Source: an uncultured Bacteroidales bacterium (lineage in GTDB: Bacteria; Bacteroidota; Bacteroidia; Bacteroidales; WCHB1-69). Taken from it: a stretch of DNA of 64,000 nt. The notes beneath the pieces are model-generated. The model saw only the letters and a program-made list of their open reading frames with translations. It had not been told where the DNA came from and did no database searches. Within the stretch, counting starts at the first letter, position 1; each line of letters begins with the position of its first letter. A program made the position numbers and the translations under genes. Shown here one piece after another: positions 1 to 64,000 of the stretch. The DNA lies in assembly GCA_905233745.1 (NCBI GenBank), contig CAJODA010000003.1, positions 19,576 to 83,575 on the forward strand, written 5' to 3'.

Positions 1-837
1 CGCGGCCACGGCAGCCGTGGCGTTGAGCACGTTGTAGAGCCCGTTGGCGCGGAGTTGCAATTGTGGGAGGATGCCGTCGGGGGTGCGTAGGTCGAAGGTG
101 GCGCGGTTGGGGGCCAGCTGGATGTTTTCGGCGCGGTAGTCGGCGTGTGCCCCGGTGCCGTAGATGAGCTTTTGCGAATGCTGGATTTCATTGGCCACGG
201 TCTCTTCCACCAGCACGGTTTGCGACTGTGCGGCGAATTGTCGGAAGGCGGCCACCAGATTCTCGCGTGTACCGTAGATGTCCAGATGGTCGGCATCCAT
301 GGAGGTGATGATGGCCACGGCAGGGTGCAGAGTCAGGAAGGAGCGGTCGTACTCGTCGGCCTCTGCCACGGCAGCAACGGGGTTTGAGCACAGCACAAGG
401 TTGTCGTGGAAATTCTTGGCGATGCCGCCGATGAAGCCGGCGATGCTGACCTCCGGAGCCAGCAAATGCGCCACCATCGAAGTGGTGGTCGTCTTGCCAT
501 GCGTGCCGGCTACTGCTACGGAAGGCAGCTGTTCGGTAATCTGTCCAAGCACCTGCGAACGTTTGTACAGCGGAATGCTGTTTTCTATAAAGTATTGGAA
601 CTCTGCATTGGAACGGGGCACTGCCGGGGTGTAAACCACCAAATCCAAATTGCCGGGGATTTTGGCGGGATTGTCATCAAAGTGGATAATGGCACCTTTT
701 TGCGTCAGCATGTCCGTGATGGGCGAGGGGGTGAGATCATAGCCATGCACCTCGTCGCCTTCGGCCAGGAAATACTGTGCCAGCGCGCTCATGCCGATGC
801 CGCCGATGCCGAGAAAATAGAGTCTTTTATTTGTCAT
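1..837 (-). CDS. murC: UDP-N-acetylmuramate--L-alanine ligase (MurC-type Mur ligase), partial; the 3-prime end runs off the window
   Basis: Absent from the ORF track because it is open at the window edge. Reverse translation from the ATG (complement of 835-837) reads MTNKRLYFLGIGGIGMSALAQYFLAEG. Further on come the AGTHGKTTTTSM P-loop and AEADEYDRSFL, which are MurC N-terminal and central domain signatures. The start overlaps the stop of the upstream gene by 11 nt. Confidence 0.8.
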   Translation of the reverse strand, partial: MTNKRLYFLGIGGIGMSALAQYFLAEGDEVHGYDLTPSPITDMLTQKGAIIHFDDNPAKIPGNLDLVVYTPAVPRSNAEFQYFIENSIPLYKRSQVLGQITEQLPSVAVAGTHGKTTTTSMVAHLLAPEVSIAGFIGGIAKNFHDNLVLCSNPVAAVAEADEYDRSFLTLHPAVAIITSMDADHLDIYGTRENLVAAFRQFAAQSQTVLVEETVANEIQHSQKLIYGTGAHADYRAENIQLAPNRATFDLRTPDGILPQLQLRANGLYNVLNATAAVAA

Positions 838-2833
838 AAATCAGAAATACGGTTCTTCGGTTCTTGGCCCTGCCCAACGGGGTGCTGTTGTCTGCGATGG
901 GTTGGCTCTCGCCATAGCCCTTGTAACGCAGTCGGTCGGCGGGTATGCCTTTGCTCAACACTTGGTCGTACACAGCCTTGGCGCGCAGCTCCGAAAGCTT
1001 AAGGTTGTCGTCGTCGTTGCCGATGTTGTCGGTGTGTCCCTGGATTTCCACTTTCACTGTGGGGTTGTCCTTGAGAAATTCCACAAACAGTGCAATAATG
1101 ACATTGGAGGACTTGGTCAGCTTGTAGGAGTTGGTCTCAAAGTAGATGTCGCGCAGATCGCACACTTTGCCGGTTTCAATGGCCTTGACCTCCGCATCTT
1201 TGGTGACTATCGGCGCGTTCATCTGCTCAGGAGTGATCACTTGCGAGTCGTAGGAGTGCCCCTCTTTCTTGACGGTGACGATGATGGGTTGAGGGTCCTC
1301 CTTTTTCACTTCTGTGGCCACGGCGTAATTCCCTGTGTTGGCACTCACGATGCCGGTGGCGATGACGTTGGTGGCGGTGTCCCGAATTTCCACGGTGGCG
1401 CCTTCCAGGTCCCCGTCATCGGCTGTGACCTTGCCCTTCACAATCATCATCACATGCGGGCGGGCAGCCTCGTACAACTCGAACTCATAGATGTTCCAAT
1501 CCTTGTTGTCGATGTTGTTGGAGGAGAAATAGCCTGTTTTCCCATCCAAACTGACGAAGAAGTCCACCTCATCGTTCTCGGAATTGATGGGATAGCCGAT
1601 GTTGGTGGGGGTGGTCCAGCGGTTTTTCTCGTCCAGTTTGGAGAAGAAGATGTCCTGACCTCCCATGCCGTCGTGTCCGGAGGAGGAGAAGTAGAGCGTT
1701 TTGCTGTCGGTGTGCAGGAATGGCGACCGCTCGTTTTCCGGCGTGTTGATGGTGGGTCCCAGGTTCACGGGCTTGCGCCAGGTACCGTCGCTGTTGCGCT
1801 GCGAGTACCAGATGTCTGACCCACCGTATGATCCGGGACGGTCGGAAGCGAAGAAGAGCACCTTGCCGTCAGAGCTGAGTGAGGCCTGCGATTCCCAGGA
1901 GTCAGTGCGGTTGATGTTGGGACCCAGAGACTTGGGCTCGGTCCATTCACCGTCGATGAACTCCGAGTAGTAGAGGTCATAGTTGTGGTAGCCGCTGGTG
2001 GAGACCAGTTTGGTGAAGATAAGCATGTCATTGGTGATGTTGATGGTAGGACTGCCTTCACTCAGCGCCATGTTAAAAGGGGGTGGCAGGGGCTCGCCCG
2101 GGCCGAAGTGGCCGCCCTTCTTGTTGCTGAAAGAGAAGAACTCCTTACTCACCTTTTCTCCATGACTGAAGGGCCCCTGGTCCACCACATCCTTTCTGCG
2201 GGTGAAGTAGAAATGCTCTCCGTCAGGGGACAGTGTTCCCAAGTATTCATCATCGTTGGTGGAGATGCCGGCCACGGGTTTGGGGTCGAAAGGCACGGGG
2301 TGATTGAGGATGTTGTCGTAAAAGCGCGCCTTGCGGATAAGCAGGGTCGCTTCCCCTAACTTGGCCGTGTCCTTCGGAGCGGAAAACAGCTCCGGATTCT
2401 CCACAATGACGGCGGCGAACTTGATGGCCTCTGCGAAATCTTCGTTGAAGTAAGCCAACCGTGCCGCATACAGGTTGCAGTGCGGCTTGTAGTACGGGCA
2501 CACGTTGTACATCCGGTTGAAGGCTGCCATGGCCTTCTTGTAGTCCGTCTTATCCTTTGTCTTGGCCTGGTACCGGTTGGCCTCGATGGGCAGATAGTAG
2601 CTGATGGCGTAATAATAGTTGACATCCAGATATTCCGGGTGATCAGCCAGGATTTCGTCGTAAATCTCCAGGGCTTCGGCTTTCTTTCCGTTTTTCTGCA
2701 AATCCCGGGCCTTTTTGAAAAGCTTTTCCGAGCCCTTGTCCATAGTTTGCTGGCAGGGGTCAAGGTCATCTTGCGCGAAGACGGACATCGTGCAGATGAG
2801 CAGTAGTGAAAGTATGGTTAGCCGAAGTCTCAT
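827..2833 (-). CDS. OmpA-family outer-membrane-associated protein (signal peptide, TPR region, TolB-like PD40 beta-propeller repeats, CarboxypepD_reg-like segment, OmpA C-terminal domain)
   Basis: 668-aa ORF. N-terminal signal peptide MRLRLTILSLLLICTMSVFAQ. Repeated PD40-like motifs (SPDGEHFYFT, SSDGKVLFFASDR, DSKTLYFSS). C-terminal OmpA peptidoglycan-binding motif (VEIQGHTDNIGNDDDNLKLSELRAKAV...NRRTVF). Confidence 0.85.
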   Translation of the reverse strand: MRLRLTILSLLLICTMSVFAQDDLDPCQQTMDKGSEKLFKKARDLQKNGKKAEALEIYDEILADHPEYLDVNYYYAISYYLPIEANRYQAKTKDKTDYKKAMAAFNRMYNVCPYYKPHCNLYAARLAYFNEDFAEAIKFAAVIVENPELFSAPKDTAKLGEATLLIRKARFYDNILNHPVPFDPKPVAGISTNDDEYLGTLSPDGEHFYFTRRKDVVDQGPFSHGEKVSKEFFSFSNKKGGHFGPGEPLPPPFNMALSEGSPTINITNDMLIFTKLVSTSGYHNYDLYYSEFIDGEWTEPKSLGPNINRTDSWESQASLSSDGKVLFFASDRPGSYGGSDIWYSQRNSDGTWRKPVNLGPTINTPENERSPFLHTDSKTLYFSSSGHDGMGGQDIFFSKLDEKNRWTTPTNIGYPINSENDEVDFFVSLDGKTGYFSSNNIDNKDWNIYEFELYEAARPHVMMIVKGKVTADDGDLEGATVEIRDTATNVIATGIVSANTGNYAVATEVKKEDPQPIIVTVKKEGHSYDSQVITPEQMNAPIVTKDAEVKAIETGKVCDLRDIYFETNSYKLTKSSNVIIALFVEFLKDNPTVKVEIQGHTDNIGNDDDNLKLSELRAKAVYDQVLSKGIPADRLRYKGYGESQPIADNSTPLGRAKNRRTVFLIYDK

Positions 2834-2840
2834 GGAAATC

Positions 2841-3623
2841 TCAGTTGTCGTGGATTACAGTTTCACCGGCCTCGATGATTTTGAGGAAGTCATCCGCTTT
2901 GAGGGAGGCGCCGCCAATCAGGCCGCCGTCCACATCCGGTTGGGAGAAGAGCTCGAGTGCGTTCTTGGCGTTGCAGCTGCCGCCGTAGAGAATATAGGCG
3001 TTGACTGCCATTTCAGTGCCGAACTTCTTCTCGATGAGCGAGCGGATGAAGGCGAGCATCTCCTGTGCCTGTGCGGGTGTGGCCGTTTCGCCAGTGCCAA
3101 TGGCCCAGATGGGCTCGTATGCGATGATCACGCGCTCCATCTGTTCAGGGGTGAGTTGGTATGTGCTCTCTTCCAGCTGTTTTTGGACAACCTCGAAATG
3201 GCGGCCAGCCTTGCGCTCGTCCAGGGATTCGCCGCAACACATCACCGGCACGATATCGTTAGCCAGCAGCCGCTGCATCTTCTTCAACACAATCTCATTC
3301 GTCTCGCCGAAATATTTTCTCCGCTCGGAATGTCCTATTATGCAGAAAGACACATCCATGTTGGCGAGCATCTCGGCGGAAACTTCGCCAGTGTAGGCGC
3401 CGTTCTCGTACTCGCTCACGTTCTGCACACCGGCGTAGAACTGGCTGCCCTCCTCGCTGGCATGGTCGGTCACCAGTTCGGCGTAAACCAAAGGCGGACA
3501 GAGTACAATCTCCGTTTCAAAGTTGAAATCTTCCAACTTCTCTTCAATCTCGCTGATGAGCTCTTCGGCTTCATCAAAGTTCTTGTTCATTTTCCAGTTA
3601 CCGATAACGATTTTAGGCTTCAT
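2841..3623 (-). CDS. tpiA: triosephosphate isomerase
   Basis: 260-aa ORF containing IVIGNWKMN, IIGHSERR and AYEPIWAIGTG, the canonical TIM motifs. Confidence 0.95.
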   Translation of the reverse strand: MKPKIVIGNWKMNKNFDEAEELISEIEEKLEDFNFETEIVLCPPLVYAELVTDHASEEGSQFYAGVQNVSEYENGAYTGEVSAEMLANMDVSFCIIGHSERRKYFGETNEIVLKKMQRLLANDIVPVMCCGESLDERKAGRHFEVVQKQLEESTYQLTPEQMERVIIAYEPIWAIGTGETATPAQAQEMLAFIRSLIEKKFGTEMAVNAYILYGGSCNAKNALELFSQPDVDGGLIGGASLKADDFLKIIEAGETVIHDN

Positions 3624-3745
3624 AATAGTGCGGTTTTGATTTATTTAATTGATTATAACTTTAATGATTATGGAGATTTGCCGTAAACGGCATACACGGT
3701 TGCAAAGATAAGTATTTTGAGGAATAAAGGAAATAATATTTTTAT

Positions 3746-3753
3746 TATTTTTG
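3746..3753 (+). promoter_or_regulatory. Bacteroidetes-type -7 promoter box (TATTTTTG, consensus TAnnTTTG) upstream of ppdK
   Basis: Exact match to TAnnTTTG, 46 nt upstream of the ATG at 3799, in the AT-rich divergent tpiA/ppdK intergenic region. Confidence 0.45.
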
Positions 3754-3798
3754 CACCTCAAAAAATGAAACCCAAATTATTAACTTAAAATCTTGAAT

Positions 3799-6531
3799 AT
3801 GAGTAACGTTAAGTACGTTTATACCTTCGGAGGAAAGACGGCCGAAGGTAAAGCAGACATGAAGAACCTGCTCGGCGGTAAGGGCGCCAACCTTGCGGAA
3901 ATGTGTCTCTTAGGTCTTCCGGTTCCTGCTGGTCTGACCATCACGACAGAGTGCTGTACGGCCTATTATGCAAATAATTGCGAACTTCCCGCAGGCCTCA
4001 TGGACGAGGTTTGGGCCGGTATGAAGAATGTGGAGAACATTATGGGCCTCAAATATGACGACCCCGAGAATCCGCTTCTTGTTTCCTGCCGCTCCGGTGC
4101 ACGCAGCTCCATGCCAGGCATGATGGATACCGTACTTAACATCGGCCTTAGCTCCAAGACGATCCCCGGTCTTATCAAGAAAACCAATAACCCCCGTTTC
4201 GTTTACGACTCCTATCGTCGTCTCATTATGATGTATGCTGACGTGGTGATGGAGAAAGCCGAGGGTATTGAGCCCGCTGACGGCAAGGGCATCCGTAAGA
4301 TCTTGGATGACATGCTGGATGAGTTTAAGTCCATGAAGGGCTACAAGAGCGACACGGAAATCACCGCTGAGGAACTGCTCAAGCTTGCAGACGCTTTCAA
4401 AGCCAAAATCAAGGAGGTTCTCGGCACCGAGTTCCCGGATGACGCCAAAGCTCAGCTTGAAGGCGGTATCAAGGCAGTGTTCAAGAGCTGGAACGGTAAG
4501 AAGGCTATTTCCTACCGCCGCATCGAAGGCATTCCCGATGATTGGGGTACCGCAGTGAATGTACAAGCCATGGTGTTCGGTAACATGGGCGAAAACTCTG
4601 CTACCGGCGTGGCTTTCACCCGTAACCCTGCTACTGGCGACAACCAGTTCTACGGCGAGTGGCTCATTAACGCCCAAGGCGAGGATGTGGTGGCCGGTAT
4701 CCGTACCCCCAACCCGCTGAACGATGAAACCAAGAATGAGCAGAACAAGATGATGCATTCCATGCAGGAGCTGATGCCCGACACCTACAAAGAGCTCTGC
4801 GACATCCGCTCCATTCTGGAACACAGTTTCCATGACATGCTGGATATCGAGTTCACCATTCAGGAAGGCAAGCTCTATATGCTCCAGTGCCGCGTGGGCA
4901 AACGTACCGGTGTCGCCGCGCTGACCATGGCTCTTGACATGTTGCACGAAGGTCTGATCGATGAGAAGGAGGTCGTGATGCGCGTGGCTCCCGCCCAGCT
5001 GGACGAGCTTCTGCACCCGATTCTGGATCCTGCTGACGAGAAGAAACACACCGTTATCGCCAAAGGTCTGCCCGCAGGTCCTGGCGGTGCTGTGGGTATA
5101 ATCGCTTTCGACAGTGATACTTCCAAAGCATACACAGCCCAAAAGATCAAGAATATCCTCGTTCGTGAGGAGACCAATCCCGAGGATGTGGAGGGTATGC
5201 GTGCCGCTACGGGTATTCTTACCGCTCGCGGCGGTATGACCTCCCACGCCGCCCTCGTGGCTCGTGGCTGGGGTAAATGCTGCATCGTGGGTTGCGACGC
5301 CCTGAAGATCGACATGGAGGCCCGCACGCTCACCATTGACGGCAGAACCTTTAAAGAGGGTGATCTGCTGAGCCTTAACGGCACCAAAGGCTGGGTCTAT
5401 GCCGAGGAAGTGGAGATGATTGACGCTACAGAAAATCCGCTGTTCCAAGAGTTCATGAAGCTGGTGGACAAATATCGCAAGATGGGTGTGCGCACTAACG
5501 CCGACAACCCCGCTGACGCGCAAACGGCCATCGACTTCGGCGCCGAAGGCATCGGCCTGTTCCGTATCGAACACATGTTCTATGGCGAGAACAGCGAAAA
5601 GCCGCTGGAGAAACTGCGCAACATGATTCTGGCCAACACCCGCGAAGAGCGCGTGGCCGCTCTCGACGAACTGGAGCCCTACATCAAGGAGGCTGCCAAG
5701 GGCACGTTGAAGGTGATGGACGGCAAACCGCTGACGTTCCGTCTGATGGACCCGCCGTTGCATGAGTTTGCCCCGCAAGGCGAAGCCAAGATGAAGGAAA
5801 CCGCCAAACGCCTCAACATTGATTATGAGGATGTGAAAAAACGTGTGGAATCACTTCACGAGGTGAACCCGATGATGGGTCTGCGTGGTGTGCGTCTTGG
5901 CATTATCTATCCCGAAATCACTCGCGTGCAGTTCCGAGCCCTCTTCAGCGCCACTGTTGAACTGATGAAGGAAGGCCTGCACCCCATTCTGGAAATCATG
6001 GTTCCCCTGACCATCAACGCCGCCGAGCTCCGCAACCAGAAATCTATCGCCAACATGGTGAAAGAGGAAGTGGAGAACGAGTACGGCATCAAGTTTGAGT
6101 ACAAGTTCGGTACGATGATCGAGATCCCGCGCGCTGCCCTCGTGGCCAATCAGATTGCTGAGGTGGCCGAGTTCTTCTCTTTCGGTACGAACGACCTTAC
6201 GCAGATGACTTTCGGTTTCTCCCGCGACGATGTGAACGCCATCGTTCACAAGTATGTGGAGGATAAGATTATCCCAGCAGACCCCTTCAACTCCTTCGAC
6301 AGCGAGTGTGTCGGCGAGCTGGTGAAAATCGGTGTCCAGCGTGGACGCTCTACCCGCGAAACCCTCAAATGCGGTGTTTGCGGCGAGCACGGCGGCGACC
6401 CGACCGCAGCCGAGTTCTTCTACAAGGTTGGCATGAACTACGTTTCATGCTCGCCGTTCCGCGTGCCGGTGGCCCGTCTGGCTGCCGCACAGGCATCAAT
6501 TAAGAATGAGAACTGCTGCTGCGGCAAGTAA
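3799..6531 (+). CDS. ppdK: pyruvate, phosphate dikinase
   Basis: An ORF of about 910 aa with PPDK hallmarks: N-terminal ATP-grasp region, the phospho-histidine segment GGMTSHAALVARGWGK, and a C-terminal PEP/pyruvate-binding TIM-barrel region (FFSFGTNDLTQ, CGEHGGDP). The ORF track starts at a TTG at 3793; the ATG at 3799 (MSNVKYVYTFGG) is more plausible. Confidence 0.95.
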   Translation: MSNVKYVYTFGGKTAEGKADMKNLLGGKGANLAEMCLLGLPVPAGLTITTECCTAYYANNCELPAGLMDEVWAGMKNVENIMGLKYDDPENPLLVSCRSGARSSMPGMMDTVLNIGLSSKTIPGLIKKTNNPRFVYDSYRRLIMMYADVVMEKAEGIEPADGKGIRKILDDMLDEFKSMKGYKSDTEITAEELLKLADAFKAKIKEVLGTEFPDDAKAQLEGGIKAVFKSWNGKKAISYRRIEGIPDDWGTAVNVQAMVFGNMGENSATGVAFTRNPATGDNQFYGEWLINAQGEDVVAGIRTPNPLNDETKNEQNKMMHSMQELMPDTYKELCDIRSILEHSFHDMLDIEFTIQEGKLYMLQCRVGKRTGVAALTMALDMLHEGLIDEKEVVMRVAPAQLDELLHPILDPADEKKHTVIAKGLPAGPGGAVGIIAFDSDTSKAYTAQKIKNILVREETNPEDVEGMRAATGILTARGGMTSHAALVARGWGKCCIVGCDALKIDMEARTLTIDGRTFKEGDLLSLNGTKGWVYAEEVEMIDATENPLFQEFMKLVDKYRKMGVRTNADNPADAQTAIDFGAEGIGLFRIEHMFYGENSEKPLEKLRNMILANTREERVAALDELEPYIKEAAKGTLKVMDGKPLTFRLMDPPLHEFAPQGEAKMKETAKRLNIDYEDVKKRVESLHEVNPMMGLRGVRLGIIYPEITRVQFRALFSATVELMKEGLHPILEIMVPLTINAAELRNQKSIANMVKEEVENEYGIKFEYKFGTMIEIPRAALVANQIAEVAEFFSFGTNDLTQMTFGFSRDDVNAIVHKYVEDKIIPADPFNSFDSECVGELVKIGVQRGRSTRETLKCGVCGEHGGDPTAAEFFYKVGMNYVSCSPFRVPVARLAAAQASIKNENCCCGK

Positions 6532-6556
6532 TCACTCATTCTTATAATATTACAAA

Positions 6557-6594
6557 ACAGACCTGTCCCTCAATGGATGGGTCTGTTTTTTTTT
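6557..6594 (+). terminator. rho-independent terminator after ppdK
   Basis: Stem acagacc / ggtctgt (6557-6563 and 6580-6586) followed by a run of 9 T. Confidence 0.6.
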
Positions 6595-6685
6595 GTATCC
6601 AATAGCACTGAAATTATTTCGACCAAAAAAGTAAACATGAACTCGACTTTGTCATTCCCGGTAATGACGGCATCACAATAAAGGT

Positions 6686-8038
6686 TTATTGCGCCAGCAA
6701 CTCCTCATCCACGCCAAAGAGACGGGCGATGTTGAAGGCCTCCATGGGCACCTCGTCGGCATCAGTCTCCACTAAAGAGTAGTCCATGTAGTCGCTGATA
6801 TTGCCGATGGTGACGACTTGGTCCTCTTTGAGTTGCAGGCCTTTCACGCGCAGGCGGCGGCAGGTGGCGCGTATGCCGCTGTAGTGAGTCGTCACCAGGG
6901 TGGTGATGTGCAGTTTCTCGGCCAAGCGGAGATAGTTGCCCACCAGGATCTTGCCCTCTTCGGGATTGGTGGTTCGGGCAAGTTCGTCCACCAGGGCAAG
7001 CACCTTGTGCCCTTGGCGGCCCGCTTGTATGATGCGGTCGATGGTGAGGATCTCCACGGCAAAGGATGAGAGTCCGCTGGTCTCCGACTGCTGATCGCCA
7101 ATGCTGCTGATGATTTCATCAACGACAGTCATTGTAGCCGTTTTTGCCGGGAGGCAGAATCCGAATTGGAACAGATATTGCGCCAGCGAAACCGTCTTTA
7201 GCAGCACGGACTTGCCTGCCATGTTGGCGCCGGTGATGAGCACGGCCTCATTGGTGAAGCGTATGTCTATGGGTTGGAATGCTCTCCCACGTTCCTTCAG
7301 GGCATGGTCCACTTCGGGGTTGAAAAGTTGTGTCAGGCGGGTTTCCTGACCGATTACAGGCCGGCAGGCGCTCCACTCGGTGGCAAGACGCGCTTTGGCC
7401 AGCAGAAGGTCGAGGTGCGCCAAAGTGTCGAGATTATGGGAAATGGCTGCACTATAGGGTTGCAGCTGATTCGTCAGCTTTGTGCGTATGCGGTCCTCCA
7501 CCTGCTGAGCCAGGAACCGGTACTCTTCGGCTTCTGTGGCACTCTTGGCTTGGTCGATGCGCTCGCGCCAGGCAGCCAACTCGTGGTCGTATGCTGAGTA
7601 TATGTAGAAGTGCGGGATGTTTGTGTGCTCCGGGTCCAGCATCGCCACCACACGGTCCATGTTCTCAAGCGGGAAGATTCCGCAATGGATGGCCTTGAGG
7701 TCGTCGGCAATCTTGCGCGTGAGGATGGCGGTCTTCTTGATTTCAAATAATTGGATGTCATCCAGCGTGATGCCGTCATTCAAGGCGGATAGGGTGGGGC
7801 GTATGTCGTTAATTTGATGTAAGTTGGTTCGGATATGCGTGATCTTGGTGCGGCATGCTTCATCATTGGCTATCGCAATAGTCTGTTCCAAGAGGTCAAA
7901 TTCCTCATTAAGGGCTTTAGCGTCGGTGCAAAAGGGTAAGCTTAGCAAGTAGTGACGGCCCAGGTTGGAGGTGAGCTGAAGATGCTCGTACACGTAGTGC
8001 AGTGCGGCGTTTTGTTCGAAAGCGTTCTTAAAAAGCAT
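6686..8038 (-). CDS. MutS-related ATPase (MutS domain V / MutS2-like, no Smr domain visible)
   Basis: 450-aa ORF. Walker A ITGANMAGKSVLLKTV, followed by the MutS family ATPase motifs SSFAVEI and LALVDELARTTNPEEG. Confidence 0.75.
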   Translation of the reverse strand: MLFKNAFEQNAALHYVYEHLQLTSNLGRHYLLSLPFCTDAKALNEEFDLLEQTIAIANDEACRTKITHIRTNLHQINDIRPTLSALNDGITLDDIQLFEIKKTAILTRKIADDLKAIHCGIFPLENMDRVVAMLDPEHTNIPHFYIYSAYDHELAAWRERIDQAKSATEAEEYRFLAQQVEDRIRTKLTNQLQPYSAAISHNLDTLAHLDLLLAKARLATEWSACRPVIGQETRLTQLFNPEVDHALKERGRAFQPIDIRFTNEAVLITGANMAGKSVLLKTVSLAQYLFQFGFCLPAKTATMTVVDEIISSIGDQQSETSGLSSFAVEILTIDRIIQAGRQGHKVLALVDELARTTNPEEGKILVGNYLRLAEKLHITTLVTTHYSGIRATCRRLRVKGLQLKEDQVVTIGNISDYMDYSLVETDADEVPMEAFNIARLFGVDEELLAQ

Positions 8039-8073
8039 ATCCTAAAAGAATCATTATAAAATCACGATTAAAC

Positions 8074-8108
8074 TCCAATTCCCAATTCCCGACATCCAAC
8101 ATCCAAAA
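8074..8108. repeat. heptamer ladder repeat (tccaatt cccaatt cccgaca tccaaca tccaaaa)
   Basis: Five consecutive 7-mers, each differing from its neighbour by 1-3 substitutions. They fill the spacer between the permease stop (8110) and the MutS-related gene start (8038). Confidence 0.7.
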
Positions 8109-8109
8109 C

Positions 8110-9441
8110 TCATGCCTTCTTCAACCATTTGAAAATCTCCTTCCAGCCGCTCTTCTTGCCATACATCAGGATGCCCATGCGATATATCTTTGCGGCAAAC
8201 CAAATGCAGAACGCGAGAAACAGCAAGGCCAGTCCCATGGAGGTGAGCAGTTGCCAAAGCGGAACGCCGGCCGGCAGGCGCACCATCATGGTGATGGGGG
8301 AGGTGAGCGGAATCATGGAGAACCAGAAGGCCAGCTGCCCGTTAGGATTGGTGGAGATGGTGGGAATTAGAATGATGGCAAGCAATAGCGGTATGGTAAC
8401 AGGCATGGTGTATTGTTGTGAGTCACTTTCATTGTCCACTACGGAGCCGGTAGCGGCATACAGAGTGGCGTATATGAGATACCCCACGATGAAGAAGAAT
8501 ATGAAACTGAGGATGATTTCAGTGAATGAAATGGGGAAGAACTCATTGATTTTCTGGAAAATGTTGATGTTCTCCGTCAATTCTGCCGGTGCTTCGGCGT
8601 TTTGGATGGATTCTGCAGACAGCTCTGTTGCAGTGTCGGACTGGAAGAGATCCGGTGCTGCCAGCTGGATGCCGCCGAGGATGCCGAAGGTCAGCACCAG
8701 CCAGATGGCAAGTTGGGTGAGACCCACCATGGCAATACCGACAATCTTGCCGATGAGCAGATGGAGGGGCTTCACGGAGGATATGAGCACCTCCACAATG
8801 CGGCTGGTCTTCTCCTCCAGCACGCCACGCAACACCTGGCTGGCGAATATGACGATGATGAAGTAGATGAAGAAACCGCACATCATGCCGATAATTTCGT
8901 TCATCTCCGCAATGTTCTCCCGCTCCGTGCCTTGGTCGTCCACCTGAATGGTGGTAATGTCCACTTTGGTGAGGTCTTGCAGTCTCTCAAACCTCGCCGG
9001 TTCAATGTGCAGCGAATCCTGCAGGATGCGGTTAAAGAAAATTTCGTCCATCTGACTCTCCAACTTGCCTTGGAGCCCTGACGGAAGATTGCTCTTGTAG
9101 TAGAGATTGCTCTTTAATCCCTGGCTGTTGCGGAGGATGTGGAACACGCAGTCGTATTTTTTGTTGTCGAAGGCATCCTGTTTCAGCTGGTTGATGTCTC
9201 CCGATTGGTATGAGAATGTGGTGTTCTCGGTCTCTTCAAAGGCATTTATGAAAATGTCAGTCTCATCCACTACAAGAACATTGGCGGTCTGGGATTTCTC
9301 GCTTTGCATGACCAGCAATACGGGCAGTACAATGACGGCTGCTATCAGCACGGGCAGCAGAAGGGTGATGATGATGAAGGATTTCTTCTTGACCCTTGTG
9401 GTATATTCACGGGATATGATTAGGGATATGTTGTTACTCAT
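8110..9441 (-). CDS. ABC-2 type transporter permease (NatB-like)
   Basis: Polytopic membrane protein: an N-terminal TM segment, a large extracytoplasmic loop, then about 5 C-terminal TM segments. The preferred start MSNNISL at 9441 overlaps the upstream ATPase stop by 8 nt; the ORF track start at 9486 is less likely. Confidence 0.8.
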   Translation of the reverse strand: MSNNISLIISREYTTRVKKKSFIIITLLLPVLIAAVIVLPVLLVMQSEKSQTANVLVVDETDIFINAFEETENTTFSYQSGDINQLKQDAFDNKKYDCVFHILRNSQGLKSNLYYKSNLPSGLQGKLESQMDEIFFNRILQDSLHIEPARFERLQDLTKVDITTIQVDDQGTERENIAEMNEIIGMMCGFFIYFIIVIFASQVLRGVLEEKTSRIVEVLISSVKPLHLLIGKIVGIAMVGLTQLAIWLVLTFGILGGIQLAAPDLFQSDTATELSAESIQNAEAPAELTENINIFQKINEFFPISFTEIILSFIFFFIVGYLIYATLYAATGSVVDNESDSQQYTMPVTIPLLLAIILIPTISTNPNGQLAFWFSMIPLTSPITMMVRLPAGVPLWQLLTSMGLALLFLAFCIWFAAKIYRMGILMYGKKSGWKEIFKWLKKA

Positions 9442-10366
9442 GATGTTCTTGGTTGAATGTTTGTACTTGTTCGATGAAAATCTCATTCATGGTGGGCAGG
9501 ACCTCCTTGAATGAAAGAATGTTGCCATGCTCAACCAGCAGTCTCAGCAGATTGTTGGCTGGCTGGTTGTCGTGGATTCTCACCGTATATGATTTGCCAA
9601 TCGGGGAAACCTTTGTCCCGATCAACTCGTAGGGATCTTGCAATATAGGGGTGATGTCCGGACTGTCGGATGACATGTCCACATTGAAGATGTTTTTCTT
9701 GAATCGGTTCTTGACTTCCAGGATATTACCCGACAATATTTTTTGAGCTTTGTTGATGAGGGCGATTTCATCGCAGATTTCCTCTACGGAGGCCATGTTG
9801 TGGGTGGAGAGGATAATGGTGGTGCCCTCTTGCTTCAGGCGTAGGATCTCCTCTTTCAGCAAATTGGAGTTGATGGGGTCAAAACCGCTGAAGGGCTCGT
9901 CCAATATGAGGAAGGAAGGGGTATGGAGGATGGTGGTGATAAACTGAAGTTTCTGCTGCATGCCCTTGGAGAGCTCTTCTACAGGGCGATTCCACCAATC
10001 CAATATGTCATATTGCTGGAACTTGACGCGCAGGCGCTTGTAGGCGGTGTCACGGTCAAGACCTTTGAGCCTTGCGAGGTACATGGCCTGCTCGCCGGCT
10101 TTCATCTTTTTGTACAAACCGCGCTCTTCAGGCAGATAGCCTATCTGGCGCACATCCTCTGCCTCCAAGGGACGGCCTTTGAAATAGACGGTCCCGGAAT
10201 CGGGGTATGTGATTTGGTTGAGGATTCGGATAAGGGTGGTTTTGCCCGCACCGTTCGGTCCTAATAATCCGAAAATGATACCCTCCGGGATGGATAGGGA
10301 CACCCTGTCCAACGCCAGATGGTTGTCAAATGTTTTGGTGACTTGGTCAACCTCTATGATGTTCAT
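9434..10366 (-). CDS. ABC transporter ATP-binding protein (NatA-like)
   Basis: 310 aa. Walker A GPNGAGKTT, ABC signature LSKGMQQK, Walker B FLILDEPFSGFD. Confidence 0.9.
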   Translation of the reverse strand: MNIIEVDQVTKTFDNHLALDRVSLSIPEGIIFGLLGPNGAGKTTLIRILNQITYPDSGTVYFKGRPLEAEDVRQIGYLPEERGLYKKMKAGEQAMYLARLKGLDRDTAYKRLRVKFQQYDILDWWNRPVEELSKGMQQKLQFITTILHTPSFLILDEPFSGFDPINSNLLKEEILRLKQEGTTIILSTHNMASVEEICDEIALINKAQKILSGNILEVKNRFKKNIFNVDMSSDSPDITPILQDPYELIGTKVSPIGKSYTVRIHDNQPANNLLRLLVEHGNILSFKEVLPTMNEIFIEQVQTFNQEHHE

Positions 10367-11031
10367 AAATTAGTTGGATTTTTCTTTTTCTTCTTCTTCT
10401 TTTTCTTCTTCTTTTTCTTGGCCGGAGTGATGTAGAAATCGGAGTTGCTGTTGGCCATTTGCAGCAGGGCATTGGTGGAGGCGAAGGAGAAATCTTCAGG
10501 AACGGTGAGTTTGCCATCGGATATCTCTTCTATCTGGTGCGCAATCAGTGAGTCGTTCACAGAGTTGCGGTTGTATATCAGGTACATCATTTTCAGATGG
10601 TTGGCCAGAGGACGCACCAATATGTTTCGCACGTTCTCCGGGTAGCTGGCCACTTTCATTATGATGTTCTCCATGTTGCGCCCGTAAGTTCTGAGCCGTA
10701 TATGATGCTTGTTGTAGTCAGGCTTAACCACCTCCTTCTCTTTGTCTTTGGGTACAGGCTTCGGGAATGGACAGTCAATATCCAGCGTGTAGCCGGACAT
10801 GATATGCAGGTGATCCCATAGTTTGTGCCAGTAGTCCATGGATTCCCGCTTCCCGGCGTTGGCAGGGTCTTTCACTTCGTTCAGTTGGTCCATCACGCGG
10901 ACGATGGCACGGGCGGTCTCGTTGCGCTTCTCACGGTCTTCAATGGTCATGGCCTCCTCAATCATCTTCTGTACGTTGCGGCCATACTCTTTGATGACAA
11001 GTTTGTTTCGTTTGGTGTTGTATTCTATCAT
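10363..11031 (-). CDS. DUF4290-family protein with a C-terminal 13-lysine tail
   Basis: The N-terminus MIEYNTKRNKLVIKEYGRNVQKMIEEA matches my memory of the Bacteroidetes DUF4290 family. The C-terminus ends PAKKKKKKKKKKKKKNPTNL, encoded by a homopurine AAG/AAA tract at 10384-10422. The start at 11031 is preferred over the ORF track start at 11064. Confidence 0.7.
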   Translation of the reverse strand: MIEYNTKRNKLVIKEYGRNVQKMIEEAMTIEDREKRNETARAIVRVMDQLNEVKDPANAGKRESMDYWHKLWDHLHIMSGYTLDIDCPFPKPVPKDKEKEVVKPDYNKHHIRLRTYGRNMENIIMKVASYPENVRNILVRPLANHLKMMYLIYNRNSVNDSLIAHQIEEISDGKLTVPEDFSFASTNALLQMANSNSDFYITPAKKKKKKKKKKKKKNPTNL

Positions 11032-11082
11032 AGCTATGAAGTGATTTTTCCAATGGGTGTGCAAAAATAAGAAAAAAATGCC

Positions 11083-12948
11083 TTATTCCGGTATTGTTGC
11101 CAGGCTGTCGACATACGCTGCTTCGGCGGCCTGAAGGCTGTCCCGGAGTGCCCGCTCGCGAGCCTTGTATTTGTTTCGGTAAATGGCTACGATGGGCTTC
11201 GAATCGATATACAGCCGGTAAATGGAGGAGTCTGACGGCCAGGTGCCGTTTCTGAGCTGGGTGGACGGTATGTTGTTGCAGAAGTCAATGTAGTAGTCCC
11301 AAGTGCTGTCTGTCTTGCTGAACGGCAGGTGTTGCAGACGTATCAGGCTGCTGTCTTTTTGGAAGAAGAGTCCGCAGGCTGCATTTCCGTTGGTGGCCAC
11401 TGTCATGATGCTGTCCTCGGGTCTCGAAATGAGGTCCTGGCGGTAGATGTGCCGTTTCATCCACAAGCAAGCTGTCTTGTTGGCGTCGTCATTGCAGTCC
11501 AGTTCGTACTTGGCGTACGCATTGTTGATGCCGCCGGATATTTCGTTGAAGTAGAGCGAGACCACTGGTTTGTTGAACATGATATGCCGGATGGGCATGA
11601 AGGAGAGCAGTGCGATGATGCCCATGATCACAAAGTTTGTGTATTTGTCGTTCACTGCCCGCAGGGTGCATTCTATACCGCTGGCCGCTATCAACATGAA
11701 CAGCGGATATATGGAGTAGTAAATTGCCCATACGGTGTCGGGACTGAGGTAGTAGGTCCTCACCTCATGGATGCAATACAGGAAAGAGTACAAGAAAATG
11801 AATATGGAGTAGAATTTCAATGTCTTCACTGCTGTCTTGAAGAAAATGAAGAACAACAGAAATCCCATCAGTATAATGGTCGGGGTTGTGATGAAGAGGT
11901 AAGTGGACAGGTAGCTGAATGGGAAGTTGTCCGGTCCGATCGTATGACCTTTGAAGAGCTGGTTGCCGGACGTGGGGTAGTTGATGGTCAGCAGCTCAAA
12001 GGCGTTATGAGGGAGCACAAATGAGCGCTCGAGGAACCAGGTGCAGGCCATGTGGACAACATATACCGTCAGGATTGTGCCGGCCAACACCAGGAGCAAT
12101 TGCCCCAGTGCTTTCATGTATTCCTTGGAAGCAATCTTCTTGAGGGGGTTGTATAGGAAGAAGTTGAGCAGGGTGAAGACAATCAGGAAGTGAATCAGGA
12201 CAAATCCGGCGTTGTAGGTGGAGAGTGCGATGAATGTTCCCAATAGAAGCTTGAAACAGCGGTATATGCGGATAACGGGCAACTCACGACAGAAATAATA
12301 CATTTGTGTGATGGTGAATATGAATCCGAAAGCGAAGGTCACATCCACCATGTTGCTTAGCGAATAGCCGAAGAATCGGGGAGAGATGAAGAGGAAGAAG
12401 GCGGTGAAAAAGGCGGCCCGCCAGTTGTACGCTTTGAGAATCAGGATGGAGAGATAGAAAATCAGCAGCCATCCGAAGATTGCACTCAAGGTGTGCCGGA
12501 CTGTGAAGGAGTCCTCCGCATGGAATGCTTTGCAGGAGCCGTACACCAAAAGGTCAATGATTTGTGCCTGTGTGGAGGCGAATGGGTGAGTCTTGTAGGC
12601 TTCCGTGTCACCGATATGGTGGAAATGGTTGTACACCAACTCAGAATAGTGGTCCTGCTCCAGTTCGCGTGTGGAGATGCCTACATGCTGGGACATGAAC
12701 AGCATCACCACCAGCATCACCGACATGGAGATCATCAGCAGGTACTTGTACACATCATCCCCGGTTTTGAGGGCGAATGTGAAGGGCTTGCGCTGCACAG
12801 AGTATTTAATGCTGTGGTGCTTGTTTTTGGAGAGCCGAATCTTCCATACATCATCGTCAAACAGCTCCTGCGAATAGGAAATACGGTCAGCCAGCTGTTT
12901 GATGATTTGTAAGAATCGTTCTACAATATTTAGTTTCTCATTTCCCAT
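11083..12948 (-). CDS. large polytopic membrane protein, possibly a GT-C-fold (ArnT/PMT-like) glycosyltransferase
   Basis: 621-aa ORF with more than 10 hydrophobic segments and a soluble C-terminal region. The function is a guess from architecture and from the neighbouring WbqC-like gene. Confidence 0.55.
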   Translation of the reverse strand: MGNEKLNIVERFLQIIKQLADRISYSQELFDDDVWKIRLSKNKHHSIKYSVQRKPFTFALKTGDDVYKYLLMISMSVMLVVMLFMSQHVGISTRELEQDHYSELVYNHFHHIGDTEAYKTHPFASTQAQIIDLLVYGSCKAFHAEDSFTVRHTLSAIFGWLLIFYLSILILKAYNWRAAFFTAFFLFISPRFFGYSLSNMVDVTFAFGFIFTITQMYYFCRELPVIRIYRCFKLLLGTFIALSTYNAGFVLIHFLIVFTLLNFFLYNPLKKIASKEYMKALGQLLLVLAGTILTVYVVHMACTWFLERSFVLPHNAFELLTINYPTSGNQLFKGHTIGPDNFPFSYLSTYLFITTPTIILMGFLLFFIFFKTAVKTLKFYSIFIFLYSFLYCIHEVRTYYLSPDTVWAIYYSIYPLFMLIAASGIECTLRAVNDKYTNFVIMGIIALLSFMPIRHIMFNKPVVSLYFNEISGGINNAYAKYELDCNDDANKTACLWMKRHIYRQDLISRPEDSIMTVATNGNAACGLFFQKDSSLIRLQHLPFSKTDSTWDYYIDFCNNIPSTQLRNGTWPSDSSIYRLYIDSKPIVAIYRNKYKARERALRDSLQAAEAAYVDSLATIPE

Positions 12949-13594
12949 TGGAGGATAATAGCAGGTTAAATCGGTTGTTAAGGGTCAGAAGGTAGCCTGC
13001 GGCCTCAGGTCCCAGGTTGAAGAGCAGGTCGAGAACAGATAGGTTTGGCGTGAATCCGAACCGGTCCTCGAAAACCTGATAGTATGGGATGGTGAGGCGC
13101 AGCGGATATTCGGGGCGGATGCTCTGTTTCGGGTGTATGAGTGTCCGAAGGTCAGGCGTGCGGACACTGTCATAGTCAGTTGTGAGATGTAATGCGGAGT
13201 TTACACCGAGCAACTTCAGCAGCGTCTTTGTGAGCTGCTGATTGTAGTCAAACAGGCGTTCGAAGCGTTGCTCATAGAAAGGCCGTAAGGCATCCTGGTA
13301 GTACAGGAAGTATGGGCTGGCGTTGTATGCAGTAGTGATGGCGCGCCAGTGGCTGCGTTGCCAGGGCGTGGTGTACTCAATGCAAGCCTCCGTAATGGGC
13401 GGCTTGTGAGAGATGTGCACTACGGGCACATGGAGCGTCTGTACGCCGTTGCCCGTCAGAATGCAGGCGCGGTTGCGGTAACTCTGCTTGCAGTAGTTTT
13501 CCTTGCTCTCGACCCAGACCTCGCGATTCATCAGAAAGGAGAAGTACTCGACGGGAGGCAGGTAGGCGGTCGATAGCAGAGGTGTGGTGTCCAA
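12938..13594 (-). CDS. WbqC-family protein
   Basis: 218 aa. LSTAYLPPVEYFSFL...ESKENYCKQSYRNRACILTGNGVQTLHVPV matches the WbqC-like family pattern (from memory). Confidence 0.7.
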   Translation of the reverse strand: MDTTPLLSTAYLPPVEYFSFLMNREVWVESKENYCKQSYRNRACILTGNGVQTLHVPVVHISHKPPITEACIEYTTPWQRSHWRAITTAYNASPYFLYYQDALRPFYEQRFERLFDYNQQLTKTLLKLLGVNSALHLTTDYDSVRTPDLRTLIHPKQSIRPEYPLRLTIPYYQVFEDRFGFTPNLSVLDLLFNLGPEAAGYLLTLNNRFNLLLSSNGK

Positions 13595-13596
13595 GG

Positions 13597-15255
13597 TTAT
13601 TTTACAATGACCAATTTTGAGTTATATACCTTTTTGCCCTGTACGATTTCCATGAAATAGATACCGTCAGACAAGTTGCTGAGGTTCATTTGGAAGGTGG
13701 GGGCAGCATCAACAGTGCTGGAGTGCACGAGTGTTCCGGCGGCGTCATAGACGTTGCACAAGGCATTGCCTTGCTCGAAGGAACCCTTCAGGAAGATACG
13801 GCCGTCACTGGGGTTGGGAGAAGCGATAAAGGTGCGGTCTGACGTGATGTAGTTCTCAACACCCACGGGAGTGCCGTCGTAACGCATACCTGGCATGCTC
13901 AGCGCGCCTGTGTTGTCCGGGTCAAGCCACGGTTTAAGTTTGCGGGCGTTGTTGCTGTTGTTGCTGTTGGTCCAGGAATAGGAGAACTTGCCGTAGCTGT
14001 CCGTGCCGGACATGTTGTCGCACGCGCTGCTTCCAGTGCTGAGGTCACCGATGATACGTCCGTTTGCGTTGAAAAGCGGAGAACCGGAGGAACCCTGCTC
14101 GGTGCAGCCCCTGTTGGGGTTGGAGTACCAGCCGACAATCCAGTATTTGTTGTAGGTGCCGCCGGGACTGGCCACCACTCTCGGGAAACTGATCTTTTTA
14201 TAGTCTCCACCGGGATGATGCACGGCAATACCCACGGACGATGAGCCGGAGGCGTCCCATCCTGCGAAAACCAGGTTTCTCTGGGCACTGGCCGGAATCT
14301 CTCCCGTTATTTTCAACAGTAAGAAGTCGGAGCTGCTGGAGAGGTTGTTGTTTCCGTTGTATCCTGCACTGGCAATTACTTCTCCGCCGTATGCAATACG
14401 GGAATTATAACCGGATGTGCCGTCACATGTGTGTGTCTGGTAGTCGAAAAGGAATCTGAACACTGCATTTGATGCTGTGGAACAGTGGTTGGCTGTCAGC
14501 ACGTAAGGGGTCTTGTCCTGGCGCACGTTGTTAATCATGGCTCCGGAGCACATGAAGGATTCGCCGTTTTCAGATATCAAGATGCAAACCACCGAGTTGA
14601 TCTGGTCGCGCCATGGATCCCCGTCGGAACAGATTGCGTTGATATGGCAGTCACCCTCAGCATCGCCCCAGTAGCCTTTGCTTGCGTTTTTCAGGTGCAT
14701 GATGTCACGATATATATGGCTGACACGTTCAATCTGAATCTCTCCACGGAATGCGGCGTCGGCCGGCTCGTAGTATTCCAGCGTGATCTCGTCACCCACG
14801 ATATCAAGAGTGCCCATATAACCGTTGGTCTTCGCGTAATCCTCGTTGGTGTATGCCTGGCTCACCTGGGTTCTGTCGCTGCTATAGACGTGGAGCATGG
14901 CACCCTCCGGTATGTTGAACTTGGAAAAGATGACGGAAATCAAAGTGGCGTCGGGAGAGGTGATGGCCAATCTCCACAACCTGCTTCCGTCAGGCAGGAT
15001 GTCCGTTCTGCCTGAGTTCTCGAATGTGAAATCCACAGAATGTACAATACCGACTCTCAAAGGTGTCCCTTTTTCCGTGACGGCATCCTCTGCAAGGAGC
15101 TTGTCAGCATCTACAGCAGGCATGTCCACGTGGTCGATGTTCAATGCGATGCTGTTGTGGGTGAAACTGTAGGGAACTGTCGTCAAGTCATTCTGAGCGT
15201 AGGTTGCAAATAAAGAGAACACTACGCAAAAGAGGGATAAGAGCGTCTTTTTCAT
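13597..15255 (-). CDS. secreted trypsin-fold (S1 family, lysyl-endopeptidase-like) serine peptidase with a T9SS C-terminal sorting domain
   Basis: Signal peptide MKKTLLSLFCVVFSLFATYAQ. Catalytic His context LTANHC. Catalytic Ser context GSSGSPLF. The C-terminal roughly 80 aa (GIYFMEIVQGKKVYNSKLVIVK) are typical of a type A T9SS CTD. Confidence 0.8.
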   Translation of the reverse strand: MKKTLLSLFCVVFSLFATYAQNDLTTVPYSFTHNSIALNIDHVDMPAVDADKLLAEDAVTEKGTPLRVGIVHSVDFTFENSGRTDILPDGSRLWRLAITSPDATLISVIFSKFNIPEGAMLHVYSSDRTQVSQAYTNEDYAKTNGYMGTLDIVGDEITLEYYEPADAAFRGEIQIERVSHIYRDIMHLKNASKGYWGDAEGDCHINAICSDGDPWRDQINSVVCILISENGESFMCSGAMINNVRQDKTPYVLTANHCSTASNAVFRFLFDYQTHTCDGTSGYNSRIAYGGEVIASAGYNGNNNLSSSSDFLLLKITGEIPASAQRNLVFAGWDASGSSSVGIAVHHPGGDYKKISFPRVVASPGGTYNKYWIVGWYSNPNRGCTEQGSSGSPLFNANGRIIGDLSTGSSACDNMSGTDSYGKFSYSWTNSNNSNNARKLKPWLDPDNTGALSMPGMRYDGTPVGVENYITSDRTFIASPNPSDGRIFLKGSFEQGNALCNVYDAAGTLVHSSTVDAAPTFQMNLSNLSDGIYFMEIVQGKKVYNSKLVIVK

Positions 15256-15300
15256 ATTTATGGATGTTTTTTAAGGCCGCAAAAATATAAAAAAAAATTG

Positions 15301-15308
15301 TACCTTTG
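15301..15308 (+). promoter_or_regulatory. -7 promoter box TACCTTTG upstream of rsfS
   Basis: TAnnTTTG match 25 nt upstream of the ATG at 15333. Confidence 0.45.
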
Positions 15309-15332
15309 CCCGCTAATTTTTAAACCACACCT

Positions 15333-15713
15333 ATGACTGTAAAAAGAAAAGTCAAATTTGAAGGAACTCCCTTCGAGGGAAATATAGAAGAACTTATCAT
15401 CCAGGCTCTTATTGAAAAGCAAGGTGTAGATATCCAGTGTTTGAATCTGAAAAAGATAAACCACACCTACTTTGATTATTTCGTGATTTGCACAGGAAAT
15501 TCAAAACCGCATGTGGAGACTTTATGCGATTTTGTGCAGGAAAAAACCCAACGTGAGGCGGGTGTGAAGCCTGTGCATGTTGAAGGTCTCGACAACTGCG
15601 AGTGGATTCTGCTCGACTATTTCAACGTCCTCGTGCACATCTTCCAGCCCGAAGCCCGCGCTTACTACAACCTGGAAGCCCTCTGGAGCGACGCAGAAGT
15701 CCAAAAATTCTAA
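15333..15713 (+). CDS. rsfS: ribosome silencing factor RsfS (iojap-like)
   Basis: 126 aa. DYFVICTGNS...HV.....EWILLDYFNVLVHIFQPEARAYYNLEALW is the RsfS signature. Confidence 0.9.
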   Translation: MTVKRKVKFEGTPFEGNIEELIIQALIEKQGVDIQCLNLKKINHTYFDYFVICTGNSKPHVETLCDFVQEKTQREAGVKPVHVEGLDNCEWILLDYFNVLVHIFQPEARAYYNLEALWSDAEVQKF

Positions 15714-15735
15714 CCGTTCACCTTGTACCCTTCTT

Positions 15736-17769
15736 ATGTCATTTAATACCCCGAAAAATAACCAATTTTCCTCTTCGCCGCTCAAGGGCAAGAACACCAA
15801 TGGCTCCAAGAACAAGCCAAAGTTTTCATTTTTATACATCTATGTTCTCGTCGGAATCTTCATTCTCGCCTATTACCTTTTCTCGATGGGCAACACGCGT
15901 GCGATCAGCGTAAACGACATGCAGTTCAACCAGATGGTTAAAAACTGTGAAATTGACCATTTGGTATATGTTCAGAAAGATGAGAAAGTTAACGTTTTCT
16001 TGAAAACGCAGGCGTTGCAGAGCAACCCCGCATATGAGAAAGTGAAAGATAACACCCAAGGCCCCCAGTATTTTATCACAGTGACCGATTTGAAAGTGTT
16101 CAATGACAATCTCAAGGAGGTGAAAGAGAGGGCAATACAGAGTCGTTTGGAGCAGGACAGTACCTTGTCTGCCAGCGATATCGCCGGCGAATACGAGTTT
16201 CCGACCACTCAGGACAACACCAAAAGCTGGGGCCTGGAGCTTTTCATCTGGGTGCTGCCCACCTTTCTCATTTTCGCTCTCTTTATCTGGTCCATGCGTT
16301 CTATGCGTGGAGGTTTGGGCGGCGGTGGCAATATTTTTAATATTGGCAAGTCCAAAGCTCAGGAGTTTGACGAGAAGTCAGGCCAACTGGTCACCTTCAA
16401 GGATGTGGCCGGCCTGGAGGGTGCCAAGTTTGAGATTGAAGAGGTTGTTGACTTTCTGAAGAATCCCAAGAAATATACTGTTTTGGGTGGCAAGATACCC
16501 AAAGGCGTGCTGCTGGTAGGCCCTCCGGGCACGGGCAAGACCCTGTTGGCCAAGGCAGTGGCGGGCGAAGCCAAAGTGCCCTTCTTCTCCTTGTCGGGAT
16601 CCGACTTTGTGGAGATGTTCGTTGGCGTTGGCGCCTCGCGTGTCCGTGACCTGTTCAAGACCGCCAAGGAGAAAGCCCCGTGCATCATCTTTATCGACGA
16701 GATTGATGCCATCGGCCGTGCTCGTGGCAAGAATGCCCTCTCCAATGCGAATGATGAAAGGGAGAGCACCCTTAACCAGTTGCTTACCGAGATGGACGGC
16801 TTCTCCACCAATGCCGGTGTCATCATCATGGCGGCCACCAACCGCGCCGATATCCTTGACCGCGCCCTGTTGCGTGCCGGCCGTTTCGACCGCCAGATTC
16901 AGGTTGAATTGCCCAACCTCAATGAGCGCAAGGGTATCTTTGGCGTGCACGTGCGCAACCTTAAGATCGGCCCCGATGTCGATCTGGATTTCTTTGCCAA
17001 GCAGACTCCCGGTTTCTCCGGAGCCGATATTGCCAATGTGTGCAATGAGGCTGCCCTTATTGCTGCACGTAACAACAAGACCCAGATTGAGAAGGAGGAC
17101 TTCCTGTCGGCCGTTGACCGCATCATCGGTGGTCTGGAACGACGTGGCAGTGTCATCTCCCCGGAAGAGAAGCGCTCCATCGCGTTCCATGAGTCCGGTC
17201 ATGCCTGTGTGAGCTGGATGTTGCGTTACGCCTCCCCGCTGGTGAAGGTTACCATCGTGCCCCGTGGCAAAGCTCTCGGCGCAGCCTGGTATCTGCCGGA
17301 GGAGCGTCAGCTGACCACTTACGACCAGCTTGTGGATGAGATGACAGCCACTTTGGGCGGACGTGCCGCCGAAGAGGTCACTTTCGGCCGTGTCTCCACA
17401 GGTGCACTTAATGACCTCGAACGCGTGACCAAGCAGGCTTACGCCATGGTGGTCTATTATGGCCTGGACAAGAAAATCGGCAATGTGAGCTACTATGACT
17501 CCACTGGCCAGCAGGAATACTCTTTCACGAAGCCCTATAGTGAGAAGACTGCACAAGATATCGACGGTCAGATTCGCGAACTTGTGGAATCCTGTTATCA
17601 GAAAGCGAAAGATATCTTGAATGAGCATAAGGAACAACTCGGAGAACTGGCACAGTTGCTGCTTGACCGCGAGGTGATCTACACTGAGGATGTGGAGAGA
17701 ATCTTGGGCAAACGCCCGTTTGAGAAATCGGAAGATACCGAAACCCCTGATACTGATGTAAACTCATAG
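15736..17769 (+). CDS. ftsH: ATP-dependent zinc metalloprotease FtsH
   Basis: Walker [14 protein letters not shown], Walker [13 protein letters not shown] region, zinc motif HESGHA. The start is set to the ATG at 15736 (MSFNTPKNN), because the ORF-track start at 15577 would overlap rsfS. Confidence 0.95.
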
Positions 17770-17796
17770 TAAAGACGCAAGATTTTGCGTCTTTAC
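17769..17796 (+). terminator. stem-loop directly after the ftsH stop (member of the AGACGCAA...TTGCGTCT hairpin family)
   Basis: Perfect 12-bp stem gtaaagacgcaa / ttgcgtctttac with a 4-nt loop, and no clear T-run afterwards. Confidence 0.5.
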
Positions 17797-17818
17797 ATAA
17801 TAATAATACCTAGAAATC

Positions 17819-18505
17819 ATGGCCGACAATAATCAATTTGACTCCAGCATCCTGACGGAGAAGGAGAGTATCCGCCAGAATATCCGCAATGCACTGTCCA
17901 ATAAGATGGAGGTGGTGAATGCAGAGCTGGATATGAACATAAATGCAGACGTTTATCAGCCCATACCCAACTTGGTCGCCTCTTTTGTGGAGAAGTTCCG
18001 TGCTGCCGGCGGCTTGTATGTGCCCTGTACCAATCAAGACTTGGTCTCTGTCCTTATACGCCTGTGCAAGAGTCAGAAATATGGCAATGTGCTTAGCACC
18101 AGCCCCTTCTTTTCACAGTACTTGGAGAAGTATCAGGTGCCGTATGTGACCGCCATCTCTGCGGTTGAATCTGCCGATGCTGCGGTCGTGGCTTCCAACG
18201 TGCTGATTGCCCCGACGGGTAGCGTGGGTTTCTCCCAGGCATTGAATGTCTATCCTTCGGTCAGGGGGTTGGCCCGCGACCTGATTGTGATCTCCCGTGA
18301 ACGTTGCGTTTTCCAGGATCTGGATGATGCCCTGAATTTCCAGATGCGGAAGAATGACAACAAAGCTTTCCCATTGACTGAGTTCCTGCTCCCTACACCG
18401 ATTGAAAAAGTGGACGGCGTGCCGCAGTCCACCCCCGTTAACCCTCGTATTATACTGTTTTTAGTTTCCGATCATGATGCCCAAGTACAAGAATCTGCTG
18501 ATTAG
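17819..18505 (+). CDS. LUD-domain (LutC/YkgG-like) protein
   Basis: 228-aa ORF in the rsfS-ftsH-X-cdsA position, which in my recollection is occupied in Bacteroidetes by a LUD-domain protein. The sequence-level assignment is weak. Confidence 0.5.
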   Translation: MADNNQFDSSILTEKESIRQNIRNALSNKMEVVNAELDMNINADVYQPIPNLVASFVEKFRAAGGLYVPCTNQDLVSVLIRLCKSQKYGNVLSTSPFFSQYLEKYQVPYVTAISAVESADAAVVASNVLIAPTGSVGFSQALNVYPSVRGLARDLIVISRERCVFQDLDDALNFQMRKNDNKAFPLTEFLLPTPIEKVDGVPQSTPVNPRIILFLVSDHDAQVQESAD

Positions 18506-19340
18506 AACGGTAGTCGGTGCCGCCTACGTGGCCCTTATGGTTGCCGGTGTGTTTGTCTTCCCCCTGATGGATGTGCTCTTGTGTGTGGCGGCCTGCATTG
18601 CCATATTCGAGTGCATGCGACTGGTCTCCGGGCCGGTTGACCGACTTTCGATGGTGCTGCTGATGGTTGCAACGGTTGTCCAGTTCGCCGTCATACTCAA
18701 CTTTGGCCTCCGAAGGAGTTCCTTTTTCTACAATGCGGAAATGATGACCCTTTTTATGTTTGTCGTCGTTGCAGTCCTGACCATTATATCCCTGTCAGTG
18801 GCATTGTCGGTGCTGGAATTGCTCCGCCACCGTCCCGCACCGCTCGAACACATGGGGGTTCCGCTTTTCGCATATTCCTGGATTGTCATCCCCTTGGGGT
18901 TCTTGGCCGTGATGACTCGCGTCTGTCCGCCATTAATACTGGCATTCCTGATACTGATTTGGACGTACGACACTTTTGCATATCTGGGTGGAACACTTTA
19001 TGGAAGGAACAAGATGTGCGAACATATCTCGCCTAAAAAAACCTGGGAAGGAACGGTGACGGGATTCATCATGACTGTTGTGATGGCAATTGTTCTCCCC
19101 AGCATTCCCTATTTTGGACATCTTCACATCGCTTTGTGGAAATGGGTGGTTTTCGCCATACTAATCGTCCTTTTCGGTACGGTAGGAGATCTTTTGGAAT
19201 CACTCCTCAAACGCCGGGCTGGGGTTAAGGATAGCGGTAGCATTATGCCGGGTCATGGTGGGATGCTCGACCGCTTTGACTCCATTCTGATCGCTTCGAT
19301 ACCCGCTTTGCTTTTTGCTTTAACCGTGATGATTCCATAG
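18474..19340 (+). CDS. cdsA: phosphatidate cytidylyltransferase
   Basis: Polytopic membrane protein with the CdsA C-terminal signature [25 protein letters not shown]. Confidence 0.9.
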
Positions 19341-22175
19341 ATGAAGAACGACTTTATTGAAATTCGAGGCGCCAACGTCAACAATCTCAAAAATATTGAT
19401 GTGGATATTCCCCGCAACAAGCTGGTGGTCATCACAGGCTTGTCGGGGTCGGGAAAATCGTCGCTGGCGTATGATACTTTATATGCGGAGGGCCAGCGCC
19501 GCTATGTGGAGAGCCTGAGCTCCTATGCCCGGCAGTTTCTGGGCCGTATGCACAAACCGGAAGTGAAGTCCATCAAGGGCATCCCGCCGGCTATCGCCAT
19601 CCAGCAGCGCACCATGTCGCATAACCCGCGTTCGACGGTGGGTACGGTTACGGAGATTTACGAATACCTGAAACTCCTGTTCGCCCACATCGGTCACACC
19701 TATTCCCCGGTAACGGGCAAGGAGGTGCGCCGCGACCATGTATCTGATGTGGTACATTATATAGAGAAAATCCCAGAGGGCCGCAGGGTGTACCTGGTGG
19801 CTCCGCTGGTTCTCCCGGAAGGAAGAACCCTGAAGGAGCAGCTGGCCATACTGAAACAGCAAGGTTTCAGCCGTGTGGTATATAACCGCAAACTGGCTGA
19901 AATTGACGACTTCCTGAATGGGAAGAAAGCCAATAGGATCTCGGAGATGTATGTGCTCATCGACCGTTTCAAGTCGGAGAATATAGCCTCCAATATGACG
20001 CGCCTTGCTGATTCCATTCAGGTGGCCTTCATGGAAGGCAAGGGGGTGTGCATGGTGCACACAGAAACTGAAACATCAGTGGTGCAGAAGACCTTTAGCA
20101 ACCTGTTTGAGATGGACGGAATCGCTTTTGAAGAACCGTCTGTTAACCTGTTCAGCTTCAACAATCCCTATGGTGCCTGCAAGATGTGTTCCGGCACTGG
20201 TTTTATCGAAGGGGTGGATGTGGATCTGGTAATCCCCAACCGTGCTCTTTCGGTGGCGGATGATGCTGTCGCCTGTTGGCACGGCGATGTGTTGAACGAG
20301 TGGAAACAGTATTTTATCAAACAAGCCTCCAAACTTGACTTCCCGGTACACCGCCCCATTGACGGGCTTACCAAGGAGGAGTTTGACTTATTATGGTATG
20401 GCGATGAGAAACACAAAGTGGAAGGTATAACCCAATTTTTCCAGTTTGTGGCGTCTCGCACTTATAAAATCCAGTACAGGGTGTTGCAGAGCCGCTATCG
20501 TGGGCGGGAACTTTGCCCGGAATGCCACGGCGCCCGCTTGCGTGCGGAGGCCCGCTACGTGAAAGTGTGCGGTAAAACTATCGTGGACCTCCTCCAAATG
20601 CCGGTTTCGGAATTGAAGGCTTTCTTCAACCATTTCAAATATGCCTCTGCTACTGAACGGGAAATAGCCCAGAAAATAGTCGTTGAATTAACCAATCGTG
20701 TAAGCCTGCTGGACGATGTGGGGCTCGGATACTTGACGCTGGACCGCACAACGGGCACCTTGTCAGGAGGCGAGACCCAGCGCATTAACCTGGCGACCTC
20801 ATTGGGCAGCAGCCTGGTCGGCTCTATCTATATATTGGATGAACCGAGTATCGGCCTCCACCCCCGTGATACGGAGAATCTCATTCGCGTGCTGAAACGC
20901 TTGCGTGACATAGGCAACACCGTGGTGGTCGTGGAACACGACGAGTCCATTATCCGCGCTGCCGACTATGTGATTGATATTGGCCCGAGAGCCGGACAGT
21001 TCGGTGGCGAAGTGGTGTTTAGCGGCACATTTGGCCAGCTGATGGAGCAGAAGGACGACCTTACCGCCGACTATCTGAGAGGCATGATGGGCGGTTATCC
21101 AGCCGAAATGAGCCGAGCCATCCCGGTGCCTGTCCGCCGGAGACGTTGGCGGAACTATATTGAGATTGTGGGCGCCAAGGCCAACAACCTCAAAAATATC
21201 GATGTTAAAATCCCCCTGCAGTGCTTCACGGCCGTTACCGGCGTGAGCGGTTCCGGTAAGAGCACGCTGGTGAACAATATCCTTTATCTGGGTATGCTGC
21301 GGCTGCTCGATAAGGCGGGCGCCAAGCCGGGTAGCTTCTCCCGTATTGACGCCGACATGACAAAGGTGAACGAAGTGGTGCTGGTGGACCAGGCACCCAT
21401 AGGGCGCTCGTCGCGCTCCAATCCGGTCACTTACGTCAAAGCCTATGACTACATTCGTGACCTGTTTGCGGCACAGCCGCTGTCCAAACAGCGCAACTAC
21501 AAACCCAGCTTCTTCTCTTTCAACGTGGCTGGCGGCCGCTGCGAAGAGTGCGAAGGCGAGGGCGTTATCCATATCAACATGCAGTTTATGGCTGATGTGG
21601 AACTCCTGTGCCCCTCTTGTAACGGAACCCGTTTCCGTGAGGAAGCACTTGATGTGAAGATCAAGGATAAGACCGTCTACGATATCCTGAGCATGACGAT
21701 TGACCAGGCTGTTGAGTTTTTCCGCCAGTTGCCCGTTACCGATATCACCAAGAATATCCTGAAGCGGCTGGTTCCGTTGCAGGATGTGGGACTTGGCTAT
21801 CTGGTTATGGGACAGAACTCCTCAACCCTTTCGGGCGGCGAGGCTCAGCGTGTGAAACTCGCCTATTTCCTTTCCCTCGAGGATGACCAGCAGAATAAAC
21901 TCTTCCTCTTTGACGAACCGACCACGGGACTGCATTTTCACGACATCAACAAACTGTACAAGGCCTTCAACCGATTGATTGAACGTGACAACTCGGTGGT
22001 GGTTATTGAGCATAACATGGAGTTGATAAAGTGTGCTGACTGGATTATTGACATGGGGCCGGAGGGCGGCGATGAAGGCGGTCGCATCGTCTTTGAGGGA
22101 ACGCCCGAAAAACTCATTGAACGCAAGCGCTCCTATACGGGACAAGCCCTGCAATATGCCCTTGCACAACACTGA
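19341..22175 (+). CDS. uvrA: excinuclease ABC subunit A
   Basis: 944 aa. Two ABC ATPase modules ([22 protein letters not shown]), LSGGE signatures and zinc-finger cysteines ([16 protein letters not shown]). Confidence 0.97.
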
Positions 22176-22252
22176 AATGCCTGACGTGTCTCTGTCTTTA
22201 TAATAATCGTATATCAAGGCATCTCTATTCAAAAAAATAATGTATCTTTGCC

Positions 22253-22277
22253 CTCCCCTTGAACAGGGGAGTTTTTT
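22253..22277 (+). terminator. hairpin plus T-run between uvrA and the M13 peptidase gene
   Basis: Stem ctcccc / ggggag, 7-nt loop, then tttttt. It lies just after a TAnnTTTG-like box (TGTATCTTTG, 22241-22250), so its role as uvrA terminator versus 5-prime UTR element is ambiguous. Confidence 0.45.
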
Positions 22278-22310
22278 GCTTTTTTTATATTGATTTTTAA
22301 TAATATACGT

Positions 22311-24371
22311 ATGAAAAAATGGTTTTCATTGACATTGTCAATGGTAATATTGTTTTTTGTTTTTACCAGTTCCCAACCTATGACCACTAAATCCAAACCC
22401 AAGAAGGTCAAATCAGGAGTTACGCTGACCAATCTTGACAAATCTGTGAAACCGACAGAAGATTTCTACCAGTATGCCTGCGGCGGCTGGATGAAACTCA
22501 ACCCTCTGGGACCTGAGTATGCCCGCTTTGGCAGCTTTGACGTGCTCGGGGAGAATAACCAGAAGCAACTCAAGGATTTGGTTTTGAAACTTTCCGCTCA
22601 AAAGAATGCAGCCGGCACACTTGAGCAGAAAGTGGGCGATCTCTATAAAATCGGCATGGATACCGTTACGTTGCAAAATCAAGGCGCGCAGCCTATCCAG
22701 ACTGAACTTGGCGCTATCGCATCTTTGCGTCGCGCGCAGCTTTCCCGGAAATTGGCTGACATGTCCCTTGAAGGGCTCCATCCTTTCTTTGCCCTGTTTG
22801 GCTCTTCCGATCCCGACAACAGTGATATGACCATCGCCTATCTCTGGCAGACAGGCCTCGGCATCGGCGATCGTGACTATTATTTGGAAAAAGACCAGCA
22901 GAACATCCGTGATGAGTATGTGAAGCTCATGGCCAAGATGTTTAAGATGGCCGGTTATAGCAAAATGGCCGGCTTTGAGGGCAATGAGACTGAACTTGCA
23001 AAGCGAGTCCTCTCGCTGGAAACCATGATGGCCAGCGCTTTCGTGGATAAGACCACGCTCCGTGATCCCTATCAGACCATACATAAATGCACTCCGGCTG
23101 ATTTCCAGAAGATGATTCCTGCTATTGACGTGAAAGTCTATCTGAATACATTGAAATTGGACAATGTTGATACGGTCAATGTGGGCCAACCTACCTATTT
23201 CGCCAGTTTGAACCACATTCTTTCAGTGGCTGATATGGAGGTGATCCGCGCATACCTGGCCTGGAACGTCATCAATGCCGCCGCCTCCTATCTGAGCGAC
23301 GACTTTGTAAACGCCGACTTTGACTTCTACGGCAAGGTGCTCTCCGGCAAGCAGGAGAACCGCCCCCGCTGGAAACGAGTGATTGGCACAGTGGACGGCT
23401 GTCTCGGCGAAGCCCTCGGCCAGATGTATGTTAAGGCCTACTTCCCCGCCGAAGCAAAGGTCCGTATGGAACAGTTGGTCAAGAACCTCCAATGGGCTCT
23501 TGGCGAACGTATCAAGGCTTCTACCTGGATGACTGAGGTTACCAAGAAGAATGCTCTGGAAAAACTGGCCGCTTTCAGAGTTAAAATTGGCTATCCGGAT
23601 AAATGGAGAGACTATAGTGCGCTACAAATCCAGAACGACAGCTATTATGCCAATGTGGTGCGTGCTCGCCGCTTTGAAAGCGCCTACAGATTGTCGAAAA
23701 TCGGTAAACCCGTCGATAAGGACGAGTGGCAGATGACTCCGCAAACGGTCAACGCTTATTATGATCCCAGTACCAATGAGATCTGTTTCCCCGCAGGCAT
23801 TCTTCAACCGCCTTTCTTCGACATGAATGCGGATGATGCCGCCAATTACGGTGCCATCGGCGTGGTGATCGGCCATGAGATGACCCATGGCTTTGACGAC
23901 CAAGGCAGAAACTATGACCTTAAAGGTAACCTCACCGACTGGTGGACCGAACAGGATGCCGCCACCTTCAAAGAGAGATCCCAGCTCATTGTGGATCATT
24001 TCAATGCAATTGAAGTCGCGCCTGGCGTTTTTGGCAACGGTTCCTTCACCCTGGGAGAGAATATTGCGGACAACGGTGGCTTGAACGTTTCCTACAGTGC
24101 TTTCCAGAAAGCCAAATCTGAAGGTACTATCAAGGGTGACATGGACGGCTACACACCCGAGCAGCGCTTCTTCCTGGCTTATGCCGCCGTTTGGGCTGCC
24201 AACATCCGCCAAGAGGAAATTCTCCGTCGTACAAAAGAAGACCCGCACTCTCTGGGCCGCTGGCGCGTGAACGGCACCCTGCCGCACATCGACGCCTTCA
24301 ACAATGCCTTCAATATCCAACCCTCCGATCCCATGTATCTCGCTCCTGAGAAACGTGCCAGAATTTGGTAG
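22311..24371 (+). CDS. pepO: M13-family zinc metallopeptidase (PepO / endothelin-converting-enzyme-like)
   Basis: Signal peptide MKKWFSLTLSMVILFF, HExxH zinc motif VIGHEMTHGFD, downstream ENIADNGG. The start is placed at the ATG at 22311. Confidence 0.9.
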   Translation: MKKWFSLTLSMVILFFVFTSSQPMTTKSKPKKVKSGVTLTNLDKSVKPTEDFYQYACGGWMKLNPLGPEYARFGSFDVLGENNQKQLKDLVLKLSAQKNAAGTLEQKVGDLYKIGMDTVTLQNQGAQPIQTELGAIASLRRAQLSRKLADMSLEGLHPFFALFGSSDPDNSDMTIAYLWQTGLGIGDRDYYLEKDQQNIRDEYVKLMAKMFKMAGYSKMAGFEGNETELAKRVLSLETMMASAFVDKTTLRDPYQTIHKCTPADFQKMIPAIDVKVYLNTLKLDNVDTVNVGQPTYFASLNHILSVADMEVIRAYLAWNVINAAASYLSDDFVNADFDFYGKVLSGKQENRPRWKRVIGTVDGCLGEALGQMYVKAYFPAEAKVRMEQLVKNLQWALGERIKASTWMTEVTKKNALEKLAAFRVKIGYPDKWRDYSALQIQNDSYYANVVRARRFESAYRLSKIGKPVDKDEWQMTPQTVNAYYDPSTNEICFPAGILQPPFFDMNADDAANYGAIGVVIGHEMTHGFDDQGRNYDLKGNLTDWWTEQDAATFKERSQLIVDHFNAIEVAPGVFGNGSFTLGENIADNGGLNVSYSAFQKAKSEGTIKGDMDGYTPEQRFFLAYAAVWAANIRQEEILRRTKEDPHSLGRWRVNGTLPHIDAFNNAFNIQPSDPMYLAPEKRARIW

Positions 24372-24379
24372 GACATGAT

Positions 24380-24445
24380 GAACGATTATCGATTATCGTT
24401 TATCGATTTAACTTTACAAACCTTACAAACTTTTATAAACTTTTT
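24380..24445. repeat. ladder repeat spacer upstream of arcC (gaacgatta tcgatta tcgttta tcgattta / actttacaa accttacaa acttttataa actttttatg)
   Basis: Two successive series of 7-10-nt units that change stepwise. It shares the words gaacgattatcgat and cgtttatcgat with the spacer on the other side of arcC. Confidence 0.75.
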
Positions 24446-25393
24446 ATGACAGACAGCAAACTCGCCGTTATTGCCTTTGGCGGCAACGCTTTACTTAAAA
24501 GCCATCAAAAAGGCACCTATCAAGAACAGATTGAGAATGTGACCGAGACATGCAGATGTTTGGTTCCGATGTTGAAATCCGGCTATCGGATGGTAATAGG
24601 CCATGGCAATGGCCCGCAAGTGGGCAATGTCATGCTACAGCATAAGGCTGGCAAAGAGACCTTCGAAGTGGAGTCCATGCCGCTGAATTTCTGTGTCGCT
24701 GAAACCCAAGGCTCTATTGGTGCATTGATTGAAGAGGGTTTCCGTCGTGTTTTTGCCGAAGAGAAGTGGGACCGTGATACCGTAACATTGCTTACACATG
24801 TGGAGGTGGACGGCGATGACCCCATGTTCCAGAACCCGACCAAACCTGTGGGCCCGTATGTTTCCAAGGAGGAGGCCGAACAGTATCATGATGAGACTGG
24901 CGACATCTATCGCGAGGATCCCAAGGGAAACGGATGGCGTAAGGTTGTGGCTTCCCCGAAGCCCATCCGCATCCAGAACGTGAAGTTGGTCCGCAAACTG
25001 GCCGATGAAGGTATTATTGTGATCACGGTCGGTGGCGGCGGCATCCCCGTAGCTATGCAGGATGGTTACCTTAGGGGCGTGCAGGCTGTGATTGACAAGG
25101 ACCTTGCCTCTGCCATCACCGCTGTGGAAATCAATGCCGACGAGTTCTACATTCTCACTGATGTGCCAAAAGTCTATATCAACTTCCGCAAGCCCGACGA
25201 GAAAGCACTGGATGTGGTTACCATTGGTGAAGCCAAGAAATATCTGGCAGAAGGCCAGTTTACAGAAGGCTCGATGGCACCGAAGGTGCGCGCCGCTATC
25301 ATGTTTGTGGAGAAGACCGGCCACCCCTGCATCATTACAGAAGCCGGCCGCCTGGGCGACGACTCCTGCGGAACACGCATCGTAAACGATTAG
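24446..25393 (+). CDS. arcC: carbamate kinase
   Basis: MTDSKLAVIAFGGNALL..., GHGNGPQVG and the C-terminal GSMAPKV are carbamate kinase hallmarks. Confidence 0.9.
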   Translation: MTDSKLAVIAFGGNALLKSHQKGTYQEQIENVTETCRCLVPMLKSGYRMVIGHGNGPQVGNVMLQHKAGKETFEVESMPLNFCVAETQGSIGALIEEGFRRVFAEEKWDRDTVTLLTHVEVDGDDPMFQNPTKPVGPYVSKEEAEQYHDETGDIYREDPKGNGWRKVVASPKPIRIQNVKLVRKLADEGIIVITVGGGGIPVAMQDGYLRGVQAVIDKDLASAITAVEINADEFYILTDVPKVYINFRKPDEKALDVVTIGEAKKYLAEGQFTEGSMAPKVRAAIMFVEKTGHPCIITEAGRLGDDSCGTRIVND

Positions 25394-25466
25394 CGTTGAA
25401 CGATTATCGATGAGCGATGACGTTTATCGATAATCGATAATCTTTAATCGATAATCTTTTAATCAC
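25387..25466. repeat. ladder repeat spacer between arcC and argF (tcgataa tcgataa tctttaa tcgataa tcttttaa)
   Basis: Contains gaacgattatcgat (25398-25411) and cgtttatcgat (25421-25431). Both are also present at 24380-24393 and 24397-24407. Confidence 0.75.
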
Positions 25467-25494
25467 ATATATTAACAACTTTAACCCCAAAATT

Positions 25495-26496
25495 ATGGCT
25501 TTCAATTTAAGAAACAGACATTTCCTCAAATTGTTGGATTTCACCCCTACGGAGATTCAATACATGTTGGACCTTGCACGTGACCTCAAACGCGCCAAGT
25601 ATGCCGGCACAGAGCAACCTCGCCTCAAAGGCAAGAACATTGCTTTGATTTTCGAAAAGACATCCACCCGTACACGCTGCGCTTTCGAAGTGGCGGCTTA
25701 CGACCAGGGTGCACACGTCACCTATCTGGGACCGACCGGTTCACAAATCGGCATCAAGGAGTCCATGGCTGATACCGCTCGCGTGCTCGGACGTATGTTC
25801 GACGGCATCGAGTATCGTGGCTTCAAACAAGCCACCGTTGAAGAACTGGCCAAGTTCGCCGGTGTGCCCGTATGGAACGGCCTTACCAACGAGTTCCACC
25901 CGACTCAGGTGCTCGCTGACTTCCTCACGATGAGCGAGCATGTGGACAAACCGCTGAACAAGGTGACCTATGCTTACCTCGGAGACGCCCGCTACAACAT
26001 GGGTAACTCTTTGATGGTGGGTGGTGCCAAGATGGGCATGGATGTCCGCATCGTCGCTCCCAAGGCTCTGCAACCCAGCAAGGAACTCATCGCAGAATGC
26101 AAGAAAATCGCCAAAGAAACCGGCGCTACGGTTACCGTTACCGACGACGTGAAGAAGGGCGTTAAAGGCTGCGATTTCCTCTATACTGACGTGTGGGTCT
26201 CCATGGGCGAGCCCGTCGAGGTTTGGGAAGAGCGTATCAAGATGCTCAAACCTTATCAGGTGAACAAGGAAACGATGAAACTTACGGGCAATCCGAAATG
26301 CAAATTCATGCACTGTCTGCCCGCATACCACAATCTTGAGACTCAGGTCGGTCGCGATGTGAACAAACAGTTCGGTTTGGATGGCATCGAGGTTACGGAG
26401 GATGTTTTCGAATCCGAAAACTCCATCGTTTTCGACGAAGCAGAAAACCGCATGCACACCATCAAGGCTGTCATGGTGGCTACCTTGGGTGACTAA
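25495..26496 (+). CDS. argF: ornithine carbamoyltransferase
   Basis: 333 aa. STRTRCAFE carbamoyl-phosphate motif, HPTQ, HCLPA. Adjacent to carbamate kinase, so it could be the catabolic (ArcB-type) enzyme. Confidence 0.9.
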
Positions 26497-26523
26497 TTCT
26501 GATCAAGACAAGATGCTTTCATT

Positions 26524-26554
26524 AGGGCGATCCGTTAGGATCGTCCTTTTTTTT
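26524..26554 (+). terminator. rho-independent terminator after argF
   Basis: Stem agggcgatcc / ggatcgtcct (one G-U pair), loop gtta, then 8 T. Confidence 0.6.
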
Positions 26555-26596
26555 GCCCATAGTCGCGGAGACAAGAAACGATAAAGATTAAAAACT

Positions 26597-26624
26597 TTAA
26601 TCTCTCATCGTTAATCTCTCATCG
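26597..26624. repeat. 14-bp direct tandem duplication ttaatctctcatcg x2
   Basis: Perfect tandem copies at 26597-26610 and 26611-26624. The second copy overlaps the last codons and stop of the M14 peptidase gene. An AT-rich hairpin agattaaa/tttaatct lies just upstream. Confidence 0.7.
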
Positions 26625-28322
26625 CTTAACAATTTTGGTTTGGTAGATTTCCTGGCTCCCGTCCATTATGCGGATGATATAGGTGCCTACGGCCAGAGGG
26701 GATATGTTCAGCGTGGAGGTGCCGGATTCCACCTTTGCCTGGTGAACAATGCCGCCAAGGTTGTTGTACATAATAAAGTTAAATTGTTTGGGTGGTCTTG
26801 CCATCGAGGTGATGTAAAGGAACCCGTGAGTGGGGTTGGGGTGGATGACAAATGCCGGGACCTGGTTTTCGTTAATTCCTATGTTTGTGGGAACAAGTTT
26901 CACATCCTTGACGGTACATTGACCATCCGTTACCGTTACATTCACGGTTTTGGGATAGTAGTTCTCTGCTGAAAACGTAACCGAATAGGTTCCTCCTTTG
27001 ATGGGACGATGGTAGTTGCCGTCGGGGAGCTGGGAGTAAACATGCGAGTTGTCATAGTCGTGGTTGTTGATGAAAACCTTCGCTTCGACGGGCATACCGG
27101 TAATGGAGTCTGTGACGATGCCACGGAATCCGTTGAGGGATTCTTCTATATAGTCAAGGAGAGCTTGCCGCAGATAATTCCAATACTTGTAGAGGTTGTT
27201 ATAGGAGACCACCTTGTCAGAGCTGATTTCTATCGTGACTTCCCGGCAGTTCAGGAAATAGTTGAAGTAATCCTGCCGGGAACCTGTAATGGAGTACCAG
27301 TCGCCGCCTTCCGTGACGCCACCGTACATGTCTTGCATGTACCAGTAGTTTTGGCTGTGGCAGGTGTTGGCGAAGTTGTTGCCGATGTGCTGCCACCAGC
27401 TGTCGTCCGCATGTGTTTTTTCATTGGAGTCCCAAATGTCCCACGGGTAGTTGTACAACTCCGCACCGCCATGGAAGTTGGCCGACATGGTGAAATGGCG
27501 TTCCTGTCCGAAATTCATCATGGCCTGAACCTCGTCTGGGAAAGTCTCGTTTTCGTTGTAATCTTCGCCTGCAAAAGGGTATGAGCGATTCAGATCGACC
27601 TCCGAGTAGTTGTACCGGGTGCTGTATGGCGACGCGTTGAGGGAGTCGTTGTGATTTCGATAGGTGCCGTCGGGGTTCTCAAGCGGGCAGATCCACAAGT
27701 CCACATTGTTGATGATGTTTTGCACCTGCGGGTCTGAATTGTAGTTGTTGAGCAGATAATCGATAAAACGAAGCAGAATGTAGTATCCTACGGGCTCGTC
27801 ACCATGCATGGTGGAAGTGTAGAAGAATGCGGGCTTGTTGCCCCGATTTTGAAGATTGTTGCTGATGTGGGCGGCTAGAATCTTGTGGTTGGCAGAGGTG
27901 TGGTCCAGAATGGTCTCCACACTGCAGATGTCAGGGAATTTACTCTGGAAAGTGTCCATCGTGGCCAGATAGGTGCCGTATGTAGGGTAGCGGTTCCAAG
28001 AGCTTGTCAACTGTTCGTATGAGTGTGCCATCTTAACGTTGGCCTTTGTGCCAGAAATAATGGTGAAGGGTATTCCCAGGGAAAGGAAACGGTTGTAATC
28101 TTTGCGCCCGATGCATAGCATGACATGATAGCAGTCATCTCCATCTTGTCTGACCTTGTCCACAGAGTAGTCTTTGCAAATATCCTTCAGCTGTTTTTTT
28201 GACAGGTTGGTCTCTATGTAAGTTTCCGGCCAGTCGGTGTTGAAAGGGTGTGATGGACTTGTTTGTGCTACAATGGGGAGTGAGATGGCAAGTATAGTGA
28301 AAAAGAATAGAACTTTTTTCAT
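26619..28322 (-). CDS. M14-family zinc carboxypeptidase with a T9SS C-terminal sorting domain
   Basis: Signal peptide MKKVLFFFTILAISLPIVAQ. Zinc-binding context STMHGDEPVG (M14B-like HxxE). CarboxypepD_reg-like middle region. C-terminal GTYIIRIMDGSQEIYQTKIVKR resembles a T9SS CTD. Confidence 0.85.
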   Translation of the reverse strand: MKKVLFFFTILAISLPIVAQTSPSHPFNTDWPETYIETNLSKKQLKDICKDYSVDKVRQDGDDCYHVMLCIGRKDYNRFLSLGIPFTIISGTKANVKMAHSYEQLTSSWNRYPTYGTYLATMDTFQSKFPDICSVETILDHTSANHKILAAHISNNLQNRGNKPAFFYTSTMHGDEPVGYYILLRFIDYLLNNYNSDPQVQNIINNVDLWICPLENPDGTYRNHNDSLNASPYSTRYNYSEVDLNRSYPFAGEDYNENETFPDEVQAMMNFGQERHFTMSANFHGGAELYNYPWDIWDSNEKTHADDSWWQHIGNNFANTCHSQNYWYMQDMYGGVTEGGDWYSITGSRQDYFNYFLNCREVTIEISSDKVVSYNNLYKYWNYLRQALLDYIEESLNGFRGIVTDSITGMPVEAKVFINNHDYDNSHVYSQLPDGNYHRPIKGGTYSVTFSAENYYPKTVNVTVTDGQCTVKDVKLVPTNIGINENQVPAFVIHPNPTHGFLYITSMARPPKQFNFIMYNNLGGIVHQAKVESGTSTLNISPLAVGTYIIRIMDGSQEIYQTKIVKR

Positions 28323-28329
28323 AGGGATG

Positions 28330-29214
28330 TTATAATTGCACTAATTTATGGATTTCGTTGGATAGGGTGTCAGATACGGGCACTAGGGGCAAGCGGAGCA
28401 CATTCTTGATTTTTCCCTGGGCGGCTAGGATGGCCTTGATGCCGCAGGGATTCCCCTCCTTGAAACATGCCTGTGAAATGTCGAATAGCTTGTCGTGATA
28501 GAGGCGTGCTTTGATGAACTGGTCGTTCATGGCCAGATGCACCATGTTGGCCGTTTCTGCCGGATAGGCGTTGGCGAGTACGGAAATCAGTCCATCCATG
28601 CCGGCTGCCATAAGGGGCAGTGTGATGAGGTCGTCACCTGAGATGACCAGGAAATCTTTGGGCTTATGGTTGAGCAGATACAGAATCTGTTTCACATTGC
28701 CGGAAGCCTCCTTGACGCCAATTACGTTGGGGTTGCTTTCCGCAATGCGGATGGTGGTCTCGGCCTGCATGTTGCAAGAGGTGCGCCCGGGTACGTTGTA
28801 GAGGATGACGGGCAGGGGAGAGCACTTGGCCACCGCCTTGTAGTGCTCGATTAGTCCTAACTGACTGGGTTTGTTGTAGTATGGGGTGACGGACAAAATG
28901 GCGTCAACAGGAAGCTTGTCCGCGTCTTTAATGCGATCTAGAATGCTTTGGGTGTTTGGCCCGCCAAGGCCCATCAATATGGGCAGCCGACCTGCATTGA
29001 CGGACGTGATGCAGCGCACGATGTCCTGCCTTTCGGCTTTCGACATGGTAGGGTACTCGCTGGTGGTGCCCAAGGCTAGCAGATAGTCAACCTTGTTTTG
29101 AATGAGATTTTCCACCAGCTTTTCCAGGTTGCTGAAATCCACCTTGCCGTCCACCGTGAACGGTGTCACGACCGCAACCCCAAGACCTTTGAATTTGTCG
29201 ATACTATTTGTCAT
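28330..29214 (-). CDS. dapA: 4-hydroxy-tetrahydrodipicolinate synthase
   Basis: 294 aa. GVAVVTPF, GTTSEYPT and YNVPGRT motifs, and the active-site Lys context IGVKEASG. Confidence 0.93.
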   Translation of the reverse strand: MTNSIDKFKGLGVAVVTPFTVDGKVDFSNLEKLVENLIQNKVDYLLALGTTSEYPTMSKAERQDIVRCITSVNAGRLPILMGLGGPNTQSILDRIKDADKLPVDAILSVTPYYNKPSQLGLIEHYKAVAKCSPLPVILYNVPGRTSCNMQAETTIRIAESNPNVIGVKEASGNVKQILYLLNHKPKDFLVISGDDLITLPLMAAGMDGLISVLANAYPAETANMVHLAMNDQFIKARLYHDKLFDISQACFKEGNPCGIKAILAAQGKIKNVLRLPLVPVSDTLSNEIHKLVQL

Positions 29215-29740
29215 TTCCGCTGAGCATTTTGGTGTAGGTGTCTATTTCCTTCAGGTAGGTCTGGTTGTCTTTCGGAGATTTGTCAATGAAGAGGTCGTAA
29301 AGGTCGCTGCTGTTCTTTTCACGTCCTACAATGAACTTGGCGTTCGATAGGGCTAGGATTGCTTTTACGGGCGCATTTTGACGCAAATTGAAGTCTATAA
29401 GAATGTCGAAATCCTTCTTGATGAAATCCTGCACCTGCACCATGGTGGGGCACCCGAACCAGTTGAGATGCTTGTTGCAGAAATAGTCGGCCGATAGTTG
29501 CTGCAGACAGAAAAAAGGAACCTCTTTGTCGTTGACGTATCCGATGAGTTTCACGATATTTCCGCCTATTTGTAAGCTGTTGAACAGACGGAAGATGTCC
29601 TTGTAGGAGTCTTCATCCGTGATTTCGCATACGATTCCGATAGATTTTGCTTGCGACAGAGCAAGGACTTTCTTTTGTCTATTCTTTTTATTTTCAGCAA
29701 GATACTTCTTGAGAAAATGATTTTTTATCCTAGGGAACAT
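29204..29740 (-). CDS. conserved hypothetical protein
   Basis: 178-aa ORF overlapping the dapA start by 11 nt, which suggests coupling. No motif recognised. Confidence 0.55.
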   Translation of the reverse strand: MFPRIKNHFLKKYLAENKKNRQKKVLALSQAKSIGIVCEITDEDSYKDIFRLFNSLQIGGNIVKLIGYVNDKEVPFFCLQQLSADYFCNKHLNWFGCPTMVQVQDFIKKDFDILIDFNLRQNAPVKAILALSNAKFIVGREKNSSDLYDLFIDKSPKDNQTYLKEIDTYTKMLSGNDK

Positions 29741-29777
29741 AGTATCGAAATGTATATTTTAAAGCCTGCAAATATAC

Positions 29778-29806
29778 AAAAAAAATAGCGGCAGTGACCT
29801 GCCGCT
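29778..29806 (-). terminator. rho-independent terminator after lpxC
   Basis: On the minus strand: stem agcggcag / ctgccgct, loop gtca, then attttttttg. It lies about 90 nt downstream of the lpxC stop. Confidence 0.6.
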
Positions 29807-29897
29807 ATCAAACCATTAACCTATGTAAGATAATCGAAAACTATTCATGATAGTTTTTCAAAATCGTATAGTGCTTTACGGAAGCATTGCAGTTTTG

Positions 29898-30812
29898 TTA
29901 CAAAATAATCATTTTTTCTTTGATTTTTTTTGCAAATGAGGTGTTGGCGAAGTGTCCGGGACGATTGGCGACAATCTCTGCCTGTAGCGGGAACCCCAAT
30001 AAATAGAGGTCTCCGATGAGATCGAGAAGCTTGTGCCGGGCCGGTTCGTTATTATGTCGCATCGTGATATTATTCAGGATATGATTGGCCGTAACCTTGA
30101 TATCTTTCTTGTTGAAAAACAGGGCGAGTTCCTTCAAGACGGATTTTTCGGGAATGGTGTCCACGAAAACGATGGCGTTGTCCACATCTCCTCCGCGGAT
30201 GAGGTTGTTGTGGATGAGGAACTGCAGTTCGTTGAGGAACACAAAAGTGCGGCAGTTATACACATCGGGATAGAAATCCTCCAGATTGTTCAGGACAGCC
30301 TGTTGTTGGGCGAGGACTTTGGTGCCGTAATCCACGTTGACGGTCATTTTGAAATGGTCGGCAGGGCGGATGGTAAGTTCGACTTGCTGTTCAGGGATGG
30401 AGAAGGTGATCTCCTCATTCACTGTGGCGTAATGGCGAGGGGTGTCCAGTTCCTTGAGTCCCACTTCTTTGATAAGTTCCACATAAACTCTTGAGCTGCC
30501 GTCCAGGATAGGCGTTTCGGCTCCCATCATTTTCACGAGCACATTGTCGAGCGACAGGCCGGCGAGGGCTGCCATCAGGTGTTCTATGGTGTGCACTTCA
30601 GCCTCGCCATCCTTGATGGCGGTGCCGCGCGAGGTGTCGAACACGTTCTCCGGAATGGCCTTTACTACGGGGTTGCCCGGAAGGTCAATGCGCATGAACT
30701 GGATACCAAAATCGGCAGGTGCCGGTTCTAAGGTGACGGTCACTTGTTGTCCCGTGTGTAGTCCTTTTCCCGATATGGATACCGGGGAAGCAATGGTGTT
30801 TTGGAAATTCAT
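29898..30812 (-). CDS. lpxC: UDP-3-O-acyl-N-acetylglucosamine deacetylase, stand-alone (no FabZ domain)
   Basis: 304 aa. MNFQNTIASPVSISGKGLHTG..., HTIEHLMAAL and ILDGSS are LpxC signatures. The protein ends at the point where Bacteroidetes LpxC-FabZ fusions continue. Confidence 0.9.
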   Translation of the reverse strand: MNFQNTIASPVSISGKGLHTGQQVTVTLEPAPADFGIQFMRIDLPGNPVVKAIPENVFDTSRGTAIKDGEAEVHTIEHLMAALAGLSLDNVLVKMMGAETPILDGSSRVYVELIKEVGLKELDTPRHYATVNEEITFSIPEQQVELTIRPADHFKMTVNVDYGTKVLAQQQAVLNNLEDFYPDVYNCRTFVFLNELQFLIHNNLIRGGDVDNAIVFVDTIPEKSVLKELALFFNKKDIKVTANHILNNITMRHNNEPARHKLLDLIGDLYLLGFPLQAEIVANRPGHFANTSFAKKIKEKMIIL

Positions 30813-30848
30813 TATGTATGTGAGTTTTACAATGATTCTGATAGAAAG

Positions 30849-31862
30849 CTATTTGTCTGTAAGCTTGTTGACTTTCTGGAACAATTCGGGCAGTTTGCGA
30901 CGATAGACGATGAGTCGTTTTTCCTCGCTGAGGGGGATGGCGGGGTTGCCGAGGTACATGCCGCGTTTCAGGGAGTGGGAGACGCCAGCCTGTGCGCCCA
31001 CTACAGTGCCGTCGTCGAGGGAGATGTGCCCTGCCACGCCGGCCTGGCCTGCCAGAATGCAGTGCTTGCCCACTTTGGCGGAACCCGCGATGCCCACTTG
31101 TGCGGCCATGCCCGTGCCCTCGCCTACGGTGACGTTGTGCGCAATCTGCACCAGATTGTCAATCTTGACGTTGTCCTCAATCTTGGTGGAACCCATCGTG
31201 GCGCGATCGATGCAGGTATTGGCTCCGATCTCCACATTGTTGCCGATCACGACGTTGCCGATTTGAGGGATTTTAAGATATTGGCCGTCTTGAGCGGCGA
31301 ACCCGAACCCGTCGGCCCCGATGACCGCTCCTGCATGCAGGATGCAGTCATTGCCAATGATGCAGTCGGCATAGACTTTCACGCCGGAGTTCAGCGTGGT
31401 GCGGTCGCCCACCTTCACATTGTCGCCCAGGCACACTTGCGGGTAGATGCGCGCACCGTTGCCCACGACCACGTTCTCGCCGATGCTGGCGAACTCGCCG
31501 ATATAGACATTCTCGCCAATCTTGGCTGATGCGGCGATGCAGGCCTTGTCGGATATGCCGACCTTGGCGTGCTGCATCATGGTCTCCTGGTAGAAGTTCA
31601 GCAATTTGGCAAACGCCATGTAGGAGTTTTCCACCTTGATGAGCGTGCAGGGGACCTCTTGCTCCGGGGTGAAGTCACGGTTGACGATGGCTGCTGTAGC
31701 CTTGGTGTCATAAATATAATGTGTGTATTTGGGATTGGAAAGAAAAGTGAGCCCTCCAGGCACGCCCTCTTCAATTTTGCAGATGGTGGTGATTATGCCT
31801 TGAGGGTCGCCAACCACCTCTGCTGAAAGCAGTTCAGCAATCTGTGCTACAGTATATTTCAT
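30849..31862 (-). CDS. lpxD: UDP-3-O-acylglucosamine N-acyltransferase
   Basis: N-terminal LpxD domain ([12 protein letters not shown]...) followed by a long run of hexapeptide left-handed beta-helix repeats. The start is placed at the ATG at 31862. Confidence 0.9.
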
Positions 31863-31950
31863 TGGCATCGAATTTGGCGGCAAAGATACATAATTTTGGG
31901 ACATGGGGGTGAAGTGGTAAAACGGAATATGGTGAAGGGATGAGGTTGTA

Positions 31951-31972
31951 GAGACGCAAAATTTTGCGTCTC
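31951..31972. repeat. perfect 22-bp palindrome gagacgcaaaattttgcgtctc (AGACGCAA...TTGCGTCT hairpin family)
   Basis: Read directly from the sequence. It lies in the divergent region between lpxD and tRNA-Ser. Confidence 0.8.
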
Positions 31973-32058
31973 AAAGAATGAGATAAAAAAATATTTCCGG
32001 GTAATACGGGATAATGAAAAAAAGTGTATTTTTGCCGCCGATTTCAAAAACGAAACCC

Positions 32059-32148
32059 GGAGAGGTGGGTGAGTGGCTGAAACCAACAGTTTGCTAAACT
32101 GTCGATGGGGAAACCTATCCGCGAGTTCGAATCTCGCCCTCTCCGCCA
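32059..32148 (+). tRNA. tRNA-Ser (anticodon GCT)
   Basis: Acceptor stem ggagagg / cctctcc. Anticodon loop tt-gct-aa within cagtttgctaaactg. Long variable arm (gtcgatggggaaacctatccgc). T-arm gcgagttcgaatctcgc. Encoded CCA end. Confidence 0.9.
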
Positions 32149-32153
32149 CTTAC

Positions 32154-32184
32154 AGAGACGCAATGCAATGCGTCTCTTTTTTTT
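32154..32184 (+). terminator. rho-independent terminator after tRNA-Ser (same hairpin family)
   Basis: Stem agagacgca / tgcgtctct, 6-nt loop, then 7 T. Confidence 0.65.
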
Positions 32185-32240
32185 GTGCCCGGCCAGCACT
32201 CAATGAGACGAATCTCTCCCGCGATGCGCTCCTACAACAT

Positions 32241-32340
32241 CCGTGTGTCGCGCGCCGCGATCCCGCGCGCATGTCCGCCCATTCCCCAGGGTGGCGGCAC
32301 CCGTGCCGTGTGCCTTGCCCCGGGCGGGTGGTGCGTCGGA
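32241..32340. repeat. GC-rich element, internally deleted relic copy
   Basis: It matches the left module of the full copies (gtgtgtcgcgcgccgcga.cccgcgcgcat...ggtggcggcacccgtgccgtgtgcctt). It then joins directly to a right-module piece (gggcgggtggtgcgt), skipping about 270 bp. Confidence 0.7.
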
Positions 32341-32413
32341 AAATGTTGTAAAAAAACACGTGGATTAAAACATGGTGAGATGATTTTTTTGTGGATAATA
32401 TCTTGAAAAATTA

Positions 32414-32421
32414 TATATTTG
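32414..32421 (+). promoter_or_regulatory. -7 promoter box TATATTTG
   Basis: TAnnTTTG match 35 nt upstream of the ATG at 32456. Confidence 0.45.
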
Positions 32422-32455
32422 CAAATCAAAACAATTCCAATAAATTTATCACATT

Positions 32456-32944
32456 ATGAAAAAAATATCCATTATTGTTTTTGGCCTGCTGCTCATTCAA
32501 GGCGTATGTGCGCAGCAGTTTGTCGTTCCCGAAATTCCCGGTGATATTGAGAAATCCGAATACACCAATTACACCCAGGATGCCATGAATTGCATAGATT
32601 GGCTGATGTCCAATTCGCCGACTGCCGAGCAGCGCAAAGATGTGGCTTCGTATGCGCTCTGGTGGATTGTCGGCACACCAGATGTACACATGAAACTCAA
32701 TACCAATGTCATAAAATTTGAAGATGAAAATCTGCTGTTGATTTTTCTTTCAGGCTGGGCACAATATGCCATTCGCAACCAGGATGACGATTCGGTGAAT
32801 GGTTGTTATGCAGGTGTAGAGGCGGCAATCAGTTATTACGAGCAATATAAGAAGGAGCTCTCAAAAGACAAGGGCGTGGAGAACTTCATCAAGATGAAGA
32901 ACAAAGGGACACTGAAAAGCTATATTGCGAAGTCGATGCAATAG
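32456..32944 (+). CDS. hypothetical secreted protein
   Basis: 162 aa with signal peptide MKKISIIVFGLLLIQGVCAQQ. AT-rich relative to the flanking GC-rich repeats. No motif recognised. Confidence 0.6.
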   Translation: MKKISIIVFGLLLIQGVCAQQFVVPEIPGDIEKSEYTNYTQDAMNCIDWLMSNSPTAEQRKDVASYALWWIVGTPDVHMKLNTNVIKFEDENLLLIFLSGWAQYAIRNQDDDSVNGCYAGVEAAISYYEQYKKELSKDKGVENFIKMKNKGTLKSYIAKSMQ

Positions 32945-32950
32945 CTGTTT

Positions 32951-33169
32951 CACACCGCGAAAGCGGCGGAACCCCCATCGTTAACCAACGCACAGCCAGC
33001 GGCGGAACCCCCATGGTTAACCAACGCGCTGTCCACGGCGGACCCCAAGACCCCGTCAGGGGTCAAAGCTCGGTAGCCGGGGATGCAATCCCCGGGCGGG
33101 TGGTGCGTTGGGTAATGTCCGCGGCGCAGGTGTCGATTGCGATGAAACATGCAGCGTGCCGCCGCGAAA
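32951..33169. repeat. GC-rich MITE-like element, 5-prime-truncated copy
   Basis: Starts inside the 36-bp subrepeat module (units from 32963 and 32999) and ends with the right inverted repeat ccgccgcgaaa (33159-33169). Confidence 0.7.
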
Positions 33170-33198
33170 CGCAATGTCGTGCGATGTTGCAATATGGT

Positions 33199-33268
33199 GT
33201 TTTTTATACCAGCTGGATACGACTTAACTCTTCGGAAAAGCGCCGGATACCATCTTGGATTCGTTGGA
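33199..33268 (-). pseudogene. duplicated 3-prime fragment of hicB
   Basis: Encodes ...QRIQDGIRRFSEELSRIQLV plus a stop, nearly identical to the C-terminus of the intact hicB at 33676-33740. There is no 5-prime part. Confidence 0.7.
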
Positions 33269-33271
33269 TTG

Positions 33272-33641
33272 ATTTCGCGGCGGGTTTGTTCCGTGCCCTG
33301 GTGCACGTGTGTCGCGCGCCGCGACCCCGCGCGCATCTCCGCCCATTCCCCGGGGTGGCGGCACCCGTGCCGTGTGCCTTACCCCGGGCTACCGAGCCCG
33401 GCAGACCTACGGCCTGCACCATTCCGCCGCCGGAGGCGGCGGAACCCCCAAGTAAACCCACTGGCTGTCCACAGCGGAACCCCCATCGTTAACCACCGCA
33501 CTGTCATTGGAGGAATCCATGACCCCGTCAGGGGTCAAAGCTTGGTAGCCGGGGATGCAATCCCCGGTAGGGTGGTGCGTTGGGTGATGATCGCGGCGCA
33601 GGTGTCGATTGCGATGAAACATGCAGCGTGCCGCCGCGAAA
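33272..33641. repeat. GC-rich MITE-like element, full copy (about 370 bp)
   Basis: Bounded by the inverted repeats atttcgcggcgg (33272-33283) and ccgccgcgaaa (33631-33641). Internal hairpins include ttccgccgcc-gga-ggcggcggaa, gacccc-gtca-ggggtc and ccgggga-tgcaa-tccccgg. Confidence 0.75.
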
Positions 33642-33675
33642 CGCAATGTCGTGCGATGTTGCAATATGGTGTTTT

Positions 33676-34065
33676 TTATACCAACTGGATATGACTTAAT
33701 TCTTCGGAAAAGCGCCGGATGCCATCCTGGATTCGTTGGACAGTTTTATGAGATGGACGGCTTTGTCCTGTGGCATAATGACTGAGTTGATGGCGGTTGA
33801 TGCCCGTGATGGTCTGCAGATCGGCAAGGTTCAAGCGGCCGCTTATATGCTGTAAAAAACTGGCGGTGTCAAATCTGTACTCAAATGACATTTCTGGCAG
33901 GGAAGGCATATACTCGCGAGCCTCTTTGTATGAATTCTCCAAATCCGACATGGTTTCGGCTACAGTGCACCCCATGCCAATGAATCCTATTTTATGTTTG
34001 TGTTGCGGAACAGCGGTATAACTGCCGTCATTGTTCCGTTCAATTATTACAGTGATTATTTCCAT
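33676..34065 (-). CDS. hicB: HicB-family antitoxin with a C-terminal XRE-type HTH
   Basis: 129 aa. N-terminal MEIITVIIERNNDGSYTA (HicB/UPF0150-like fold). C-terminal LQTITGINRHQLSHYATGQSRP resembles an HTH. Located 8 nt downstream of hicA. Confidence 0.75.
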   Translation of the reverse strand: MEIITVIIERNNDGSYTAVPQHKHKIGFIGMGCTVAETMSDLENSYKEAREYMPSLPEMSFEYRFDTASFLQHISGRLNLADLQTITGINRHQLSHYATGQSRPSHKTVQRIQDGIRRFSEELSHIQLV

Positions 34066-34073
34066 ACTACTAA

Positions 34074-34265
34074 TTATTTCAAATCAATACCAGATTGCAT
34101 CTTCACATACTTGAGCAATTCTTTGCCGACATCGGCAGTGGAATGTCGTGGAATCTGAAAACGTTGTTGAGTGACAGGACTCCACCACCATTCATGATTT
34201 TTCCCTTCACCAACATGACAGCAACCAAATGCCTTCAGTTTCTTTTTTAATTCATTAATCTTCAT
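34074..34265 (-). CDS. hicA: HicA-family mRNA interferase toxin
   Basis: MKINELKKKLKAFGCCHVGEGKNHEWWWSP...IPRH....GKELLKYVKMQSGI matches the HicA/YcfA pattern. The start is set to the ATG at 34265. Confidence 0.75.
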   Translation of the reverse strand: MKINELKKKLKAFGCCHVGEGKNHEWWWSPVTQQRFQIPRHSTADVGKELLKYVKMQSGIDLK

Positions 34266-34288
34266 GGTCAATTTTGGTTTCAAGTGTG

Positions 34289-34296
34289 CAAAGATA
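34289..34296 (-). promoter_or_regulatory. -7 promoter box TATCTTTG for hicAB
   Basis: The reverse complement of caaagata is TATCTTTG, 24 nt upstream of the hicA ATG. Confidence 0.45.
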
Positions 34297-34368
34297 CACA
34301 TTTATATATTATGTTCAATATACAAATGAATATTTTTTTAATTTATTCCGCCATTCGCCGGCATCTGT

Positions 34369-34739
34369 ATTTCGCGGCGGGTCCGTTCCGTGCCCTGGCG
34401 CATGTGTGTCGCGCGCCGCGACCCCGCGCGCATGCACGCCCACACCCGGGGTGGCGGCACCCGTGCCGTGTGCCTTGCCCTGGGCTACCGAGCCCGGCAG
34501 ACCTACGGCCTGCACCATTCCGCCGCCGGAGGCGGCGGAACCTCCAAGGTTAACCAATATGCTGACCGCGGCGGACCCCCCACCGTTAACCAATGCACAG
34601 CCTGCGGCGGAACCCAAGACCCCGTCAGGGGTCAAAGCTTGGTAGCCGGGGATGCAATCCCCGGTAGGGTGGTGCGTTGGGTAATGTCCGCGGCGCAAGT
34701 GTCGATTGCGATGGAATACGCAACGTGCCGCCGCGAAAT
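34369..34739. repeat. GC-rich MITE-like element, full copy (371 bp)
   Basis: Perfect 12-bp terminal inverted repeats atttcgcggcgg (34369-34380) and ccgccgcgaaat (34728-34739). Colinear with the copy at 33272-33641. Confidence 0.75.
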
Positions 34740-34761
34740 GCAATGGCGTGATTTAAGATTT

Positions 34762-34851
34762 TTAATTGTTCCCGACAGGGGGAATTCCCAGTTGTTTGCA
34801 GATTTTCTTCGCCAGAATGTCATCTATGTCGTTGTGGAGTGGGATGACAGC
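34762..34851 (-). pseudogene. HicA/YcfA-like toxin remnant (C-terminal about 29 codons only)
   Basis: This frame reads ...AVIPLHNDIDDILAKKICKQLGIPPVGNN plus a stop, a typical HicA C-terminus. Upstream the frame is closed by stops, so the N-terminal half is missing. Confidence 0.45.
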
Positions 34852-34999
34852 ATTCAATAACAAGCTCGATGGCCTCTTTCATATTATCCATGAGCTCATC
34901 TAAAGTGTTTCCCTGGCTTAAAGCTTCGGGCCGTTGGGAGCATTGTCCGATGTAAACGCCTGTTTCAGGATTCTTTTCGATAATGATACTATATTCCAT
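34820..34999 (-). CDS. short HicB/UPF0150-like antitoxin (59 aa; below the ORF-track length cutoff)
   Basis: MEYSIIIEKNPETGVYIGQCSQRPEALSQGNTLDELMDNMKEAIELVIE... matches the small HicB family pattern. The tail (CCHPTPQRHR) looks aberrant and overlaps the toxin remnant in another frame. Confidence 0.5.
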   Translation of the reverse strand: MEYSIIIEKNPETGVYIGQCSQRPEALSQGNTLDELMDNMKEAIELVIECCHPTPQRHR

Positions 35000-35028
35000 A
35001 TTGTTTTCTTTTAATCGTATTTACGCTG

Positions 35029-35036
35029 CAAAGATA
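35029..35036 (-). promoter_or_regulatory. -7 promoter box TATCTTTG for the short HicB-like ORF
   Basis: The reverse complement of caaagata, 30 nt upstream of the ATG at 34999. Confidence 0.4.
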
Positions 35037-35192
35037 TATTTTTTTTCAAAAACCCTCTCTGCCATTATGTCAGTGGAACCCCATAGTCAATTTTTGGCAC
35101 GGTTGTTGTTTTATGTCTCCCGTCGTCTTGGATTAAAATGATCCGGGATGCGCGTAACAAACAGAAATAATAACAATTAAATATTTATCAAA

Positions 35193-37142
35193 ATGGGAAA
35201 AATCATTGGAATTGACTTAGGAACTACAAACTCTTGCGTCTCCGTCATGGAAGGCAACGAGCCGGTTGTGATACCGAACAGCGAAGGCAGAAGAACCACC
35301 CCCTCTATCGTGGCTTTCGTCGGTAATAATGAACGTAAGGTCGGTGACCCTGCCAAACGTCAGGCCATCACCAACCCCAACAAGACCATCTTCTCCATCA
35401 AGCGTTTCATGGGCGAGACCTACGACCGCGTGGTGAAAGAGGTGGAGCGCGTGCCCTATACGGTGGAACGCACCGCTAACAACATGCCGAAAGTGAAGAT
35501 TGACGACCGCTCCTACACCGCTCAGGAAATCTCCGCCATGATTCTTCAAAAGATGAAGAAGACAGCTGAAGACTACCTCGGACAGGAAGTCACGGAAGCC
35601 GTCATCACCGTGCCGGCTTACTTCAGCGACTCACAGCGCCAGGCCACCAAAGAGGCTGGCGAGATTGCAGGCCTTACGGTGAAACGTATCATCAACGAAC
35701 CTACCGCAGCTGCTCTGGCATACGGTCTGGACAAGAAGAAATCCGACTCCAAAGTGGCCGTGTTCGACCTCGGTGGCGGTACCTTCGATATCTCTATCCT
35801 GGAACTCGGCGACGGCGTGTTCGAGGTGAAATCCACCAACGGTGACACCCACCTCGGCGGCGACGACTTCGACCACAAGATCATCGACTGGCTGGCCAAC
35901 GAGTTCATGAAGGATTACAATGTGGACTTGCGCAAGGATGCCATGGCATTGCAGCGTTTGAAAGAGGCTGCCGAGAAGGCCAAGATAGAACTCTCCAGCT
36001 CCAACTCCACGGAAATCAACCTGCCGTACATCATGCCGATCGACGGTGTGCCGCAACACTTGGTGCGCACGTTGACCCGTGCCCAGTTCGAGCAACTGTG
36101 CGACGACCTGATTCGCGCCACCATCGAGCCCTGCAAGAAAGCGTTGTCTGACGCTGGCTACACCACCTCCGACATTGACGAGGTGATCCTCGTGGGCGGT
36201 TCCACCCGTATCCCTGCTATTCAGGAAATCGTGGAGAAATTCTTCGGCAAGACCCCGTCCAAGGGCGTGAATCCTGACGAAGTGGTGGCTATCGGTGCCG
36301 CTATCCAAGGCGGTGTGCTCACCGGCGAGGTGAAAGACATCCTCCTGCTGGATGTGACTCCGCTGTCACTCGGTCTGGAAACCCTCGGCGGTGTGATGAC
36401 CAAGCTCATCGAGAGCAACACCACCATCCCGACCAAGAAGACGGAAACGTTCACCACGGCTGTTGATAACCAGACCTCTGTGGAGATTCACGTGCTCCAG
36501 GGCGAGCGTCCGATGGCTGCACAGAACAAGAGCATCGGTCGTTTCCACCTCGATGGCATTCCTGCCGCAATGCGTGGCGTGCCGCAAATCGAAGTCACCT
36601 TCGACATCGACACCAACGGTATCTTGAGCGTGACTGCCAAGGACAAGGCTTCCGGCAAGGAGCAGAAGATCCGTATCGAAGCCTCTTCCGGCTTGAGCGA
36701 TGATGAAATCAAGCGCATGAAGGCCGAGGCTGAAGCCAACGCCGATGCCGACCGCAAGGCCAAGGAGGAAATCGACAAGTTGAACGCAGCTGATTCACTG
36801 GTGTTCACCACGGAGAAACAGCTGAAAGAATTCGGCGACAAGGTTCCTGCTGACGACCGTGCCAAGATTGAGGCTGCTGCCGCCAAACTGAAAACCGCGC
36901 ACGACAACAAGGACTTCGCTGGCATCGACGCTGCCACGGCTGAGTTGCAGGGCGCATGGCAGGCCGCTTCCGCCAAGATGTACCAACAGGGCGGCGGTGC
37001 CAATCCGCAAGACCCGTTCGGAGCCAATGGTCCGTTCAACGGAGCCAACCCGGGCGCCGGCGCACAGGGCCCTCAGGGTGGAAACCCTAACAACGGTAAC
37101 GACGGAGAGGTCCAGGATGTGGACTTTGAGGAGGTGAAATAA
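35193..37142 (+). CDS. dnaK: molecular chaperone DnaK (Hsp70)
   Basis: 649 aa containing [17 protein letters not shown] and [10 protein letters not shown]. Confidence 0.97.
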
Positions 37143-37164
37143 GACACCCCAAAACACATAATCG

Positions 37165-37203
37165 AAAAAAAGGTGCTGACCACGAGTCAGCACCTTTTTT
37201 GTT
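37165..37203 (+). terminator. rho-independent terminator after dnaK, potentially bidirectional
   Basis: Stem ggtgctgac / gtcagcacc (37172-37180 and 37186-37194), preceded by an A-run and followed by a T-run. Confidence 0.7.
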
Positions 37204-37264
37204 GTCTACACCAAAACCATATTTATGTTGTTTTGTTCATCTGTAGAGACGGGGCGCGCCTCGC

Positions 37265-38662
37265 CTAGTCAAGCCTCAACCTTTTGATGTAATCCTCAAC
37301 CTCGTTGTAAAGCAGGTCTTTGCGGATGACTTTCTTGTCCTTGTCCAATAAGAACATGTATGGAATGGTGCGCGTGTCGTAAAGCTCGTTGTCTTCAATC
37401 GTCTGGTCAAAGTTCCAGCCGTGAAGATAATTAGGGTTTGCCTCTGGGGACTTGAGGTAGTTCTGCCAGACCTGGTTGTCATCTTCGAAATAGACGGTCA
37501 GCACTACGAGATTCTTTTTGGCGATGGCGCTGTTAAGGGCTGGGTAGTTGGCCATTTTGCCACGCACCTCGCGGCAGGTGGGGCAGGTGGGGTGTTGCAG
37601 GTAGAGCAGCATATACTCGCTTTGGATGTCATACAGCGACGTGGTGTCTCCGTTGGCCATAACTATGCGGAAATTTGGTACGATGTCACCCTCCAGATTC
37701 TTGTTGATGGTTTTGAGTTCGCGTTTGTATCTTCTTTCGCGATTCTCATCCAGTTTCGGATAGGTGAGGATGTTCTGCAGCATTCTGATATAGGTGTGTT
37801 CCACCTTGTATGGGGAGATGTTACTGCCCAGAATTTTCTCCACTTTGTCGTAGAATAGAAACAGCGACTGCTCGTTGACACGCGCGGCGTTCAAGGCTGC
37901 AACCACGAAGGTGTCCAAGTCTTTGCGGTCGAGCTGATAGATGATGTTGCAGAATTCTTTGATTCTGTCTTCCCCGATTGGTGTATAGAAGATGCGGGGA
38001 TCGTTCCAAGGGAAGTGGTCAAAGTAGTGTTCCACAACATATTGCTGATAGAGCTCACGCTGTTGGTAGTACTCTTGCGGTATTTCGGGAATTGATCGGG
38101 AGAGTTGCACGATGGAGGCAAACAGGGTTCCTTCGTACTGCTTTGCGATGGACTGCTGGTATTCATCCTGTTCCTTGTTGATACGCTTTGCCTTGACGGT
38201 CAGAGAATCCACCACAACCTTGAGCATGTATTGGGGCATGGTTGCCTGCGCCTGCTTAAACTCCTGGTCCAGGGCATTGAGTCTCCTGCCGAAAGAATGG
38301 ATGTGGGAAATGTATTCCACATTTCGGGTGTTCTCCTCACTGCCTTGGTAAATGACAGTGTCTTCAGTGATAGTCACGGTAAACTTCTGGTTTTTGTCGT
38401 TGGATATCAAAAAGGAGCCCACCTTGGATGTGTCACCCACGATCCAGTAGAATCCTGGACTCAAGGATTTCTTCTCCTTGAAAGTCACCTCGGGGCCAAA
38501 AGGTTGCGTGAAAGACACCTTTTTGTCTTTATCTTTTATGTGGGACTCGATTTTAAGAGAGTCGTATTTTTGAGGGGTGATTTTCACTTTTATCTCCATT
38601 TGGGCGTGACAGAGTGTCAGTCCCAGACAAAAAAGAATAGAAATGAGCAGTGCTTTTTTCAT
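37265..38662 (-). CDS. thioredoxin-fold (TlpA/ResA-like) protein with a long N-terminal domain, probably secreted or a lipoprotein
   Basis: Signal peptide MKKALLISILFCLGLTLCHAQ. C-terminal thioredoxin-like region with the CxxC motif LYLQHPTCPTCREV. Confidence 0.7.
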   Translation of the reverse strand: MKKALLISILFCLGLTLCHAQMEIKVKITPQKYDSLKIESHIKDKDKKVSFTQPFGPEVTFKEKKSLSPGFYWIVGDTSKVGSFLISNDKNQKFTVTITEDTVIYQGSEENTRNVEYISHIHSFGRRLNALDQEFKQAQATMPQYMLKVVVDSLTVKAKRINKEQDEYQQSIAKQYEGTLFASIVQLSRSIPEIPQEYYQQRELYQQYVVEHYFDHFPWNDPRIFYTPIGEDRIKEFCNIIYQLDRKDLDTFVVAALNAARVNEQSLFLFYDKVEKILGSNISPYKVEHTYIRMLQNILTYPKLDENRERRYKRELKTINKNLEGDIVPNFRIVMANGDTTSLYDIQSEYMLLYLQHPTCPTCREVRGKMANYPALNSAIAKKNLVVLTVYFEDDNQVWQNYLKSPEANPNYLHGWNFDQTIEDNELYDTRTIPYMFLLDKDKKVIRKDLLYNEVEDYIKRLRLD

Positions 38663-40272
38663 CGTATGTAAGAATAAAAACGTGTTTCAGATTTGACTGT
38701 TTGGTGTGAGTTTAATTTGAGAAATGCATGGGAAAAGAGTTGTGGCAGATCTGAAGCGATGAGTGTGTTGGGTGCTTGTGCTTCGGCGTATAGGTCGCCG
38801 GCAAGTCCGTGCAGATAGACGCCCAGCAGAGCACATTCGGCGGGGTTGTATCCTTGGGCCAGTAGCGACAGCAGGAGTCCTGTCAGCACGTCGCCGCTGC
38901 CTGCGGTGGCCATGCCGGCGTTGCCGGTGGTGTTTACAAACTGTTTGCCATCGGGCATGGATATAAGGGTGTGGTGGCCTTTCAGAATCAGGACCACTTC
39001 ATGTTTGATTGCAAAGGAGCGGGCTTTCTCAACGCGGTTGAAGTCATCTGTGCACGGGCCTGCCATCCGCTCGAATTCCCGCAGGTGCGGAGTCAGTATG
39101 CTGTTGGGAGGCAGGAAGGCCAGCCAGGTTTTGTTCTCCGAAAGGATATTCAGCGCATCGGCATCGAGAATAAGGGGTGCGTGTACCTCATGGAGGATGT
39201 TTTTGAGCAGGGTGACGGTCTGCGGATGGGTGCCGATTCCGGGTCCGATGGCGAGGGCGTTGATGTCGCGCTGCAAGGTGTTCCAGTTCAGTTCGCTGGC
39301 GTGTTGCTCGTTGGGGTCGGGGTGCAGGATGGCTTCGGGCAGGCGGGAGGGTATGTGCTGGGCTGCGCGTGCCGGGGTGTGAACGGTCACCTTGCCGATG
39401 CCCCCGCGCAAGGCGGCGGTGGCGGCGAGGATGGCTGCGCCGGGCATGTCGGCACTGCCGGCAATCAGCAACCCGTGTCCAAAGGTGCCCTTGTGAGCAA
39501 AGGGTGGCATGGGACGCAATAGTTCGGCGACAGTGGGCGCTGTGAGATACTCGCGCTCCCAAACCAACTCTGGCGGCGGAAGCATTCCGATGTCCAATAC
39601 TTCTACTGTTCCGCAATAGGGTTGTGCTTCGGGCAGGAAAAATGCCGTTTTGGGATACTGTATGGTGAGTGTGCGGTCGGCCATGACCACCGCGGCTTCT
39701 TCAGGGGTGTGTGCATCGGCCATCAGCCCTGACGGGGTGTCTATGGCGATGACAACAGCATCCGAAGCATTGATGGCCTTGATGGCCTCGGCGAGCGTGC
39801 CGCCGGCAGGGCGACTCAGCCCAATGCCGAAGATGGCGTCAATGATCAGGGTCCCTTCAGTGATGGATGACCCTGTTTTGGCTCCGAAGGTGGATAGTTT
39901 TGCCAAAGGCGTGTTGCCGGTAATCTCCTTCCAGCGGATAAGGTTCGCCTCCATCTCGGCTGTGTGCCGGGAGTCTTCGTTGGAGCAGAGCACAACTTCA
40001 ATGGCAGGTGGTGTGGCGAAGGCGTGCTCAGCCAGCAGCCGGGCAATAACCAGGCCGTCGCCGCCGTTGTTTCCCGGGCCGCAAAATACCCGGATATCGG
40101 AAATGCCCTCCTCTTGCACGAGCGTGATGATGCGTGCGGCACAACGTGTTCCGGCCCGTTCCATCAGATTCAAGGATGAGATGGGCTCGTGTTCCATAGT
40201 GTATCGCTCGCAGTCGCGTGTCTGCGCAACGGTCAGAATGCAAGGGGGCGGAATAGTCGAGGTTGTAGGCAT
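38659..40272 (-). CDS. nnr: bifunctional NAD(P)H-hydrate epimerase / ADP-dependent NAD(P)H-hydrate dehydratase
   Basis: N-terminal YjeF-N domain (FCGPGNNGGDG). C-terminal carbohydrate-kinase-like domain (GPGIG, ATAGSGDVLTG). The start is placed at MPTTST (40272) so the gene does not run into radC. Confidence 0.85.
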   Translation of the reverse strand: MPTTSTIPPPCILTVAQTRDCERYTMEHEPISSLNLMERAGTRCAARIITLVQEEGISDIRVFCGPGNNGGDGLVIARLLAEHAFATPPAIEVVLCSNEDSRHTAEMEANLIRWKEITGNTPLAKLSTFGAKTGSSITEGTLIIDAIFGIGLSRPAGGTLAEAIKAINASDAVVIAIDTPSGLMADAHTPEEAAVVMADRTLTIQYPKTAFFLPEAQPYCGTVEVLDIGMLPPPELVWEREYLTAPTVAELLRPMPPFAHKGTFGHGLLIAGSADMPGAAILAATAALRGGIGKVTVHTPARAAQHIPSRLPEAILHPDPNEQHASELNWNTLQRDINALAIGPGIGTHPQTVTLLKNILHEVHAPLILDADALNILSENKTWLAFLPPNSILTPHLREFERMAGPCTDDFNRVEKARSFAIKHEVVLILKGHHTLISMPDGKQFVNTTGNAGMATAGSGDVLTGLLLSLLAQGYNPAECALLGVYLHGLAGDLYAEAQAPNTLIASDLPQLFSHAFLKLNSHQTVKSETRFYSYIR

Positions 40273-40306
40273 GTCATTTGACGTTTCAGCGTGCAAAAAT
40301 AGCATT

Positions 40307-41023
40307 TTATAATATTCCTTCCTCCAGAAAGCTGTAGTATGTGTTTTTGTGTAGGATGATATGGTCCGTCAGCTGAATGTTCATTAATCTGGCTGCTTCG
40401 CAGATCTGTTTGGTCAGGGTGCGGTCCTGACTGCTGGGGTGTACCGAGCCGGAGGGATGATTGTGGCAGACAATCAGGTGGGTGGCACCTAGAATTACGG
40501 CCTCTCGGATGATGAGCCGTATGTCCACTATGGCACTGCTTAATCCTCCTTTCCCAAGCTGGCTGATGTTGAGAATCTTGGAGGCTTGGTTTAGAAAGAT
40601 TACCCAAAACTCCTCATGCGTCAGCGGGGCGAGCTTGTCCTGCATCACCTCCACAACATCTTGGATGCTGCGGATATGTTGGGCCTCGGTCACGCGTTCG
40701 GCGCGCAGTCGTTTGCTCAGCTCAAAAGCGGCCATGAGGGTGGTGGCCTTAGCTTGTCCGATTCCTTTGGTTTCCATCAGTTGGAAGAGTTTCTTGTCCG
40801 CCAGAACGTTCAGTTGGTTGTTGCAGGAGGCGAGAAGGCGCTTGGCCATGTCCACGGCGCTTTCCGTGTTGGAACCGGTGCGCAGGAGGATGGCGATGAG
40901 TTCGGCGTTTGAAAGGGCGGAGGCCCCGCGGGTGGCGTATTTCTCTCGCGGACGGTCCTCAACACTCCACTCGGGAATGGAAAGCTTGTGGTAAGGGTCG
41001 GGTCGGGAATGGTGTGATGTCAT
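40307..41023 (-). CDS. radC: RadC-family JAB/MPN domain protein
   Basis: N-terminal helix-hairpin-helix region (LSNAELIAILLRTGS). C-terminal JAMM motif IVCHNHPSGSVHPSSQD. Confidence 0.9.
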   Translation of the reverse strand: MTSHHSRPDPYHKLSIPEWSVEDRPREKYATRGASALSNAELIAILLRTGSNTESAVDMAKRLLASCNNQLNVLADKKLFQLMETKGIGQAKATTLMAAFELSKRLRAERVTEAQHIRSIQDVVEVMQDKLAPLTHEEFWVIFLNQASKILNISQLGKGGLSSAIVDIRLIIREAVILGATHLIVCHNHPSGSVHPSSQDRTLTKQICEAARLMNIQLTDHIILHKNTYYSFLEEGIL

Positions 41024-41955
41024 ACCGTATGCTCACGCTTGAGCAGGTAGGGAAGTAATATCTGATCGAACCCCCGGGTGATGTCAGCCGGCACCAAGTC
41101 TATCTGATACTGTCCACATTTCACCTTGATCTCGTGGAAATAGTCATGCACTGCCGACTGGTAGAACTCGCGGATGTTGTTGGCATGCACCTTGACCTCG
41201 TTTCCGCTTTCCATGTCCACAAACCGGTAGAGGCGGTTCTCAAAGGCAAAATCATATTCCAGACTCTTGTCGAAGGTGTGGAATACCAGCACTTCGTGAT
41301 TGTTGTGGCGGAGGTGTCCCAAAGCGAGCATAAGCTCGTTAAGGTCCTTGTGGCTTTCAAACATGTCGCTGAAAATGATGACCAGCGAACGACGGTGTAT
41401 CTGTTCGGCTATCTGGTGCAGTGTGTCGGTCACCATGGAGGTGCGGTGCACCTCGGAGCCGATAGGTTGGAGGATTTTCTCCAGCTCACGGTAGATCATC
41501 TTATGGTGCGCGTCACCGCCGCGAGCCTGCGTGTGCAGGTCCAGCTTGTCGGAGAAGACACTTAGTCCCACCGCATCGCGCTGGCTTTTGAAAATCTGCA
41601 TCAGCACGGCAGCAGCATATACGGAGAAGAAAATCTTGTTGGGCGCTGCCAGGGAGTATTGGTCACGGATGGGAAAATACATGGACGATGAGTTGTCGAT
41701 AACCAGATGGCAGCGGAGGTTGGTTTCCTCCTCATATTGCTTTACGAACAGCTTGTCGGTGCGTGCGAAGAGTTTCCAGTCAATATGCCGGATTGGTTCG
41801 CCCGTGTTGTACTGGCGGTGCTCGGCGAATTCCACGGAAAAACCGTGCATGGGGCTCTTGTGCAAGCCTGTGATGAATCCCTGCACCACCTGTTTGGCAA
41901 TGAATTCGATGTGGTCGTATTGCGTTACTTTGGTAAGGTCGATTGTATAAGCCAT
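41020..41955 (-). CDS. DUF58 domain protein (MoxR-associated vWA-like)
   Basis: GLHKSPMHGFSVEFAEHRQYNTGEPIRHIDWKLFARTDKLFVKQYEEE is the DUF58 signature. The start is placed at MAYTIDL. Confidence 0.8.
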   Translation of the reverse strand: MAYTIDLTKVTQYDHIEFIAKQVVQGFITGLHKSPMHGFSVEFAEHRQYNTGEPIRHIDWKLFARTDKLFVKQYEEETNLRCHLVIDNSSSMYFPIRDQYSLAAPNKIFFSVYAAAVLMQIFKSQRDAVGLSVFSDKLDLHTQARGGDAHHKMIYRELEKILQPIGSEVHRTSMVTDTLHQIAEQIHRRSLVIIFSDMFESHKDLNELMLALGHLRHNNHEVLVFHTFDKSLEYDFAFENRLYRFVDMESGNEVKVHANNIREFYQSAVHDYFHEIKVKCGQYQIDLVPADITRGFDQILLPYLLKREHTV

Positions 41956-42019
41956 GTTCTCGCGAATAATATGGAGCGCAAAAGTATGATTTTTATGCGT
42001 GCGCTCCACGAATCCTGTT

Positions 42020-43699
42020 TTATTTTGCTACGAATCGATTCAGCTGGTTCCGGAATTGTTCACTGAAATGGAAAGAGTAGGGGTCGCTGTCGAAGATTTC
42101 ATCGTTGGAAAACAAAATGGGAACCTTGCCGGTCTCGTAAAACATTACGGCGGGAAACCGGCTGGCTGCCTGCGTAATGAATCCGGGATACTGGGATGTT
42201 CTATCCGTGGCCAGATAATATAGGTCGTACGGACGGGCCAGATATTGTCTGACCTCCCTGATTATCTCTCGTTCCTGCAAGGCTCCCGGAAGGTAAGCAT
42301 GTAGAATCCCCAAATTGACCTGTTCGGAATCTAACGAGTTCATGGATTGCATCAAGAAGTGCGAACAACCGGAACACTCCAATTCATTGTGGATGATGAA
42401 TAGGTGCTTTCCTTCGGACAGGCTTTCAAGTGATTTGAGCTCACGGTTGCTGTCATAAAAGAAGGCTACGGAGGCATCATCTCTGTTTTTGAAACGCATA
42501 ATCCTGATTTTGATGATTGGTTCGTGCTTCCGGAAGAACTCTTCCTTGAGCTTCTGGTACTCGTCTGATGTGAGTCCGCGCCATGGTGTGTCGCTGTCTG
42601 CTGTGATCTCAATGAGACAGTCGTGCCAGCTGATTCGCGCATAGTCCTCCAGCGGCTGGTAAAGGTTGAAAGGAAATTGCTGTTCTGAAAATTTGTAATC
42701 GCCTGGACATCTGCGTGTGTGTAACGTTGCAGTGCCTGTGGAGTCTGAGAGCGCAAACATGGTCGCTGACTTCCGCGAACTGGTGTCATATTGGGTGTAG
42801 AAAACCAGATACCGGTTTTCGAAGGGAAATACAGACTTGAGATAGGAGTATTGGAAAATTTGATCCTTGGTGGCAAAAATCCGCTCCACACCGTATGGTT
42901 CACGCAAACTTTGTCGGATGTATTCGTCCTCGAAAGGATGCCAGAAGGGCAGGTCAAAACGGATGTCCTGTAGCCAGGTGCCGTCAAGCCGGTATTTTTT
43001 CAGTATCGGATATCTGGTGCTCAGATAGAATAGATTGTTTTCATCGTGAAAGAGGTAGCGGTTGGGACTGGCCTGTACGACATGAGGAGCTTCATACGGC
43101 AGTTCCTGTATCTGCTCTCCCTTGCCGGTACGTCTGTTGAACCGAAACCATTTGTATCCCGTGTCATGGTCTTCTTCCAAATAATAAAGATTGTCTTGGT
43201 AGATATATACAGCTCTGACATTGGGATGGTCAATGATGGTGTCGTATTCGAATGTGTTCGGTGTGTTACGATGGTATAGAATAATATGGTCTTGCACACT
43301 GATTACGCATCGGTCCTCGTACAGGCGGAAATCATTAATCCAGAAGGTGCTTGCCATCCTCTCCTTTTGTTGGTCGCGAGGAGGCAGCGGCAGGTCGAAC
43401 CCAAAGGTGGTGTAGTCCCGGAGCGAAAAGGCATAGATGTGGGCTGCATAGCCTTTATCGGCATGTTGGAAAGCCTTCTGTTCAGTGAAAAATAGTGTGC
43501 TGTCCTGAATGCAATATTGCAGATGCATCATATCAGAGGGTAATGAGGCATACGAGATAACAACAGAAGTGTCCAATGTGAAGGATTCTCCTATCCAACG
43601 CTGCGCCATTGCGGATTCCGAAACAATGGCCCAAGTGATGGCGATAATGGTAAATATGCGTGCTTTCATTTTTCTTGCCTTTTTGCTTTGACCGCTCAT
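42020..43699 (-). CDS. hypothetical secreted protein with a possible C-terminal thioredoxin-like CxxC region
   Basis: 559-aa ORF. The likely start MKARIFTIIAITWAIVSESAMAQ (43669) gives a signal peptide. A CSGC motif lies near the C-terminal third. No family recognised. Confidence 0.55.
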   Translation of the reverse strand: MSGQSKKARKMKARIFTIIAITWAIVSESAMAQRWIGESFTLDTSVVISYASLPSDMMHLQYCIQDSTLFFTEQKAFQHADKGYAAHIYAFSLRDYTTFGFDLPLPPRDQQKERMASTFWINDFRLYEDRCVISVQDHIILYHRNTPNTFEYDTIIDHPNVRAVYIYQDNLYYLEEDHDTGYKWFRFNRRTGKGEQIQELPYEAPHVVQASPNRYLFHDENNLFYLSTRYPILKKYRLDGTWLQDIRFDLPFWHPFEDEYIRQSLREPYGVERIFATKDQIFQYSYLKSVFPFENRYLVFYTQYDTSSRKSATMFALSDSTGTATLHTRRCPGDYKFSEQQFPFNLYQPLEDYARISWHDCLIEITADSDTPWRGLTSDEYQKLKEEFFRKHEPIIKIRIMRFKNRDDASVAFFYDSNRELKSLESLSEGKHLFIIHNELECSGCSHFLMQSMNSLDSEQVNLGILHAYLPGALQEREIIREVRQYLARPYDLYYLATDRTSQYPGFITQAASRFPAVMFYETGKVPILFSNDEIFDSDPYSFHFSEQFRNQLNRFVAK

Positions 43700-43712
43700 T
43701 AGGTGGGGATTG

Positions 43713-44213
43713 TTACATTCTGGTATTCAGAATGTTTGACTGGGATATGTAGATTACGAGTTCTCCTTCACCGTAGGCATTGTAATTCCATTTTCCTTGA
43801 ACGAAGTAGGTGTCGGTACCGTTACGGTTTGAGTTTCTGACCGCAATCTTCTTGCAAGCCGTTCCCCGGAGGCATCCTCGCTGGCCATTCTCTTCACTCT
43901 TTTCGATGATTTCGTTGATGGCATCGACTACTAGCGGGGAAATATCCACATTGTTGGCAACCCTGCAGTTGTTGTTCAACGTGAAGGGATTCTGGTTGGG
44001 TACACGACAGAAACTGAATCCGGCCCCTATACAGTCCAATCTGGCAGGTGTGGAATCGTCTTCCGATGGCGTGTACAACACGTCGTTGTAAAGATTTAAC
44101 CATGCCCACCATCCGCCATTGCTCTTGTGGATGATGACGTAAGGACGGTCGCTTCGAGCAAATAGGCTGAGCCCCATAAAACACACACATAAAACCAATA
44201 ATAATTTTTTCAT
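43713..44213 (-). CDS. small hypothetical secreted protein
   Basis: The start at the ATG at 44213 gives MKKLLLVLCVCFMGLSLFA, a signal peptide. The longer ORF-track extension upstream looks non-coding. Confidence 0.5.
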   Translation of the reverse strand: MKKLLLVLCVCFMGLSLFARSDRPYVIIHKSNGGWWAWLNLYNDVLYTPSEDDSTPARLDCIGAGFSFCRVPNQNPFTLNNNCRVANNVDISPLVVDAINEIIEKSEENGQRGCLRGTACKKIAVRNSNRNGTDTYFVQGKWNYNAYGEGELVIYISQSNILNTRM

Positions 44214-44518
44214 AGTTTTTAGATTTTTAAGATTAATATTTTGTTTTTTTGCCGTTCCACTTTCGCAGGTTTGGCTTCCCTTCGCGCTCCGCCCTGAATT
44301 CAAGCTTCGCGATGTGACACTTCTAGTCTGGCCTCTCTTTGGTTTTGATTTGTATTCCGTTTCTGCGCCCTCCTCCTCAAAGGGGCCGCCAACCCCTGTG
44401 TGATTTGGACAGAGCAAAAATACAATTCCGGAACCGTGTTTGTCAAGTGTTTTTCAATATTTTTTTTAATCCTGATACTTAGTAAATTATGTAAAATCAA
44501 TATGTTAAATTAAGAATT

Positions 44519-44536
44519 AATTGTTAATTAACAATT
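44519..44536. promoter_or_regulatory. perfect 18-bp palindrome aattgttaattaacaatt, a candidate operator
   Basis: Read directly from the sequence. It lies in the roughly 470-bp divergent intergenic region between 44213 (minus-strand gene) and dcp. Confidence 0.3.
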
Positions 44537-44659
44537 CCGTTTTTCGGAGTTTTTCATGGTTTTCCCAGAAAAGACGCTCCGATATGGCTGTCTTGAGGAG
44601 GGTGAATGGTTTGCTTTGGAATGATCTGCGTTGCTTTTAAAGGGCAACACTATTTTTTG

Positions 44660-44667
44660 TATTTTTG
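44660..44667 (+). promoter_or_regulatory. -7 promoter box TATTTTTG upstream of dcp
   Basis: TAnnTTTG match 17 nt upstream of the ATG at 44684. Confidence 0.45.
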
Positions 44668-44683
44668 CGCTCACTTAATTATA

Positions 44684-48908
<4,225 letters not shown>

Positions 48909-48942
48909 TTTTTTATGCTTCTTTAATTTCCAATGAAATTTG

Positions 48943-48950
48943 TACATTTG
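48943..48950 (+). promoter_or_regulatory. -7 promoter box TACATTTG upstream of queF
   Basis: TAnnTTTG match 20 nt upstream of the ATG at 48970. Confidence 0.45.
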
Positions 48951-48969
48951 CGCGCTAATTTATTTTAAG

Positions 48970-49440
48970 ATGTCAAGAAACGAAAAAGAATTGGACGGCG
49001 TGACCCTCTTGGGCAACCAGAATACACAGTATAATTATGATTATAACCCGGATGTGTTGGAAACGTTTGAGAATAAGCATCCGGAAAATGAATATATAGT
49101 AACGCTCGACTGTCCGGAATTCACTTCGCTGTGCCCTAAAACAGGACAACCTGATTTCGGCCACATCATCATCAACTACATCCCGCGTTTGCGCATGGTG
49201 GAGAGCAAAAGCCTGAAACTCTATCTCTTCAGCTTCCGAAACCACGGCGATTTTCATGAGGATTGCGTCAATATCATCATGAAAGACTTGATTAAGTTGA
49301 TGGACCCGAAATACATCGAGGTCGTCGGACTTTTCAATCCGCGTGGCGGCATCTCCATCAAACCTTTTGCCAACTTTGGCGATTCGGAACATCAGGATAT
49401 GGTGCGCGCGCGCTTGCTGGCCAATTTTAACCAAAAGTAG
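48970..49440 (+). CDS. queF: NADPH-dependent 7-cyano-7-deazaguanine reductase (type I QueF)
   Basis: About 156 aa. [17 protein letters not shown] with the catalytic Cys, and ESKSLKLYL. Confidence 0.9.
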
Positions 49441-49443
49441 AGA

Positions 49444-50103
49444 ATGATGGAGAAGGACTCACTGATTATTTTTTCCGGTGGAATGGATTCCACTACAATG
49501 CTGTATGAGTATAAGGACAGAATTGCCATAGCCATCACTTTCGATTACGGATCAACACAGAATGCCCGCGAACATGATTATGCTATATTGCACGGTAAAC
49601 GTTTGGGCATCAAACATCTGATTATTCCATTGGATTTCATGCACCGTTATTTCAAAAGTTCACTGTTGCAGTCTCCCGACGACATCCCGGAGGGTAATTA
49701 CGATGATGAGAACATGAAATCCACGGTGGTGCCCTTCCGCAACGGCATCATGCTGTCCATCGCGTGCGGCATAGCCGAGAGCAACGGGCTGACCAAAGTG
49801 CTGATTGCCAACCACTCCGGCGACCACACCATCTATCCCGACTGCCGCCCGGAATTCATAAAGGCCATGTCGGAGGCCATGTCTGCCGGCACCTATGAGA
49901 ATGTGACGGTCTTTGCCCCCTATACGCTGCTGAGCAAGAAGGACATCGCGCTGCATGGCAAGGCGTTGGGACTGGACTACAGCGAGACCTACTCCTGCTA
50001 CAAGGGTGGGGAGCACCATTGTGGCAAATGCGGCACCTGCTGCGAACGCCGCGAAGCCCTCCGCGAGGCCGGCATCCACGACAAGACAGTGTATGAACGG
50101 TGA
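49444..50103 (+). CDS. queC: 7-cyano-7-deazaguanine synthase
   Basis: SGGMDSTT PP-loop and the C-terminal zinc cysteines CYKG..HCGKCGTCCER. Confidence 0.93.
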   Translation: MMEKDSLIIFSGGMDSTTMLYEYKDRIAIAITFDYGSTQNAREHDYAILHGKRLGIKHLIIPLDFMHRYFKSSLLQSPDDIPEGNYDDENMKSTVVPFRNGIMLSIACGIAESNGLTKVLIANHSGDHTIYPDCRPEFIKAMSEAMSAGTYENVTVFAPYTLLSKKDIALHGKALGLDYSETYSCYKGGEHHCGKCGTCCERREALREAGIHDKTVYER

Positions 50104-50343
50104 ATGGTAAACGGTGAATGGTAAACGGTGAATGGTGAACGGTGAATGGTGAACGGTGAATGGTGAACGGTGAATGGTGAATGGTGAACGGTGAATGGTG
50201 AACGGTGAATGGTGAATGGTAAACGGTGAATGGTAAACGGTGAATGGTAAACGGTGAATGGTGAACGGTGAACCTTGAACCTTGAACCTTGTACCTTGTA
50301 CCTTTCACCTTGAAACTTGAAACTTTTAAACTTTTAACTCTAA
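50101..50343. repeat. heptamer ladder tandem array (about 34 units) between queC and queD
   Basis: ggtgaat/ggtaaac/ggtgaac units repeat about 25 times. They then change stepwise, mostly in doublets: cttgaac x2, cttgtac x2, ctttcac, cttgaaa x2, cttttaaa, cttttaac. The array ends at the queD ATG. Confidence 0.9.
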
Positions 50344-50697
50344 ATGTATTACGTACGAAAAACCTTAGAAATCTCCTCTTGCCACCAGTTGTATCTCGAC
50401 TACGAGAGCAAATGCGAGAACTTGCATGGTCATAATTGGAAAATCAATGTGTATTGCCGTGCCAAGGAATTGGACAGCAACGGTATGGTGTGCGATTTCA
50501 CGGAAATCAAACGGCTGATCCATGGCAGGATAGACCATAAGAACTTAAACGAAGTACTTGACTTCAACCCCACGGCCGAAAATTTGGCCAAATGGATTGT
50601 GGATACGGTGCCCAACTGCTACCGTGCGGATGTGTGGGAGTCTCGCGACAACAAGGCCTCCTACATGGCGGACGATGTCGTTCAAAATTTCGAATGA
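50344..50697 (+). CDS. queD: 6-carboxytetrahydropterin synthase
   Basis: 117 aa. CENLHGHNWKI zinc and catalytic motif, typical QueD size. Confidence 0.9.
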   Translation: MYYVRKTLEISSCHQLYLDYESKCENLHGHNWKINVYCRAKELDSNGMVCDFTEIKRLIHGRIDHKNLNEVLDFNPTAENLAKWIVDTVPNCYRADVWESRDNKASYMADDVVQNFE

Positions 50698-51287
50698 TGT
50701 ATCCGATTAACGAGATATTCTATTCGCTTCAGGGAGAGGGTTACCATACCGGTACGCCCGCCGTGTTTGTGCGCTTCAGCGGGTGCAATTTGCATTGTGC
50801 CTTCTGCGATACGGACCATCGGGAGTCTAAACCTATGACCTCAAGCGAAATTATAGATGATATCGCACAATATCCTAATGCACAGCTGATTGTGCTAACG
50901 GGTGGAGAGCCGTCGCTGTTTGCCGATGATGAATTTGTGCATGCGTTGAAAACCAAGACCGGTCTGCCGGTGACAATCGAAACCAACGGTACGCGCGTGC
51001 TTTCGGAGGGCATCGACTGGGTGACGCTATCACCGAAGGAGGCGTTCGAGGGTGGGGGAGTTGTGCCCTGTGTGCTCACCCGCTGCGACGAACTCAAAGT
51101 GGTGTATTGCGGACAGGATTTGGCGCAGTATGACCATATCGAGGCCAAGCATCGTTTCTTGCAGCCCTGCTACAGCGACGACCCGCTCCAATGTCAGGCC
51201 AACATGGCGGCTTGCGTGCAGGCGGTACTGAACCACAAAGGGTGGCGGTTGTCGTTGCAGACGCACCGGATATTGGGGATACGGTGA
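50694..51287 (+). CDS. queE: 7-carboxy-7-deazaguanine synthase (radical SAM)
   Basis: [40 protein letters not shown] is the QueE N-terminal signature. The ATG overlaps the queD stop (ATGA). Confidence 0.9.
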   Translation: [197 protein letters not shown]

Positions 51288-51367
51288 CCAGGGGTGGAAA
51301 CGAAGAACTAAAACAAAGTTGGACCTCTTATAATGAGAGAGTTGCAATTCGTCAACGAGTAATTGAC

Positions 51368-51392
51368 GAAAAAGGCCACCAGGCTGGTGGCC
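51368..51392. terminator. GC hairpin at the core/island junction (T-run only on the minus strand)
   Basis: Stem ggccacca / tggtggcc, loop ggc, preceded on the plus strand by gaaaaa. It could end queE transcription without a U-tract, or it could be an orphan minus-strand terminator. Confidence 0.35.
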
Positions 51393-51447
51393 AATTAGAG
51401 ATGCCTGAAATCTTATTTTCGCGAAAATAGGTTTCGTGATTTATTCG

Positions 51448-51455
51448 TATTTTTG
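51448..51455 (+). promoter_or_regulatory. -7 promoter box TATTTTTG upstream of the WYL regulator
   Basis: TAnnTTTG match 22 nt upstream of the ATG at 51477. Confidence 0.45.
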
Positions 51456-51476
51456 CGGCTGAAAAATCGAAACATT

Positions 51477-52535
51477 ATGCCCGCAAACAAAAACGCTGTC
51501 ACACGCTACTACATTCTCGACAAGTTGTTGGCCAACCGTTACCACAACTATTCGACTGAGGATTTGTGCCGGTTGGTCAACGAGGAGTTGGAGGAAAGGG
51601 AACAGCATGTAAGCCGTCGAACCATTGAACTTGACCTTCATTATTTGGAATACGAAAGCCCTTTTGTCGCTGAAATAGAGCATTATCAGATTGATGATGT
51701 AAGTCCACGAACTCTCAAGACGATCAAGAAAAGTTGCCATCGTTATGCGGATCCATCGTTCTCCATCTTCACGCAGAAGCTTACGGATGACGAGAAACAT
51801 CTGCTTGGCGAAGCCTTCACCCTCCTTGGGCAATTTGACGGTCTGCCGAATCTTGAGGGTTTGGAAAGGCTCAGGGAAAGTCTCAAAGTGAAGACCGACC
51901 GCCAGATTGTGTCGTTCACTAAGAATCCTTTGGAAGGAAAGAGTTTGCTGGGCGAGTTGTTCACTGCCATCACGCAGAAACAGGTGGTGGAGTTGCATTT
52001 CCACAAGTTCGACACGCCAGATACAGACCGTGTGGTGGTCGTTTATCCCTACTTGCTCAAGGAGTACAACCGTCGCTGGTACCTCATCGCTGCTGCCGAA
52101 GATACGGGCAAGCTGCTCAGCTTCGCCCTCGACCGCCTGGACAAGTTCGTCCCGTTGCCCGCACGTCATTATAAGGAATACGATGGCGACCTCAACGAAT
52201 GTTTCGAGGACATCATCGGAGTGACGCTTATCGAAGGCAATCCATTGCAGACCATCCTCTTCTGGGTCAGCGACAATTCCAAAGATTATGTTGCCACAAA
52301 ACCCTTGCACGAGTCCCAGCGGCATTATAAAGGAGAGAAGGAAAAGGAATTGCGCCAACAATACCCGAAGCTTGACGGTGGCGCGTTCTTCTCCATTGAG
52401 TGCATCGAGAACTACGAACTGATCCGGGAATTATCGTCTTTCGGCAAAGAGTTGTTGGTTCTTTCACCCACTGACATTCAGCAGAAAGTGCGCGACCGTC
52501 TGACCGCCCAACTTCAAGCGTATCAGGCATTGTGA
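51477..52535 (+). CDS. WYL-domain transcriptional regulator (N-terminal wHTH; BrxR/CapW-like architecture)
   Basis: N-terminal MPANKNAVTRYYILDKLLANRYHNYSTEDL...VSRRTIELDLHYLE (wHTH). Central NRRWYLIAAAEDTGKLLSFALDRL contains the WYL motif. A C-terminal extension follows. Confidence 0.8.
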   Translation: MPANKNAVTRYYILDKLLANRYHNYSTEDLCRLVNEELEEREQHVSRRTIELDLHYLEYESPFVAEIEHYQIDDVSPRTLKTIKKSCHRYADPSFSIFTQKLTDDEKHLLGEAFTLLGQFDGLPNLEGLERLRESLKVKTDRQIVSFTKNPLEGKSLLGELFTAITQKQVVELHFHKFDTPDTDRVVVVYPYLLKEYNRRWYLIAAAEDTGKLLSFALDRLDKFVPLPARHYKEYDGDLNECFEDIIGVTLIEGNPLQTILFWVSDNSKDYVATKPLHESQRHYKGEKEKELRQQYPKLDGGAFFSIECIENYELIRELSSFGKELLVLSPTDIQQKVRDRLTAQLQAYQAL

Positions 52536-52710
52536 TTTTTTGTATTTTTGCATCTCGCTAATCCTATAGAAAGATGATTGATAAGATATTTCAATGATAA
52601 CCATCCTGGTGTTTCAGCGATAACCACTACTTGAGTATATGGTAGCCCATGGTGAGAAAATTGGCACAGAGGAAAGAAAATGAGCGAAAATAGATTGCGC
52701 GGCACCGTTG

Positions 52711-52718
52711 TATTTTTG
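52711..52718 (+). promoter_or_regulatory. -7 promoter box TATTTTTG upstream of the ATPase gene (a second box lies at 52543-52550)
   Basis: TAnnTTTG match 28 nt upstream of the ATG at 52746. Another exact TATTTTTG sits at 52543-52550, just after the WYL gene stop. Confidence 0.45.
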
Positions 52719-52745
52719 CAAACGAAAAAACAAACAGAGAAGAAT

Positions 52746-54362
52746 ATGGAAAATAACAAAAACATGAACCCGGTTTTCAGTCTGAAAAACTTCCGCTCTT
52801 TTGGCGAAGAAGGTGCCGATTTTGAACTCGCCCCTATCACCATTTTGACCGGATGCAATAGTGCCGGCAAGAGTTCTATGGCAAAAGCACTTGTGCTATT
52901 AAGCCGAATGCCTAATCACAGAAGAGTCGTATCGCCCTCATTAAAACTCTACACAAAAGACCTCAGACTTGGTAACTATGAGAAGGTGCTTCATAAAAAC
53001 GCGGCTGACAATGAGATAGTATTTGCATATAAAGTATGGTCTAACTATCTTCAAGAAGATGTTCGTGTCAAGCGTTTTTTCAAGTCTAAGAAGAACGACG
53101 ATCTTAATGATGGTTTTTTGTACAAGTACACCATAGAAAAAACTGATGGAACAATAATCTTTGAAGAAAACACAACCCTTTGGGGAATGGAACATGAAGA
53201 ACAAAACAATAAACACACAGATTCTATTACTCAAAATTTCAATGCTTTCTCTTTGGTAAGTAAATACCATCAATTAGTTCAAGAAATTGATTTACTAAAA
53301 AAAAGAGATAACGAAGAGTCTCAAAACGAATATGCTCATTATTCCCAAGAGTTAAAAAGCATCATGTCACAAATACAAGTAAGCGAAATCAATGTTGAAA
53401 TGTATAATATCAGACAGCTATCAGACTGGCATGACTGGATATTCAGCAGAGACCAAAGAATAAAGAACAAGAGACGTTACTGCAAGACTGATGAAGAGTT
53501 TAAGGAACTTTTGGCGGCACAATACCCAGAAAGACAAATAATAGAACATTTTTTGGAATTGGTTGCAGATGAAGTGTTTTCTCCCAAGTTCATTGAAAAT
53601 GTGGAATATATTGATTCGGGTTCAGCAGCAATCAGACGCACTTATTCTGTTGAGGACAGCAATAAAATGAGCAAGGCTTTGTTTGATTTTAATAGTGCGA
53701 AAATAATCGATGAAGAGTGGTCCGATATTTTTCATCCATATTATCATAAACCAGGCAGTTTTGTGAACCATTGGCTGGAAGAATTCCTTGGCAATGGTTG
53801 TAAAATTTTTACAACAGGCGATGATGAAGGACGCATTAAAGTGTTTATTGAAAGAAATGGTGAAAAACAATTGCTTGCAGACGAAGGGTATGGTATCACC
53901 CAACTCGTTTCTTTGCTTTTGTTAATAGACAATTCTATTAAGCCAACCGACGAGAAAAATCCTCAAACACCATGGCATGACGGCAAACCAGATCATAAAA
54001 ATCTCTATTTTGAAAGACATCCTCAAGTAATTTGTGTTGAGGAACCCGAAGTTCATCTCCATCCGAAATACCAATCATTGTTGGCAGATATGTTTGTGGA
54101 AGCATACCAGAAATACAACATCCACTTCATTATTGAAACTCACAGCGAATATCTTATTCGCAAACTTCAAGTTATGGTTGCAGATAAGGAAAATGCTATT
54201 GTGCCAAATGATATTTCTTTAAATTATGCGGAAAAAAATGAAATTACCGGAATGTCTTCCAATCGAAAGATAGAAATATGCGCAGACGGTTATCTTGATG
54301 ATACATTTGGCGAAGGATTCTTTGATGAAGCAACGAAGTGGTCTAAAAAGCTTATTTTATAA
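52746..54362 (+). CDS. ABC/SMC-head-like AAA ATPase (AAA_15/AAA_21, DUF3696-type)
   Basis: N-terminal FSLKNFRSFGEEG..ITILTGCNSAGKSS (Walker A at 52851-52874). C-terminal VICVEEPEVHLHP (Walker B / D-loop) and FIIETHSEYLIRKL (H-loop). The start at 52746 (MENNKNM) is preferred because of the promoter box; the ORF track start is 52680. Confidence 0.8.
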   Translation: MENNKNMNPVFSLKNFRSFGEEGADFELAPITILTGCNSAGKSSMAKALVLLSRMPNHRRVVSPSLKLYTKDLRLGNYEKVLHKNAADNEIVFAYKVWSNYLQEDVRVKRFFKSKKNDDLNDGFLYKYTIEKTDGTIIFEENTTLWGMEHEEQNNKHTDSITQNFNAFSLVSKYHQLVQEIDLLKKRDNEESQNEYAHYSQELKSIMSQIQVSEINVEMYNIRQLSDWHDWIFSRDQRIKNKRRYCKTDEEFKELLAAQYPERQIIEHFLELVADEVFSPKFIENVEYIDSGSAAIRRTYSVEDSNKMSKALFDFNSAKIIDEEWSDIFHPYYHKPGSFVNHWLEEFLGNGCKIFTTGDDEGRIKVFIERNGEKQLLADEGYGITQLVSLLLLIDNSIKPTDEKNPQTPWHDGKPDHKNLYFERHPQVICVEEPEVHLHPKYQSLLADMFVEAYQKYNIHFIIETHSEYLIRKLQVMVADKENAIVPNDISLNYAEKNEITGMSSNRKIEICADGYLDDTFGEGFFDEATKWSKKLIL

Positions 54363-54366
54363 AGAG

Positions 54367-55455
54367 ATGAAATATAGGAAAAACATATATTGTGAAAAAG
54401 AATTCATCAGAATGTGCATTGAAAAATTGGAGGCATCAGATACATTTTGCAATCCCGATGAATGGCTGTTAATAAATAGAATAAAAGATATTATAAGTGA
54501 TACATACACAAAGCTATATCTCAACATGTCAAACGATGAGATAAACGAATTTTCGAAAGACATATACAAGCGTAAGGTAAAAGCAGCAAAGAAAGATGAA
54601 TGTGCAGATTTATCTTCTTTCGAACGGTTTATGTATGCTCTATTCATGAAGCAACAAAACGGAGAACTTCAAATAAAACATTTCGATGATGTTGATTTTG
54701 ATAACGAGGATGAAATTGATTTAAATGGCTACTATTTTACATGTAAAGATCGCGAGCAATGCGAAAAGGCTATGGGTGGATATGGCGTTCTGGCAATAAA
54801 CATGGAAAACATTAAAGATTTTGGCTTTGTTTTAAAAGACAATGGGAAAGCTATTCGTGATAATTCAAAAAACACTTGGAAATCATTATTGGAGTCCGTT
54901 GGTAAATTGCCCTATAACTCAATAATAATCATTGACAACTATATACTAAATGATACAGATGAAATGGTTGAAAATTTGCAAGGTATTTTTGATTCATTGC
55001 TTCCGTCCAGTATCAGTGTGCCAATCCAGATAACAATATTCTCAAAAATCAGAACAGATAAAAGCACCGATCTACCTGTTGAGCCTAGATTGGAAAAAAT
55101 AAAAGAATTGTTACAAAAGTATAATTCATTTTCTTTTGAAGTGACCATCGTTAAGTGTCAAAATTTTCATGACCGAGCAATATTGACAAATTCCATGTTC
55201 TTTGGGTGTCCTGGAGGATTTAACCTGTTTAAGCAAGGAAAATCTCAAAAAACAACCTATTTTAATGCGGCAAATCCCTTTCTGGGGAGTGAGAGTATTA
55301 AATGGACGACTGGGGCATACTCAAATTTCGTTGCAGATGCAGCTGATGTTTTCCAATCCCTAAAGGAATATGGGAGTGAAGGAATAGACGATTCTTTTCC
55401 TCAGTTCTACAACGGGGAAAAAAAGAATAGGATTCTTGATGGTTTTAAAGGTTAA
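54367..55455 (+). CDS. uncharacterised partner of the ATPase; the C-terminal half may be a MIT_C/PLD-like domain
   Basis: 362 aa, starting 5 nt after the ATPase stop. Motifs SIIIIDNYIL ... FHDRAILTN ... GCPGGFNLF resemble, from memory, the DPY...HDRxI...GRGLDxF pattern of the PLD-like MIT_C domain. This assignment is speculative. Confidence 0.65.
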   Translation: MKYRKNIYCEKEFIRMCIEKLEASDTFCNPDEWLLINRIKDIISDTYTKLYLNMSNDEINEFSKDIYKRKVKAAKKDECADLSSFERFMYALFMKQQNGELQIKHFDDVDFDNEDEIDLNGYYFTCKDREQCEKAMGGYGVLAINMENIKDFGFVLKDNGKAIRDNSKNTWKSLLESVGKLPYNSIIIIDNYILNDTDEMVENLQGIFDSLLPSSISVPIQITIFSKIRTDKSTDLPVEPRLEKIKELLQKYNSFSFEVTIVKCQNFHDRAILTNSMFFGCPGGFNLFKQGKSQKTTYFNAANPFLGSESIKWTTGAYSNFVADAADVFQSLKEYGSEGIDDSFPQFYNGEKKNRILDGFKG

Positions 55456-55797
55456 GAGGCACTATTGTGTTCGGTCACATGGAGAAAAGCTTTTCAAATG
55501 TACATATAGGTGATTGGATTTGCTCCAGGCGCGGTTTTCAATACTCTTTAGAAACCAGTCAATAACGTTCCGGTATGAGCACAATCATGCGATTTGAAAT
55601 GAATTAATGATTTAGCTAATTGAAAATAATTGGAATACTGTGTTGTGTTTGAAAAGTTAAAAAACAAAAACTGACCAAATTATATAAATACCACGTAAAA
55701 TTACAGCATCATATTTTCAGATTTTGTTCAACTGACCTCGCATAATCTGGGGTCGTGACGCGAAAACGGTAAAAATTGAGGTTCTCATAATAATGTT

Positions 55798-55805
55798 TAT
55801 TTTTG
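55798..55805 (+). promoter_or_regulatory. -7 promoter box TATTTTTG upstream of the DUF1848 gene
   Basis: TAnnTTTG match 20 nt upstream of the ATG at 55825, after a 370-bp intergenic gap. Confidence 0.5.
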
Positions 55806-55824
55806 CAAAGTCAAAAACAAGACT

Positions 55825-56889
55825 ATGTCCCAGTGGAAAAAAATAAAGATTCAGCGTGATAAAGGCGAAATGGTGGAAGCACAGGCCCCTGTCATTGTCT
55901 CTGCAAGCCGGAGCACCGACATACCGGCATTCTATGCCGACTGGTTCTTCCATCGGTTGAAAGTGGGCTACTCTGCGTGGAAAAATCCCTTTAATGGGGT
56001 AAACAGTTACATTTCCTATCAAAACACCCGTTTCATTGTGTTTTGGTCGAAGAACGCGAAGCCGTTACTACAGCATCTTGATGAGCTGAAAGACAGAAAC
56101 ATTGGTTGCTACATTCAACATACGTTGAACGACTATGAGAAAGAAGGGTTGGAGAAAGGAGTGCCCCCGTTGGAGGAAAGAATTGACACGTTCAAACGAT
56201 TGGCGGACAAGCTAGGGAAAGGTCGGGTGATATGGCGTTTCGACCCACTGATTCTCACAAACCAAGTCAACATTGACGAACTGTTAGGGAAAATCGAACA
56301 CATTGGCGACCAACTATATGGCTATACGGAGAAGTTGGTGTTCAGCTATGCCGATATCGCTTCCTACAGGAAAGTGAAAGCCAATCTGGAGAAGAACCAC
56401 GTCAACTACCGAGAATGGGAACCTGATCAGATGGAAGATTTTGCGGTCCGGCTTTCAACACTCAACCAAAAGTGGAACTACAAATTGGCCACCTGCGGTG
56501 AGAAAATCGACATTGAAAAGTACGGCATCTTGCACAACAAGTGCGTGGATGACGACATAATCATTCGTTTCGCTTATAAAGACAAAACTTTGATGGAGTT
56601 TCTTGGTGTGGATGTGAAAACTGTCGAGAATTCCTTGTTTGGCACAGAACCTATTCCCGAAAATGCCATCATGCTCAACGCCACCCAATACGCCATCAAG
56701 CGAAAGAACAATAGCGACAAGGGTCAGCGTCAGTTCTGCGGCTGCATCGCAAGCAAGGACATTGGCGAATACAACACCTGTCCGCACCTTTGCGAGTATT
56801 GCTATGCGAATGCGAGCAAGGAGGTAGCGGTGAGTAATTGGGAAAGACACGAAACCAATAAACTGGGCGAAACAATAACTGGAAGGTAA
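55825..56889 (+). CDS. DUF1848-family protein with a C-terminal radical-SAM-like CX3CX2C cluster
   Basis: N-terminal VIVSASRSTDIPAFYADWFFHRL, VFWSKN and IWRFDPLI match my recollection of DUF1848. The C-terminus FCGCIASKDIGEYNTCPHLCEYCYAN contains CX3CX2C at 56779-56802. Confidence 0.8.
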   Translation: MSQWKKIKIQRDKGEMVEAQAPVIVSASRSTDIPAFYADWFFHRLKVGYSAWKNPFNGVNSYISYQNTRFIVFWSKNAKPLLQHLDELKDRNIGCYIQHTLNDYEKEGLEKGVPPLEERIDTFKRLADKLGKGRVIWRFDPLILTNQVNIDELLGKIEHIGDQLYGYTEKLVFSYADIASYRKVKANLEKNHVNYREWEPDQMEDFAVRLSTLNQKWNYKLATCGEKIDIEKYGILHNKCVDDDIIIRFAYKDKTLMEFLGVDVKTVENSLFGTEPIPENAIMLNATQYAIKRKNNSDKGQRQFCGCIASKDIGEYNTCPHLCEYCYANASKEVAVSNWERHETNKLGETITGR

Positions 56890-56925
56890 TTATGAGATCC
56901 TGAACAATAATTAAATTTGATTTAC

Positions 56926-59436
56926 ATGGACACTCAAGAACTGATAAGGTACTGCACTTCGTTACTTCCTGACAACATAAAGGCTCGACCATGGGATGCC
57001 ACAAATCACGGCAGAGCTATTTTGCAAACAGAAGAACAGTTGAATGCTTACATTGCAGCATATGGTGAGATGCACTTCATCAAGTGTAGAGCGGCATTGC
57101 AGAATTTCCCGTTTGAAACTCTAACCAACTACGAAATAGTGGATTGGGGATGCGGCCAGGGTATAGCATCGCTTACTTTGCATGACATGCTCGAAGAGCA
57201 CGGGAAAGCATACGGGTTGAAACGCATAACGCTCATTGAGCCGTCCGAGCCTGCCTTGCGGCGAGCAGAGGCATTTGTGAAGCGTACTATAGACCACAGA
57301 GTGGAGGTTATCGCCATTAACAAGTGCATCCCCAGTTCAGAGGAGTCCAACGACTTGTCGGAGATTACGTCATCGGCACCGATGGCCATCCATCTCTTTT
57401 CAAATATCCTTGATATTCGGACATTGAATTTGAGATGGCTGGCAAAGAAGGTGGCTTCATTCACGAGAAAACAGCAGATAGTGTGTGTGGGTCCAGCGAT
57501 GAGAGGAGAAAGCCGCATTTCAGACTTTGCAAGTTTCTTCCCAGAAAAAAATGTCTTTTCGAGGATTTCCCAATATCCGTATGCATACACGGTGACGCAC
57601 CATCCTTTTGGATGCGAAACGATGTGCTTTTCTTTGTCCTCCAACAACATCAACGAGAGTTACGTCGAGAAGGCGGATGCAGCCACATTCATTGATGACT
57701 ACAGTTATGTGGCGGAATCGTTAAGGGGGATTGTTGATGACAACATCCTCAACGCATACAACGCCATGCGAGCCAAGTTGAGTAATTTCGACAGCATCTT
57801 CATTCAGCCTCACATATCAACTGATATTCCAGACATTGTGGTAGTGAGGCCAGGAAAGGGTATGCTAATCTTCAATGTCTGCAATGATAAGAATAATGCG
57901 GAAGCTCAATTTGAGAGAACGGAAGTCTATCAACGTAACTTGTTTAATGTACATCTACGGGATGTTTTTGGAAAAGCCTTGTTGGATAAGTGTTATTGGT
58001 CGGTCATCAAGCAGGCTGTTTTCTTCCCGACAGAGAAGGACGGGGAGGGAATCAAGGTGAACAAAGAGTACAAACATACATGTCGAATTTATAGGGATGA
58101 TATACTGGCTAACGATCTCCTTGAAAAATTGAACCTTTCTTGGGATAACAGGTATTTCACTGACAATTTGTGCAAGAATGTGTTGGAACTCATAACCAGT
58201 AAGGGATGGCATAGTTACAAGGAAGGCAATGAAAGCATTACACCCACAAAAAGGCAGCGCGAACTGGCGCAAAGCAAGAGTGTGGATCAGAAGATTAAGG
58301 GTGTTGCAGGATCGGGAAAGACTCAAGTCCTTGCATGGAGGGCTGTGAATGCCCAGGTCAGAACAGGAGGCAGAGTGCTTGTACTGACGTTCAACCTTAC
58401 TTTGGTGAACTATATCAAATACAGAATGAGTCAGGTCGCCGCCGATTTTAACTGGAGTCAATTTGATATTACCAACTATCACCAATTTTTTAAGTCGCAG
58501 GCGAACAACCATAATTTGAAGCCTTACATTGACGATTGGGACGACGAAAACTTCTTTGAGCGATATAAGAATCGTACTATGCGATATGACACCATCCTTT
58601 TCGATGAGGCACAAGATTATAGATACGCATGGTATCTTGTGATAAAAAACTACTTCCTCAAAGAGGGAGGCGAGTTCGTCGTTTTCGGTGATGGCAGGCA
58701 AAATATTTACAGCCGTCAGCAAGATGAACATCACATGCCTCGGATTCCTGGAATGCCAGGACCTTGGACTCAAATAAACGAAAATTCAAATGTCGCTTTT
58801 AGAATTGAGAATCCAGAAATAACCCGTCTCTCCACACTCTTTCAGGAGTCGTTTTTCGATTACTCTGAGCCGTTGGCACAACAGAGCATACTTCCTTTCG
58901 AGCAATTCCACATTAAATATTGGAATGTAGGGAGTGCTATTACCGCAGGAACGCTTTGCTCCAATGTTTTATGGATAATAAATGAGTTCAAACTGAATCG
59001 TCGGGATGTGACGTTACTCTCTCAGACATGCAGCGTTCTCCGAAGTATCGAGGATGCATACATCAAGAATGGTGGAGAACGGCCAATTACAACATTTGAA
59101 ACCAAGGAGGAGTATGATAGGATACAGGCTGTCAGCAAGTGGCCGAAAGCTGATATTGACAGCATTCGTAGAGTAAAAAAGGTTCATTTTACGATAGACT
59201 ATGCAGGCATAAAGATGGCTACAATACACAGTTTTAAGGGTTGGGAGTCCCCTACGATTATTTTGATTCTACAGCCCGATGGCTCAATTGAGGATGATGT
59301 GTACAATGTTGTTGAAAACGAGAACTCTCCGGCTTTGATTTATACTGCTATCACACGAGCAAAGCGGAACCTTTTCATTCTTAATCTTGGTAATAGCAAA
59401 TATCACGATTTCTTCATAAACAACATAGAATCATGA
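56926..59436 (+). CDS. three-domain fusion: class I SAM-methyltransferase-like N-terminus, NERD-like middle, SF1 (UvrD/helicase IV-like) helicase C-terminus
   Basis: MTase motif I IVDWGCGQG (57136-57162), with an acidic residue after beta-2 (LIEPSE). The middle segment DIPDIVVVRPGKGMLIFNV resembles NERD. Walker A GVAGSGKTQ (58300-58323). Walker B ILFDEAQDY (58594-58617). C-terminal SF1 motifs ATIHSFKGWE and IYTAITRAKRNLFIL. Confidence 0.85.
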   Translation: MDTQELIRYCTSLLPDNIKARPWDATNHGRAILQTEEQLNAYIAAYGEMHFIKCRAALQNFPFETLTNYEIVDWGCGQGIASLTLHDMLEEHGKAYGLKRITLIEPSEPALRRAEAFVKRTIDHRVEVIAINKCIPSSEESNDLSEITSSAPMAIHLFSNILDIRTLNLRWLAKKVASFTRKQQIVCVGPAMRGESRISDFASFFPEKNVFSRISQYPYAYTVTHHPFGCETMCFSLSSNNINESYVEKADAATFIDDYSYVAESLRGIVDDNILNAYNAMRAKLSNFDSIFIQPHISTDIPDIVVVRPGKGMLIFNVCNDKNNAEAQFERTEVYQRNLFNVHLRDVFGKALLDKCYWSVIKQAVFFPTEKDGEGIKVNKEYKHTCRIYRDDILANDLLEKLNLSWDNRYFTDNLCKNVLELITSKGWHSYKEGNESITPTKRQRELAQSKSVDQKIKGVAGSGKTQVLAWRAVNAQVRTGGRVLVLTFNLTLVNYIKYRMSQVAADFNWSQFDITNYHQFFKSQANNHNLKPYIDDWDDENFFERYKNRTMRYDTILFDEAQDYRYAWYLVIKNYFLKEGGEFVVFGDGRQNIYSRQQDEHHMPRIPGMPGPWTQINENSNVAFRIENPEITRLSTLFQESFFDYSEPLAQQSILPFEQFHIKYWNVGSAITAGTLCSNVLWIINEFKLNRRDVTLLSQTCSVLRSIEDAYIKNGGERPITTFETKEEYDRIQAVSKWPKADIDSIRRVKKVHFTIDYAGIKMATIHSFKGWESPTIILILQPDGSIEDDVYNVVENENSPALIYTAITRAKRNLFILNLGNSKYHDFFINNIES

Positions 59437-59741
59437 GCAATTTTAGCGAACAGGAAAAGAGGACAATACTCCATCTCCTCACCATGATAATGGAGGCGGA
59501 TTCAGTAATCCATCCCAAGGAGGTGGAATACATCAAATCCGTAATGAAGAATTTTGGACTTTCATCTGCTGAATTTGATCATATGGATATGCTTGATTTT
59601 GCTGTCCTAAAAAAAGAATACAGTATGATGAATAAGGAAAAACAGGACTTTGCAAATGATATATTTTTGAATATGGCAAAAATTGACGGAAATATCCATT
59701 GTAACGAAAGGAATATTATTAATAGTCTACAACTAACATAG
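59433..59741 (+). CDS. small TerB-like protein
   Basis: 102 aa. The ATG overlaps the helicase stop (ATGA, 59433-59436). EKRTILHLLTMIMEADSVIHPKEVEYIKSVMKNFGLS resembles the TerB / DjlA-N helical repeat pattern (from memory). Confidence 0.55.
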   Translation: MSNFSEQEKRTILHLLTMIMEADSVIHPKEVEYIKSVMKNFGLSSAEFDHMDMLDFAVLKKEYSMMNKEKQDFANDIFLNMAKIDGNIHCNERNIINSLQLT

Positions 59742-59962
59742 AAGAACTGCTCAATGGGAAGGCGGTAGAGAACGATGTTGAGCTTATGAATAATCCGTCC
59801 CTGCTACTTTATAGGAACGACCATTCACTTACCTATCAAAATGGCAGATTTATTTAGTTTTTTATGAGAGTCTGTTGATTCATGTGTGAGAAATGCGGCA
59901 AACGGTACAAACAAATAATCAGATAAATTTGATTTAGAATTAATTATTCAAAAAAATAAAAT

Positions 59963-60568
59963 ATGGATTCACAATTACAGGTATCAACAATCAGGGAAAT
60001 AGTATTAAGTAAGGGTTTGTTAAACGCCCATGGTCAAGTTAAATCAGAGTTAATCCAAGAAGACATGTCTCTTATAGGCTTTGTGCCTTTTTTTGAAGGA
60101 GCTGATTTGCCTCATGATATATATTCAACATTGTTGCAATGTGATTTAAATACTCATCTAATAGTCACTCCTTTTTTTATTCGGTATAGTGACGATAAAA
60201 ATATATATCCTGTTTTTAAATCAATTTCTTTAACTAATGGTAATAAGTATAAAGTTGACAAGAATTTGATAATTGAATCAATTTATGGTTCATGGGCTAA
60301 AGGTGCTCAACGACCTCTTTATGGTGATTCTATTCTTTCAAAGAGACGCTACAACGGTTTCCCTTCTGACAGGTTTGAAACAGATGAAAACCAAGACACT
60401 TATTATTTATCTGGAAAACAGGAATTTGTCATGACAGAATCTTTGGGAAAACTTGTCGGTATTTCAGATTACTTCCTTTGCTTGTGTTCGTTCATCAATT
60501 CAGTAACAGGGATACCCAGTTATACTGTTTTTATGCCAGATTACTTGATAAAAGTCCTCCCAAAATAA
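59963..60568 (+). CDS. hypothetical protein
   Basis: 201-aa ORF, AT-rich, no motif recognised. Confidence 0.5.
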   Translation: MDSQLQVSTIREIVLSKGLLNAHGQVKSELIQEDMSLIGFVPFFEGADLPHDIYSTLLQCDLNTHLIVTPFFIRYSDDKNIYPVFKSISLTNGNKYKVDKNLIIESIYGSWAKGAQRPLYGDSILSKRRYNGFPSDRFETDENQDTYYLSGKQEFVMTESLGKLVGISDYFLCLCSFINSVTGIPSYTVFMPDYLIKVLPK

Positions 60569-60574
60569 ATTACT

Positions 60575-60982
60575 ATGACTGACTTTTATTATTTTGACAA
60601 TGTTTTTTCTACATTTCAATTTGGGAAACATAAAAGTAAACCATTATTTCAAATTTTAAGGGAGGATCCGTCTTACATATATTGGTGTGTAAACAATATT
60701 GAAGCATTTATTATTAGTGAAGAAACATTGGAGCAAATTAGAGGTTTATTTCCGTCTTTTATTATTCCAGAGAATTTTGAATCACATATCGGTGAGCCTT
60801 ATGTGGAATGTGAATATTATAATGAAAAAAGGTGTGAAGATAATTATTATGGAAGAGATAAAGAAGATCACACATTTGAAAGATACAATGGATCTTATGC
60901 ACAAGACGAGATGGAATATAGCGATGATGATATAGATACCATATTTGATGGTGATCCTTTAGCATATTGGAATATTGATTGA
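60575..60982 (+). CDS. hypothetical protein with an N-terminal DUF3820 / ExoX-C-terminal-like motif and an acidic tail
   Basis: FQFGKHKSKPLFQILREDPSYIYWCVNN resembles the FGKHKG...DPxYLxW motif. The C-terminus is rich in E/D/Y. Located 6 nt after the previous gene. Confidence 0.5.
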   Translation: MTDFYYFDNVFSTFQFGKHKSKPLFQILREDPSYIYWCVNNIEAFIISEETLEQIRGLFPSFIIPENFESHIGEPYVECEYYNEKRCEDNYYGRDKEDHTFERYNGSYAQDEMEYSDDDIDTIFDGDPLAYWNID

Positions 60983-61095
60983 ATAAGTTAGACTGCAAAA
61001 AAACGGCCAATATCCACCCCAAACGGGGATATCCGTTCACTTTCACCCCTTCCCTGCAAGCCTTGCAAACCCCTCCCTCAACCCCCGAAATATCG

Positions 61096-61103
61096 TATTT
61101 TTG
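61096..61103 (+). promoter_or_regulatory. -7 promoter box TATTTTTG
   Basis: TAnnTTTG match 37 nt upstream of the ATG at 61140. It is preceded by a C-rich ladder-like tract at 61037-61086. Confidence 0.45.
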
Positions 61104-61139
61104 CGCCGGTTAATAATTGCAAGTAAGAGTGCTCATATT

Positions 61140-62264
61140 ATGAATGATACACTACCAAAAGAAGTCCATCGTCAGAAGGCGTTGTTCAGCCGGGACCTGC
61201 CTTTTAAGCCTCAATATGGCATGATGATGTATGTCGAGGCGTGCGCGAATGAAGATGTCGACGGGTATTTTCACAAGAATATGGAGAAAGCTTGCCGTAT
61301 TTTGGGCGAATCGTTCACCTATTTGCCCGCGATGTTGGACAAGCTGGCGCAAATTGTGGAGTACAACTGGCCGGAAACCGATTCCGCATGGATAGAGAAG
61401 GCGAAGTCCGATCCGTCGTGGATACAAGACACCTATCGGGAAATCCTCTCCTACAGGATAGACAAAGAGGACGAAATGCCCGAATTGCCTTTGCAAATCA
61501 CGGAACCACCCCTGCTGATGCGCTATGAAGAGACTTCTTTAGACGGCCATGTTTTCACACTGTTCCCACTTCTGTACAGCAACGACACCCAATTCGAACA
61601 ATTGCTGACCGCCATCGCACAGGTGCCTCGTCTTGATTCGAATACATTTCATAGTACGCTTATTGAACAGCCCCTGCGTTATAGCCGCTTGCGGGAGAAC
61701 GTGGACACAGACCCCAAAGACAACGCGGACTGGGGGAGAATAGATGTGCTGGCGGACGAGATACGGCAGCGGATCGAGGAAATGCGCTCGATTGGGGTGT
61801 CCGATTTTGTCATCAAGAAACTGATTGCATTGCCCGATCCCAAACTGAGCACGCTTCGCATCACCAAGGATTACGGCATTTTCCTGCCCGACTACAACGA
61901 TATGGAAATCTCCCTGCCGACACTCTCCAAGGTCGTCTATTTTTTCTTCCTGCGCCATCCCGAAGGATTGAGGTTCAAAGAGTTGGTGGATTATCGCGAG
62001 GAGTTGCTGCAGATTTACTACCGTATATCGAATCGTGATGATTCGGTTAAAATGGTGCAAAGCATTGACGATCTGGTTGACTCCACCCGCAATTCCATCA
62101 ATGAAAAGTGCAGCCGCATCCGTTCCGCCTTTGTAAGCCGGTTCAGCGATGATCTGGCCAAGAACTACTACATCACGGGGCGTTCCGGTGAAGCGAAATA
62201 CATCCCCCTCGACCGCAGTTTGGTGTTGGATGAGGTGGGGATAATCACTCAAGTTTCGCAATGA
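61140..62264 (+). CDS. hypothetical protein (possible C-terminal winged-helix region)
   Basis: About 375 aa starting MNDTLPKEVHRQ. The C-terminal LSKVVYFFFLRHPEGLRFKELVDYREELLQIY resembles a family of Bacteroidales island proteins I cannot name. Confidence 0.55.
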   Translation: MNDTLPKEVHRQKALFSRDLPFKPQYGMMMYVEACANEDVDGYFHKNMEKACRILGESFTYLPAMLDKLAQIVEYNWPETDSAWIEKAKSDPSWIQDTYREILSYRIDKEDEMPELPLQITEPPLLMRYEETSLDGHVFTLFPLLYSNDTQFEQLLTAIAQVPRLDSNTFHSTLIEQPLRYSRLRENVDTDPKDNADWGRIDVLADEIRQRIEEMRSIGVSDFVIKKLIALPDPKLSTLRITKDYGIFLPDYNDMEISLPTLSKVVYFFFLRHPEGLRFKELVDYREELLQIYYRISNRDDSVKMVQSIDDLVDSTRNSINEKCSRIRSAFVSRFSDDLAKNYYITGRSGEAKYIPLDRSLVLDEVGIITQVSQ

Positions 62265-62303
62265 TGACTCAGACTGTTTCGTGGAAATTTGTCTTTGAAC
62301 GAA

Positions 62304-62496
62304 GGAGATTCCGCCAATTCCTATCGTCACTGGCGGAATGGTGTGCCGCATACAGGGGAAAAGGGGGAGAAGATGGGCGGCGGTCGTGAAAGTTCAGGCA
62401 ACGGCAGATTTTCTCCGCCGCCCATCTTCTCCCCCTTGGTCTCACACGGTCGTGCGCACCATTCCGCCGCGAACGCAGTGAGCGAGCGGAATCTCC
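62304..62496. repeat. GC-rich nested-palindrome element (about 193 bp)
   Basis: Perfect 23-bp arms at 62361-62383 and 62415-62437 with a 31-nt loop. Outer arms ggcggaatggtgtgc (62332-62346) / gcgcaccattccgcc (62454-62468), with one mismatch. Outermost arms ggagattccgc (62304-62314) / gcggaatctcc (62486-62496). Confidence 0.85.
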
Positions 62497-62590
62497 TACG
62501 GAAAATCACGAAAATGCGCCAATAGCCGCAACGAAAAGAGCTTGCGGAACATAGAATAAAACATATTATTAGATTAAAATAAACATAAAC

Positions 62591-62779
62591 ATGGAGCACA
62601 TACTTTTGCTAATTATTGCGGTAAGCCTCGCGTATGGTGTCGGCTGCTTGGGCCGCACTCGGAAAATAGGTTTTGGACTGGCATTCGCCATCTCGCTGCT
62701 CAATGTCGTCATCGGATTGATTGCAGTGCTTTGTTCAAAGAAAATTGATAATGTTGAACCTGAAAAAATGGAGGAATAG
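62591..62779 (+). CDS. small two-TM membrane protein (hypothetical)
   Basis: 62 aa with two hydrophobic segments. It ends 4 nt before the next ORF. Confidence 0.4.
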   Translation: MEHILLLIIAVSLAYGVGCLGRTRKIGFGLAFAISLLNVVIGLIAVLCSKKIDNVEPEKMEE

Positions 62780-62782
62780 ATT

Positions 62783-63865
62783 ATGAAAATTGCAGGTTAT
62801 GTTTTTGCAGTAATAGGTGGTCTCGCCCTCATAGGAGGTCTCGCCGCAGGGCACAGTGTTTTCGGACCTTTGTTTTGGCTGGCTTTAGGCATTGTTTTGA
62901 TATATTTTGGGAAGAAAAAGGAAGAGGAGAAGCGTTCAGCCAAAAGTGAGGCGACAACTCCATCCAACGACAATATACATCAAAATGTAAATACGCAGAT
63001 GGTATCAGCAGATGCAGGAAAAGAAGAAGTTAAACGTGAAACAACGACATATTGGGAAAAATATAAATCCGAAAATCCTGCAAAAGCATCTCAATTACAG
63101 GCACTTCTAGGTGTGGATTTCTCTCTATTGTCAGATAATGATGCTCAAGAGAAAATCAACTCTGTTAATCGCTTATGTAGCCAATACAGCTGCGAAATCA
63201 AAGATGTTAAGAAAAGATGTTTGCAAGATCTGGAGCAATTCCCCTTGTCATTTCTGTCCAAAATGATAGAAATGACAGAGAAAGAAAAAGAACAAGAGGC
63301 CTTCAATTTCAACATTGCCCAAGAGAATACCGTTTGTGCCATGATGATTGGTTGGATGAAAGAAAGGAAAGAAATATTGGAGAACAGTAATGTCTATAAC
63401 AATCATATAGAAGATGACCCTGCTGAAGACCAGCTTACACCAGAAGAATCCTTCAGAAAAAGATACACAAATGCGCTTTTGAAAAGAATTGGTGGGAATG
63501 CAAATAATGCTTTATTCTGCGAGGGCTATGATTCTCCAATCGCCCATGAATTAATGGATGTGATGTATGCTTTTCTAAAAGACACGACGGAGAAAGAGAG
63601 GGCAGATAGTCATGGCTATGGAAAGAGGTACACTTCTGTCATTATAGAAGAGACTGAGAAAGTGACAAAGCAATATTGCCATGCAGCATTACAAGAATGC
63701 GTTGAACACTTTAACTTCCCAAACAAAAAAGTTGTAACAAGTTTCAGATGTCCATATTGCGGAAGCTGGAAAGTATGGGACGAGGATTACGGGTTTGAAT
63801 GTGCGGAATGTGGATGCACTTGGCATGCTCCCTTGGGCTATAATTTATATTTAGAGAAACATTAA
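62783..63865 (+). CDS. hypothetical membrane-anchored protein with a C-terminal zinc-ribbon
   Basis: Two TM segments at the N-terminus (MKIAGYVFAVIGGLALIGGLAAG..., LFWLALGIVLIYFG). C-terminal CPYCGSWKVWDEDYGFECAECGC. Confidence 0.55.
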   Translation: MKIAGYVFAVIGGLALIGGLAAGHSVFGPLFWLALGIVLIYFGKKKEEEKRSAKSEATTPSNDNIHQNVNTQMVSADAGKEEVKRETTTYWEKYKSENPAKASQLQALLGVDFSLLSDNDAQEKINSVNRLCSQYSCEIKDVKKRCLQDLEQFPLSFLSKMIEMTEKEKEQEAFNFNIAQENTVCAMMIGWMKERKEILENSNVYNNHIEDDPAEDQLTPEESFRKRYTNALLKRIGGNANNALFCEGYDSPIAHELMDVMYAFLKDTTEKERADSHGYGKRYTSVIIEETEKVTKQYCHAALQECVEHFNFPNKKVVTSFRCPYCGSWKVWDEDYGFECAECGCTWHAPLGYNLYLEKH

Positions 63866-63871
63866 AGAAAA

Positions 63872-64000
63872 ATGGGATTATTTAATAGAACACGGAAACC
63901 ATTACCGCCGTATGATACTTTGGCGGCAGAACAAAGGTGTGCATTGTACTTTCAACTTGAATATCTCACAATGAAAGGTGTACCAATGCATGAAATGTCA
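63872..64000 (+). CDS. hypothetical protein, partial (runs off the window)
   Basis: The ATG at 63872 gives MGLFNRTRKPLPPYDTLAAEQRCALYFQLEYLTMKGVPMHEMS, which stays open to the window end. It is not in the ORF track. Confidence 0.35.
   Translation, partial: MGLFNRTRKPLPPYDTLAAEQRCALYFQLEYLTMKGVPMHEMS

Follow-up and report, generated by a model that had tools for sequence, protein, structure and literature searches.

The 64,000-nt stretch of Bacteroidales DNA analysed here (the window) raises the question of what the GC-rich sequence is that recurs among toxin–antitoxin (TA) genes between tRNA-Ser(GCU) and dnaK, and how it came to shape this patch. The sequence, called E, is a previously undescribed, hairpin-forming, non-coding GC-rich repeat of approximately 400 bp. 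BLASTN with the two full copies as queries recovered it in exactly four places, all of them already listed beside tRNA-Ser in the preliminary description, and no fifth copy was found in the 64 kb. E4 and E3 align over 371 nt at 88.7% identity (E = 5e-136), whereas E2 and E1 align with the full copies over 207 nt at 86.5% and 83 nt at 90–95%, respectively; a profile search that includes leader and tail gave extents of 34339–34769 (E4), 33247–33672 (E3), 32954–33201 (E2) and 32242–32325 (E1) (Table 1). The four copies show GC contents of 0.77, 0.65, 0.67 and 0.68, compared with 0.39–0.41 in the spacers between them and 0.49 in the whole window. All four lie in the same orientation, and their alternation with TA pieces on the minus strand is as first described: decayed hicB-hicA, E4, hicA-hicB, E3, hicB 3' stub, E2, a secreted-protein ORF of 162 aa (opposite strand), E1 and tRNA-Ser. 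What remains of E1 is approximately 84 nt of the 3' arm and 22 nt of the 5' arm, and E3 starts approximately 30 nt past the hicB stop codon.

Table 1. Features of the patch between tRNA-Ser and dnaK (positions in the window).
Feature	Position	Strand	Description and basis
tRNA-Ser(GCU)	32059..32148	+	ARAGORN; Rfam tRNA, 57.5 bits; next to the patch in this species alone, no tRNA beside the E array in L006
Palindrome AGAGACGCAATGCAATGCGTCTCT	32154..32177	+	Perfect stem, then T-run; repeat listing; not part of E
E1	32242..32346	-	Relic with large internal deletion; BLASTN 90–95%, nhmmer model positions 286–369, alignments
162-aa ORF	32456..32944	+	N-terminal signal-like hydrophobic segment; strand opposite to the other units
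E2	32954..33203	-	Leader, 5' arm and two 36-nt units, 3' half deleted; nhmmer model positions 1–249, E = 2e-74; Tandem Repeats Finder period 36
hicB 3' stub	33204..33272	-	Last 23 codons and stop (69 nt); joined directly to the 3' end of E3
E3	33247..33672	-	Full copy; nhmmer E = 1e-142; BLASTN
129-aa gene in hicB position	33676..34065	-	9 nt downstream of hicA
hicA toxin gene	34074..34265	-	63 aa from ATG at 34265; PF07927 at 32.3 bits (cutoff 27); PHROG_353 'toxin'
AT-rich hicA promoter region	34266..34344	-	Bacteroidetes-type -7 motif TATCTTTG; native, also present in E-free relatives (filled versus empty site)
E4	34339..34769	-	Full copy with leader and tail; nhmmer E = 2e-145; inverted repeat
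Decayed second TA pair hicB-hicA	34758..34999	-	Fused by an internal deletion of ~180 nt; BLASTN against the intact L023 pair
dnaK	35193..37142	+	Conserved; anchors the locus in every related genome

E consists of a leader, a 12-nt perfect inverted repeat (ATTTCGCGGCGG / CCGCCGCGAAAT), arms, one to three 36-nt units, hairpins and a tail. The inverted repeat is perfect in E4, ends in AAAC in the right arm of E3, and is kept in all full copies and in a distant relative (L024). Conservation reaches about 18–25 nt past each 12-nt repeat, and the leader and tail form a degenerate inverted repeat of their own that extends the inner one (approximately 35 nt at each end, the inner 12 nt perfect). Thus, the bounding inverted repeats of the preliminary description are real but its length of about 370 bp is too short, the element with leader and tail measuring approximately 405–430 nt (381–446 nt for full copies across genomes). 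The tandem subrepeats of about 36 bp that it noticed were detected by Tandem Repeats Finder (period 36, 2.3–2.4 copies, at 32962–33046 and 34532–34615), with one, two or three units depending on the copy, and the complementarity of left and right arm was likewise recovered (GCTCGGTAGCC / GGCTACCGAGC). The profile of the 5' arm also matches the opposite strand of the 3' half, a foldback signature, and both strands fold better than shuffled sequence (about -200 kcal/mol; z = -3.5 and -3.2). Copies differ by indels of about 5, 8, 11 and 26 nt, all at one GGT-rich spot, and by 1-nt, frame-breaking indels; E is non-coding. With Rfam 15, only the tRNA reached the gathering threshold in the window, with nothing overlapping E even at E ≤ 10, nor did anything overlap the L024 relative; no plasmid, phage or viral contig matched E. 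BLASTN, repeat listing, folding and Rfam thus agree with the original view of a hairpin-rich, inverted-repeat-bounded unit of no known family.

E-bearing genomes form a group of rumen Bacteroidales in which dnaK is at least 94% identical to that of the window. In the relatives L015, L016 and L018–L022 (dnaK 88–89% identical), dnaK is separated by 186 bp from a hicA-hicB-sigma operon, and E is absent by both BLASTN and nhmmer. Because these relatives possess the dnaK-hicAB-ECF sigma arrangement without E, the TA module is native to the locus and E came afterwards; relative to their empty site, the decayed TA pair plus E4 is an insert between dnaK and hicA. The array had been tied to tRNA-Ser, but in L006 and L007 it lies between dnaK and a DUF819 gene without any tRNA, so adjacency to tRNA-Ser is a feature of this species only. 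Outside the dnaK locus, at unrelated loci of other Bacteroidales, copies or relics were found in the divergent spacer of rpe and a peptidase gene (L005) and, with its centre inverted, after a NAGLU gene (L010). E also follows a 311-aa lipoprotein-like gene and a 91-aa gene. The distant relative in L024–L032 has 47% GC; in L024, both the termini of E and the 29-nt spacing to the TGCGCCGCGAT block are kept. In total, at least five distinct loci were seen across genomes, with one or two per fragment examined (carrier genomes were read as fragments of up to 64 kb), and truncated, internally deleted and inverted derivatives are numerous. In collection scans, hits were few: a single 21-mer match came from 185,579 species genomes, a single contig from metagenomes, and 14 called ORF clusters from a set of 5.8 billion proteins.

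The patch had been expected to vary between strains, and it does. In relatives, the space between E copies is taken by the ECF-sigma operon, by a gene for a 156-aa membrane protein, or by an IS4 element with a lipoprotein gene, and the conspecific contig L003 lacks one 472-bp unit of the window. E2 with the hicB stub and E3 with hicB share a 300-nt repeat unit at 472-bp spacing, and the difference between window and L003 is explained by a clean crossover located in about 90 bp of sequence identical in both repeats; ordinary recombination between E copies thus accounts for at least one gene-content difference between strains. Unit boundaries vary: the 3' end of E is joined to mid-hicB, others coincide with TAAA microhomologies at stop codons, and others fall inside E. 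The E–hicB stub junction is ancestral because the same junction occurs in L002 and L006. Additionally, the L002 scaffold shows a 55-nt terminal overlap, pointing to a 4,477-bp unit with E at its borders that is either tandemly repeated or circular; a tandem duplication fits it equally well, because its closing junction (hicB stub–E2) is also present in the window chromosome.

The reading that we favour, with about an even chance of being right, is that E is a decaying MITE/BOX-like foldback repeat which serves as a substrate for homologous recombination. Non-coding and non-autonomous, E would belong with the foldback repeats of the MITE/BOX/BrickBuilt type and would have been received as GC-rich foreign DNA by the ancestor of one rumen Bacteroidales clade; through past transposition it would have come to occupy two sites of an islet that is native and dispensable (dnaK - hicAB - ECF sigma operon - ... 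- DUF819), with one of the copies landing beside a second, now decayed, hicBA pair. Signs of ongoing transposition are absent, and the sequence of E is eroding. Direct copies, each over 400 bp, would offer homology for RecA-type unequal crossing-over, which together with microhomology deletions would duplicate, delete and reshuffle the genes between them and so produce the variable patch. Any influence of the hairpins, as a structure at the 3' end, on upstream transcripts would be a side effect. Decay can be read from orthologous copies: E4 and L008b share 88.9% identity (8 gap columns), whereas the adjoining TA pseudogene is 97–98%, intergenic DNA 95.8% and coding sequences 94–95% identical; E therefore diverges faster than the neighbouring pseudogene, and changes from the consensus are biased towards AT (GC>AT 101 versus AT>GC 37).

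Like MITEs, E is small (under about 600 bp), has no coding capacity and carries terminal inverted repeats; it lacks their target-site duplication. The longest direct repeats between 30-nt flanks are 5–7 nt and A-rich, a length reached in 134–1412 of 2000 shuffles and so not above chance, although this is a weak test given that the true ends are uncertain. A 10–16-nt AAAAAAATAT repeat at the dnaK site encloses the TA remnant and E as one block rather than E by itself, and it overlaps promoter-like A-tracts. No autonomous element whose ends match turned up; no transposase is called in the window, and the only one nearby belongs to the IS4 element in L006, whose ends are unrelated to E. Points counted against the foldback reading are the low apparent copy number, the single orientation per locus, the starts after stop codons, the kept pairing of hairpins H-b and H-e, and the lack of a target-site duplication and of an autonomous partner.

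The target preference for TA 3' ends proposed for such insertions could not be upheld. E also follows the 311-aa, NAGLU and 91-aa genes and occupies the rpe/peptidase spacer, intact small hicB-hicA pairs at two other loci have no E behind them, and the hicB–E junction itself can be derived from the 311-aa gene–E junction if the sigma operon is lost through a deletion that joins two TAAA sites.

Among known repeats, BOX (Streptococcus pneumoniae), ERIC and Correia/NEMIS are foldback intergenic repeats of 100–300 bp, AT-neutral and present in tens to hundreds of copies per genome. BOX resembles E in its modular boxA-(boxB)n-boxC-type layout with a variable middle module, and all of these share with it complementary ends that form a long stem-loop and a placement just downstream of genes, where such repeats can influence how stable the upstream mRNA is. 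Unlike them, E is approximately 400 bp long, has 67% GC in a 49% GC genome and occupies one or two loci per fragment examined. Within the order Bacteroidales, Porphyromonas gingivalis carries BrickBuilt and MITEPgRS/464 (Klein et al. 2015, Mob DNA, PMC4596501), which are non-coding and always intergenic, with a leader, variable tandem units (23 or 41 nt, against 36 nt in E), a tail, short terminal inverted repeats, common partial copies and a restricted host range. There is, however, no sequence similarity: BrickBuilt has IS5-like ends (GAGACCTTTGCA), unlike E with its terminal ...TTTCGCGGCGG, and about 19 dispersed BrickBuilt copies per genome with a candidate IS5 partner contrast with an apparently low-copy, clustered E of no found partner, whose GC-rich foldback has long, partly complementary arms.

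It is also conceivable, although we consider it unlikely, that E is a structured RNA, either a 3'-UTR module co-transcribed with the upstream gene for protection or processing, or an independent non-coding RNA. E starts 10–30 nt past the stop codon at the hicA-remnant, hicB, 311-aa and 91-aa junctions. The fold is very stable (z about -3.5), its GC is far above that of the host, distant members keep hairpins with different sequence, and the L024 relative folds better in gene orientation (-142 versus -129 kcal/mol). When L005, L010 and L024x are added, five of six pairs of H-b have changed on both sides with 95% of cells paired, a count that rests on two sequences (L005 and L024x), and H-e shows a G-C to C-G swap in L010; these changes hint at selection on structure over longer time spans. 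Against this, no Rfam family matches, the nine full, close copies yield only 0 and 1 compensatory pairs on the two strands with as many pairs broken as kept, and G-T versus A-C mismatches show no consistent bias, opposite strands being favoured in E and L024x. Half-elements and scrambled copies persist, E outpaces the neighbouring pseudogene while drifting to AT, and gene context is not conserved, the L005 copy lying in a divergent promoter spacer.

Structured ends of a different kind occur in palindrome-associated elements derived from IS200/IS605 and in those of omega-RNA/HEARO type, which are hairpin-rich and make no target-site duplication. E is similar to them in both respects, in its consistent orientation and in being GC-rich and about 300–400 nt long, and the L024 relative lies upstream of an HNH-domain gene. 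Nevertheless, none of the loci examined was seen to carry a TnpA, TnpB or IscB gene, Rfam HEARO and related models gave no match, and the L024 protein combines a small HNH domain with a hydrophobic, low-complexity tail behind it and has no RuvC domain.

An improbable alternative is that E serves as the site of recombination in an attC- or rAID-1-like cassette system whose recombinase is encoded elsewhere, with gene + E units moving as circles. Such a system would suit same-orientation copies that alternate with small self-promoted gene units of differing content, the 'TA pair + E' insert beside dnaK, the self-closing L002 scaffold and the resemblance of the conserved hairpins to single-strand recombination sites. 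However, attC sites are roughly 60–140 nt long, several times shorter than E; E-free relatives possess hicAB and the sigma operon as native genes, the closing junction of L002 is chromosomal in the window, and the one polymorphism that could be resolved is explained by a homologous crossover. In Bacteroidales, integron-like arrays whose intergenic sequences are repetitive and which have a XerD-family recombinase (rAID-1) have been described (Ross et al., bioRxiv 10.1101/471110), and E is comparable to these and to attC as a repeated, hairpin-capable sequence after each small gene unit, in one orientation, in a strain-variable array. Neither an adjacent tyrosine recombinase (IntI or XerD family) nor a fixed cassette boundary was found: Pfam listings of positions 1–64,000 contain no recombinase or transposase among the called genes, those of the L006–L009 and L015–L017 flanks no tyrosine or serine recombinase or transposase apart from the L006 IS4 element, and the units end inside hicB, at stop codons or inside E. 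The cassette-type array suggested at the outset, in the sense of an integron, is not supported.

Even less probable is that E is native regulatory or maintenance DNA made of protein-binding iterons, in which the motifs GGTTAACC and GCGGCGGAAC of the 36-nt unit could be binding sites for HicB, the ECF sigma factor, or a protein of partition or replication. Each E holds GCGGCGG(A/G) in four direct and two inverted occurrences and each unit the 8-bp palindrome GGTTAACC, and most genomes place E next to a DNA-binding antitoxin gene and the ECF sigma operon; yet hicAB and the sigma operon persist in relatives that lack E, unit number ranges from 1 to 3, E occurs in L005 and L010 with neither gene, its sequence is decaying, and no Rep or Par gene is present. 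A mere local segmental duplication with no history elsewhere, although several copies are mutually derived through the shared 300-nt unit, is scarcely credible because related copies lie at unrelated loci (L005, L010 and L024), a result that also removes the earlier concern that E might be confined to this locus, and because E4 and E3 differ by 11% and the two primary sites (the dnaK-hicA spacer and downstream of the sigma operon) are flanked differently.

Regarding the other parts of the patch, the 129-aa gene is a putative hicB by its position next to hicA only; it is 95% conserved beside dnaK in E-free relatives. Its protein has no match in Pfam, NCBIfam, PHROG or PDB, is predicted to form two strands and a long helix, with four helices after them at the C-terminus, and gave a single-sequence AF2 model of low confidence (pLDDT 59.6). 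The TATCTTTG motif upstream of hicA corresponds to the Bacteroidetes TAnnTTTG consensus. The second TA pair, whose intact form encodes a HicB of 73 aa and a HicA of 65 aa, aligns with L023 in two BLASTN blocks that skip L023 positions 350–531 and retains a 59-aa ORF (34820–34999) that scores 20 bits against PF15919, below the cutoff of 27; those inspected among its 65 homologues are mostly of 73 aa, and the 73-aa homologues carry the NCBI name HicB and have a PF07927 HicA as partner. The 162-aa ORF has no family match, and its protein cluster comprises only 2 members, a cargo restricted to this species. The palindrome that follows tRNA-Ser is probably its terminator, and similar palindromes occur at 31950–31972 and at L005:5998–6032.

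The GC-rich, hairpin-forming repeat E, present in copies between tRNA-Ser and dnaK, is a real and previously undescribed repeat family. BLASTN of the whole 64-kb window with both full copies as queries found four copies or relics within 32,150-35,000 and no further place, exactly as the preliminary description had it: E4 and E3 align over 371 nt with 88.7% identity, the relic E2 matches at 86.5% over 207 nt and the internally deleted relic E1 at 90-95% over 83 nt. The copies have a GC content of 0.65-0.77; the spacers have about 0.40 and the window as a whole 0.49. The ends of E are written ACATCGCACG...TTTCGCGGCGG and its 12-nt inverted repeat is ATTTCGCGGCGG / CCGCCGCGAAAT; the inverted-repeat ends, the tandem subrepeats of 36 bp (2.3-2.4 copies, TRF) and the long-range complementarity between left and right arms that had been described are all present. 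The proposed unit of about 370 bp was real but too short, since sequence is conserved 18-25 nt outward of each 12-nt repeat, giving a full element of about 405-430 nt. E folds about 20 kcal/mol better than shuffled sequence on either strand (z = -3.5 and -3.2). ARAGORN and Rfam returned nothing in the window besides tRNA-Ser(GCU), and these results together with the BLASTN copies, GC content and repeats confirm the original observation. E also remains unassigned to a known family: Rfam at gathering and permissive thresholds (E <= 10) gave nothing on it in the window or in L024, a contig with a distant relative; plasmids and phages gave no BLASTN match to E or to that relative, and a 24-mer had 0 hits in viral contigs. 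Two viral-contig hits to the pattern of termini plus spacing lie inside high-GC phage coding sequence and are due to chance.

Features of the patch and gene order at other E-bearing loci
Locus	Feature or order	Position	Remarks
Window	tRNA-Ser(GCU)	32059-32148	ARAGORN and Rfam
Window	E3, full copy	33272-33641	
Window	HicA toxin, 63 aa	34074-34265	PF07927 above cutoff
Window	129-aa gene, HicB position	9 nt downstream of hicA	
Window	E4, full copy	34369-34739	
Window	ORF called on E4	34315-34743 (-)	
Window	ORF called on E4	34390-34860 (+)	
Window	59-aa ORF	34820-34999	with the sequence after it, decayed remains of another hicB (73 aa) and hicA (65 aa) pair
Window	162-aa ORF	plus strand	signal-like N-terminus; no family
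L008/L009	dnaK - hicBA remnant - E - hicAB - ECF sigma - 413 aa - 310 aa - E		read, like the rows below, in the gene orientation
L007	as L008/L009		first E and hicA partly deleted; array continues into 257 aa - DUF819
L006	dnaK - E (truncated) - sigma operon - E - hicB stub - IS4 - lipoprotein - E - DUF819		
L036	E - hicA remnant - hicB - 156-aa membrane protein - E - 257 aa		
L002	E - hicAB - ECF sigma operon - E - hicB stub	1-4532	

The genes between the copies are described here on the minus strand, taken as the gene orientation. The 129-aa product in the HicB position has no profile match and no PDB match, and its structure model is of low confidence. The hicBA remnant beside E4 aligns to the intact pair in contig L023 in two blocks with about 180 nt skipped, a gap that joins the middle of hicB to the end of hicA. 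Across window 1-64,000, neither a recombinase nor a transposase is called (Pfam listings of the conspecific 107-kb contig), in keeping with the earlier remark that the patch lacks a recombinase. A protein-coding reading of E itself, raised by a long minus-strand ORF across E4 and by a 36-nt period divisible by three, was rejected because the copies are separated by 1-nt indels and by length differences of about 5, 8, 11 and 26 nt at one GGT-rich spot, which are not multiples of three, and because the frames break in E3. The 140-210-aa ORFs that gene callers assign to E on both strands have no family hit and lose their frame from copy to copy, and are thus artefacts of annotating GC-rich non-coding DNA; equivalents of those on E4 are called on E copies at other loci, and public protein collections hold E-derived products (156-aa and 142-aa, for example).

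Other E-bearing contigs were recovered by exact lookup of the window's proteins and by searches with the spurious ORFs called on E; L005 and L006 were added by one scan each of genome and metagenome collections. No tRNA lies beside the E copies in L002, L005 and L006, so that the adjacency to tRNA-Ser(GCU), which does exist in the window, reflects a rearrangement peculiar to the species of the window. At each site every copy has the same orientation in all genomes, and the reading as an invertible promoter was rejected on this ground. The first and last 55 nt of scaffold L002 are identical, which indicates a 4,477-bp unit, circular or tandemly repeated in its source sample, TONG22-1 (SAMN15871283). 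Relatives carry, immediately downstream of dnaK, an OTCase / amino-acid kinase / M13 peptidase block (L007:16263-20456, L008:7033-10628); the same block in the window (22,290-26,500) lies about 9 kb beyond the other side of the E patch and in the opposite relative orientation. One breakpoint of a large rearrangement therefore falls at or near the distal relics E1/E2.

Seven relatives reached through members of the HicB protein cluster (L015, L016, L018-L022) show the order dnaK - 186 bp - hicA - hicB - sigma operon - Fib_succ ... DUF819, and contain no E by BLASTN and profile search, diverged copies included. Their dnaK is 88-89% identical to that of the window, compared with at least 94% in all E-bearing genomes. 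Thus, hicAB and the sigma operon are native beside dnaK and E was gained in one sub-clade. Comparison of filled and empty dnaK sites identifies the insert as the hicBA remnant, E4 and a tail; it is bounded by an A-rich direct repeat of 10-16 nt that overlaps promoter-like A-tracts. No target-site duplication beyond chance was found at E.

The locus differs between strains and is not the static region that would have spoken against the preliminary description: the conspecific contig L003 lacks 472 bp present in the window. Up to about window 33215 its sequence is identical to the repeat on the E2 side, and from about window 33599 to the repeat on the E3/hicB side; the crossover therefore falls within about 90 bp over which the two repeats do not differ, as is characteristic of homologous unequal exchange. 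The junction of hicB, 30 nt and E can be derived from that of a 311-aa gene, 30 nt and E by deletion between TAAA stop contexts, and the junction of E with the hicB stub (its last 23 codons) is old, being common to the window, L002 and L006. The observed orders are accounted for by tandem duplication through E copies and later deletions, with no site-specific step. The reading with the best support, given about an even chance, is that E is a decaying foldback element of MITE/BOX-like type and that its direct copies drive variation of a native TA/sigma islet by recombination. Its closest architectural analogues are the BrickBuilt and PgRS MITEs of P. gingivalis, with pneumococcal BOX elements as a further one; E has no sequence in common with any of them, is GC-rich and is apparently low-copy. 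BrickBuilt and PgRS comprise a leader, a 23- or 41-nt minisatellite and a tail with short inverted-repeat ends, and their copies are intergenic and often partial (PMC4596501). E is new as an element, but its kind and consequences are familiar.

A functional structured RNA is an unlikely alternative. Hairpin H-b speaks for it: with L005, L010 and the distant relative L024x added, 95% of pairing is kept and 5/6 pairs have changed on both sides. Against this, identity between the orthologs E4 and L008b is 88.9%, with 8 gap columns, when the neighbouring TA pseudogene is 97-98%, intergenic DNA 95.8% and coding sequences 94-95% identical in the same comparison. Departures from the E consensus number 101 for GC>AT vs 37 for AT>GC, and per-site rates imply that E would drift toward about 43% GC. 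RNAalifold on nine full copies gave no compensatory pair on one strand, a single one on the other, and many broken pairs; the arms taken as inverted repeats are only about 60-67% complementary, and G-T vs A-C mismatches favour opposite strands in E and L024x. Copy divergence, AT drift and few compensatory pairs, weighed against H-b pairing, make the case for structural selection weak, its support coming from two or three divergent sequences. A type III toxin-antitoxin, with the 36-nt units as ToxI-like repeats, was rejected because none of the loci examined showed a ToxN-type gene, because the units are embedded in a larger foldback, and because their number varies from 1 to 3.

E copies do alternate with differing gene units, as in the cassette array proposed earlier, but the recombinase test fails. 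Bacteroidales rAID-1 arrays are integron-like and combine a XerD-family recombinase with repetitive intergenic sequences (bioRxiv 10.1101/471110); the E locus differs from them in this respect, and a cassette system served in trans is improbable. The IS4 element of L006, considered as a partner, has unrelated ends.

E is not confined to one locus, the other outcome that had been considered. L005, a buffalo-reticulum Bacteroidales MAG, retains 150 nt of the 5' arm as a relic in its rpe/peptidase spacer, where hairpin H-b changes from CCGGGGAT/ATCCCCGG to CCAGGGGT/ACCCCTGG; L010 has a scrambled copy after a NAGLU gene, with the central segment inverted and a G-C to C-G swap in hairpin H-e. L024-L032 harbor an element of about 345 nt and 47% GC, met at loci with an intact small hicBA pair. 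This element starts about 12 nt past the stop of a 91-aa gene and precedes a small HNH-domain gene. Its termini (CATTTCGCGGCGGC ... GCCGCTGCGAAATG) and the 29-nt spacing to the TGCGCCGCGAT block are as in E; its hairpins stand at corresponding places with differing sequence, and its fold is nearly complete and rod-like. A general link of E to the small hicB-hicA pair was rejected, since a second locus with that pair (A2M-hicBA-cysS) has no E-like element; HEARO/IscB-like identity was rejected because the HNH protein beside the L024 relative lacks a RuvC domain. In L023:4946-5725 and L024:4985-6335 the common flanks are an 82/91-aa gene and TonB_C, between which some strains hold an acyl-ACP thioesterase gene and others a 290-aa HNH-domain gene with the distant E-like element; the replacement begins inside the last ~8 codons of the upstream small gene. 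It is a long shot that E and the L024 relative form an unrecognised order-wide class of foldback elements (about 350-430 nt, termini ATTTCGCGGCGGC...GCCGCYGCGAAAT) that would mark the 3' boundary of exchangeable Bacteroidales gene units and, as single-stranded DNA or RNA, serve as substrate for an enzyme encoded in trans; the self-closing 4,477-bp L002 scaffold would then be an excised unit.

If E is a decaying foldback repeat recombining through its direct copies, it adds a new family to the short list of Bacteroidales modular foldback repeats and offers a clean natural example of how a few repeat copies create a strain-variable patch by ordinary homologous recombination, here in the conserved housekeeping surroundings of dnaK, hicAB and an ECF sigma operon. 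In practice, spurious ORFs of 140-160 aa are called on both strands of E and assemblers break or circularise contigs at it. If function instead lies behind the conservation of termini and hairpins, this family would point the way to a new RNA or recombination system of rumen and gut Bacteroidales.

Elsewhere in the window, the region of about 51,400-64,000 (conspecific contig L013) is a probable defence island, with WYL, an AAA_15/AAA_21 ATPase (560 aa), DUF1848, a UvrD-like helicase (804 aa), a faint TerB-like hit and several ORFs of no family. One related contig has, in place of uvrA (944 aa in the species of the window), a 122-aa fragment plus 257-aa and 86-aa ORFs (L012:700-3500 vs L011:774-3608), pointing to a disruption or a problem of assembly at this site. 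Near-identical 23-24-nt palindromes, AGAGACGCAA(nnnn)TTGCGTCTC(T), lie on either side of tRNA-Ser (window 31950-31972 and 32154-32177), the downstream one followed by a T-run, and a similar palindrome follows a peptidase gene in an unrelated MAG (L005:5998-6032). Their appearance is that of a shared hairpin of terminator type or of a small REP-like repeat, and the GAGAC...GTCTC at their ends is similar to the IS5-type inverted repeats that are listed for MITEs of P. gingivalis.

Follow-up and report, generated by a model that had tools for sequence, protein, structure and literature searches.

A gene pair encoding an ABC ATPase and a partner protein lies behind a WYL regulator gene in the 64-kb stretch of DNA that was analysed as a whole (the window). 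The locus raises the questions of which defence system the pair belongs to, how far the functional unit extends and what the partner does. The features of the locus are given below in order of position.

51422–51436, no strand assigned: candidate operator 1, a perfect 15-bp palindrome (CGAAAATAGGTTTCG) shortly before the WYL gene (upstream-region comparison)
51448–51456, +: TATTTTTGC box (TAnnTTTG) for the WYL gene, 11 nt past the palindrome (box count)
51453–52535, +: WYL + WCX transcription regulator, BrxR/CapW-like (WYL 4e-11, WCX 6e-6; PADLOC WYL 1.4e-20)
52684–52698, no strand assigned: candidate operator 2, CGAAAATAGATTGCG core of GCGAAAATAGATTGCGC, 5' of the ATPase gene (upstream-region comparison)
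52711–52719, +: −7 box (TATTTTTGC) in the promoter of the ATPase-partner operon (TAnnTTTG spacing in relatives)
52746–54362, +: NsnB-like ABC ATPase, AAA_15/AAA_21 with DUF3696 C-terminal tail, 538 aa, short-insert form (Pfam, PADLOC, homologue alignment)
52851–52877, +: Walker A GCNSAGKSS, residues 36–44 (G36, N38, G41, K42 and S43 invariant in 14 homologues)
53874–53894, +: signature-motif region LADEGYG, GxG replacing SGG (L377, D379, G381 and G383 invariant)
54039–54050, +: Walker B acidic residues EEPE (E432–E435) within VEEPEVHLHP (invariant in 14 homologues)
54135–54152, +: H-loop ETHSEY (E464–Y469) within ETHSEYL (invariant in 14 homologues)
54201–54338, +: DUF3696 tail, residues 486–531, DGYLDDTFGEGFFDEATKWSKKL (Pfam and homologue alignment)
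54367–54894, +: partner N-terminal domain, residues 1–176, alpha/beta, weakly PIN-like (model pLDDT 87.9, Foldseek)
54895–55455, +: partner C-terminal MIT_C-like PLD-fold domain with C-terminal extension (Foldseek, Pfam matches of homologues, family profile)
54934–54942, +: D190-N-Y192 (IIDNYIL), counterpart of MITD1 EDPYI, D190 invariant (family alignment, profile against 4a5z)
55168–55191, +: H268-D-R270-x4-N275, HKD-like, with Arg for Lys and Asn for Asp (family conservation)

Gene layout and regulation

The 538-aa ATPase gene and the 362-aa partner gene were both intact and were separated by 4 nt, with the ATPase stop codon at 54360–54362 and the partner ATG at 54367. The ATPase ORF spanned 52680–54362; the ATG at 52746 (MENNKNMNPVF...) gave 538 aa, the length on record in NCBI/ENA. 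The two genes were not chance ORFs, because the partner family spans 488 clusters at 50% identity (E<=1e-3). The survey of related loci covered 81 non-redundant relatives (clusters). The ATPase gene was directly upstream of the partner gene in 75 of 77 non-redundant loci, with gaps of mostly −20 to +16 nt, so that the check on linkage suggested with the original prediction came out in its favour. Of 38 loci, 29 had a WYL homologue next to the pair and 32 had one somewhere in the locus. The clade seemed confined to gut/rumen Bacteroidota. Since every surveyed locus was from Bacteroidota, the picture may be clade-specific.

A 210-nt intergenic region separated the WYL stop codon (52535) from the ATPase start. 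Position 52543, from which the module had been predicted to run, was not a gene boundary; it falls in this intergenic region, on a TATTTTTGC box. TAnnTTTG is the Bacteroidota −7 promoter consensus, known from Bacteroides promoters. The TATTTTTGC box occurred 12 times in the window against 0.8 expected, and GCGAAAATA-N18-TATTTTTGC occurred only at 51421–51456 and 52684–52719 (0.08 expected). Translation of the WYL gene probably begins at ATG 51477, since the TTG at 51453 is overlapped by the −7 box. The left half of candidate operator 2 was as in operator 1 and its right half was degenerate; related loci L008 and L027 showed the same degenerate form. Among related loci, exact CGAA-N7-TTCG stood in 12 of the 36 distinct regions upstream of WYL genes (0.10 expected from shuffling) and in 23 of 56 ATPase upstream regions (0.10 expected). 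TAnnTTTG stood exactly 11 nt beyond the palindrome at 21 of the 23 ATPase sites. The conserved arrangement of CGAA-N7-TTCG and TAnnTTTG precedes both the WYL and the ATPase genes. Because the WYL regulator and the pair have this conserved operator in common, the functional unit comprises three genes. Of the two-gene module first proposed, the ATPase and partner genes held and the extent of the unit did not. The WYL protein, a putative repressor, the ABC ATPase and the phospholipase-D-like effector form a real, widely conserved three-gene cassette of gut/rumen Bacteroidota.

The regulator was similar to BrxR/CapW-type WYL regulators in its WYL and WCX domains, in the position of its gene, which immediately precedes the putative defence operon in the same orientation, and in the palindromic site, a candidate here, that overlaps the promoter. 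It differed from them in its operator sequence and in the genes that it would control, both peculiar to the clade of the cassette. No sequence match of the WYL protein to solved BrxR or CapW structures was detectable by phmmer. The conserved operator-promoter pair could be used to search Bacteroidota for defence operons under WYL control; few defence systems of this important gut phylum have been tested.

The ATPase and its partner

The ATPase matched Pfam AAA_15 (5.7e-25), AAA_21 (1.1e-15) and DUF3696 (6.8e-5; 23.5 bits with a cut-off of 22). Its match to PADLOC NsnB was 7e-41 over the full length (model positions 6–343 of 345), and NsnB was the top PADLOC family for 14 of 14 homologues. The AriA model matched at 1e-26 and the PtuA models at about 1e-11; PtuA was also among the closest solved structures in profile comparison. 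The segments GCNSAGKSS, EEPEVHLHP and ETHSEYL, from which an ABC-type core had been predicted, were all present in the 538-aa protein and invariant in the 14 homologues. Apart from the ATP site, the DUF3696 tail was the best-conserved stretch of the ATPase, and an invariant Arg (R298) occupied the Q-loop position in the homologue alignment. The window ATPase has 538 aa, compared with the usual 680–770 aa among relatives. This short-insert form was common to a subclade (L008, L027, and L026).

The N-terminal domain of the partner gave its best Foldseek match to the PIN structure 1o4w, a weak match (probability 0.95, E=0.015, TM 0.43), followed by HARP, PRORP, Rae1, and Nmd4. The family alignment of this domain showed no conserved acidic catalytic set, and the only invariant residues were C9, F13, G140, and W171.

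The partner had been described as a 362-aa protein without a recognized nuclease motif. In agreement with this, it gave no match above threshold in Pfam, NCBIfam or PADLOC, HNH and Toprim included, and its single PHROGs match was a weak one, to a family without a known function. The proposed MIT_C (PLD-like) fold was supported by three comparisons. In Foldseek, the C-terminal half of the model matched MITD1 (2ymb_A and 4a5z_A) with probability 1.00 and TM 0.55–0.58 on target, the best E being 6e-6 for 2ymb_D. Pfam MIT_C (PF16565) was found in 10 of 16 close partner homologues (best 3.9e-6). The family profile matched MITD1 4a5z (E=0.0022), and the alignment brought the DxY, HDR and GxGFDLFK motifs into register. 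These homologues, the family profile and the predicted structure suggest that the partner is linked to MIT_C.

The partner contains SIIIIDNYIL, FHDRAILTN, and GCPGGFNLF. The motif HxRx4[N/D] was kept in 160 of 164 family members, which were gathered without a motif filter, so the HDR noted earlier is conserved among homologues. D190, H268 and R270 were invariant across 65 diverse family members, and N275 was invariant or nearly so. In the model, D190 lies after strand E185-189 and H268-D-R270 before strand E270-274. The partner motif, H268-D-R270-x4-N275-x7-GG-x-N/D, departs from the canonical HKD form HxK(x)4D(x)6G(G/S)xN and has one extra residue before GG. It is the MIT_C variant, which is also found in MITD1 (IHDREIRFNN). 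The PADLOC BrxL model matched 5 of the 65 family members, and the BrxL C-terminus carries MIT_C (PMC12065111). The MITD1 domain and the MIT_C-like BrxL C-terminus have the same fold as the partner and the same DxY...HDR...GxGxDxFKK motifs. MITD1 differs from the partner in being eukaryotic, ESCRT-III-binding and membrane-binding, with no shown catalysis, and BrxL in belonging to the Lon-like AAA+ proteins; an ABC ATPase partner is found with neither of them.

The fold leaves room for a function other than that of a nuclease. The PLD-like domain may bind or hydrolyse membrane lipid, killing by membrane damage, or may be a non-catalytic adaptor. The closest solved structure is the PLD-fold domain of MITD1; a title that PMC12065111 cites (Hadders et al. 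2012) describes this domain as membrane-binding. Further fold matches of the C-terminal half included the PLDs 7wu1, 3hsi and PLD3; phospholipases and phosphatidylserine synthase (7wu1, 3hsi) were among them. The HxR...N motif also departs from the canonical HxK...D. However, the invariance or near invariance of the polar set D190, H268, R270 and N275 argues for catalysis. DruE has MITD1-like PLD domains that break down ssDNA, and defence is lost when the active site is mutated (bioRxiv 10.64898/2026.05.13.724313), so that a domain of this fold acts as a DNA nuclease with mutational support. No membrane segment was predicted in the partner model, the N-terminal domain weakly matches PIN, a nucleic-acid-binding fold, and Li et al. 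place the comparable PB-PLD1 class among nucleases (PMC12065111). A non-nuclease function is therefore considered unlikely.

DruE, of type III Druantia, resembles the partner: its PLD fold is MITD1-like, and Asp, His and Arg make up the active site. It is a DNA nuclease in phage defence that is auto-inhibited until triggered. In DruE a large SF2 helicase is joined to two PLD-like domains, whereas here a single PLD domain is carried by a small stand-alone protein that an ABC ATPase would control.

Relation to known defence systems

The original prediction compared the pair with Septu, PARIS, Gabija and Lamassu. The closest named system was instead Menshen, given the NsnB match of the ATPase. 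Septu (PtuA and PtuB HNH) and retron-linked PtuAB resemble the cassette in that the same broad ABC ATPase family holds a small nuclease. The similarity to PtuA was weaker, and the partner had a PLD-like fold without an HNH match; membership of Septu was rejected. PARIS (AriA and AriB) has a two-gene logic of ABC ATPase (AAA_15/21) and nuclease without a separate sensor subunit. In PARIS the trigger is sensed by the ATPase, which then lets go of the effector; the freed effector becomes active as a dimer. The effector here is PLD-fold and not Toprim/DUF4435, a WYL regulator is present, and the ATPase, which ends in a DUF3696 tail, is nearer to NsnB. PARIS membership was rejected, the partner having no Pfam or PADLOC match to AriB, DUF4435 or Toprim. 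Gabija consists of GajA, an ABC ATPase fused to Toprim, and GajB, a UvrD helicase encoded next to it. The ATPase here lacked Toprim, and Gabija membership was likewise rejected.

A UvrD-like helicase gene with GajB-model matches lies 2.5 kb downstream of the pair. The pair might be the front half of a five- or six-gene system including DUF1848, a NERD/UvrD-type SF1 helicase and a small TerB-like protein, in which the PLD nuclease would work with the helicase as in DruE. The order WYL-ATPase-partner-DUF1848-helicase-TerB recurred in L007, L029 and L032/L033, with neighbouring genes closely spaced or overlapping; the partner there was only 38–40% identical. DUF1848 was also near the pair in L001, L005, L045, L057, and L102, and a PIF1/RecD-like helicase was directly downstream in L001, L011, and L015. 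However, among 38 loci with at least 4 kb of downstream sequence, DUF1848 was found in only 6 and the UvrD-like helicase in only 4, and housekeeping genes flank many loci instead. In L001 and L057, DUF1848 lay beyond the WYL gene. In the window, the DUF1848 gene follows a 369-nt gap and has its own TATTTTTGC box at 55798–55806. DUF1848 was also far better conserved than the pair (62–74% identity vs 31–45%), so a separate history looks likely. The larger system is considered distinctly unlikely, and the three-gene cassette is retained as the unit.

Menshen (NsnA-NsnB-NsnC) was reportedly described by Millman et al. in 2022. It was dissected by Li et al., NAR 2025 (PMC12065111), who described three peculiarities of NsnB: GxG replaces SGG, Arg replaces the Gln of the Q-loop, and EN replaces DE in Walker B. 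The ATPase here is similar to NsnB in its AAA_15 domain, DUF3696 tail, GYG signature and R298 at the Q-loop position, and differs in that its Walker B reads EE rather than EN. As in Menshen, the effector gene is immediately downstream of the ATPase gene. The Menshen effector has an N-terminal PIN-like domain and a C-terminal toxic domain, to which the weakly PIN-like N-terminal domain and the putatively toxic PLD-like domain of the partner would correspond. The PB-PLD1 class of NsnC consists of an inactive PIN and an MIT_C-like PLD, with D/E after beta2 and HDR before beta5 (PMC12065111). By this published description, the partner is like PB-PLD1; the PADLOC NsnC model matched only 3 of 65 family members, and the window protein was not among them. 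The original prediction of a variant or new module was upheld as to the variant. The effector type is not new, because the PB-PLD1 class has already been described (PMC12065111). On sequence grounds, the cassette appears to be a variant of a Menshen-like immune system that lacks the DNA-sensing subunit of Menshen, and "new system" would overstate it.

NsnA, the defining sensor of Menshen, was absent from the loci examined, although a copy may lie elsewhere in the genome, and the WYL/WCX regulator holds the upstream position. No NsnA (ParB-DUF262 and ParBDB) was found within the window or in about 80 related loci, which are on short contigs. Pfam detected no DUF262 or ParB-DUF262 in 30 neighbouring genes of related loci. 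The DGQQR hallmark was in no window ORF and, in 106 loci, only in one stray 104-aa ORF; none adjoined the pair. Decay of a Menshen locus that lost NsnA, leaving a non-functional remnant or a toxin-antitoxin-like addiction pair, would fit the homology of both proteins to Menshen components and the short ATPase, but is very improbable: across the 81 clusters the arrangement without NsnA prevails, with ORFs intact, the short-insert form belongs to a subclade and is no one-off deletion, and pseudogenized remnants at 25–40% identity would lose the invariant ATP-site and PLD residues, the translational coupling and the conserved operator.

Proposed mechanism and base composition

The cassette is thus read, with some confidence, as a WYL-regulated, NsnA-independent relative of Menshen in which the ATPase would restrain a PLD nuclease until infection. 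The WYL/WCX protein may bind the candidate 15-bp palindrome, which overlaps the −33 region of its own and the ATPase promoters. Expression of the WYL and ATPase genes would stay low until the protein is released by a ligand tied to stress or infection. In Menshen models, the DUF3696 tail clamps the N-terminal domain of the effector; asymmetric binding of one effector by an ABC-ATPase dimer was predicted for NsnB-NsnC and observed for Septu and PARIS (PMC12065111). The NsnB-like ATPase may oligomerize in a comparable manner, and its conserved DUF3696 tail would hold the PIN-like domain of the partner, so that the effector stays monomeric and inactive. Without a ParB-type sensor, the ATPase would detect an infection cue, most likely through the hypervariable insert that separates Walker A from the signature motif. 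An ATP-coupled change would then release or reposition the partner. Its single MIT_C-type PLD domain (D190, H268, R270, and N275) would pair with a second copy to form a two-motif active site. The activated partner would cut nucleic acid, most likely DNA, and the phage or the infected cell would be stopped.

In the published Menshen model, the ParB-like NsnA is the sensor. A large clade with NsnB and an NsnC-like effector but never NsnA suggests that the ATPase senses by itself or that sensing has moved to the WYL regulator. Both options are addressable with a compact three-gene construct. It is proposed tentatively that the clade is a sensor-less branch of Menshen, combining an NsnB-type ATPase that senses through its insert, a WYL gate with a clade-wide operator, and a stand-alone HDR PLD nuclease that dimerizes after release. 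If so, NsnA would be dispensable for NsnB-NsnC signalling. The effector is a minimal stand-alone HDR-type MIT_C PLD domain, for which a nuclease role has only just been shown within DruE. The cassette would then be the simplest system for asking whether MIT_C, human MITD1 and BrxL included, is an enzyme.

The pair had been described as markedly AT-rich and directly behind a WYL regulator. Its GC content was 35.3%, compared with 49.7% in the remaining window, and the upstream gene was confirmed as WYL/WCX. The pair was also richer in AT than its flanks in most related loci, with a mean of 36% vs 44% GC. This composition, in the window and in most loci, may point to horizontal acquisition.

The ATPase gene and its nearest known family

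Both genes of the pair were intact and lay on one strand, 3' of a gene for a WYL/WCX regulator. The three genes were as follows.

51453-52535, WYL gene, 5' of the pair
52680-54362, ATPase ORF, same strand as the partner; ATG at 52746, 538 aa, possible alternative start at 52764
54367-55455, partner gene, same strand as the ATPase; ATG 4 nt after the ATPase stop, 362 aa

Every motif cited in the original prediction was found in the translated pair; position 52543, given there as the start of the finding, was intergenic and not a gene boundary. An ATPase start at 52680 was rejected, since a promoter-like box at 52711-52719 falls within that extension. This box and the N-termini of 13 homologues placed the real start at ATG 52746 (or possibly 52764), and the NCBI/ENA record holds the 538-aa form. 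ATPase homologues were mostly 680-770 aa long; the window protein and its subclade (loci L008, L027, and L026) had 528-552 aa. N-terminal truncation was rejected, because the alignment attributed the lesser length to a shorter internal insert common to the subclade.

Pfam identified AAA_15 (5.7e-25), AAA_21 (1.1e-15), and a C-terminal DUF3696 (23.5 bits, cut-off 22) in the ATPase. The top PADLOC model was NsnB of the anti-phage system Menshen (7e-41, model positions 6-343 of 345), followed by PDC-M55A, AriA, and HEC-03B, and NsnB was the best PADLOC family for 14 of the 14 homologues tested. The phmmer search of PDB sequences with the ATPase gave no match; by profile, the closest solved relatives were an OLD-family ATPase and PtuA, in a PDB set without any Menshen structure. 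The alignment of 14 homologues showed an invariant Walker A (G36, N38, G41, K42, and S43), Arg R298 at the Q-loop position, the signature L-A-D-E-G-Y-G, Walker B E432-E-P-E435, the H-loop E464-T-H-S-E-Y469, and the tail DGYLDDxFGEGFFDEA. The stretch from Walker A to the signature was hypervariable in length and sequence.

Menshen consists of three proteins, NsnA, NsnB, and NsnC (Li, Tan, Basu, Corbett and Zhang, NAR 2025, PMC12065111). NsnA carries ParB-DUF262 and ParBDB and is the proposed sensor; NsnB is an ABC ATPase with DUF3696, and its peculiarities are GxG for SGG, Arg for Gln, and 'EN' in Walker B; NsnC has an inactive PIN-like N-terminal domain and a variable C-terminal effector (PMC12065111). 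The window ATPase likewise had GxG for SGG and Arg for Gln, whereas its Walker B is 'EE' and not the 'EN' reported for NsnB (PMC12065111).

Fold and motifs of the partner

The partner had no direct family match in Pfam, NCBIfam, or PADLOC. Its sole Pfam result at E ≤ 10, Tweety, was rejected as spurious, and PHROGs gave one weak match, to an unannotated family without known function. Scanned in full with HMMER, 1.84 billion representatives yielded a family of 488 clusters at E ≤ 1e-3, nearly all 320-400 aa long; a second protein search, word-indexed and run with the wide profile, found almost no additional members.

The MIT_C identity proposed for the partner was borne out by homologues, family profile, and model. 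Pfam MIT_C (PF16565) was matched by 10 of the 16 close homologues, the best at 3.9e-6. A narrow 16-sequence profile had no real match among PDB sequences, and a wider 65-sequence profile was required, which matched MITD1 (4a5z_A) at E = 0.0022. In that alignment, ivDnYI corresponded to IEDPYI, fHDRtIiTNn to IHDREIRFNN, and GaGFdLfkk to GRGLDYFKK. The AlphaFold2 model of the partner (pLDDT 83.6) matched MITD1 (2ymb and 4a5z) with a probability of 1.00 and TM of 0.55-0.58 on target over ~160 residues, and also matched the bona fide PLDs 7wu1, 3hsi, and PLD3.

Among 65 diverse family members, G140, D190, H268, R270, and G284 were invariant, and N275, F285, and T297 were nearly invariant. The HDR motif named in the original prediction was conserved: HxRx4[N/D] was kept in 160 of the 164 members retrieved without a motif filter. 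By its sequence, this motif may be read as an HKD motif with Lys replaced by Arg and Asp by Asn. According to a 2026 preprint, the DNA-nuclease site of DruE (Asp, His, Asp-Arg, and His-x-Arg) is built from its two MITD1-like PLD domains, and mutation of the site abolishes ssDNA degradation and defence (10.64898/2026.05.13.724313). Beside this nuclease precedent, a lipid-directed or non-catalytic PLD domain in the partner was considered rather unlikely.

Residues 1-176 of the partner were modelled separately (pLDDT 87.9). The top fold match of this N-terminal domain was the AF0591 PIN (probability 0.95, E = 0.015, weak), and further matches were HARP, PRORP, Rae1, and Nmd4. A conserved acidic set was looked for in this domain among homologues and was absent. 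The PIN-like signal of the modelled domain was consistent but weak. PADLOC on the 65 family members matched the NsnC model in 3 and BrxL in 5, consistent with the MIT_C-like domain reported in NsnC effectors and at the BrxL C-terminus (PMC12065111).

Related loci and the relation to Menshen

Contig look-ups, together with one scan of genomes and one of metagenomes, supplied 106 related loci, which were analysed with HMMs of the window's proteins. Their partners formed 81 clusters at 90% identity, and the pairing of ATPase and partner put forward in the original prediction held in nearly all of the clusters with enough upstream sequence.

Gene order in partner clusters of the related loci
ATPase immediately 5' of the partner, same strand: 75/77 (clusters with 200 nt or more of 5' sequence); spacing mostly -20 to +16 nt
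WYL homologue immediately 5' of the ATPase: 25/38, of which 23 share its strand (clusters having a complete ATPase and over 1.1 kb of 5' sequence)
WYL homologue immediately 3' of the partner: 4/38
WYL homologue anywhere in the locus: 32/38

Loci without a WYL homologue had housekeeping genes or a YhcG/DUF1016 nuclease as neighbours. All named source genomes were Bacteroidota from rumen or gut. The partner had no relatives by tblastn in the plasmid and phage collections, nor in a viral-contig scan; nothing therefore pointed to an origin on a phage or plasmid.

Two loci carried two tandem ATPase-partner pairs with WYL genes near each, L075 (1745-4827 and 5965-8987) and L079 (1-3105 and 6618-9723), suggesting that the pair was duplicated locally or that divergent alleles were stacked. 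The window partner was 71-80% identical to the L008 and L027 partners, and the adjoining ATPases were only 43-45% identical. The two genes were thus not diverging in step, suggesting recombination inside the cassette or much faster evolution of the ATPase. A YhcG/DUF1016 PD-(D/E)xK nuclease gene lay immediately 5' of the ATPase in three loci that otherwise differ: L011 (5775-6785, where it separates the WYL gene from the ATPase), L052 (54-1094), and L008 (266-802, a fragment). A PIF1/RecD-like SF1 helicase lay directly 3' of the partner in L001 (7652-9694), L011 (10280-12262), and L015 (1720-3774). At its C-terminus, the L015 helicase had a TBP-TOTE domain (4.6e-19), which marks TOTE conflict systems.

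In the window, the pair was followed by DUF1848 (55825-56889, 3e-91), a helicase of 839 aa (56917-59436), and an overlapping TerB-like gene of 102 aa (59433-59741). In the 839-aa protein, a methyltransferase-like motif (VDWGCGQG) lay N-terminally, ahead of a NERD-like central region and a UvrD-type SF1 helicase; the protein matched the PADLOC model 'NERD+UvrD' (9e-31) and also the RTasHel and GajB models. That the pair is the front half of a larger system including these genes was judged quite unlikely. The trio followed the pair in conserved order in one subclade (L007, L029, and L032/L033), but it occurred in only 4-6 of 38 loci, sometimes beyond the WYL gene, and DUF1848 was far better conserved, with 62-74% identity across loci where the pair had only 31-45%. 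The trio seems to be a candidate defence module in its own right, one that accompanies the pair in one subclade.

No NsnA was found in the related loci, and Pfam detected no DUF262 on 30 neighbouring genes. DGQQR, the hallmark motif of DUF262, was absent from the window and occurred in the related loci only in one unrelated 104-aa ORF. At the loci examined, the WYL-ATPase-PLD unit thus differed from Menshen in lacking NsnA. A decayed Menshen was unlikely because of the conservation seen. PARIS, Septu, and Gabija were rejected, as their effector domains were absent. The Menshen paper was the only one in the searchable literature to connect an MIT_C-like domain with an ABC-ATPase defence system, and no description of an NsnA-less, WYL-linked form was found. 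Judged from its sequence, the unit is most probably a conserved WYL-ATPase-PLD cassette, a Menshen relative without NsnA. Of the variant or new module originally suggested, the variant part stood; novelty of kind did not, since the Menshen paper and the DruE preprint between them already document this class of ATPase, this effector architecture, and the potential of the PLD subtype as a nuclease.

Candidate operator, proposed mechanism and island borders

The unit GCGAAAATA-N18-TATTTTTGC had exactly two perfect copies in the window, with 0.08 expected by chance.

51421-51456, copy 1, just 5' of the WYL gene
52684-52719, copy 2, just 5' of the ATPase gene

The left part of the unit is a 15-bp palindrome, CGAA-N7-TTCG, with the consensus RCGAACATAGAGTTCGY. 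In the related loci, 23 of 56 distinct ATPase genes and 12 of 36 distinct WYL genes had the exact palindrome no more than 200 nt 5' of the gene (0.10 expected from shuffles in each set), and TAnnTTTG followed exactly 11 nt after it in 21 of the 23 ATPase sites. The TTCG half was absent from the initial search pattern; its conservation is therefore independent evidence. The right half of the ATPase-side palindrome was degenerate in the window (TTGCG), and likewise in L008 and L027.

Of TATTTTTGC, the window had 12 copies where 0.8 were expected. They often lay at gene starts, several of them just 5'. The 12 sites include the following.

52543-52551, directly after the WYL stop, with no palindrome before the box
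55798-55806
61096-61104

TAnnTTTG is the consensus of the Bacteroidota -7 promoter box, and TATTTTTGC, the right arm of the unit, fits it, which points to a source genome within Bacteroidota. A sigma-70 promoter and terminator scan gave counts at shuffle level; the sigma-70 consensus differs from that of Bacteroidota. BrxR and CapW are repressors of their own gene and the downstream operon with a site layout of this kind. By analogy, the palindrome is a candidate operator, laid out as expected for such a repressor, and its presence before the WYL gene as well as the ATPase gene would tie the WYL gene functionally to the pair. The WYL protein had no phmmer match among PDB sequences. The palindrome-11 nt-TAnnTTTG unit might be used to search for operons under WYL control.

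In the proposed mechanism, the WYL protein would repress both promoters, and an ATPase oligomer would use DUF3696 to hold the effector by its PIN-like domain. Because NsnA is missing, the variable insert of the ATPase would be the likely sensor, as likened to PARIS. Effector release would allow two single-motif PLD domains to pair into an active nuclease. This dimer is suggested by the need of PLD-family active sites for two HKD-type motifs and by the two-domain site of DruE.

The pair was AT-rich, as originally noted, with 35.3% GC against 49.7% in the rest of the window and 49.5% in the WYL gene. A second AT-rich stretch (59433-60982, 32% GC) held the TerB-like gene along with a 201-aa protein that had no family match and a 135-aa one with an N-terminal match to ExoX-like_C (8e-11). 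GC returned to ~50% at ~61 kb, the likely end of an island starting at the WYL gene. Directly 5' of the island, 48940-51287 contained QueF-, QueC-, QueD-, and QueE-like queuosine precursor genes (by translation) and ligA, an ordinary housekeeping context that is the left border of the island.

Follow-up and report, generated by a model that had tools for sequence, protein, structure and literature searches.

Proteins that join a NERD domain to an SF1 helicase (Nhi-like proteins) act in anti-phage defence. Shango is made up of the TerB protein SngA, the ATPase SngB and the helicase SngC, and in Gabija the ATPase-TOPRIM nuclease GajA is adjacent to a full-length UvrD helicase, GajB. Type ISP and Type III enzymes hold a methyltransferase, a helicase-like motor and a nuclease in one complex. 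Here we describe a locus of an uncultured Bacteroidales bacterium, found within a window of 64,000 nucleotides (the whole stretch of DNA analysed), in which a DUF1848 gene (gene 1) is followed by a gene for a methyltransferase-like, NERD-like and helicase fusion (gene 2) and by a TerB gene (gene 3). No such system is described in PADLOC, NCBIfam or the literature searched. The preliminary description of the locus had held that no characterised system is known to combine DUF1848, a SAM-methyltransferase-like domain and a NERD-helicase. Profile searches assign the genes to no characterised system, and PADLOC gives component-level models only (RTasDUF1848, NERD+UvrD). The literature search for the cassette found only Mestre 2022, where UG25, a methylase-RT, occurs with DUF1848 (PMC9226505); UG25 is the sole precedent and is itself uncharacterised.

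Results

Organisation of the locus

Alignment shows that gene 2 homologues begin with MDTQELI, and therefore we place the start of gene 2 at the ATG at 56926, which sets a spacing of 36 nt from the end of gene 1 (56889). The stop of gene 2 and the start of gene 3 overlap in an ATGA at 59433-59436. The three same-strand genes, the gap and the 4-nt overlap thus lie where the preliminary description had put them, and the TAnnTTTG box that it had reported at 55798 is present as TAttTTTG. Because this motif is common in the window (50 copies observed, 33.5 expected, a further copy at 56912-56919), the box is weakly informative alone. No promoter or terminator signal above chance was found for the cassette, an observation that counts against the main reading discussed below.

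Table 1. Features of the three-gene locus, in window coordinates.
Feature	Position	Strand	Length or residues	Basis or remark
Promoter box TAttTTTG, Bacteroidota -7-type	55798-55805	+		20 nt 5' of gene 1 ATG
Gene 1 ORF	55825-56889	+	354 aa	
Gene 1 C-terminal cysteine cluster, C305-x-C307...C319-x3-C323-x2-C326	56737-56802	+		sequence, alignments
Gene 1 CX3CX2C (C319-X3-C323-X2-C326)	56779-56802	+		
Gene 2 ORF	56917/56926-59436	+		
Gene 2 class-I SAM-methyltransferase-like domain	56926-57675	+	aa 1-250	AF2, Foldseek
Gene 2 motif I DWGCGQG	57142-57162	+	aa 73-79	sequence
Gene 2 degenerate NERD/PD-(D/E)xK-like domain	57676-58245	+	aa 251-440	alignment with short-form relatives
Gene 2 IFNVC replacing hhExK	57868-57882	+	aa 315-319	
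Gene 2 SF1 UvrD-like helicase core	58246-59436	+	aa 441-836	Pfam, motifs
Gene 2 Walker A GSGKT	58309-58323	+	aa 462-466	
Gene 2 Walker B DEAQD	58603-58617	+	aa 560-564	
Gene 2 HSFKGWE			aa 768	
Gene 2 TRAK			aa 810	
Gene 3 ORF	59433-59741	+	102 aa	

Gene 1 is a DUF1848 protein with a C-terminal cysteine cluster

The earlier assignment of gene 1 to DUF1848 proves right: the protein matches Pfam PF08902 with an E-value of 3e-91 (306.3 bits, cut-off 30.5) over all of profile positions 1-262 of 262. The C-terminal cysteine cluster with its CX3CX2C is likewise present as claimed. The cysteines of this cluster are invariant in two alignments and in relatives of 30-48% identity, and seven cysteines of the protein are kept in relatives down to 30% identity. 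Searches of NCBIfam profiles and of PDB chain sequences gave no match for gene 1. In the AF2 model (pLDDT 70.8) residues 60-290 form a barrel core, and the region of the cysteine cluster, with pLDDT below 50, is unmodelled. Foldseek against the PDB gives radical SAM enzymes (spore photoproduct lyase, SPL, 4fhc; NifB; GDGT-MAS) as the best low-rmsd matches, at TM of about 0.3; NifB, GDGT-MAS and LipA appear amid generic TIM barrels, and the match to SPL 4fhc has an E-value of 2.5e-3, a probability of 1.0 and a TM of 0.30, with the motif region unmodelled. With Pfam Radical_SAM (PF04055), whose cut-off is 29.5, gene 1 reaches 12.3 bits (E=0.2) and aligns over the CX3CX2C motif only, and hhalign of gene 1 with the QueE of the window aligns 14 residues at a probability of 1.3. 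Like SPL and the radical SAM superfamily, gene 1 has a CX3CX2C and may have an alpha/beta partial-barrel core, but differs in that the motif is C-terminal instead of following beta1 and in having four further invariant cysteines. We predict that gene 1 encodes an alpha/beta-barrel Fe-S enzyme. DUF1848 probably carries one or two Fe-S clusters and possibly makes use of SAM. Its kinship with radical SAM enzymes is putative, being built on a single motif and on Foldseek matches that are weak, and this counts against the main reading.

Gene 2 joins a methyltransferase-like head to a degenerate NERD segment and an SF1 helicase

The preliminary description had proposed for gene 2 a fusion of a SAM-binding motif I, an altered NERD segment (IFNVC) and a complete SF1 core, and every part of it is borne out. 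In the AF2 model (pLDDT 91.3) the first 260 aa adopt a class-I methyltransferase fold. Foldseek matches it to 392 PDB methyltransferases at E<1e-3, the nearest being enzymes that act on small molecules, RNA and proteins; CmoA and AzeJ, SAM enzymes that do not methylate, belong to the same fold family. The head has the Rossmann-like seven-strand fold, carries a GxGxG-type motif I as well as FSNILD, and ends beta2 with the acidic residue E105. Conservation of the SAM-site residues (D73-W-G-C-G-Q-G79 and E105) extends over 149 representatives of differing architectures. In Pfam the head reaches Methyltransf_25, Methyltransf_31 and Methyltransf_32 below threshold only. Neither (D/N/S)PP(Y/F/W), nor PC...ENV, nor a target-recognition domain is found in the translation of aa 1-250; with these catalytic motifs and this domain missing, we rejected the identification of the head as a DNA amino- or C5-methyltransferase. 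The lack of DNA amino-methyltransferase motifs and the scores below every Pfam threshold speak against the main reading.

Short-form NERD relatives of gene 2 keep GDxPD...IEVKDW (D...E-V-K), whereas the long form has N-V-C, D-V-C or N-V-F. In gene 2 the hairpin is deleted as well, as judged from the alignment with the short forms, and Pfam NERD gives no match. Having lost its catalytic E and K, the NERD domain of gene 2 is, by its sequence, a dead nuclease. Residues 284-820 match the PADLOC model NERD+UvrD (C3a187) at 9e-31. The helicase core matches Pfam UvrD-helicase, AAA_19, UvrD_C and Viral_helicase1, and Walker A, Walker B and motifs III, V and VI show no variation in the alignment of homologues. 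Identity is 64% for DUF1848, 40% for the helicase and a median of 26% for the NERD-like segment, the fastest-evolving part; conservation as high as that of DUF1848 is unusual in a defence gene and weighs against a defence role.

Gene 3 is a minimal TerB protein

The TerB-like character claimed for the 102-aa product of gene 3 is upheld by Pfam, TerB (PF05099) scoring above its gathering cut-off (E=2.8e-7, 31.2 bits, cut-off 24.4) in an alignment that takes in only profile positions 68-116. Two ADGxxxxxE-type motifs, MEADSVIHPKE and AKIDGNIHCNE, are conserved in 46 homologues. Gene 3 is a minimal TerB-domain protein. PADLOC gave no match of any kind for it, SngA and BnzA included.

The three genes form a mobile cassette

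DUF1848 stands directly upstream of the full-length helicase in 65/67 informative genome loci, and a TerB homologue directly downstream of the helicase in 51 of 61. A locus of Clostridia (L077) retains all three genes in a different order, and in two others (L109 and L110) the three genes are found alone between holB/PSP1 and rpmA/rplU. The preliminary description had made adjacency in other genomes a test that could refute it; the adjacency is conserved from Bacteroidales to Bacillota and Chloroflexota and is far beyond chance. The range is patchy across these three phyla, and the cassette is also found in MGE-like regions. The three genes make up a cassette that is autonomous and moves horizontally. 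In our window the island is low in GC and adjoins WYL and an AAA_15/DUF3696 module. The WYL gene falls outside the unit and goes with the AAA_15 module that lies upstream; in L109 the three cassette genes stand by themselves amid core genes.

DUF1848 and the methyltransferase-like domain appear to be the conserved core

The UvrD-type helicase is one of several interchangeable partners. The same methyltransferase-like domain also occurs joined to DEAD SF2 helicases, Upf1-like AAA_11/12 helicases and Fib_succ_major/LRR repeat proteins, in each case with DUF1848 immediately upstream, and at one locus (L173) a single ORF unites DUF1848 and the domain. Short-form NERD-helicases, which have no methyltransferase-like domain, also have no DUF1848, and keep E-V-K. 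DUF1848 and this domain together appear to make up the conserved core. Related fusions of the domain carry TIR and HEPN, and neighbours include BREX, ART or AbiGi genes. In the reciprocal test, 23/76 DUF1848 loci of the sub-clade had no methyltransferase-like gene inside the flank and had other partners, YhcG nuclease and DUF4062-HATPase_c_4 among them, an observation that goes against a defence role. Distant DUF1848 members adjoin AlkB, macro+Sir2 or a non-specific endonuclease, in non-cassette contexts that likewise weigh against the main reading.

Comparison with described systems

The cassette resembles UG25, by description, in pairing DUF1848 with a protein that has an N-terminal methyltransferase domain. 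It differs in its dead-NERD and SF1 helicase partner and in the added TerB; DUF1848 is present (PADLOC RTasDUF1848 matches gene 1 at 1e-37) but none of the three genes has a reverse transcriptase domain, and membership in this DRT type was rejected. Nhi-like proteins share with gene 2 the NERD+UvrD match and an intact helicase core in C-terminal fusion, and their classical architecture is that of the short-form relatives. In gene 2, however, E-x-K has become N-V-C, the hairpin is gone, a methyltransferase-like domain is added and two further genes are obligatorily linked; as the PD-(D/E)xK motif is not intact, gene 2 is not an Nhi. Shango likewise has a TerB-domain protein and a helicase within one operon, but it has no DUF1848 or methyltransferase parts, and the cassette has no SngB-type ATPase gene. 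Given this, and a TerB protein without a PADLOC match, an identity with Shango was rejected; for the helicase, the 25 best of 30 PADLOC matches include no Shango model. Gabija was rejected too, since GajB matches are partial only (best 2e-14, about 80 residues); the upstream AAA_15 protein, which is separable from the cassette, has NsnB and not GajA as its best PADLOC match. With Type ISP and Type III enzymes the cassette shares the domain inventory of methyltransferase fold, REase fold and ATP-dependent motor, but its motor is SF1 and not SF2, the DNA-methyltransferase motifs and the target-recognition domain are lacking, the nuclease motif is dead and a predicted Fe-S partner is added.

Discussion

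We suggest, at a probability of about 0.45, that the cassette defends its host against phages or plasmids, and the role that we infer as most likely is helicase-guided, SAM-dependent nucleic-acid chemistry in defence. DUF1848, a strongly constrained enzyme, would be the constant hub, with the class-I methyltransferase-like domain, its SAM pocket intact, as the usual partner. The helicase would load onto and track foreign or replicating DNA and, in place of NERD cutting, deliver the methyltransferase-like domain and DUF1848, which may jointly stop the invader by a SAM-dependent modification or lesion of the nucleic acid. TerB, a small protein with its translation coupled to that of the helicase, could be a regulatory or anchoring accessory. 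We favour defence because the linkage of the genes is conserved, both in order and where they are reordered or inserted alone, because DUF1848 tracks the methyltransferase-like domain across architectures, and because pocket residues and cysteines are conserved as in an enzyme. Conflict-system signatures (low GC, the WYL/AAA_15 neighbour, TIR/HEPN fusions and the three-phylum spread) point the same way, as does the rapid evolution of the helicase and NERD-like parts while DUF1848 stays at 64% identity.

The cassette might instead mark its own host, in the manner of restriction-modification: the methyltransferase-like domain and DUF1848 would put a SAM-derived mark on host DNA and the helicase complex would attack DNA that lacks it; DUF1848 or an unlinked nuclease would do the cutting, and the fast-evolving NERD-like segment would be the specificity domain. 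Methyltransferase, REase fold and helicase in one polypeptide do recall Type ISP/Type III, the same layout recurs with MTES_1575 REase-like and DEAD helicases, the NERD-like part is the most variable, and one relative of the domain has PglZ and BrxL as neighbours. Yet the motifs and the target-recognition domain expected of such an enzyme are not recognisable, the head resembles methyltransferases of other substrates, the nuclease motif is dead, and such a logic hardly suits the fusions to LRR, WG and Fib_succ_major repeats; we regard self-marking as unlikely.

Still less probable is repair of DNA or RNA damage rather than immunity, in which DUF1848 would reverse lesions as SPL does, along with a UvrD-type helicase, and the methyltransferase-like domain would recognise or process alkyl or SAM-derived adducts. 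The AlkB, macro+Sir2 and endonuclease contexts of distant DUF1848 genes make a repair role possible, flavodoxin being a further neighbour; among the low-rmsd structural matches SPL 4fhc comes first, JGI annotates gene 1 homologues as 'DNA repair photolyase', and DUF1848 is under very strong sequence constraint. A patchy, cross-phylum distribution, a low-GC island, partners that include TIR, HEPN, RT, AbiGi and BREX genes, insertion as a compact mobile unit, presence in MGE-like regions and a rapidly evolving partner protein argue otherwise. We give equally little credence to an abortive-infection switch that senses or consumes SAM, where the methyltransferase-like domain and DUF1848 monitor or deplete S-adenosylmethionine or make a toxic product from it and the helicase senses phage DNA, the trigger being, for example, attack by a phage SAM lyase. 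Many immune systems combine an effector with a sensor, a layout matched by two enzymes that stay the same and sensor-like partners that vary (helicases, RT, LRR/WG repeats); the high conservation of DUF1848 would suit a small molecule as universal substrate, and the fold family includes the non-methylating CmoA and AzeJ. TIR- or HEPN-bearing versions of the domain, however, have no DUF1848 next to them on the short contigs seen, and the nuclease partners of DUF1848 (YhcG, NERD) point to DNA and not to a metabolite.

Returning to the defence reading, the cassette is widespread and mobile, and would most likely be a new anti-phage or anti-plasmid system of gut Bacteroidales.

Results

The cassette comprises three ORFs on the forward strand, which lie exactly where the preliminary description had placed them, with the 36-nt gap between genes 1 and 2 and the ATGA overlap between genes 2 and 3 that it had read from the sequence. 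An upstream TTG at 56917 is not supported as the start of gene 2, which is placed at 56926, because homologues begin MDTQELI. The operon had also been credited with its own TAnnTTTG box. Such a box is present upstream of gene 1 and would suit a Bacteroidota promoter, but as the window holds 50 copies of the motif against 33.5 expected, a second of them at 56912-56919, it is not strong evidence. A generic scan for sigma-70 promoters and terminators gave no signal above shuffled controls, and an Rfam search of 51000-62500 returned no ncRNA, only sub-threshold hairpin matches confined to a palindrome downstream of the cassette. At this palindrome miRNA-hairpin models match both strands, far below their thresholds, and mirrored ORFs occur on both strands.

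GC content drops from ~0.50 to 0.33-0.46 across ~52.5-61 kb of the window, as is typical of an acquired island. Upstream of the cassette, the WYL/WCX regulator, the AAA_15/DUF3696 ATPase and the 386-aa ORF look like a defense module of their own. L028, one of the loci fetched from other genomes and metagenomes, also has this trio ahead of the cassette, and the ATPase and 386-aa ORF recur in L009 and L073. The queC-queD-queE genes, whose QueE-like ORF has the radical SAM motif CNLHCAFC, appear unrelated to the cassette and were rejected as part of it, given their host-like GC and that they were not detected at related cassette-bearing loci. The tandem repeats between queC and queD consist of a 14-nt unit, TGAACGGTGAATGG, repeated 12.8 times (95% matches), followed by eight copies of the 7-nt TGAACCT. 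Following the cassette are a 201-aa ORF of no family and a 135-aa ORF with an ExoX-like C-terminal motif (PF20600, E=8e-11) that has a relative in L011. The 387-aa protein encoded further downstream has no Pfam, PADLOC, NCBIfam or PHROG match; it recurs downstream of the cassette in L001-L003, L006, L008, L020, L035 and L058, at some loci in two or three paralogous copies.

Table. Coordinates of the cassette and of neighboring features in the window
Feature	Position	Size	Remarks
queC-queD-queE cluster	49444-51287		directly upstream of island; read from sequence motifs
Tandem repeats	50094-50325		between queC and queD
WYL/WCX regulator	51453-52535		
AAA_15+DUF3696 ATPase	52680-54362		best PADLOC match NsnB 8.5e-41; also PDC-M55A, AriA
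ORF without assignment	ends 55455	386 aa	
Promoter-type box TAttTTTG	55798-55805		upstream of gene 1
Gene 1	55825-56889	354 aa	DUF1848 ORF
Gene 2	56926-59436	836 aa	three-part ORF
Gene 3	59433-59741	102 aa	TerB ORF
Two small low-GC ORFs	59963-60982		after cassette
ORF downstream of cassette	61101-62264	387 aa	
Palindrome/hairpin	62331-62469	~140 nt	downstream of ORF 61101-62264

Residues 1-250 of gene 2 are predicted with high confidence to adopt a class-I SAM methyltransferase fold (AF2 pLDDT 91.3), and the 392 PDB matches at E<1e-3 are all methyltransferases, including METTL6, ChlM, TehB, RsmG, NTMT1, KsgA and CmoA. Pfam methyltransferase families give sub-threshold matches only on this N-terminal domain, and it contains no DNA-methyltransferase catalytic motif. 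The SAM-binding motif I recognized earlier is D73-W-G-C-G-Q-G79; it is kept across 149 representatives of differing architectures, as are E105-P-S107, S159-N160-x-x-D163 and residues Y42, H50, K53, R113 and R197. These residues have the appearance of a functional SAM pocket. The segment ~251-440 aligns with the NERD domain of short-form relatives, NERD-helicases without the N-terminal domain, which carry GDxPD...IEVKDW. At the E-V-K position the gene 2 family instead shows N-V-C, or D-V-C or N-V-F in other members, and the hairpin after it is absent; the catalytic E and K, which had been suspected of being altered, are gone. Pfam NERD is below threshold on gene 2. Residues 441-836 form an intact SF1 UvrD-type core, as had been proposed. 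Gene 3 scores above the Pfam TerB threshold and carries two acidic ADG-x5-E-type motifs, which bears out its assignment. It does not match the TerB components of PADLOC, and PADLOC gives no usable match to the isolated methyltransferase-like, NERD-like or TerB parts.

The recognition of DUF1848 in gene 1 was correct: the protein is a full-length member of the family (PF08902, Pfam E=3e-91) and matches the PADLOC model 'RTasDUF1848' at 1e-37. The CX3CX2C reported for it is C319-X3-C323-X2-C326 (56779-56802), preceded by C305-x-C307. Seven cysteines, including C224 and C240, are invariant even in relatives at 30-48% identity, so that a three-Cys and a four-Cys site could both be supplied. The AF2 model (pLDDT 70.8, pTM 0.76), built on a shallow alignment and with the cluster region unmodeled, has an alpha/beta-barrel core at residues 60-290. 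Its Foldseek matches in the PDB are weak and fall among generic TIM barrels; those that combine high probability with low rmsd are radical SAM enzymes, namely spore photoproduct lyase 4fhc (E=2.5e-3, TM 0.30), NifB and GDGT-MAS. Searching the PDB with gene 1, by sequence and by profile, gave chance matches only, Pfam Radical_SAM is below threshold, and hhalign of DUF1848 with the QueE of the window aligned the Cys motif alone. Because the structural matches are weak and support at the sequence level is confined to the cysteine motif, the radical-SAM-like character ascribed to DUF1848, possibly with a displaced cluster loop, is a reasonable lead and not established. The best viral structural match of the model is BFVD A0A7M1RU68, a giant-protein segment of crAss-like phage cr272_1 (E=8e-7, TMq 0.43, 307 columns). 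Since crAss-like phages infect Bacteroidales, a DUF1848-like fold may be carried by phage.

Gene 2 homologues form more than 1,300 clusters, with full-length relatives at 42-45% identity, and 561 related stretches came out of a scan that took one genome per GTDB species. In 65 of the 67 informative cases among 79 fetched loci, the full-length gene 2 protein is immediately preceded by DUF1848 (exceptions L003 and L016), and in 51 of 61 cases a TerB homologue immediately follows it; the three-gene adjacency is therefore kept in other genomes. The hosts are mostly Bacteroidales, and also Flexilinea (Chloroflexota), Lachnospiraceae and Clostridia, one clostridial locus (L077) having the order helicase-TerB-DUF1848. 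At two loci (L109, L110) the three genes stand alone between holB/PSP1 and rpmA/rplU, and in L107 they lie within an MGE-like region with DnaB and WYL; thus the cassette is an autonomous unit. It is real, conserved and mobile. As the cassette is autonomous in L109 and L110, the WYL gene was rejected as the head of the operon, and the WYL, AAA_15/DUF3696 and 386-aa ORFs of the window are a neighboring module, separate from the cassette.

Across 56 diverged loci, median identity to the window is 64% for DUF1848, 42% for the methyltransferase domain, 40% for the helicase core, 36% for TerB and 26% for the NERD-like part. These values point to a strongly constrained DUF1848 hub with a diversifying partner protein, a pattern that fits an enzyme with a universal substrate, coupled to a fast-evolving recognition or motor protein.

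DUF1848 is found at 0 of 10 short-form loci. When the N-terminal 250 aa of gene 2 were compared with 1.8 billion representatives, 1,107 proteins were found, and fusions of the domain include DEAD SF2 helicases (some with an MTES_1575 REase-like domain), Upf1-like AAA_11/12 helicases, TIR, HEPN and Fib_succ_major/WG/LRR_5 repeats. In all cases in which the domain is N-terminal and the DNA ahead of it is available (L081, L082, L085, L094, L095, L104), DUF1848 lies immediately upstream, and the junctions often overlap by 4-8 nt. In L173 (4899-7598) DUF1848 (residues 35-371) and the methyltransferase-like domain (401-631) share a single ORF with BspA-type LRR repeats. This ORF may represent a Rosetta-stone fusion; alternatively, the usual ATGA junction may have given rise to it as an artifact of read-through or sequencing. 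The same pairing is described for the UG25 reverse-transcriptase group, in which a methylase-RT is paired with DUF1848 (Mestre et al. 2022, PMC9226505).

The reciprocal test drew on metagenome loci whose DUF1848 is 64-81% identical; of the 76 that were informative, 42 had an adjacent methyltransferase-domain gene, 11 had one within 5 kb and in 23 none was detected. An exclusive tie between the two was rejected, being true of only about 70% of loci. Other partners of DUF1848 include a YhcG PD-(D/E)xK nuclease, DUF4062-HATPase_c_4, and a true NERD-Dna2-like-AAA_11/12 helicase with a C-terminal Rsm22-like methyltransferase. The last, a 1631-aa protein following DUF1848 in L167 (6070-10962; also L164, L181 and L186), has the ingredients of the window in another order and from other families, and its Pfam NERD is genuine. 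More distant plasmid-borne DUF1848 genes have AlkB, macro+Sir2 or a non-specific endonuclease nearby. A different DUF1848 operon, in L106 (962-6777), encodes DUF1848, a Sel1 repeat, a 357-aa mini UvrD helicase, 2CompART/2CompARG (an ADP-ribosyltransferase and a glycohydrolase) and a 504-aa protein that has the methyltransferase-like domain of gene 2 at its end, then an integrase. In L080 a 2CompART gene is followed by a methyltransferase-like-TIR fusion, and in L083 (28-6128) a 490-aa protein with a methyltransferase-like C-terminal half lies directly upstream of PglZ and BrxL (BREX).

Discussion

The cassette differs from each known system compared. It is not Nhi, as its nuclease is dead and it has extra genes; it is not Shango, as it lacks SngB and no Shango model is among the PADLOC matches listed; and it is not a DRT-type system such as UG25, as it has no RT. 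Membership in Gabija, in Type ISP/III and among classical restriction-modification enzymes was rejected. The nearest precedent is the uncharacterized UG25 association, by its reported methylase-RT and DUF1848 pairing. PADLOC 2.0, NCBIfam r20 and PHROGs hold no system-level or functional model for the cassette, PHROGs has no family for gene 1 or gene 3, and the names given to its proteins are 'hypothetical', 'DUF1848 domain-containing', 'DNA repair photolyase' and 'superfamily I helicase', with no others. A literature search on DUF1848/PF08902, UG25, 2CompART and NERD+TerB+methyltransferase found Mestre 2022 alone. No characterized system combining these parts was found in these searches, in agreement with the preliminary description.

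By sequence and models, the cassette contains an intact SF1 motor, TerB and a nuclease fold that has been inactivated, together with a DUF1848 enzyme predicted to be of the Fe-S type and a methyltransferase fold predicted to bind SAM. We infer that it is an anti-MGE defense system, because of its island context, the TIR/HEPN/RT fusions, the BREX/Abi/ART neighbors, the cross-phylum spread and the fast evolution of the partner protein. The same contents could instead serve restriction-modification-like self-marking, lesion repair, or an abortive switch that senses or consumes SAM. Over these rivals we prefer SAM-dependent chemistry that would be guided by the helicase and take the place of cleavage, because the NERD active site has been lost where the methyltransferase-like domain and DUF1848 have been gained. 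The overall interpretation of the preliminary description is thereby supported, with refinements.

The cassette would be a new variant among helicase-based defense cassettes. There is a real chance, which we put at about 0.3, that it also represents a new enzymatic immune principle. It is a similarly tentative proposal that DUF1848, as a radical-SAM-type Fe-S protein with a displaced C-terminal cluster motif, and the class-I methyltransferase fold would form an unrecognized two-enzyme SAM-dependent module, with new nucleic-acid chemistry, interchangeable motors or sensors, and a new modification- or lesion-based immunity replacing nuclease cleavage. LRR/WG repeats would be among its carriers, along with the UG25 reverse transcriptase and the UvrD, Upf1-like and DEAD helicases.

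For DUF1848, a large family under strong conservation, we know of no function; through the cassette it acquires a defined genetic partner and a context in which it can be tested. Should the cassette prove to be a defense system, it would add a helicase-guided, SAM/Fe-S-dependent mechanism to the catalog of bacterial immunity, and would explain the DUF1848 partner of the uncharacterized UG25 reverse transcriptases. To our knowledge, few defense systems have been tested in the abundant Bacteroidales of gut and rumen; the cassette is relevant both to the ecology of crAss-like phages and to how tractable these bacteria are genetically.
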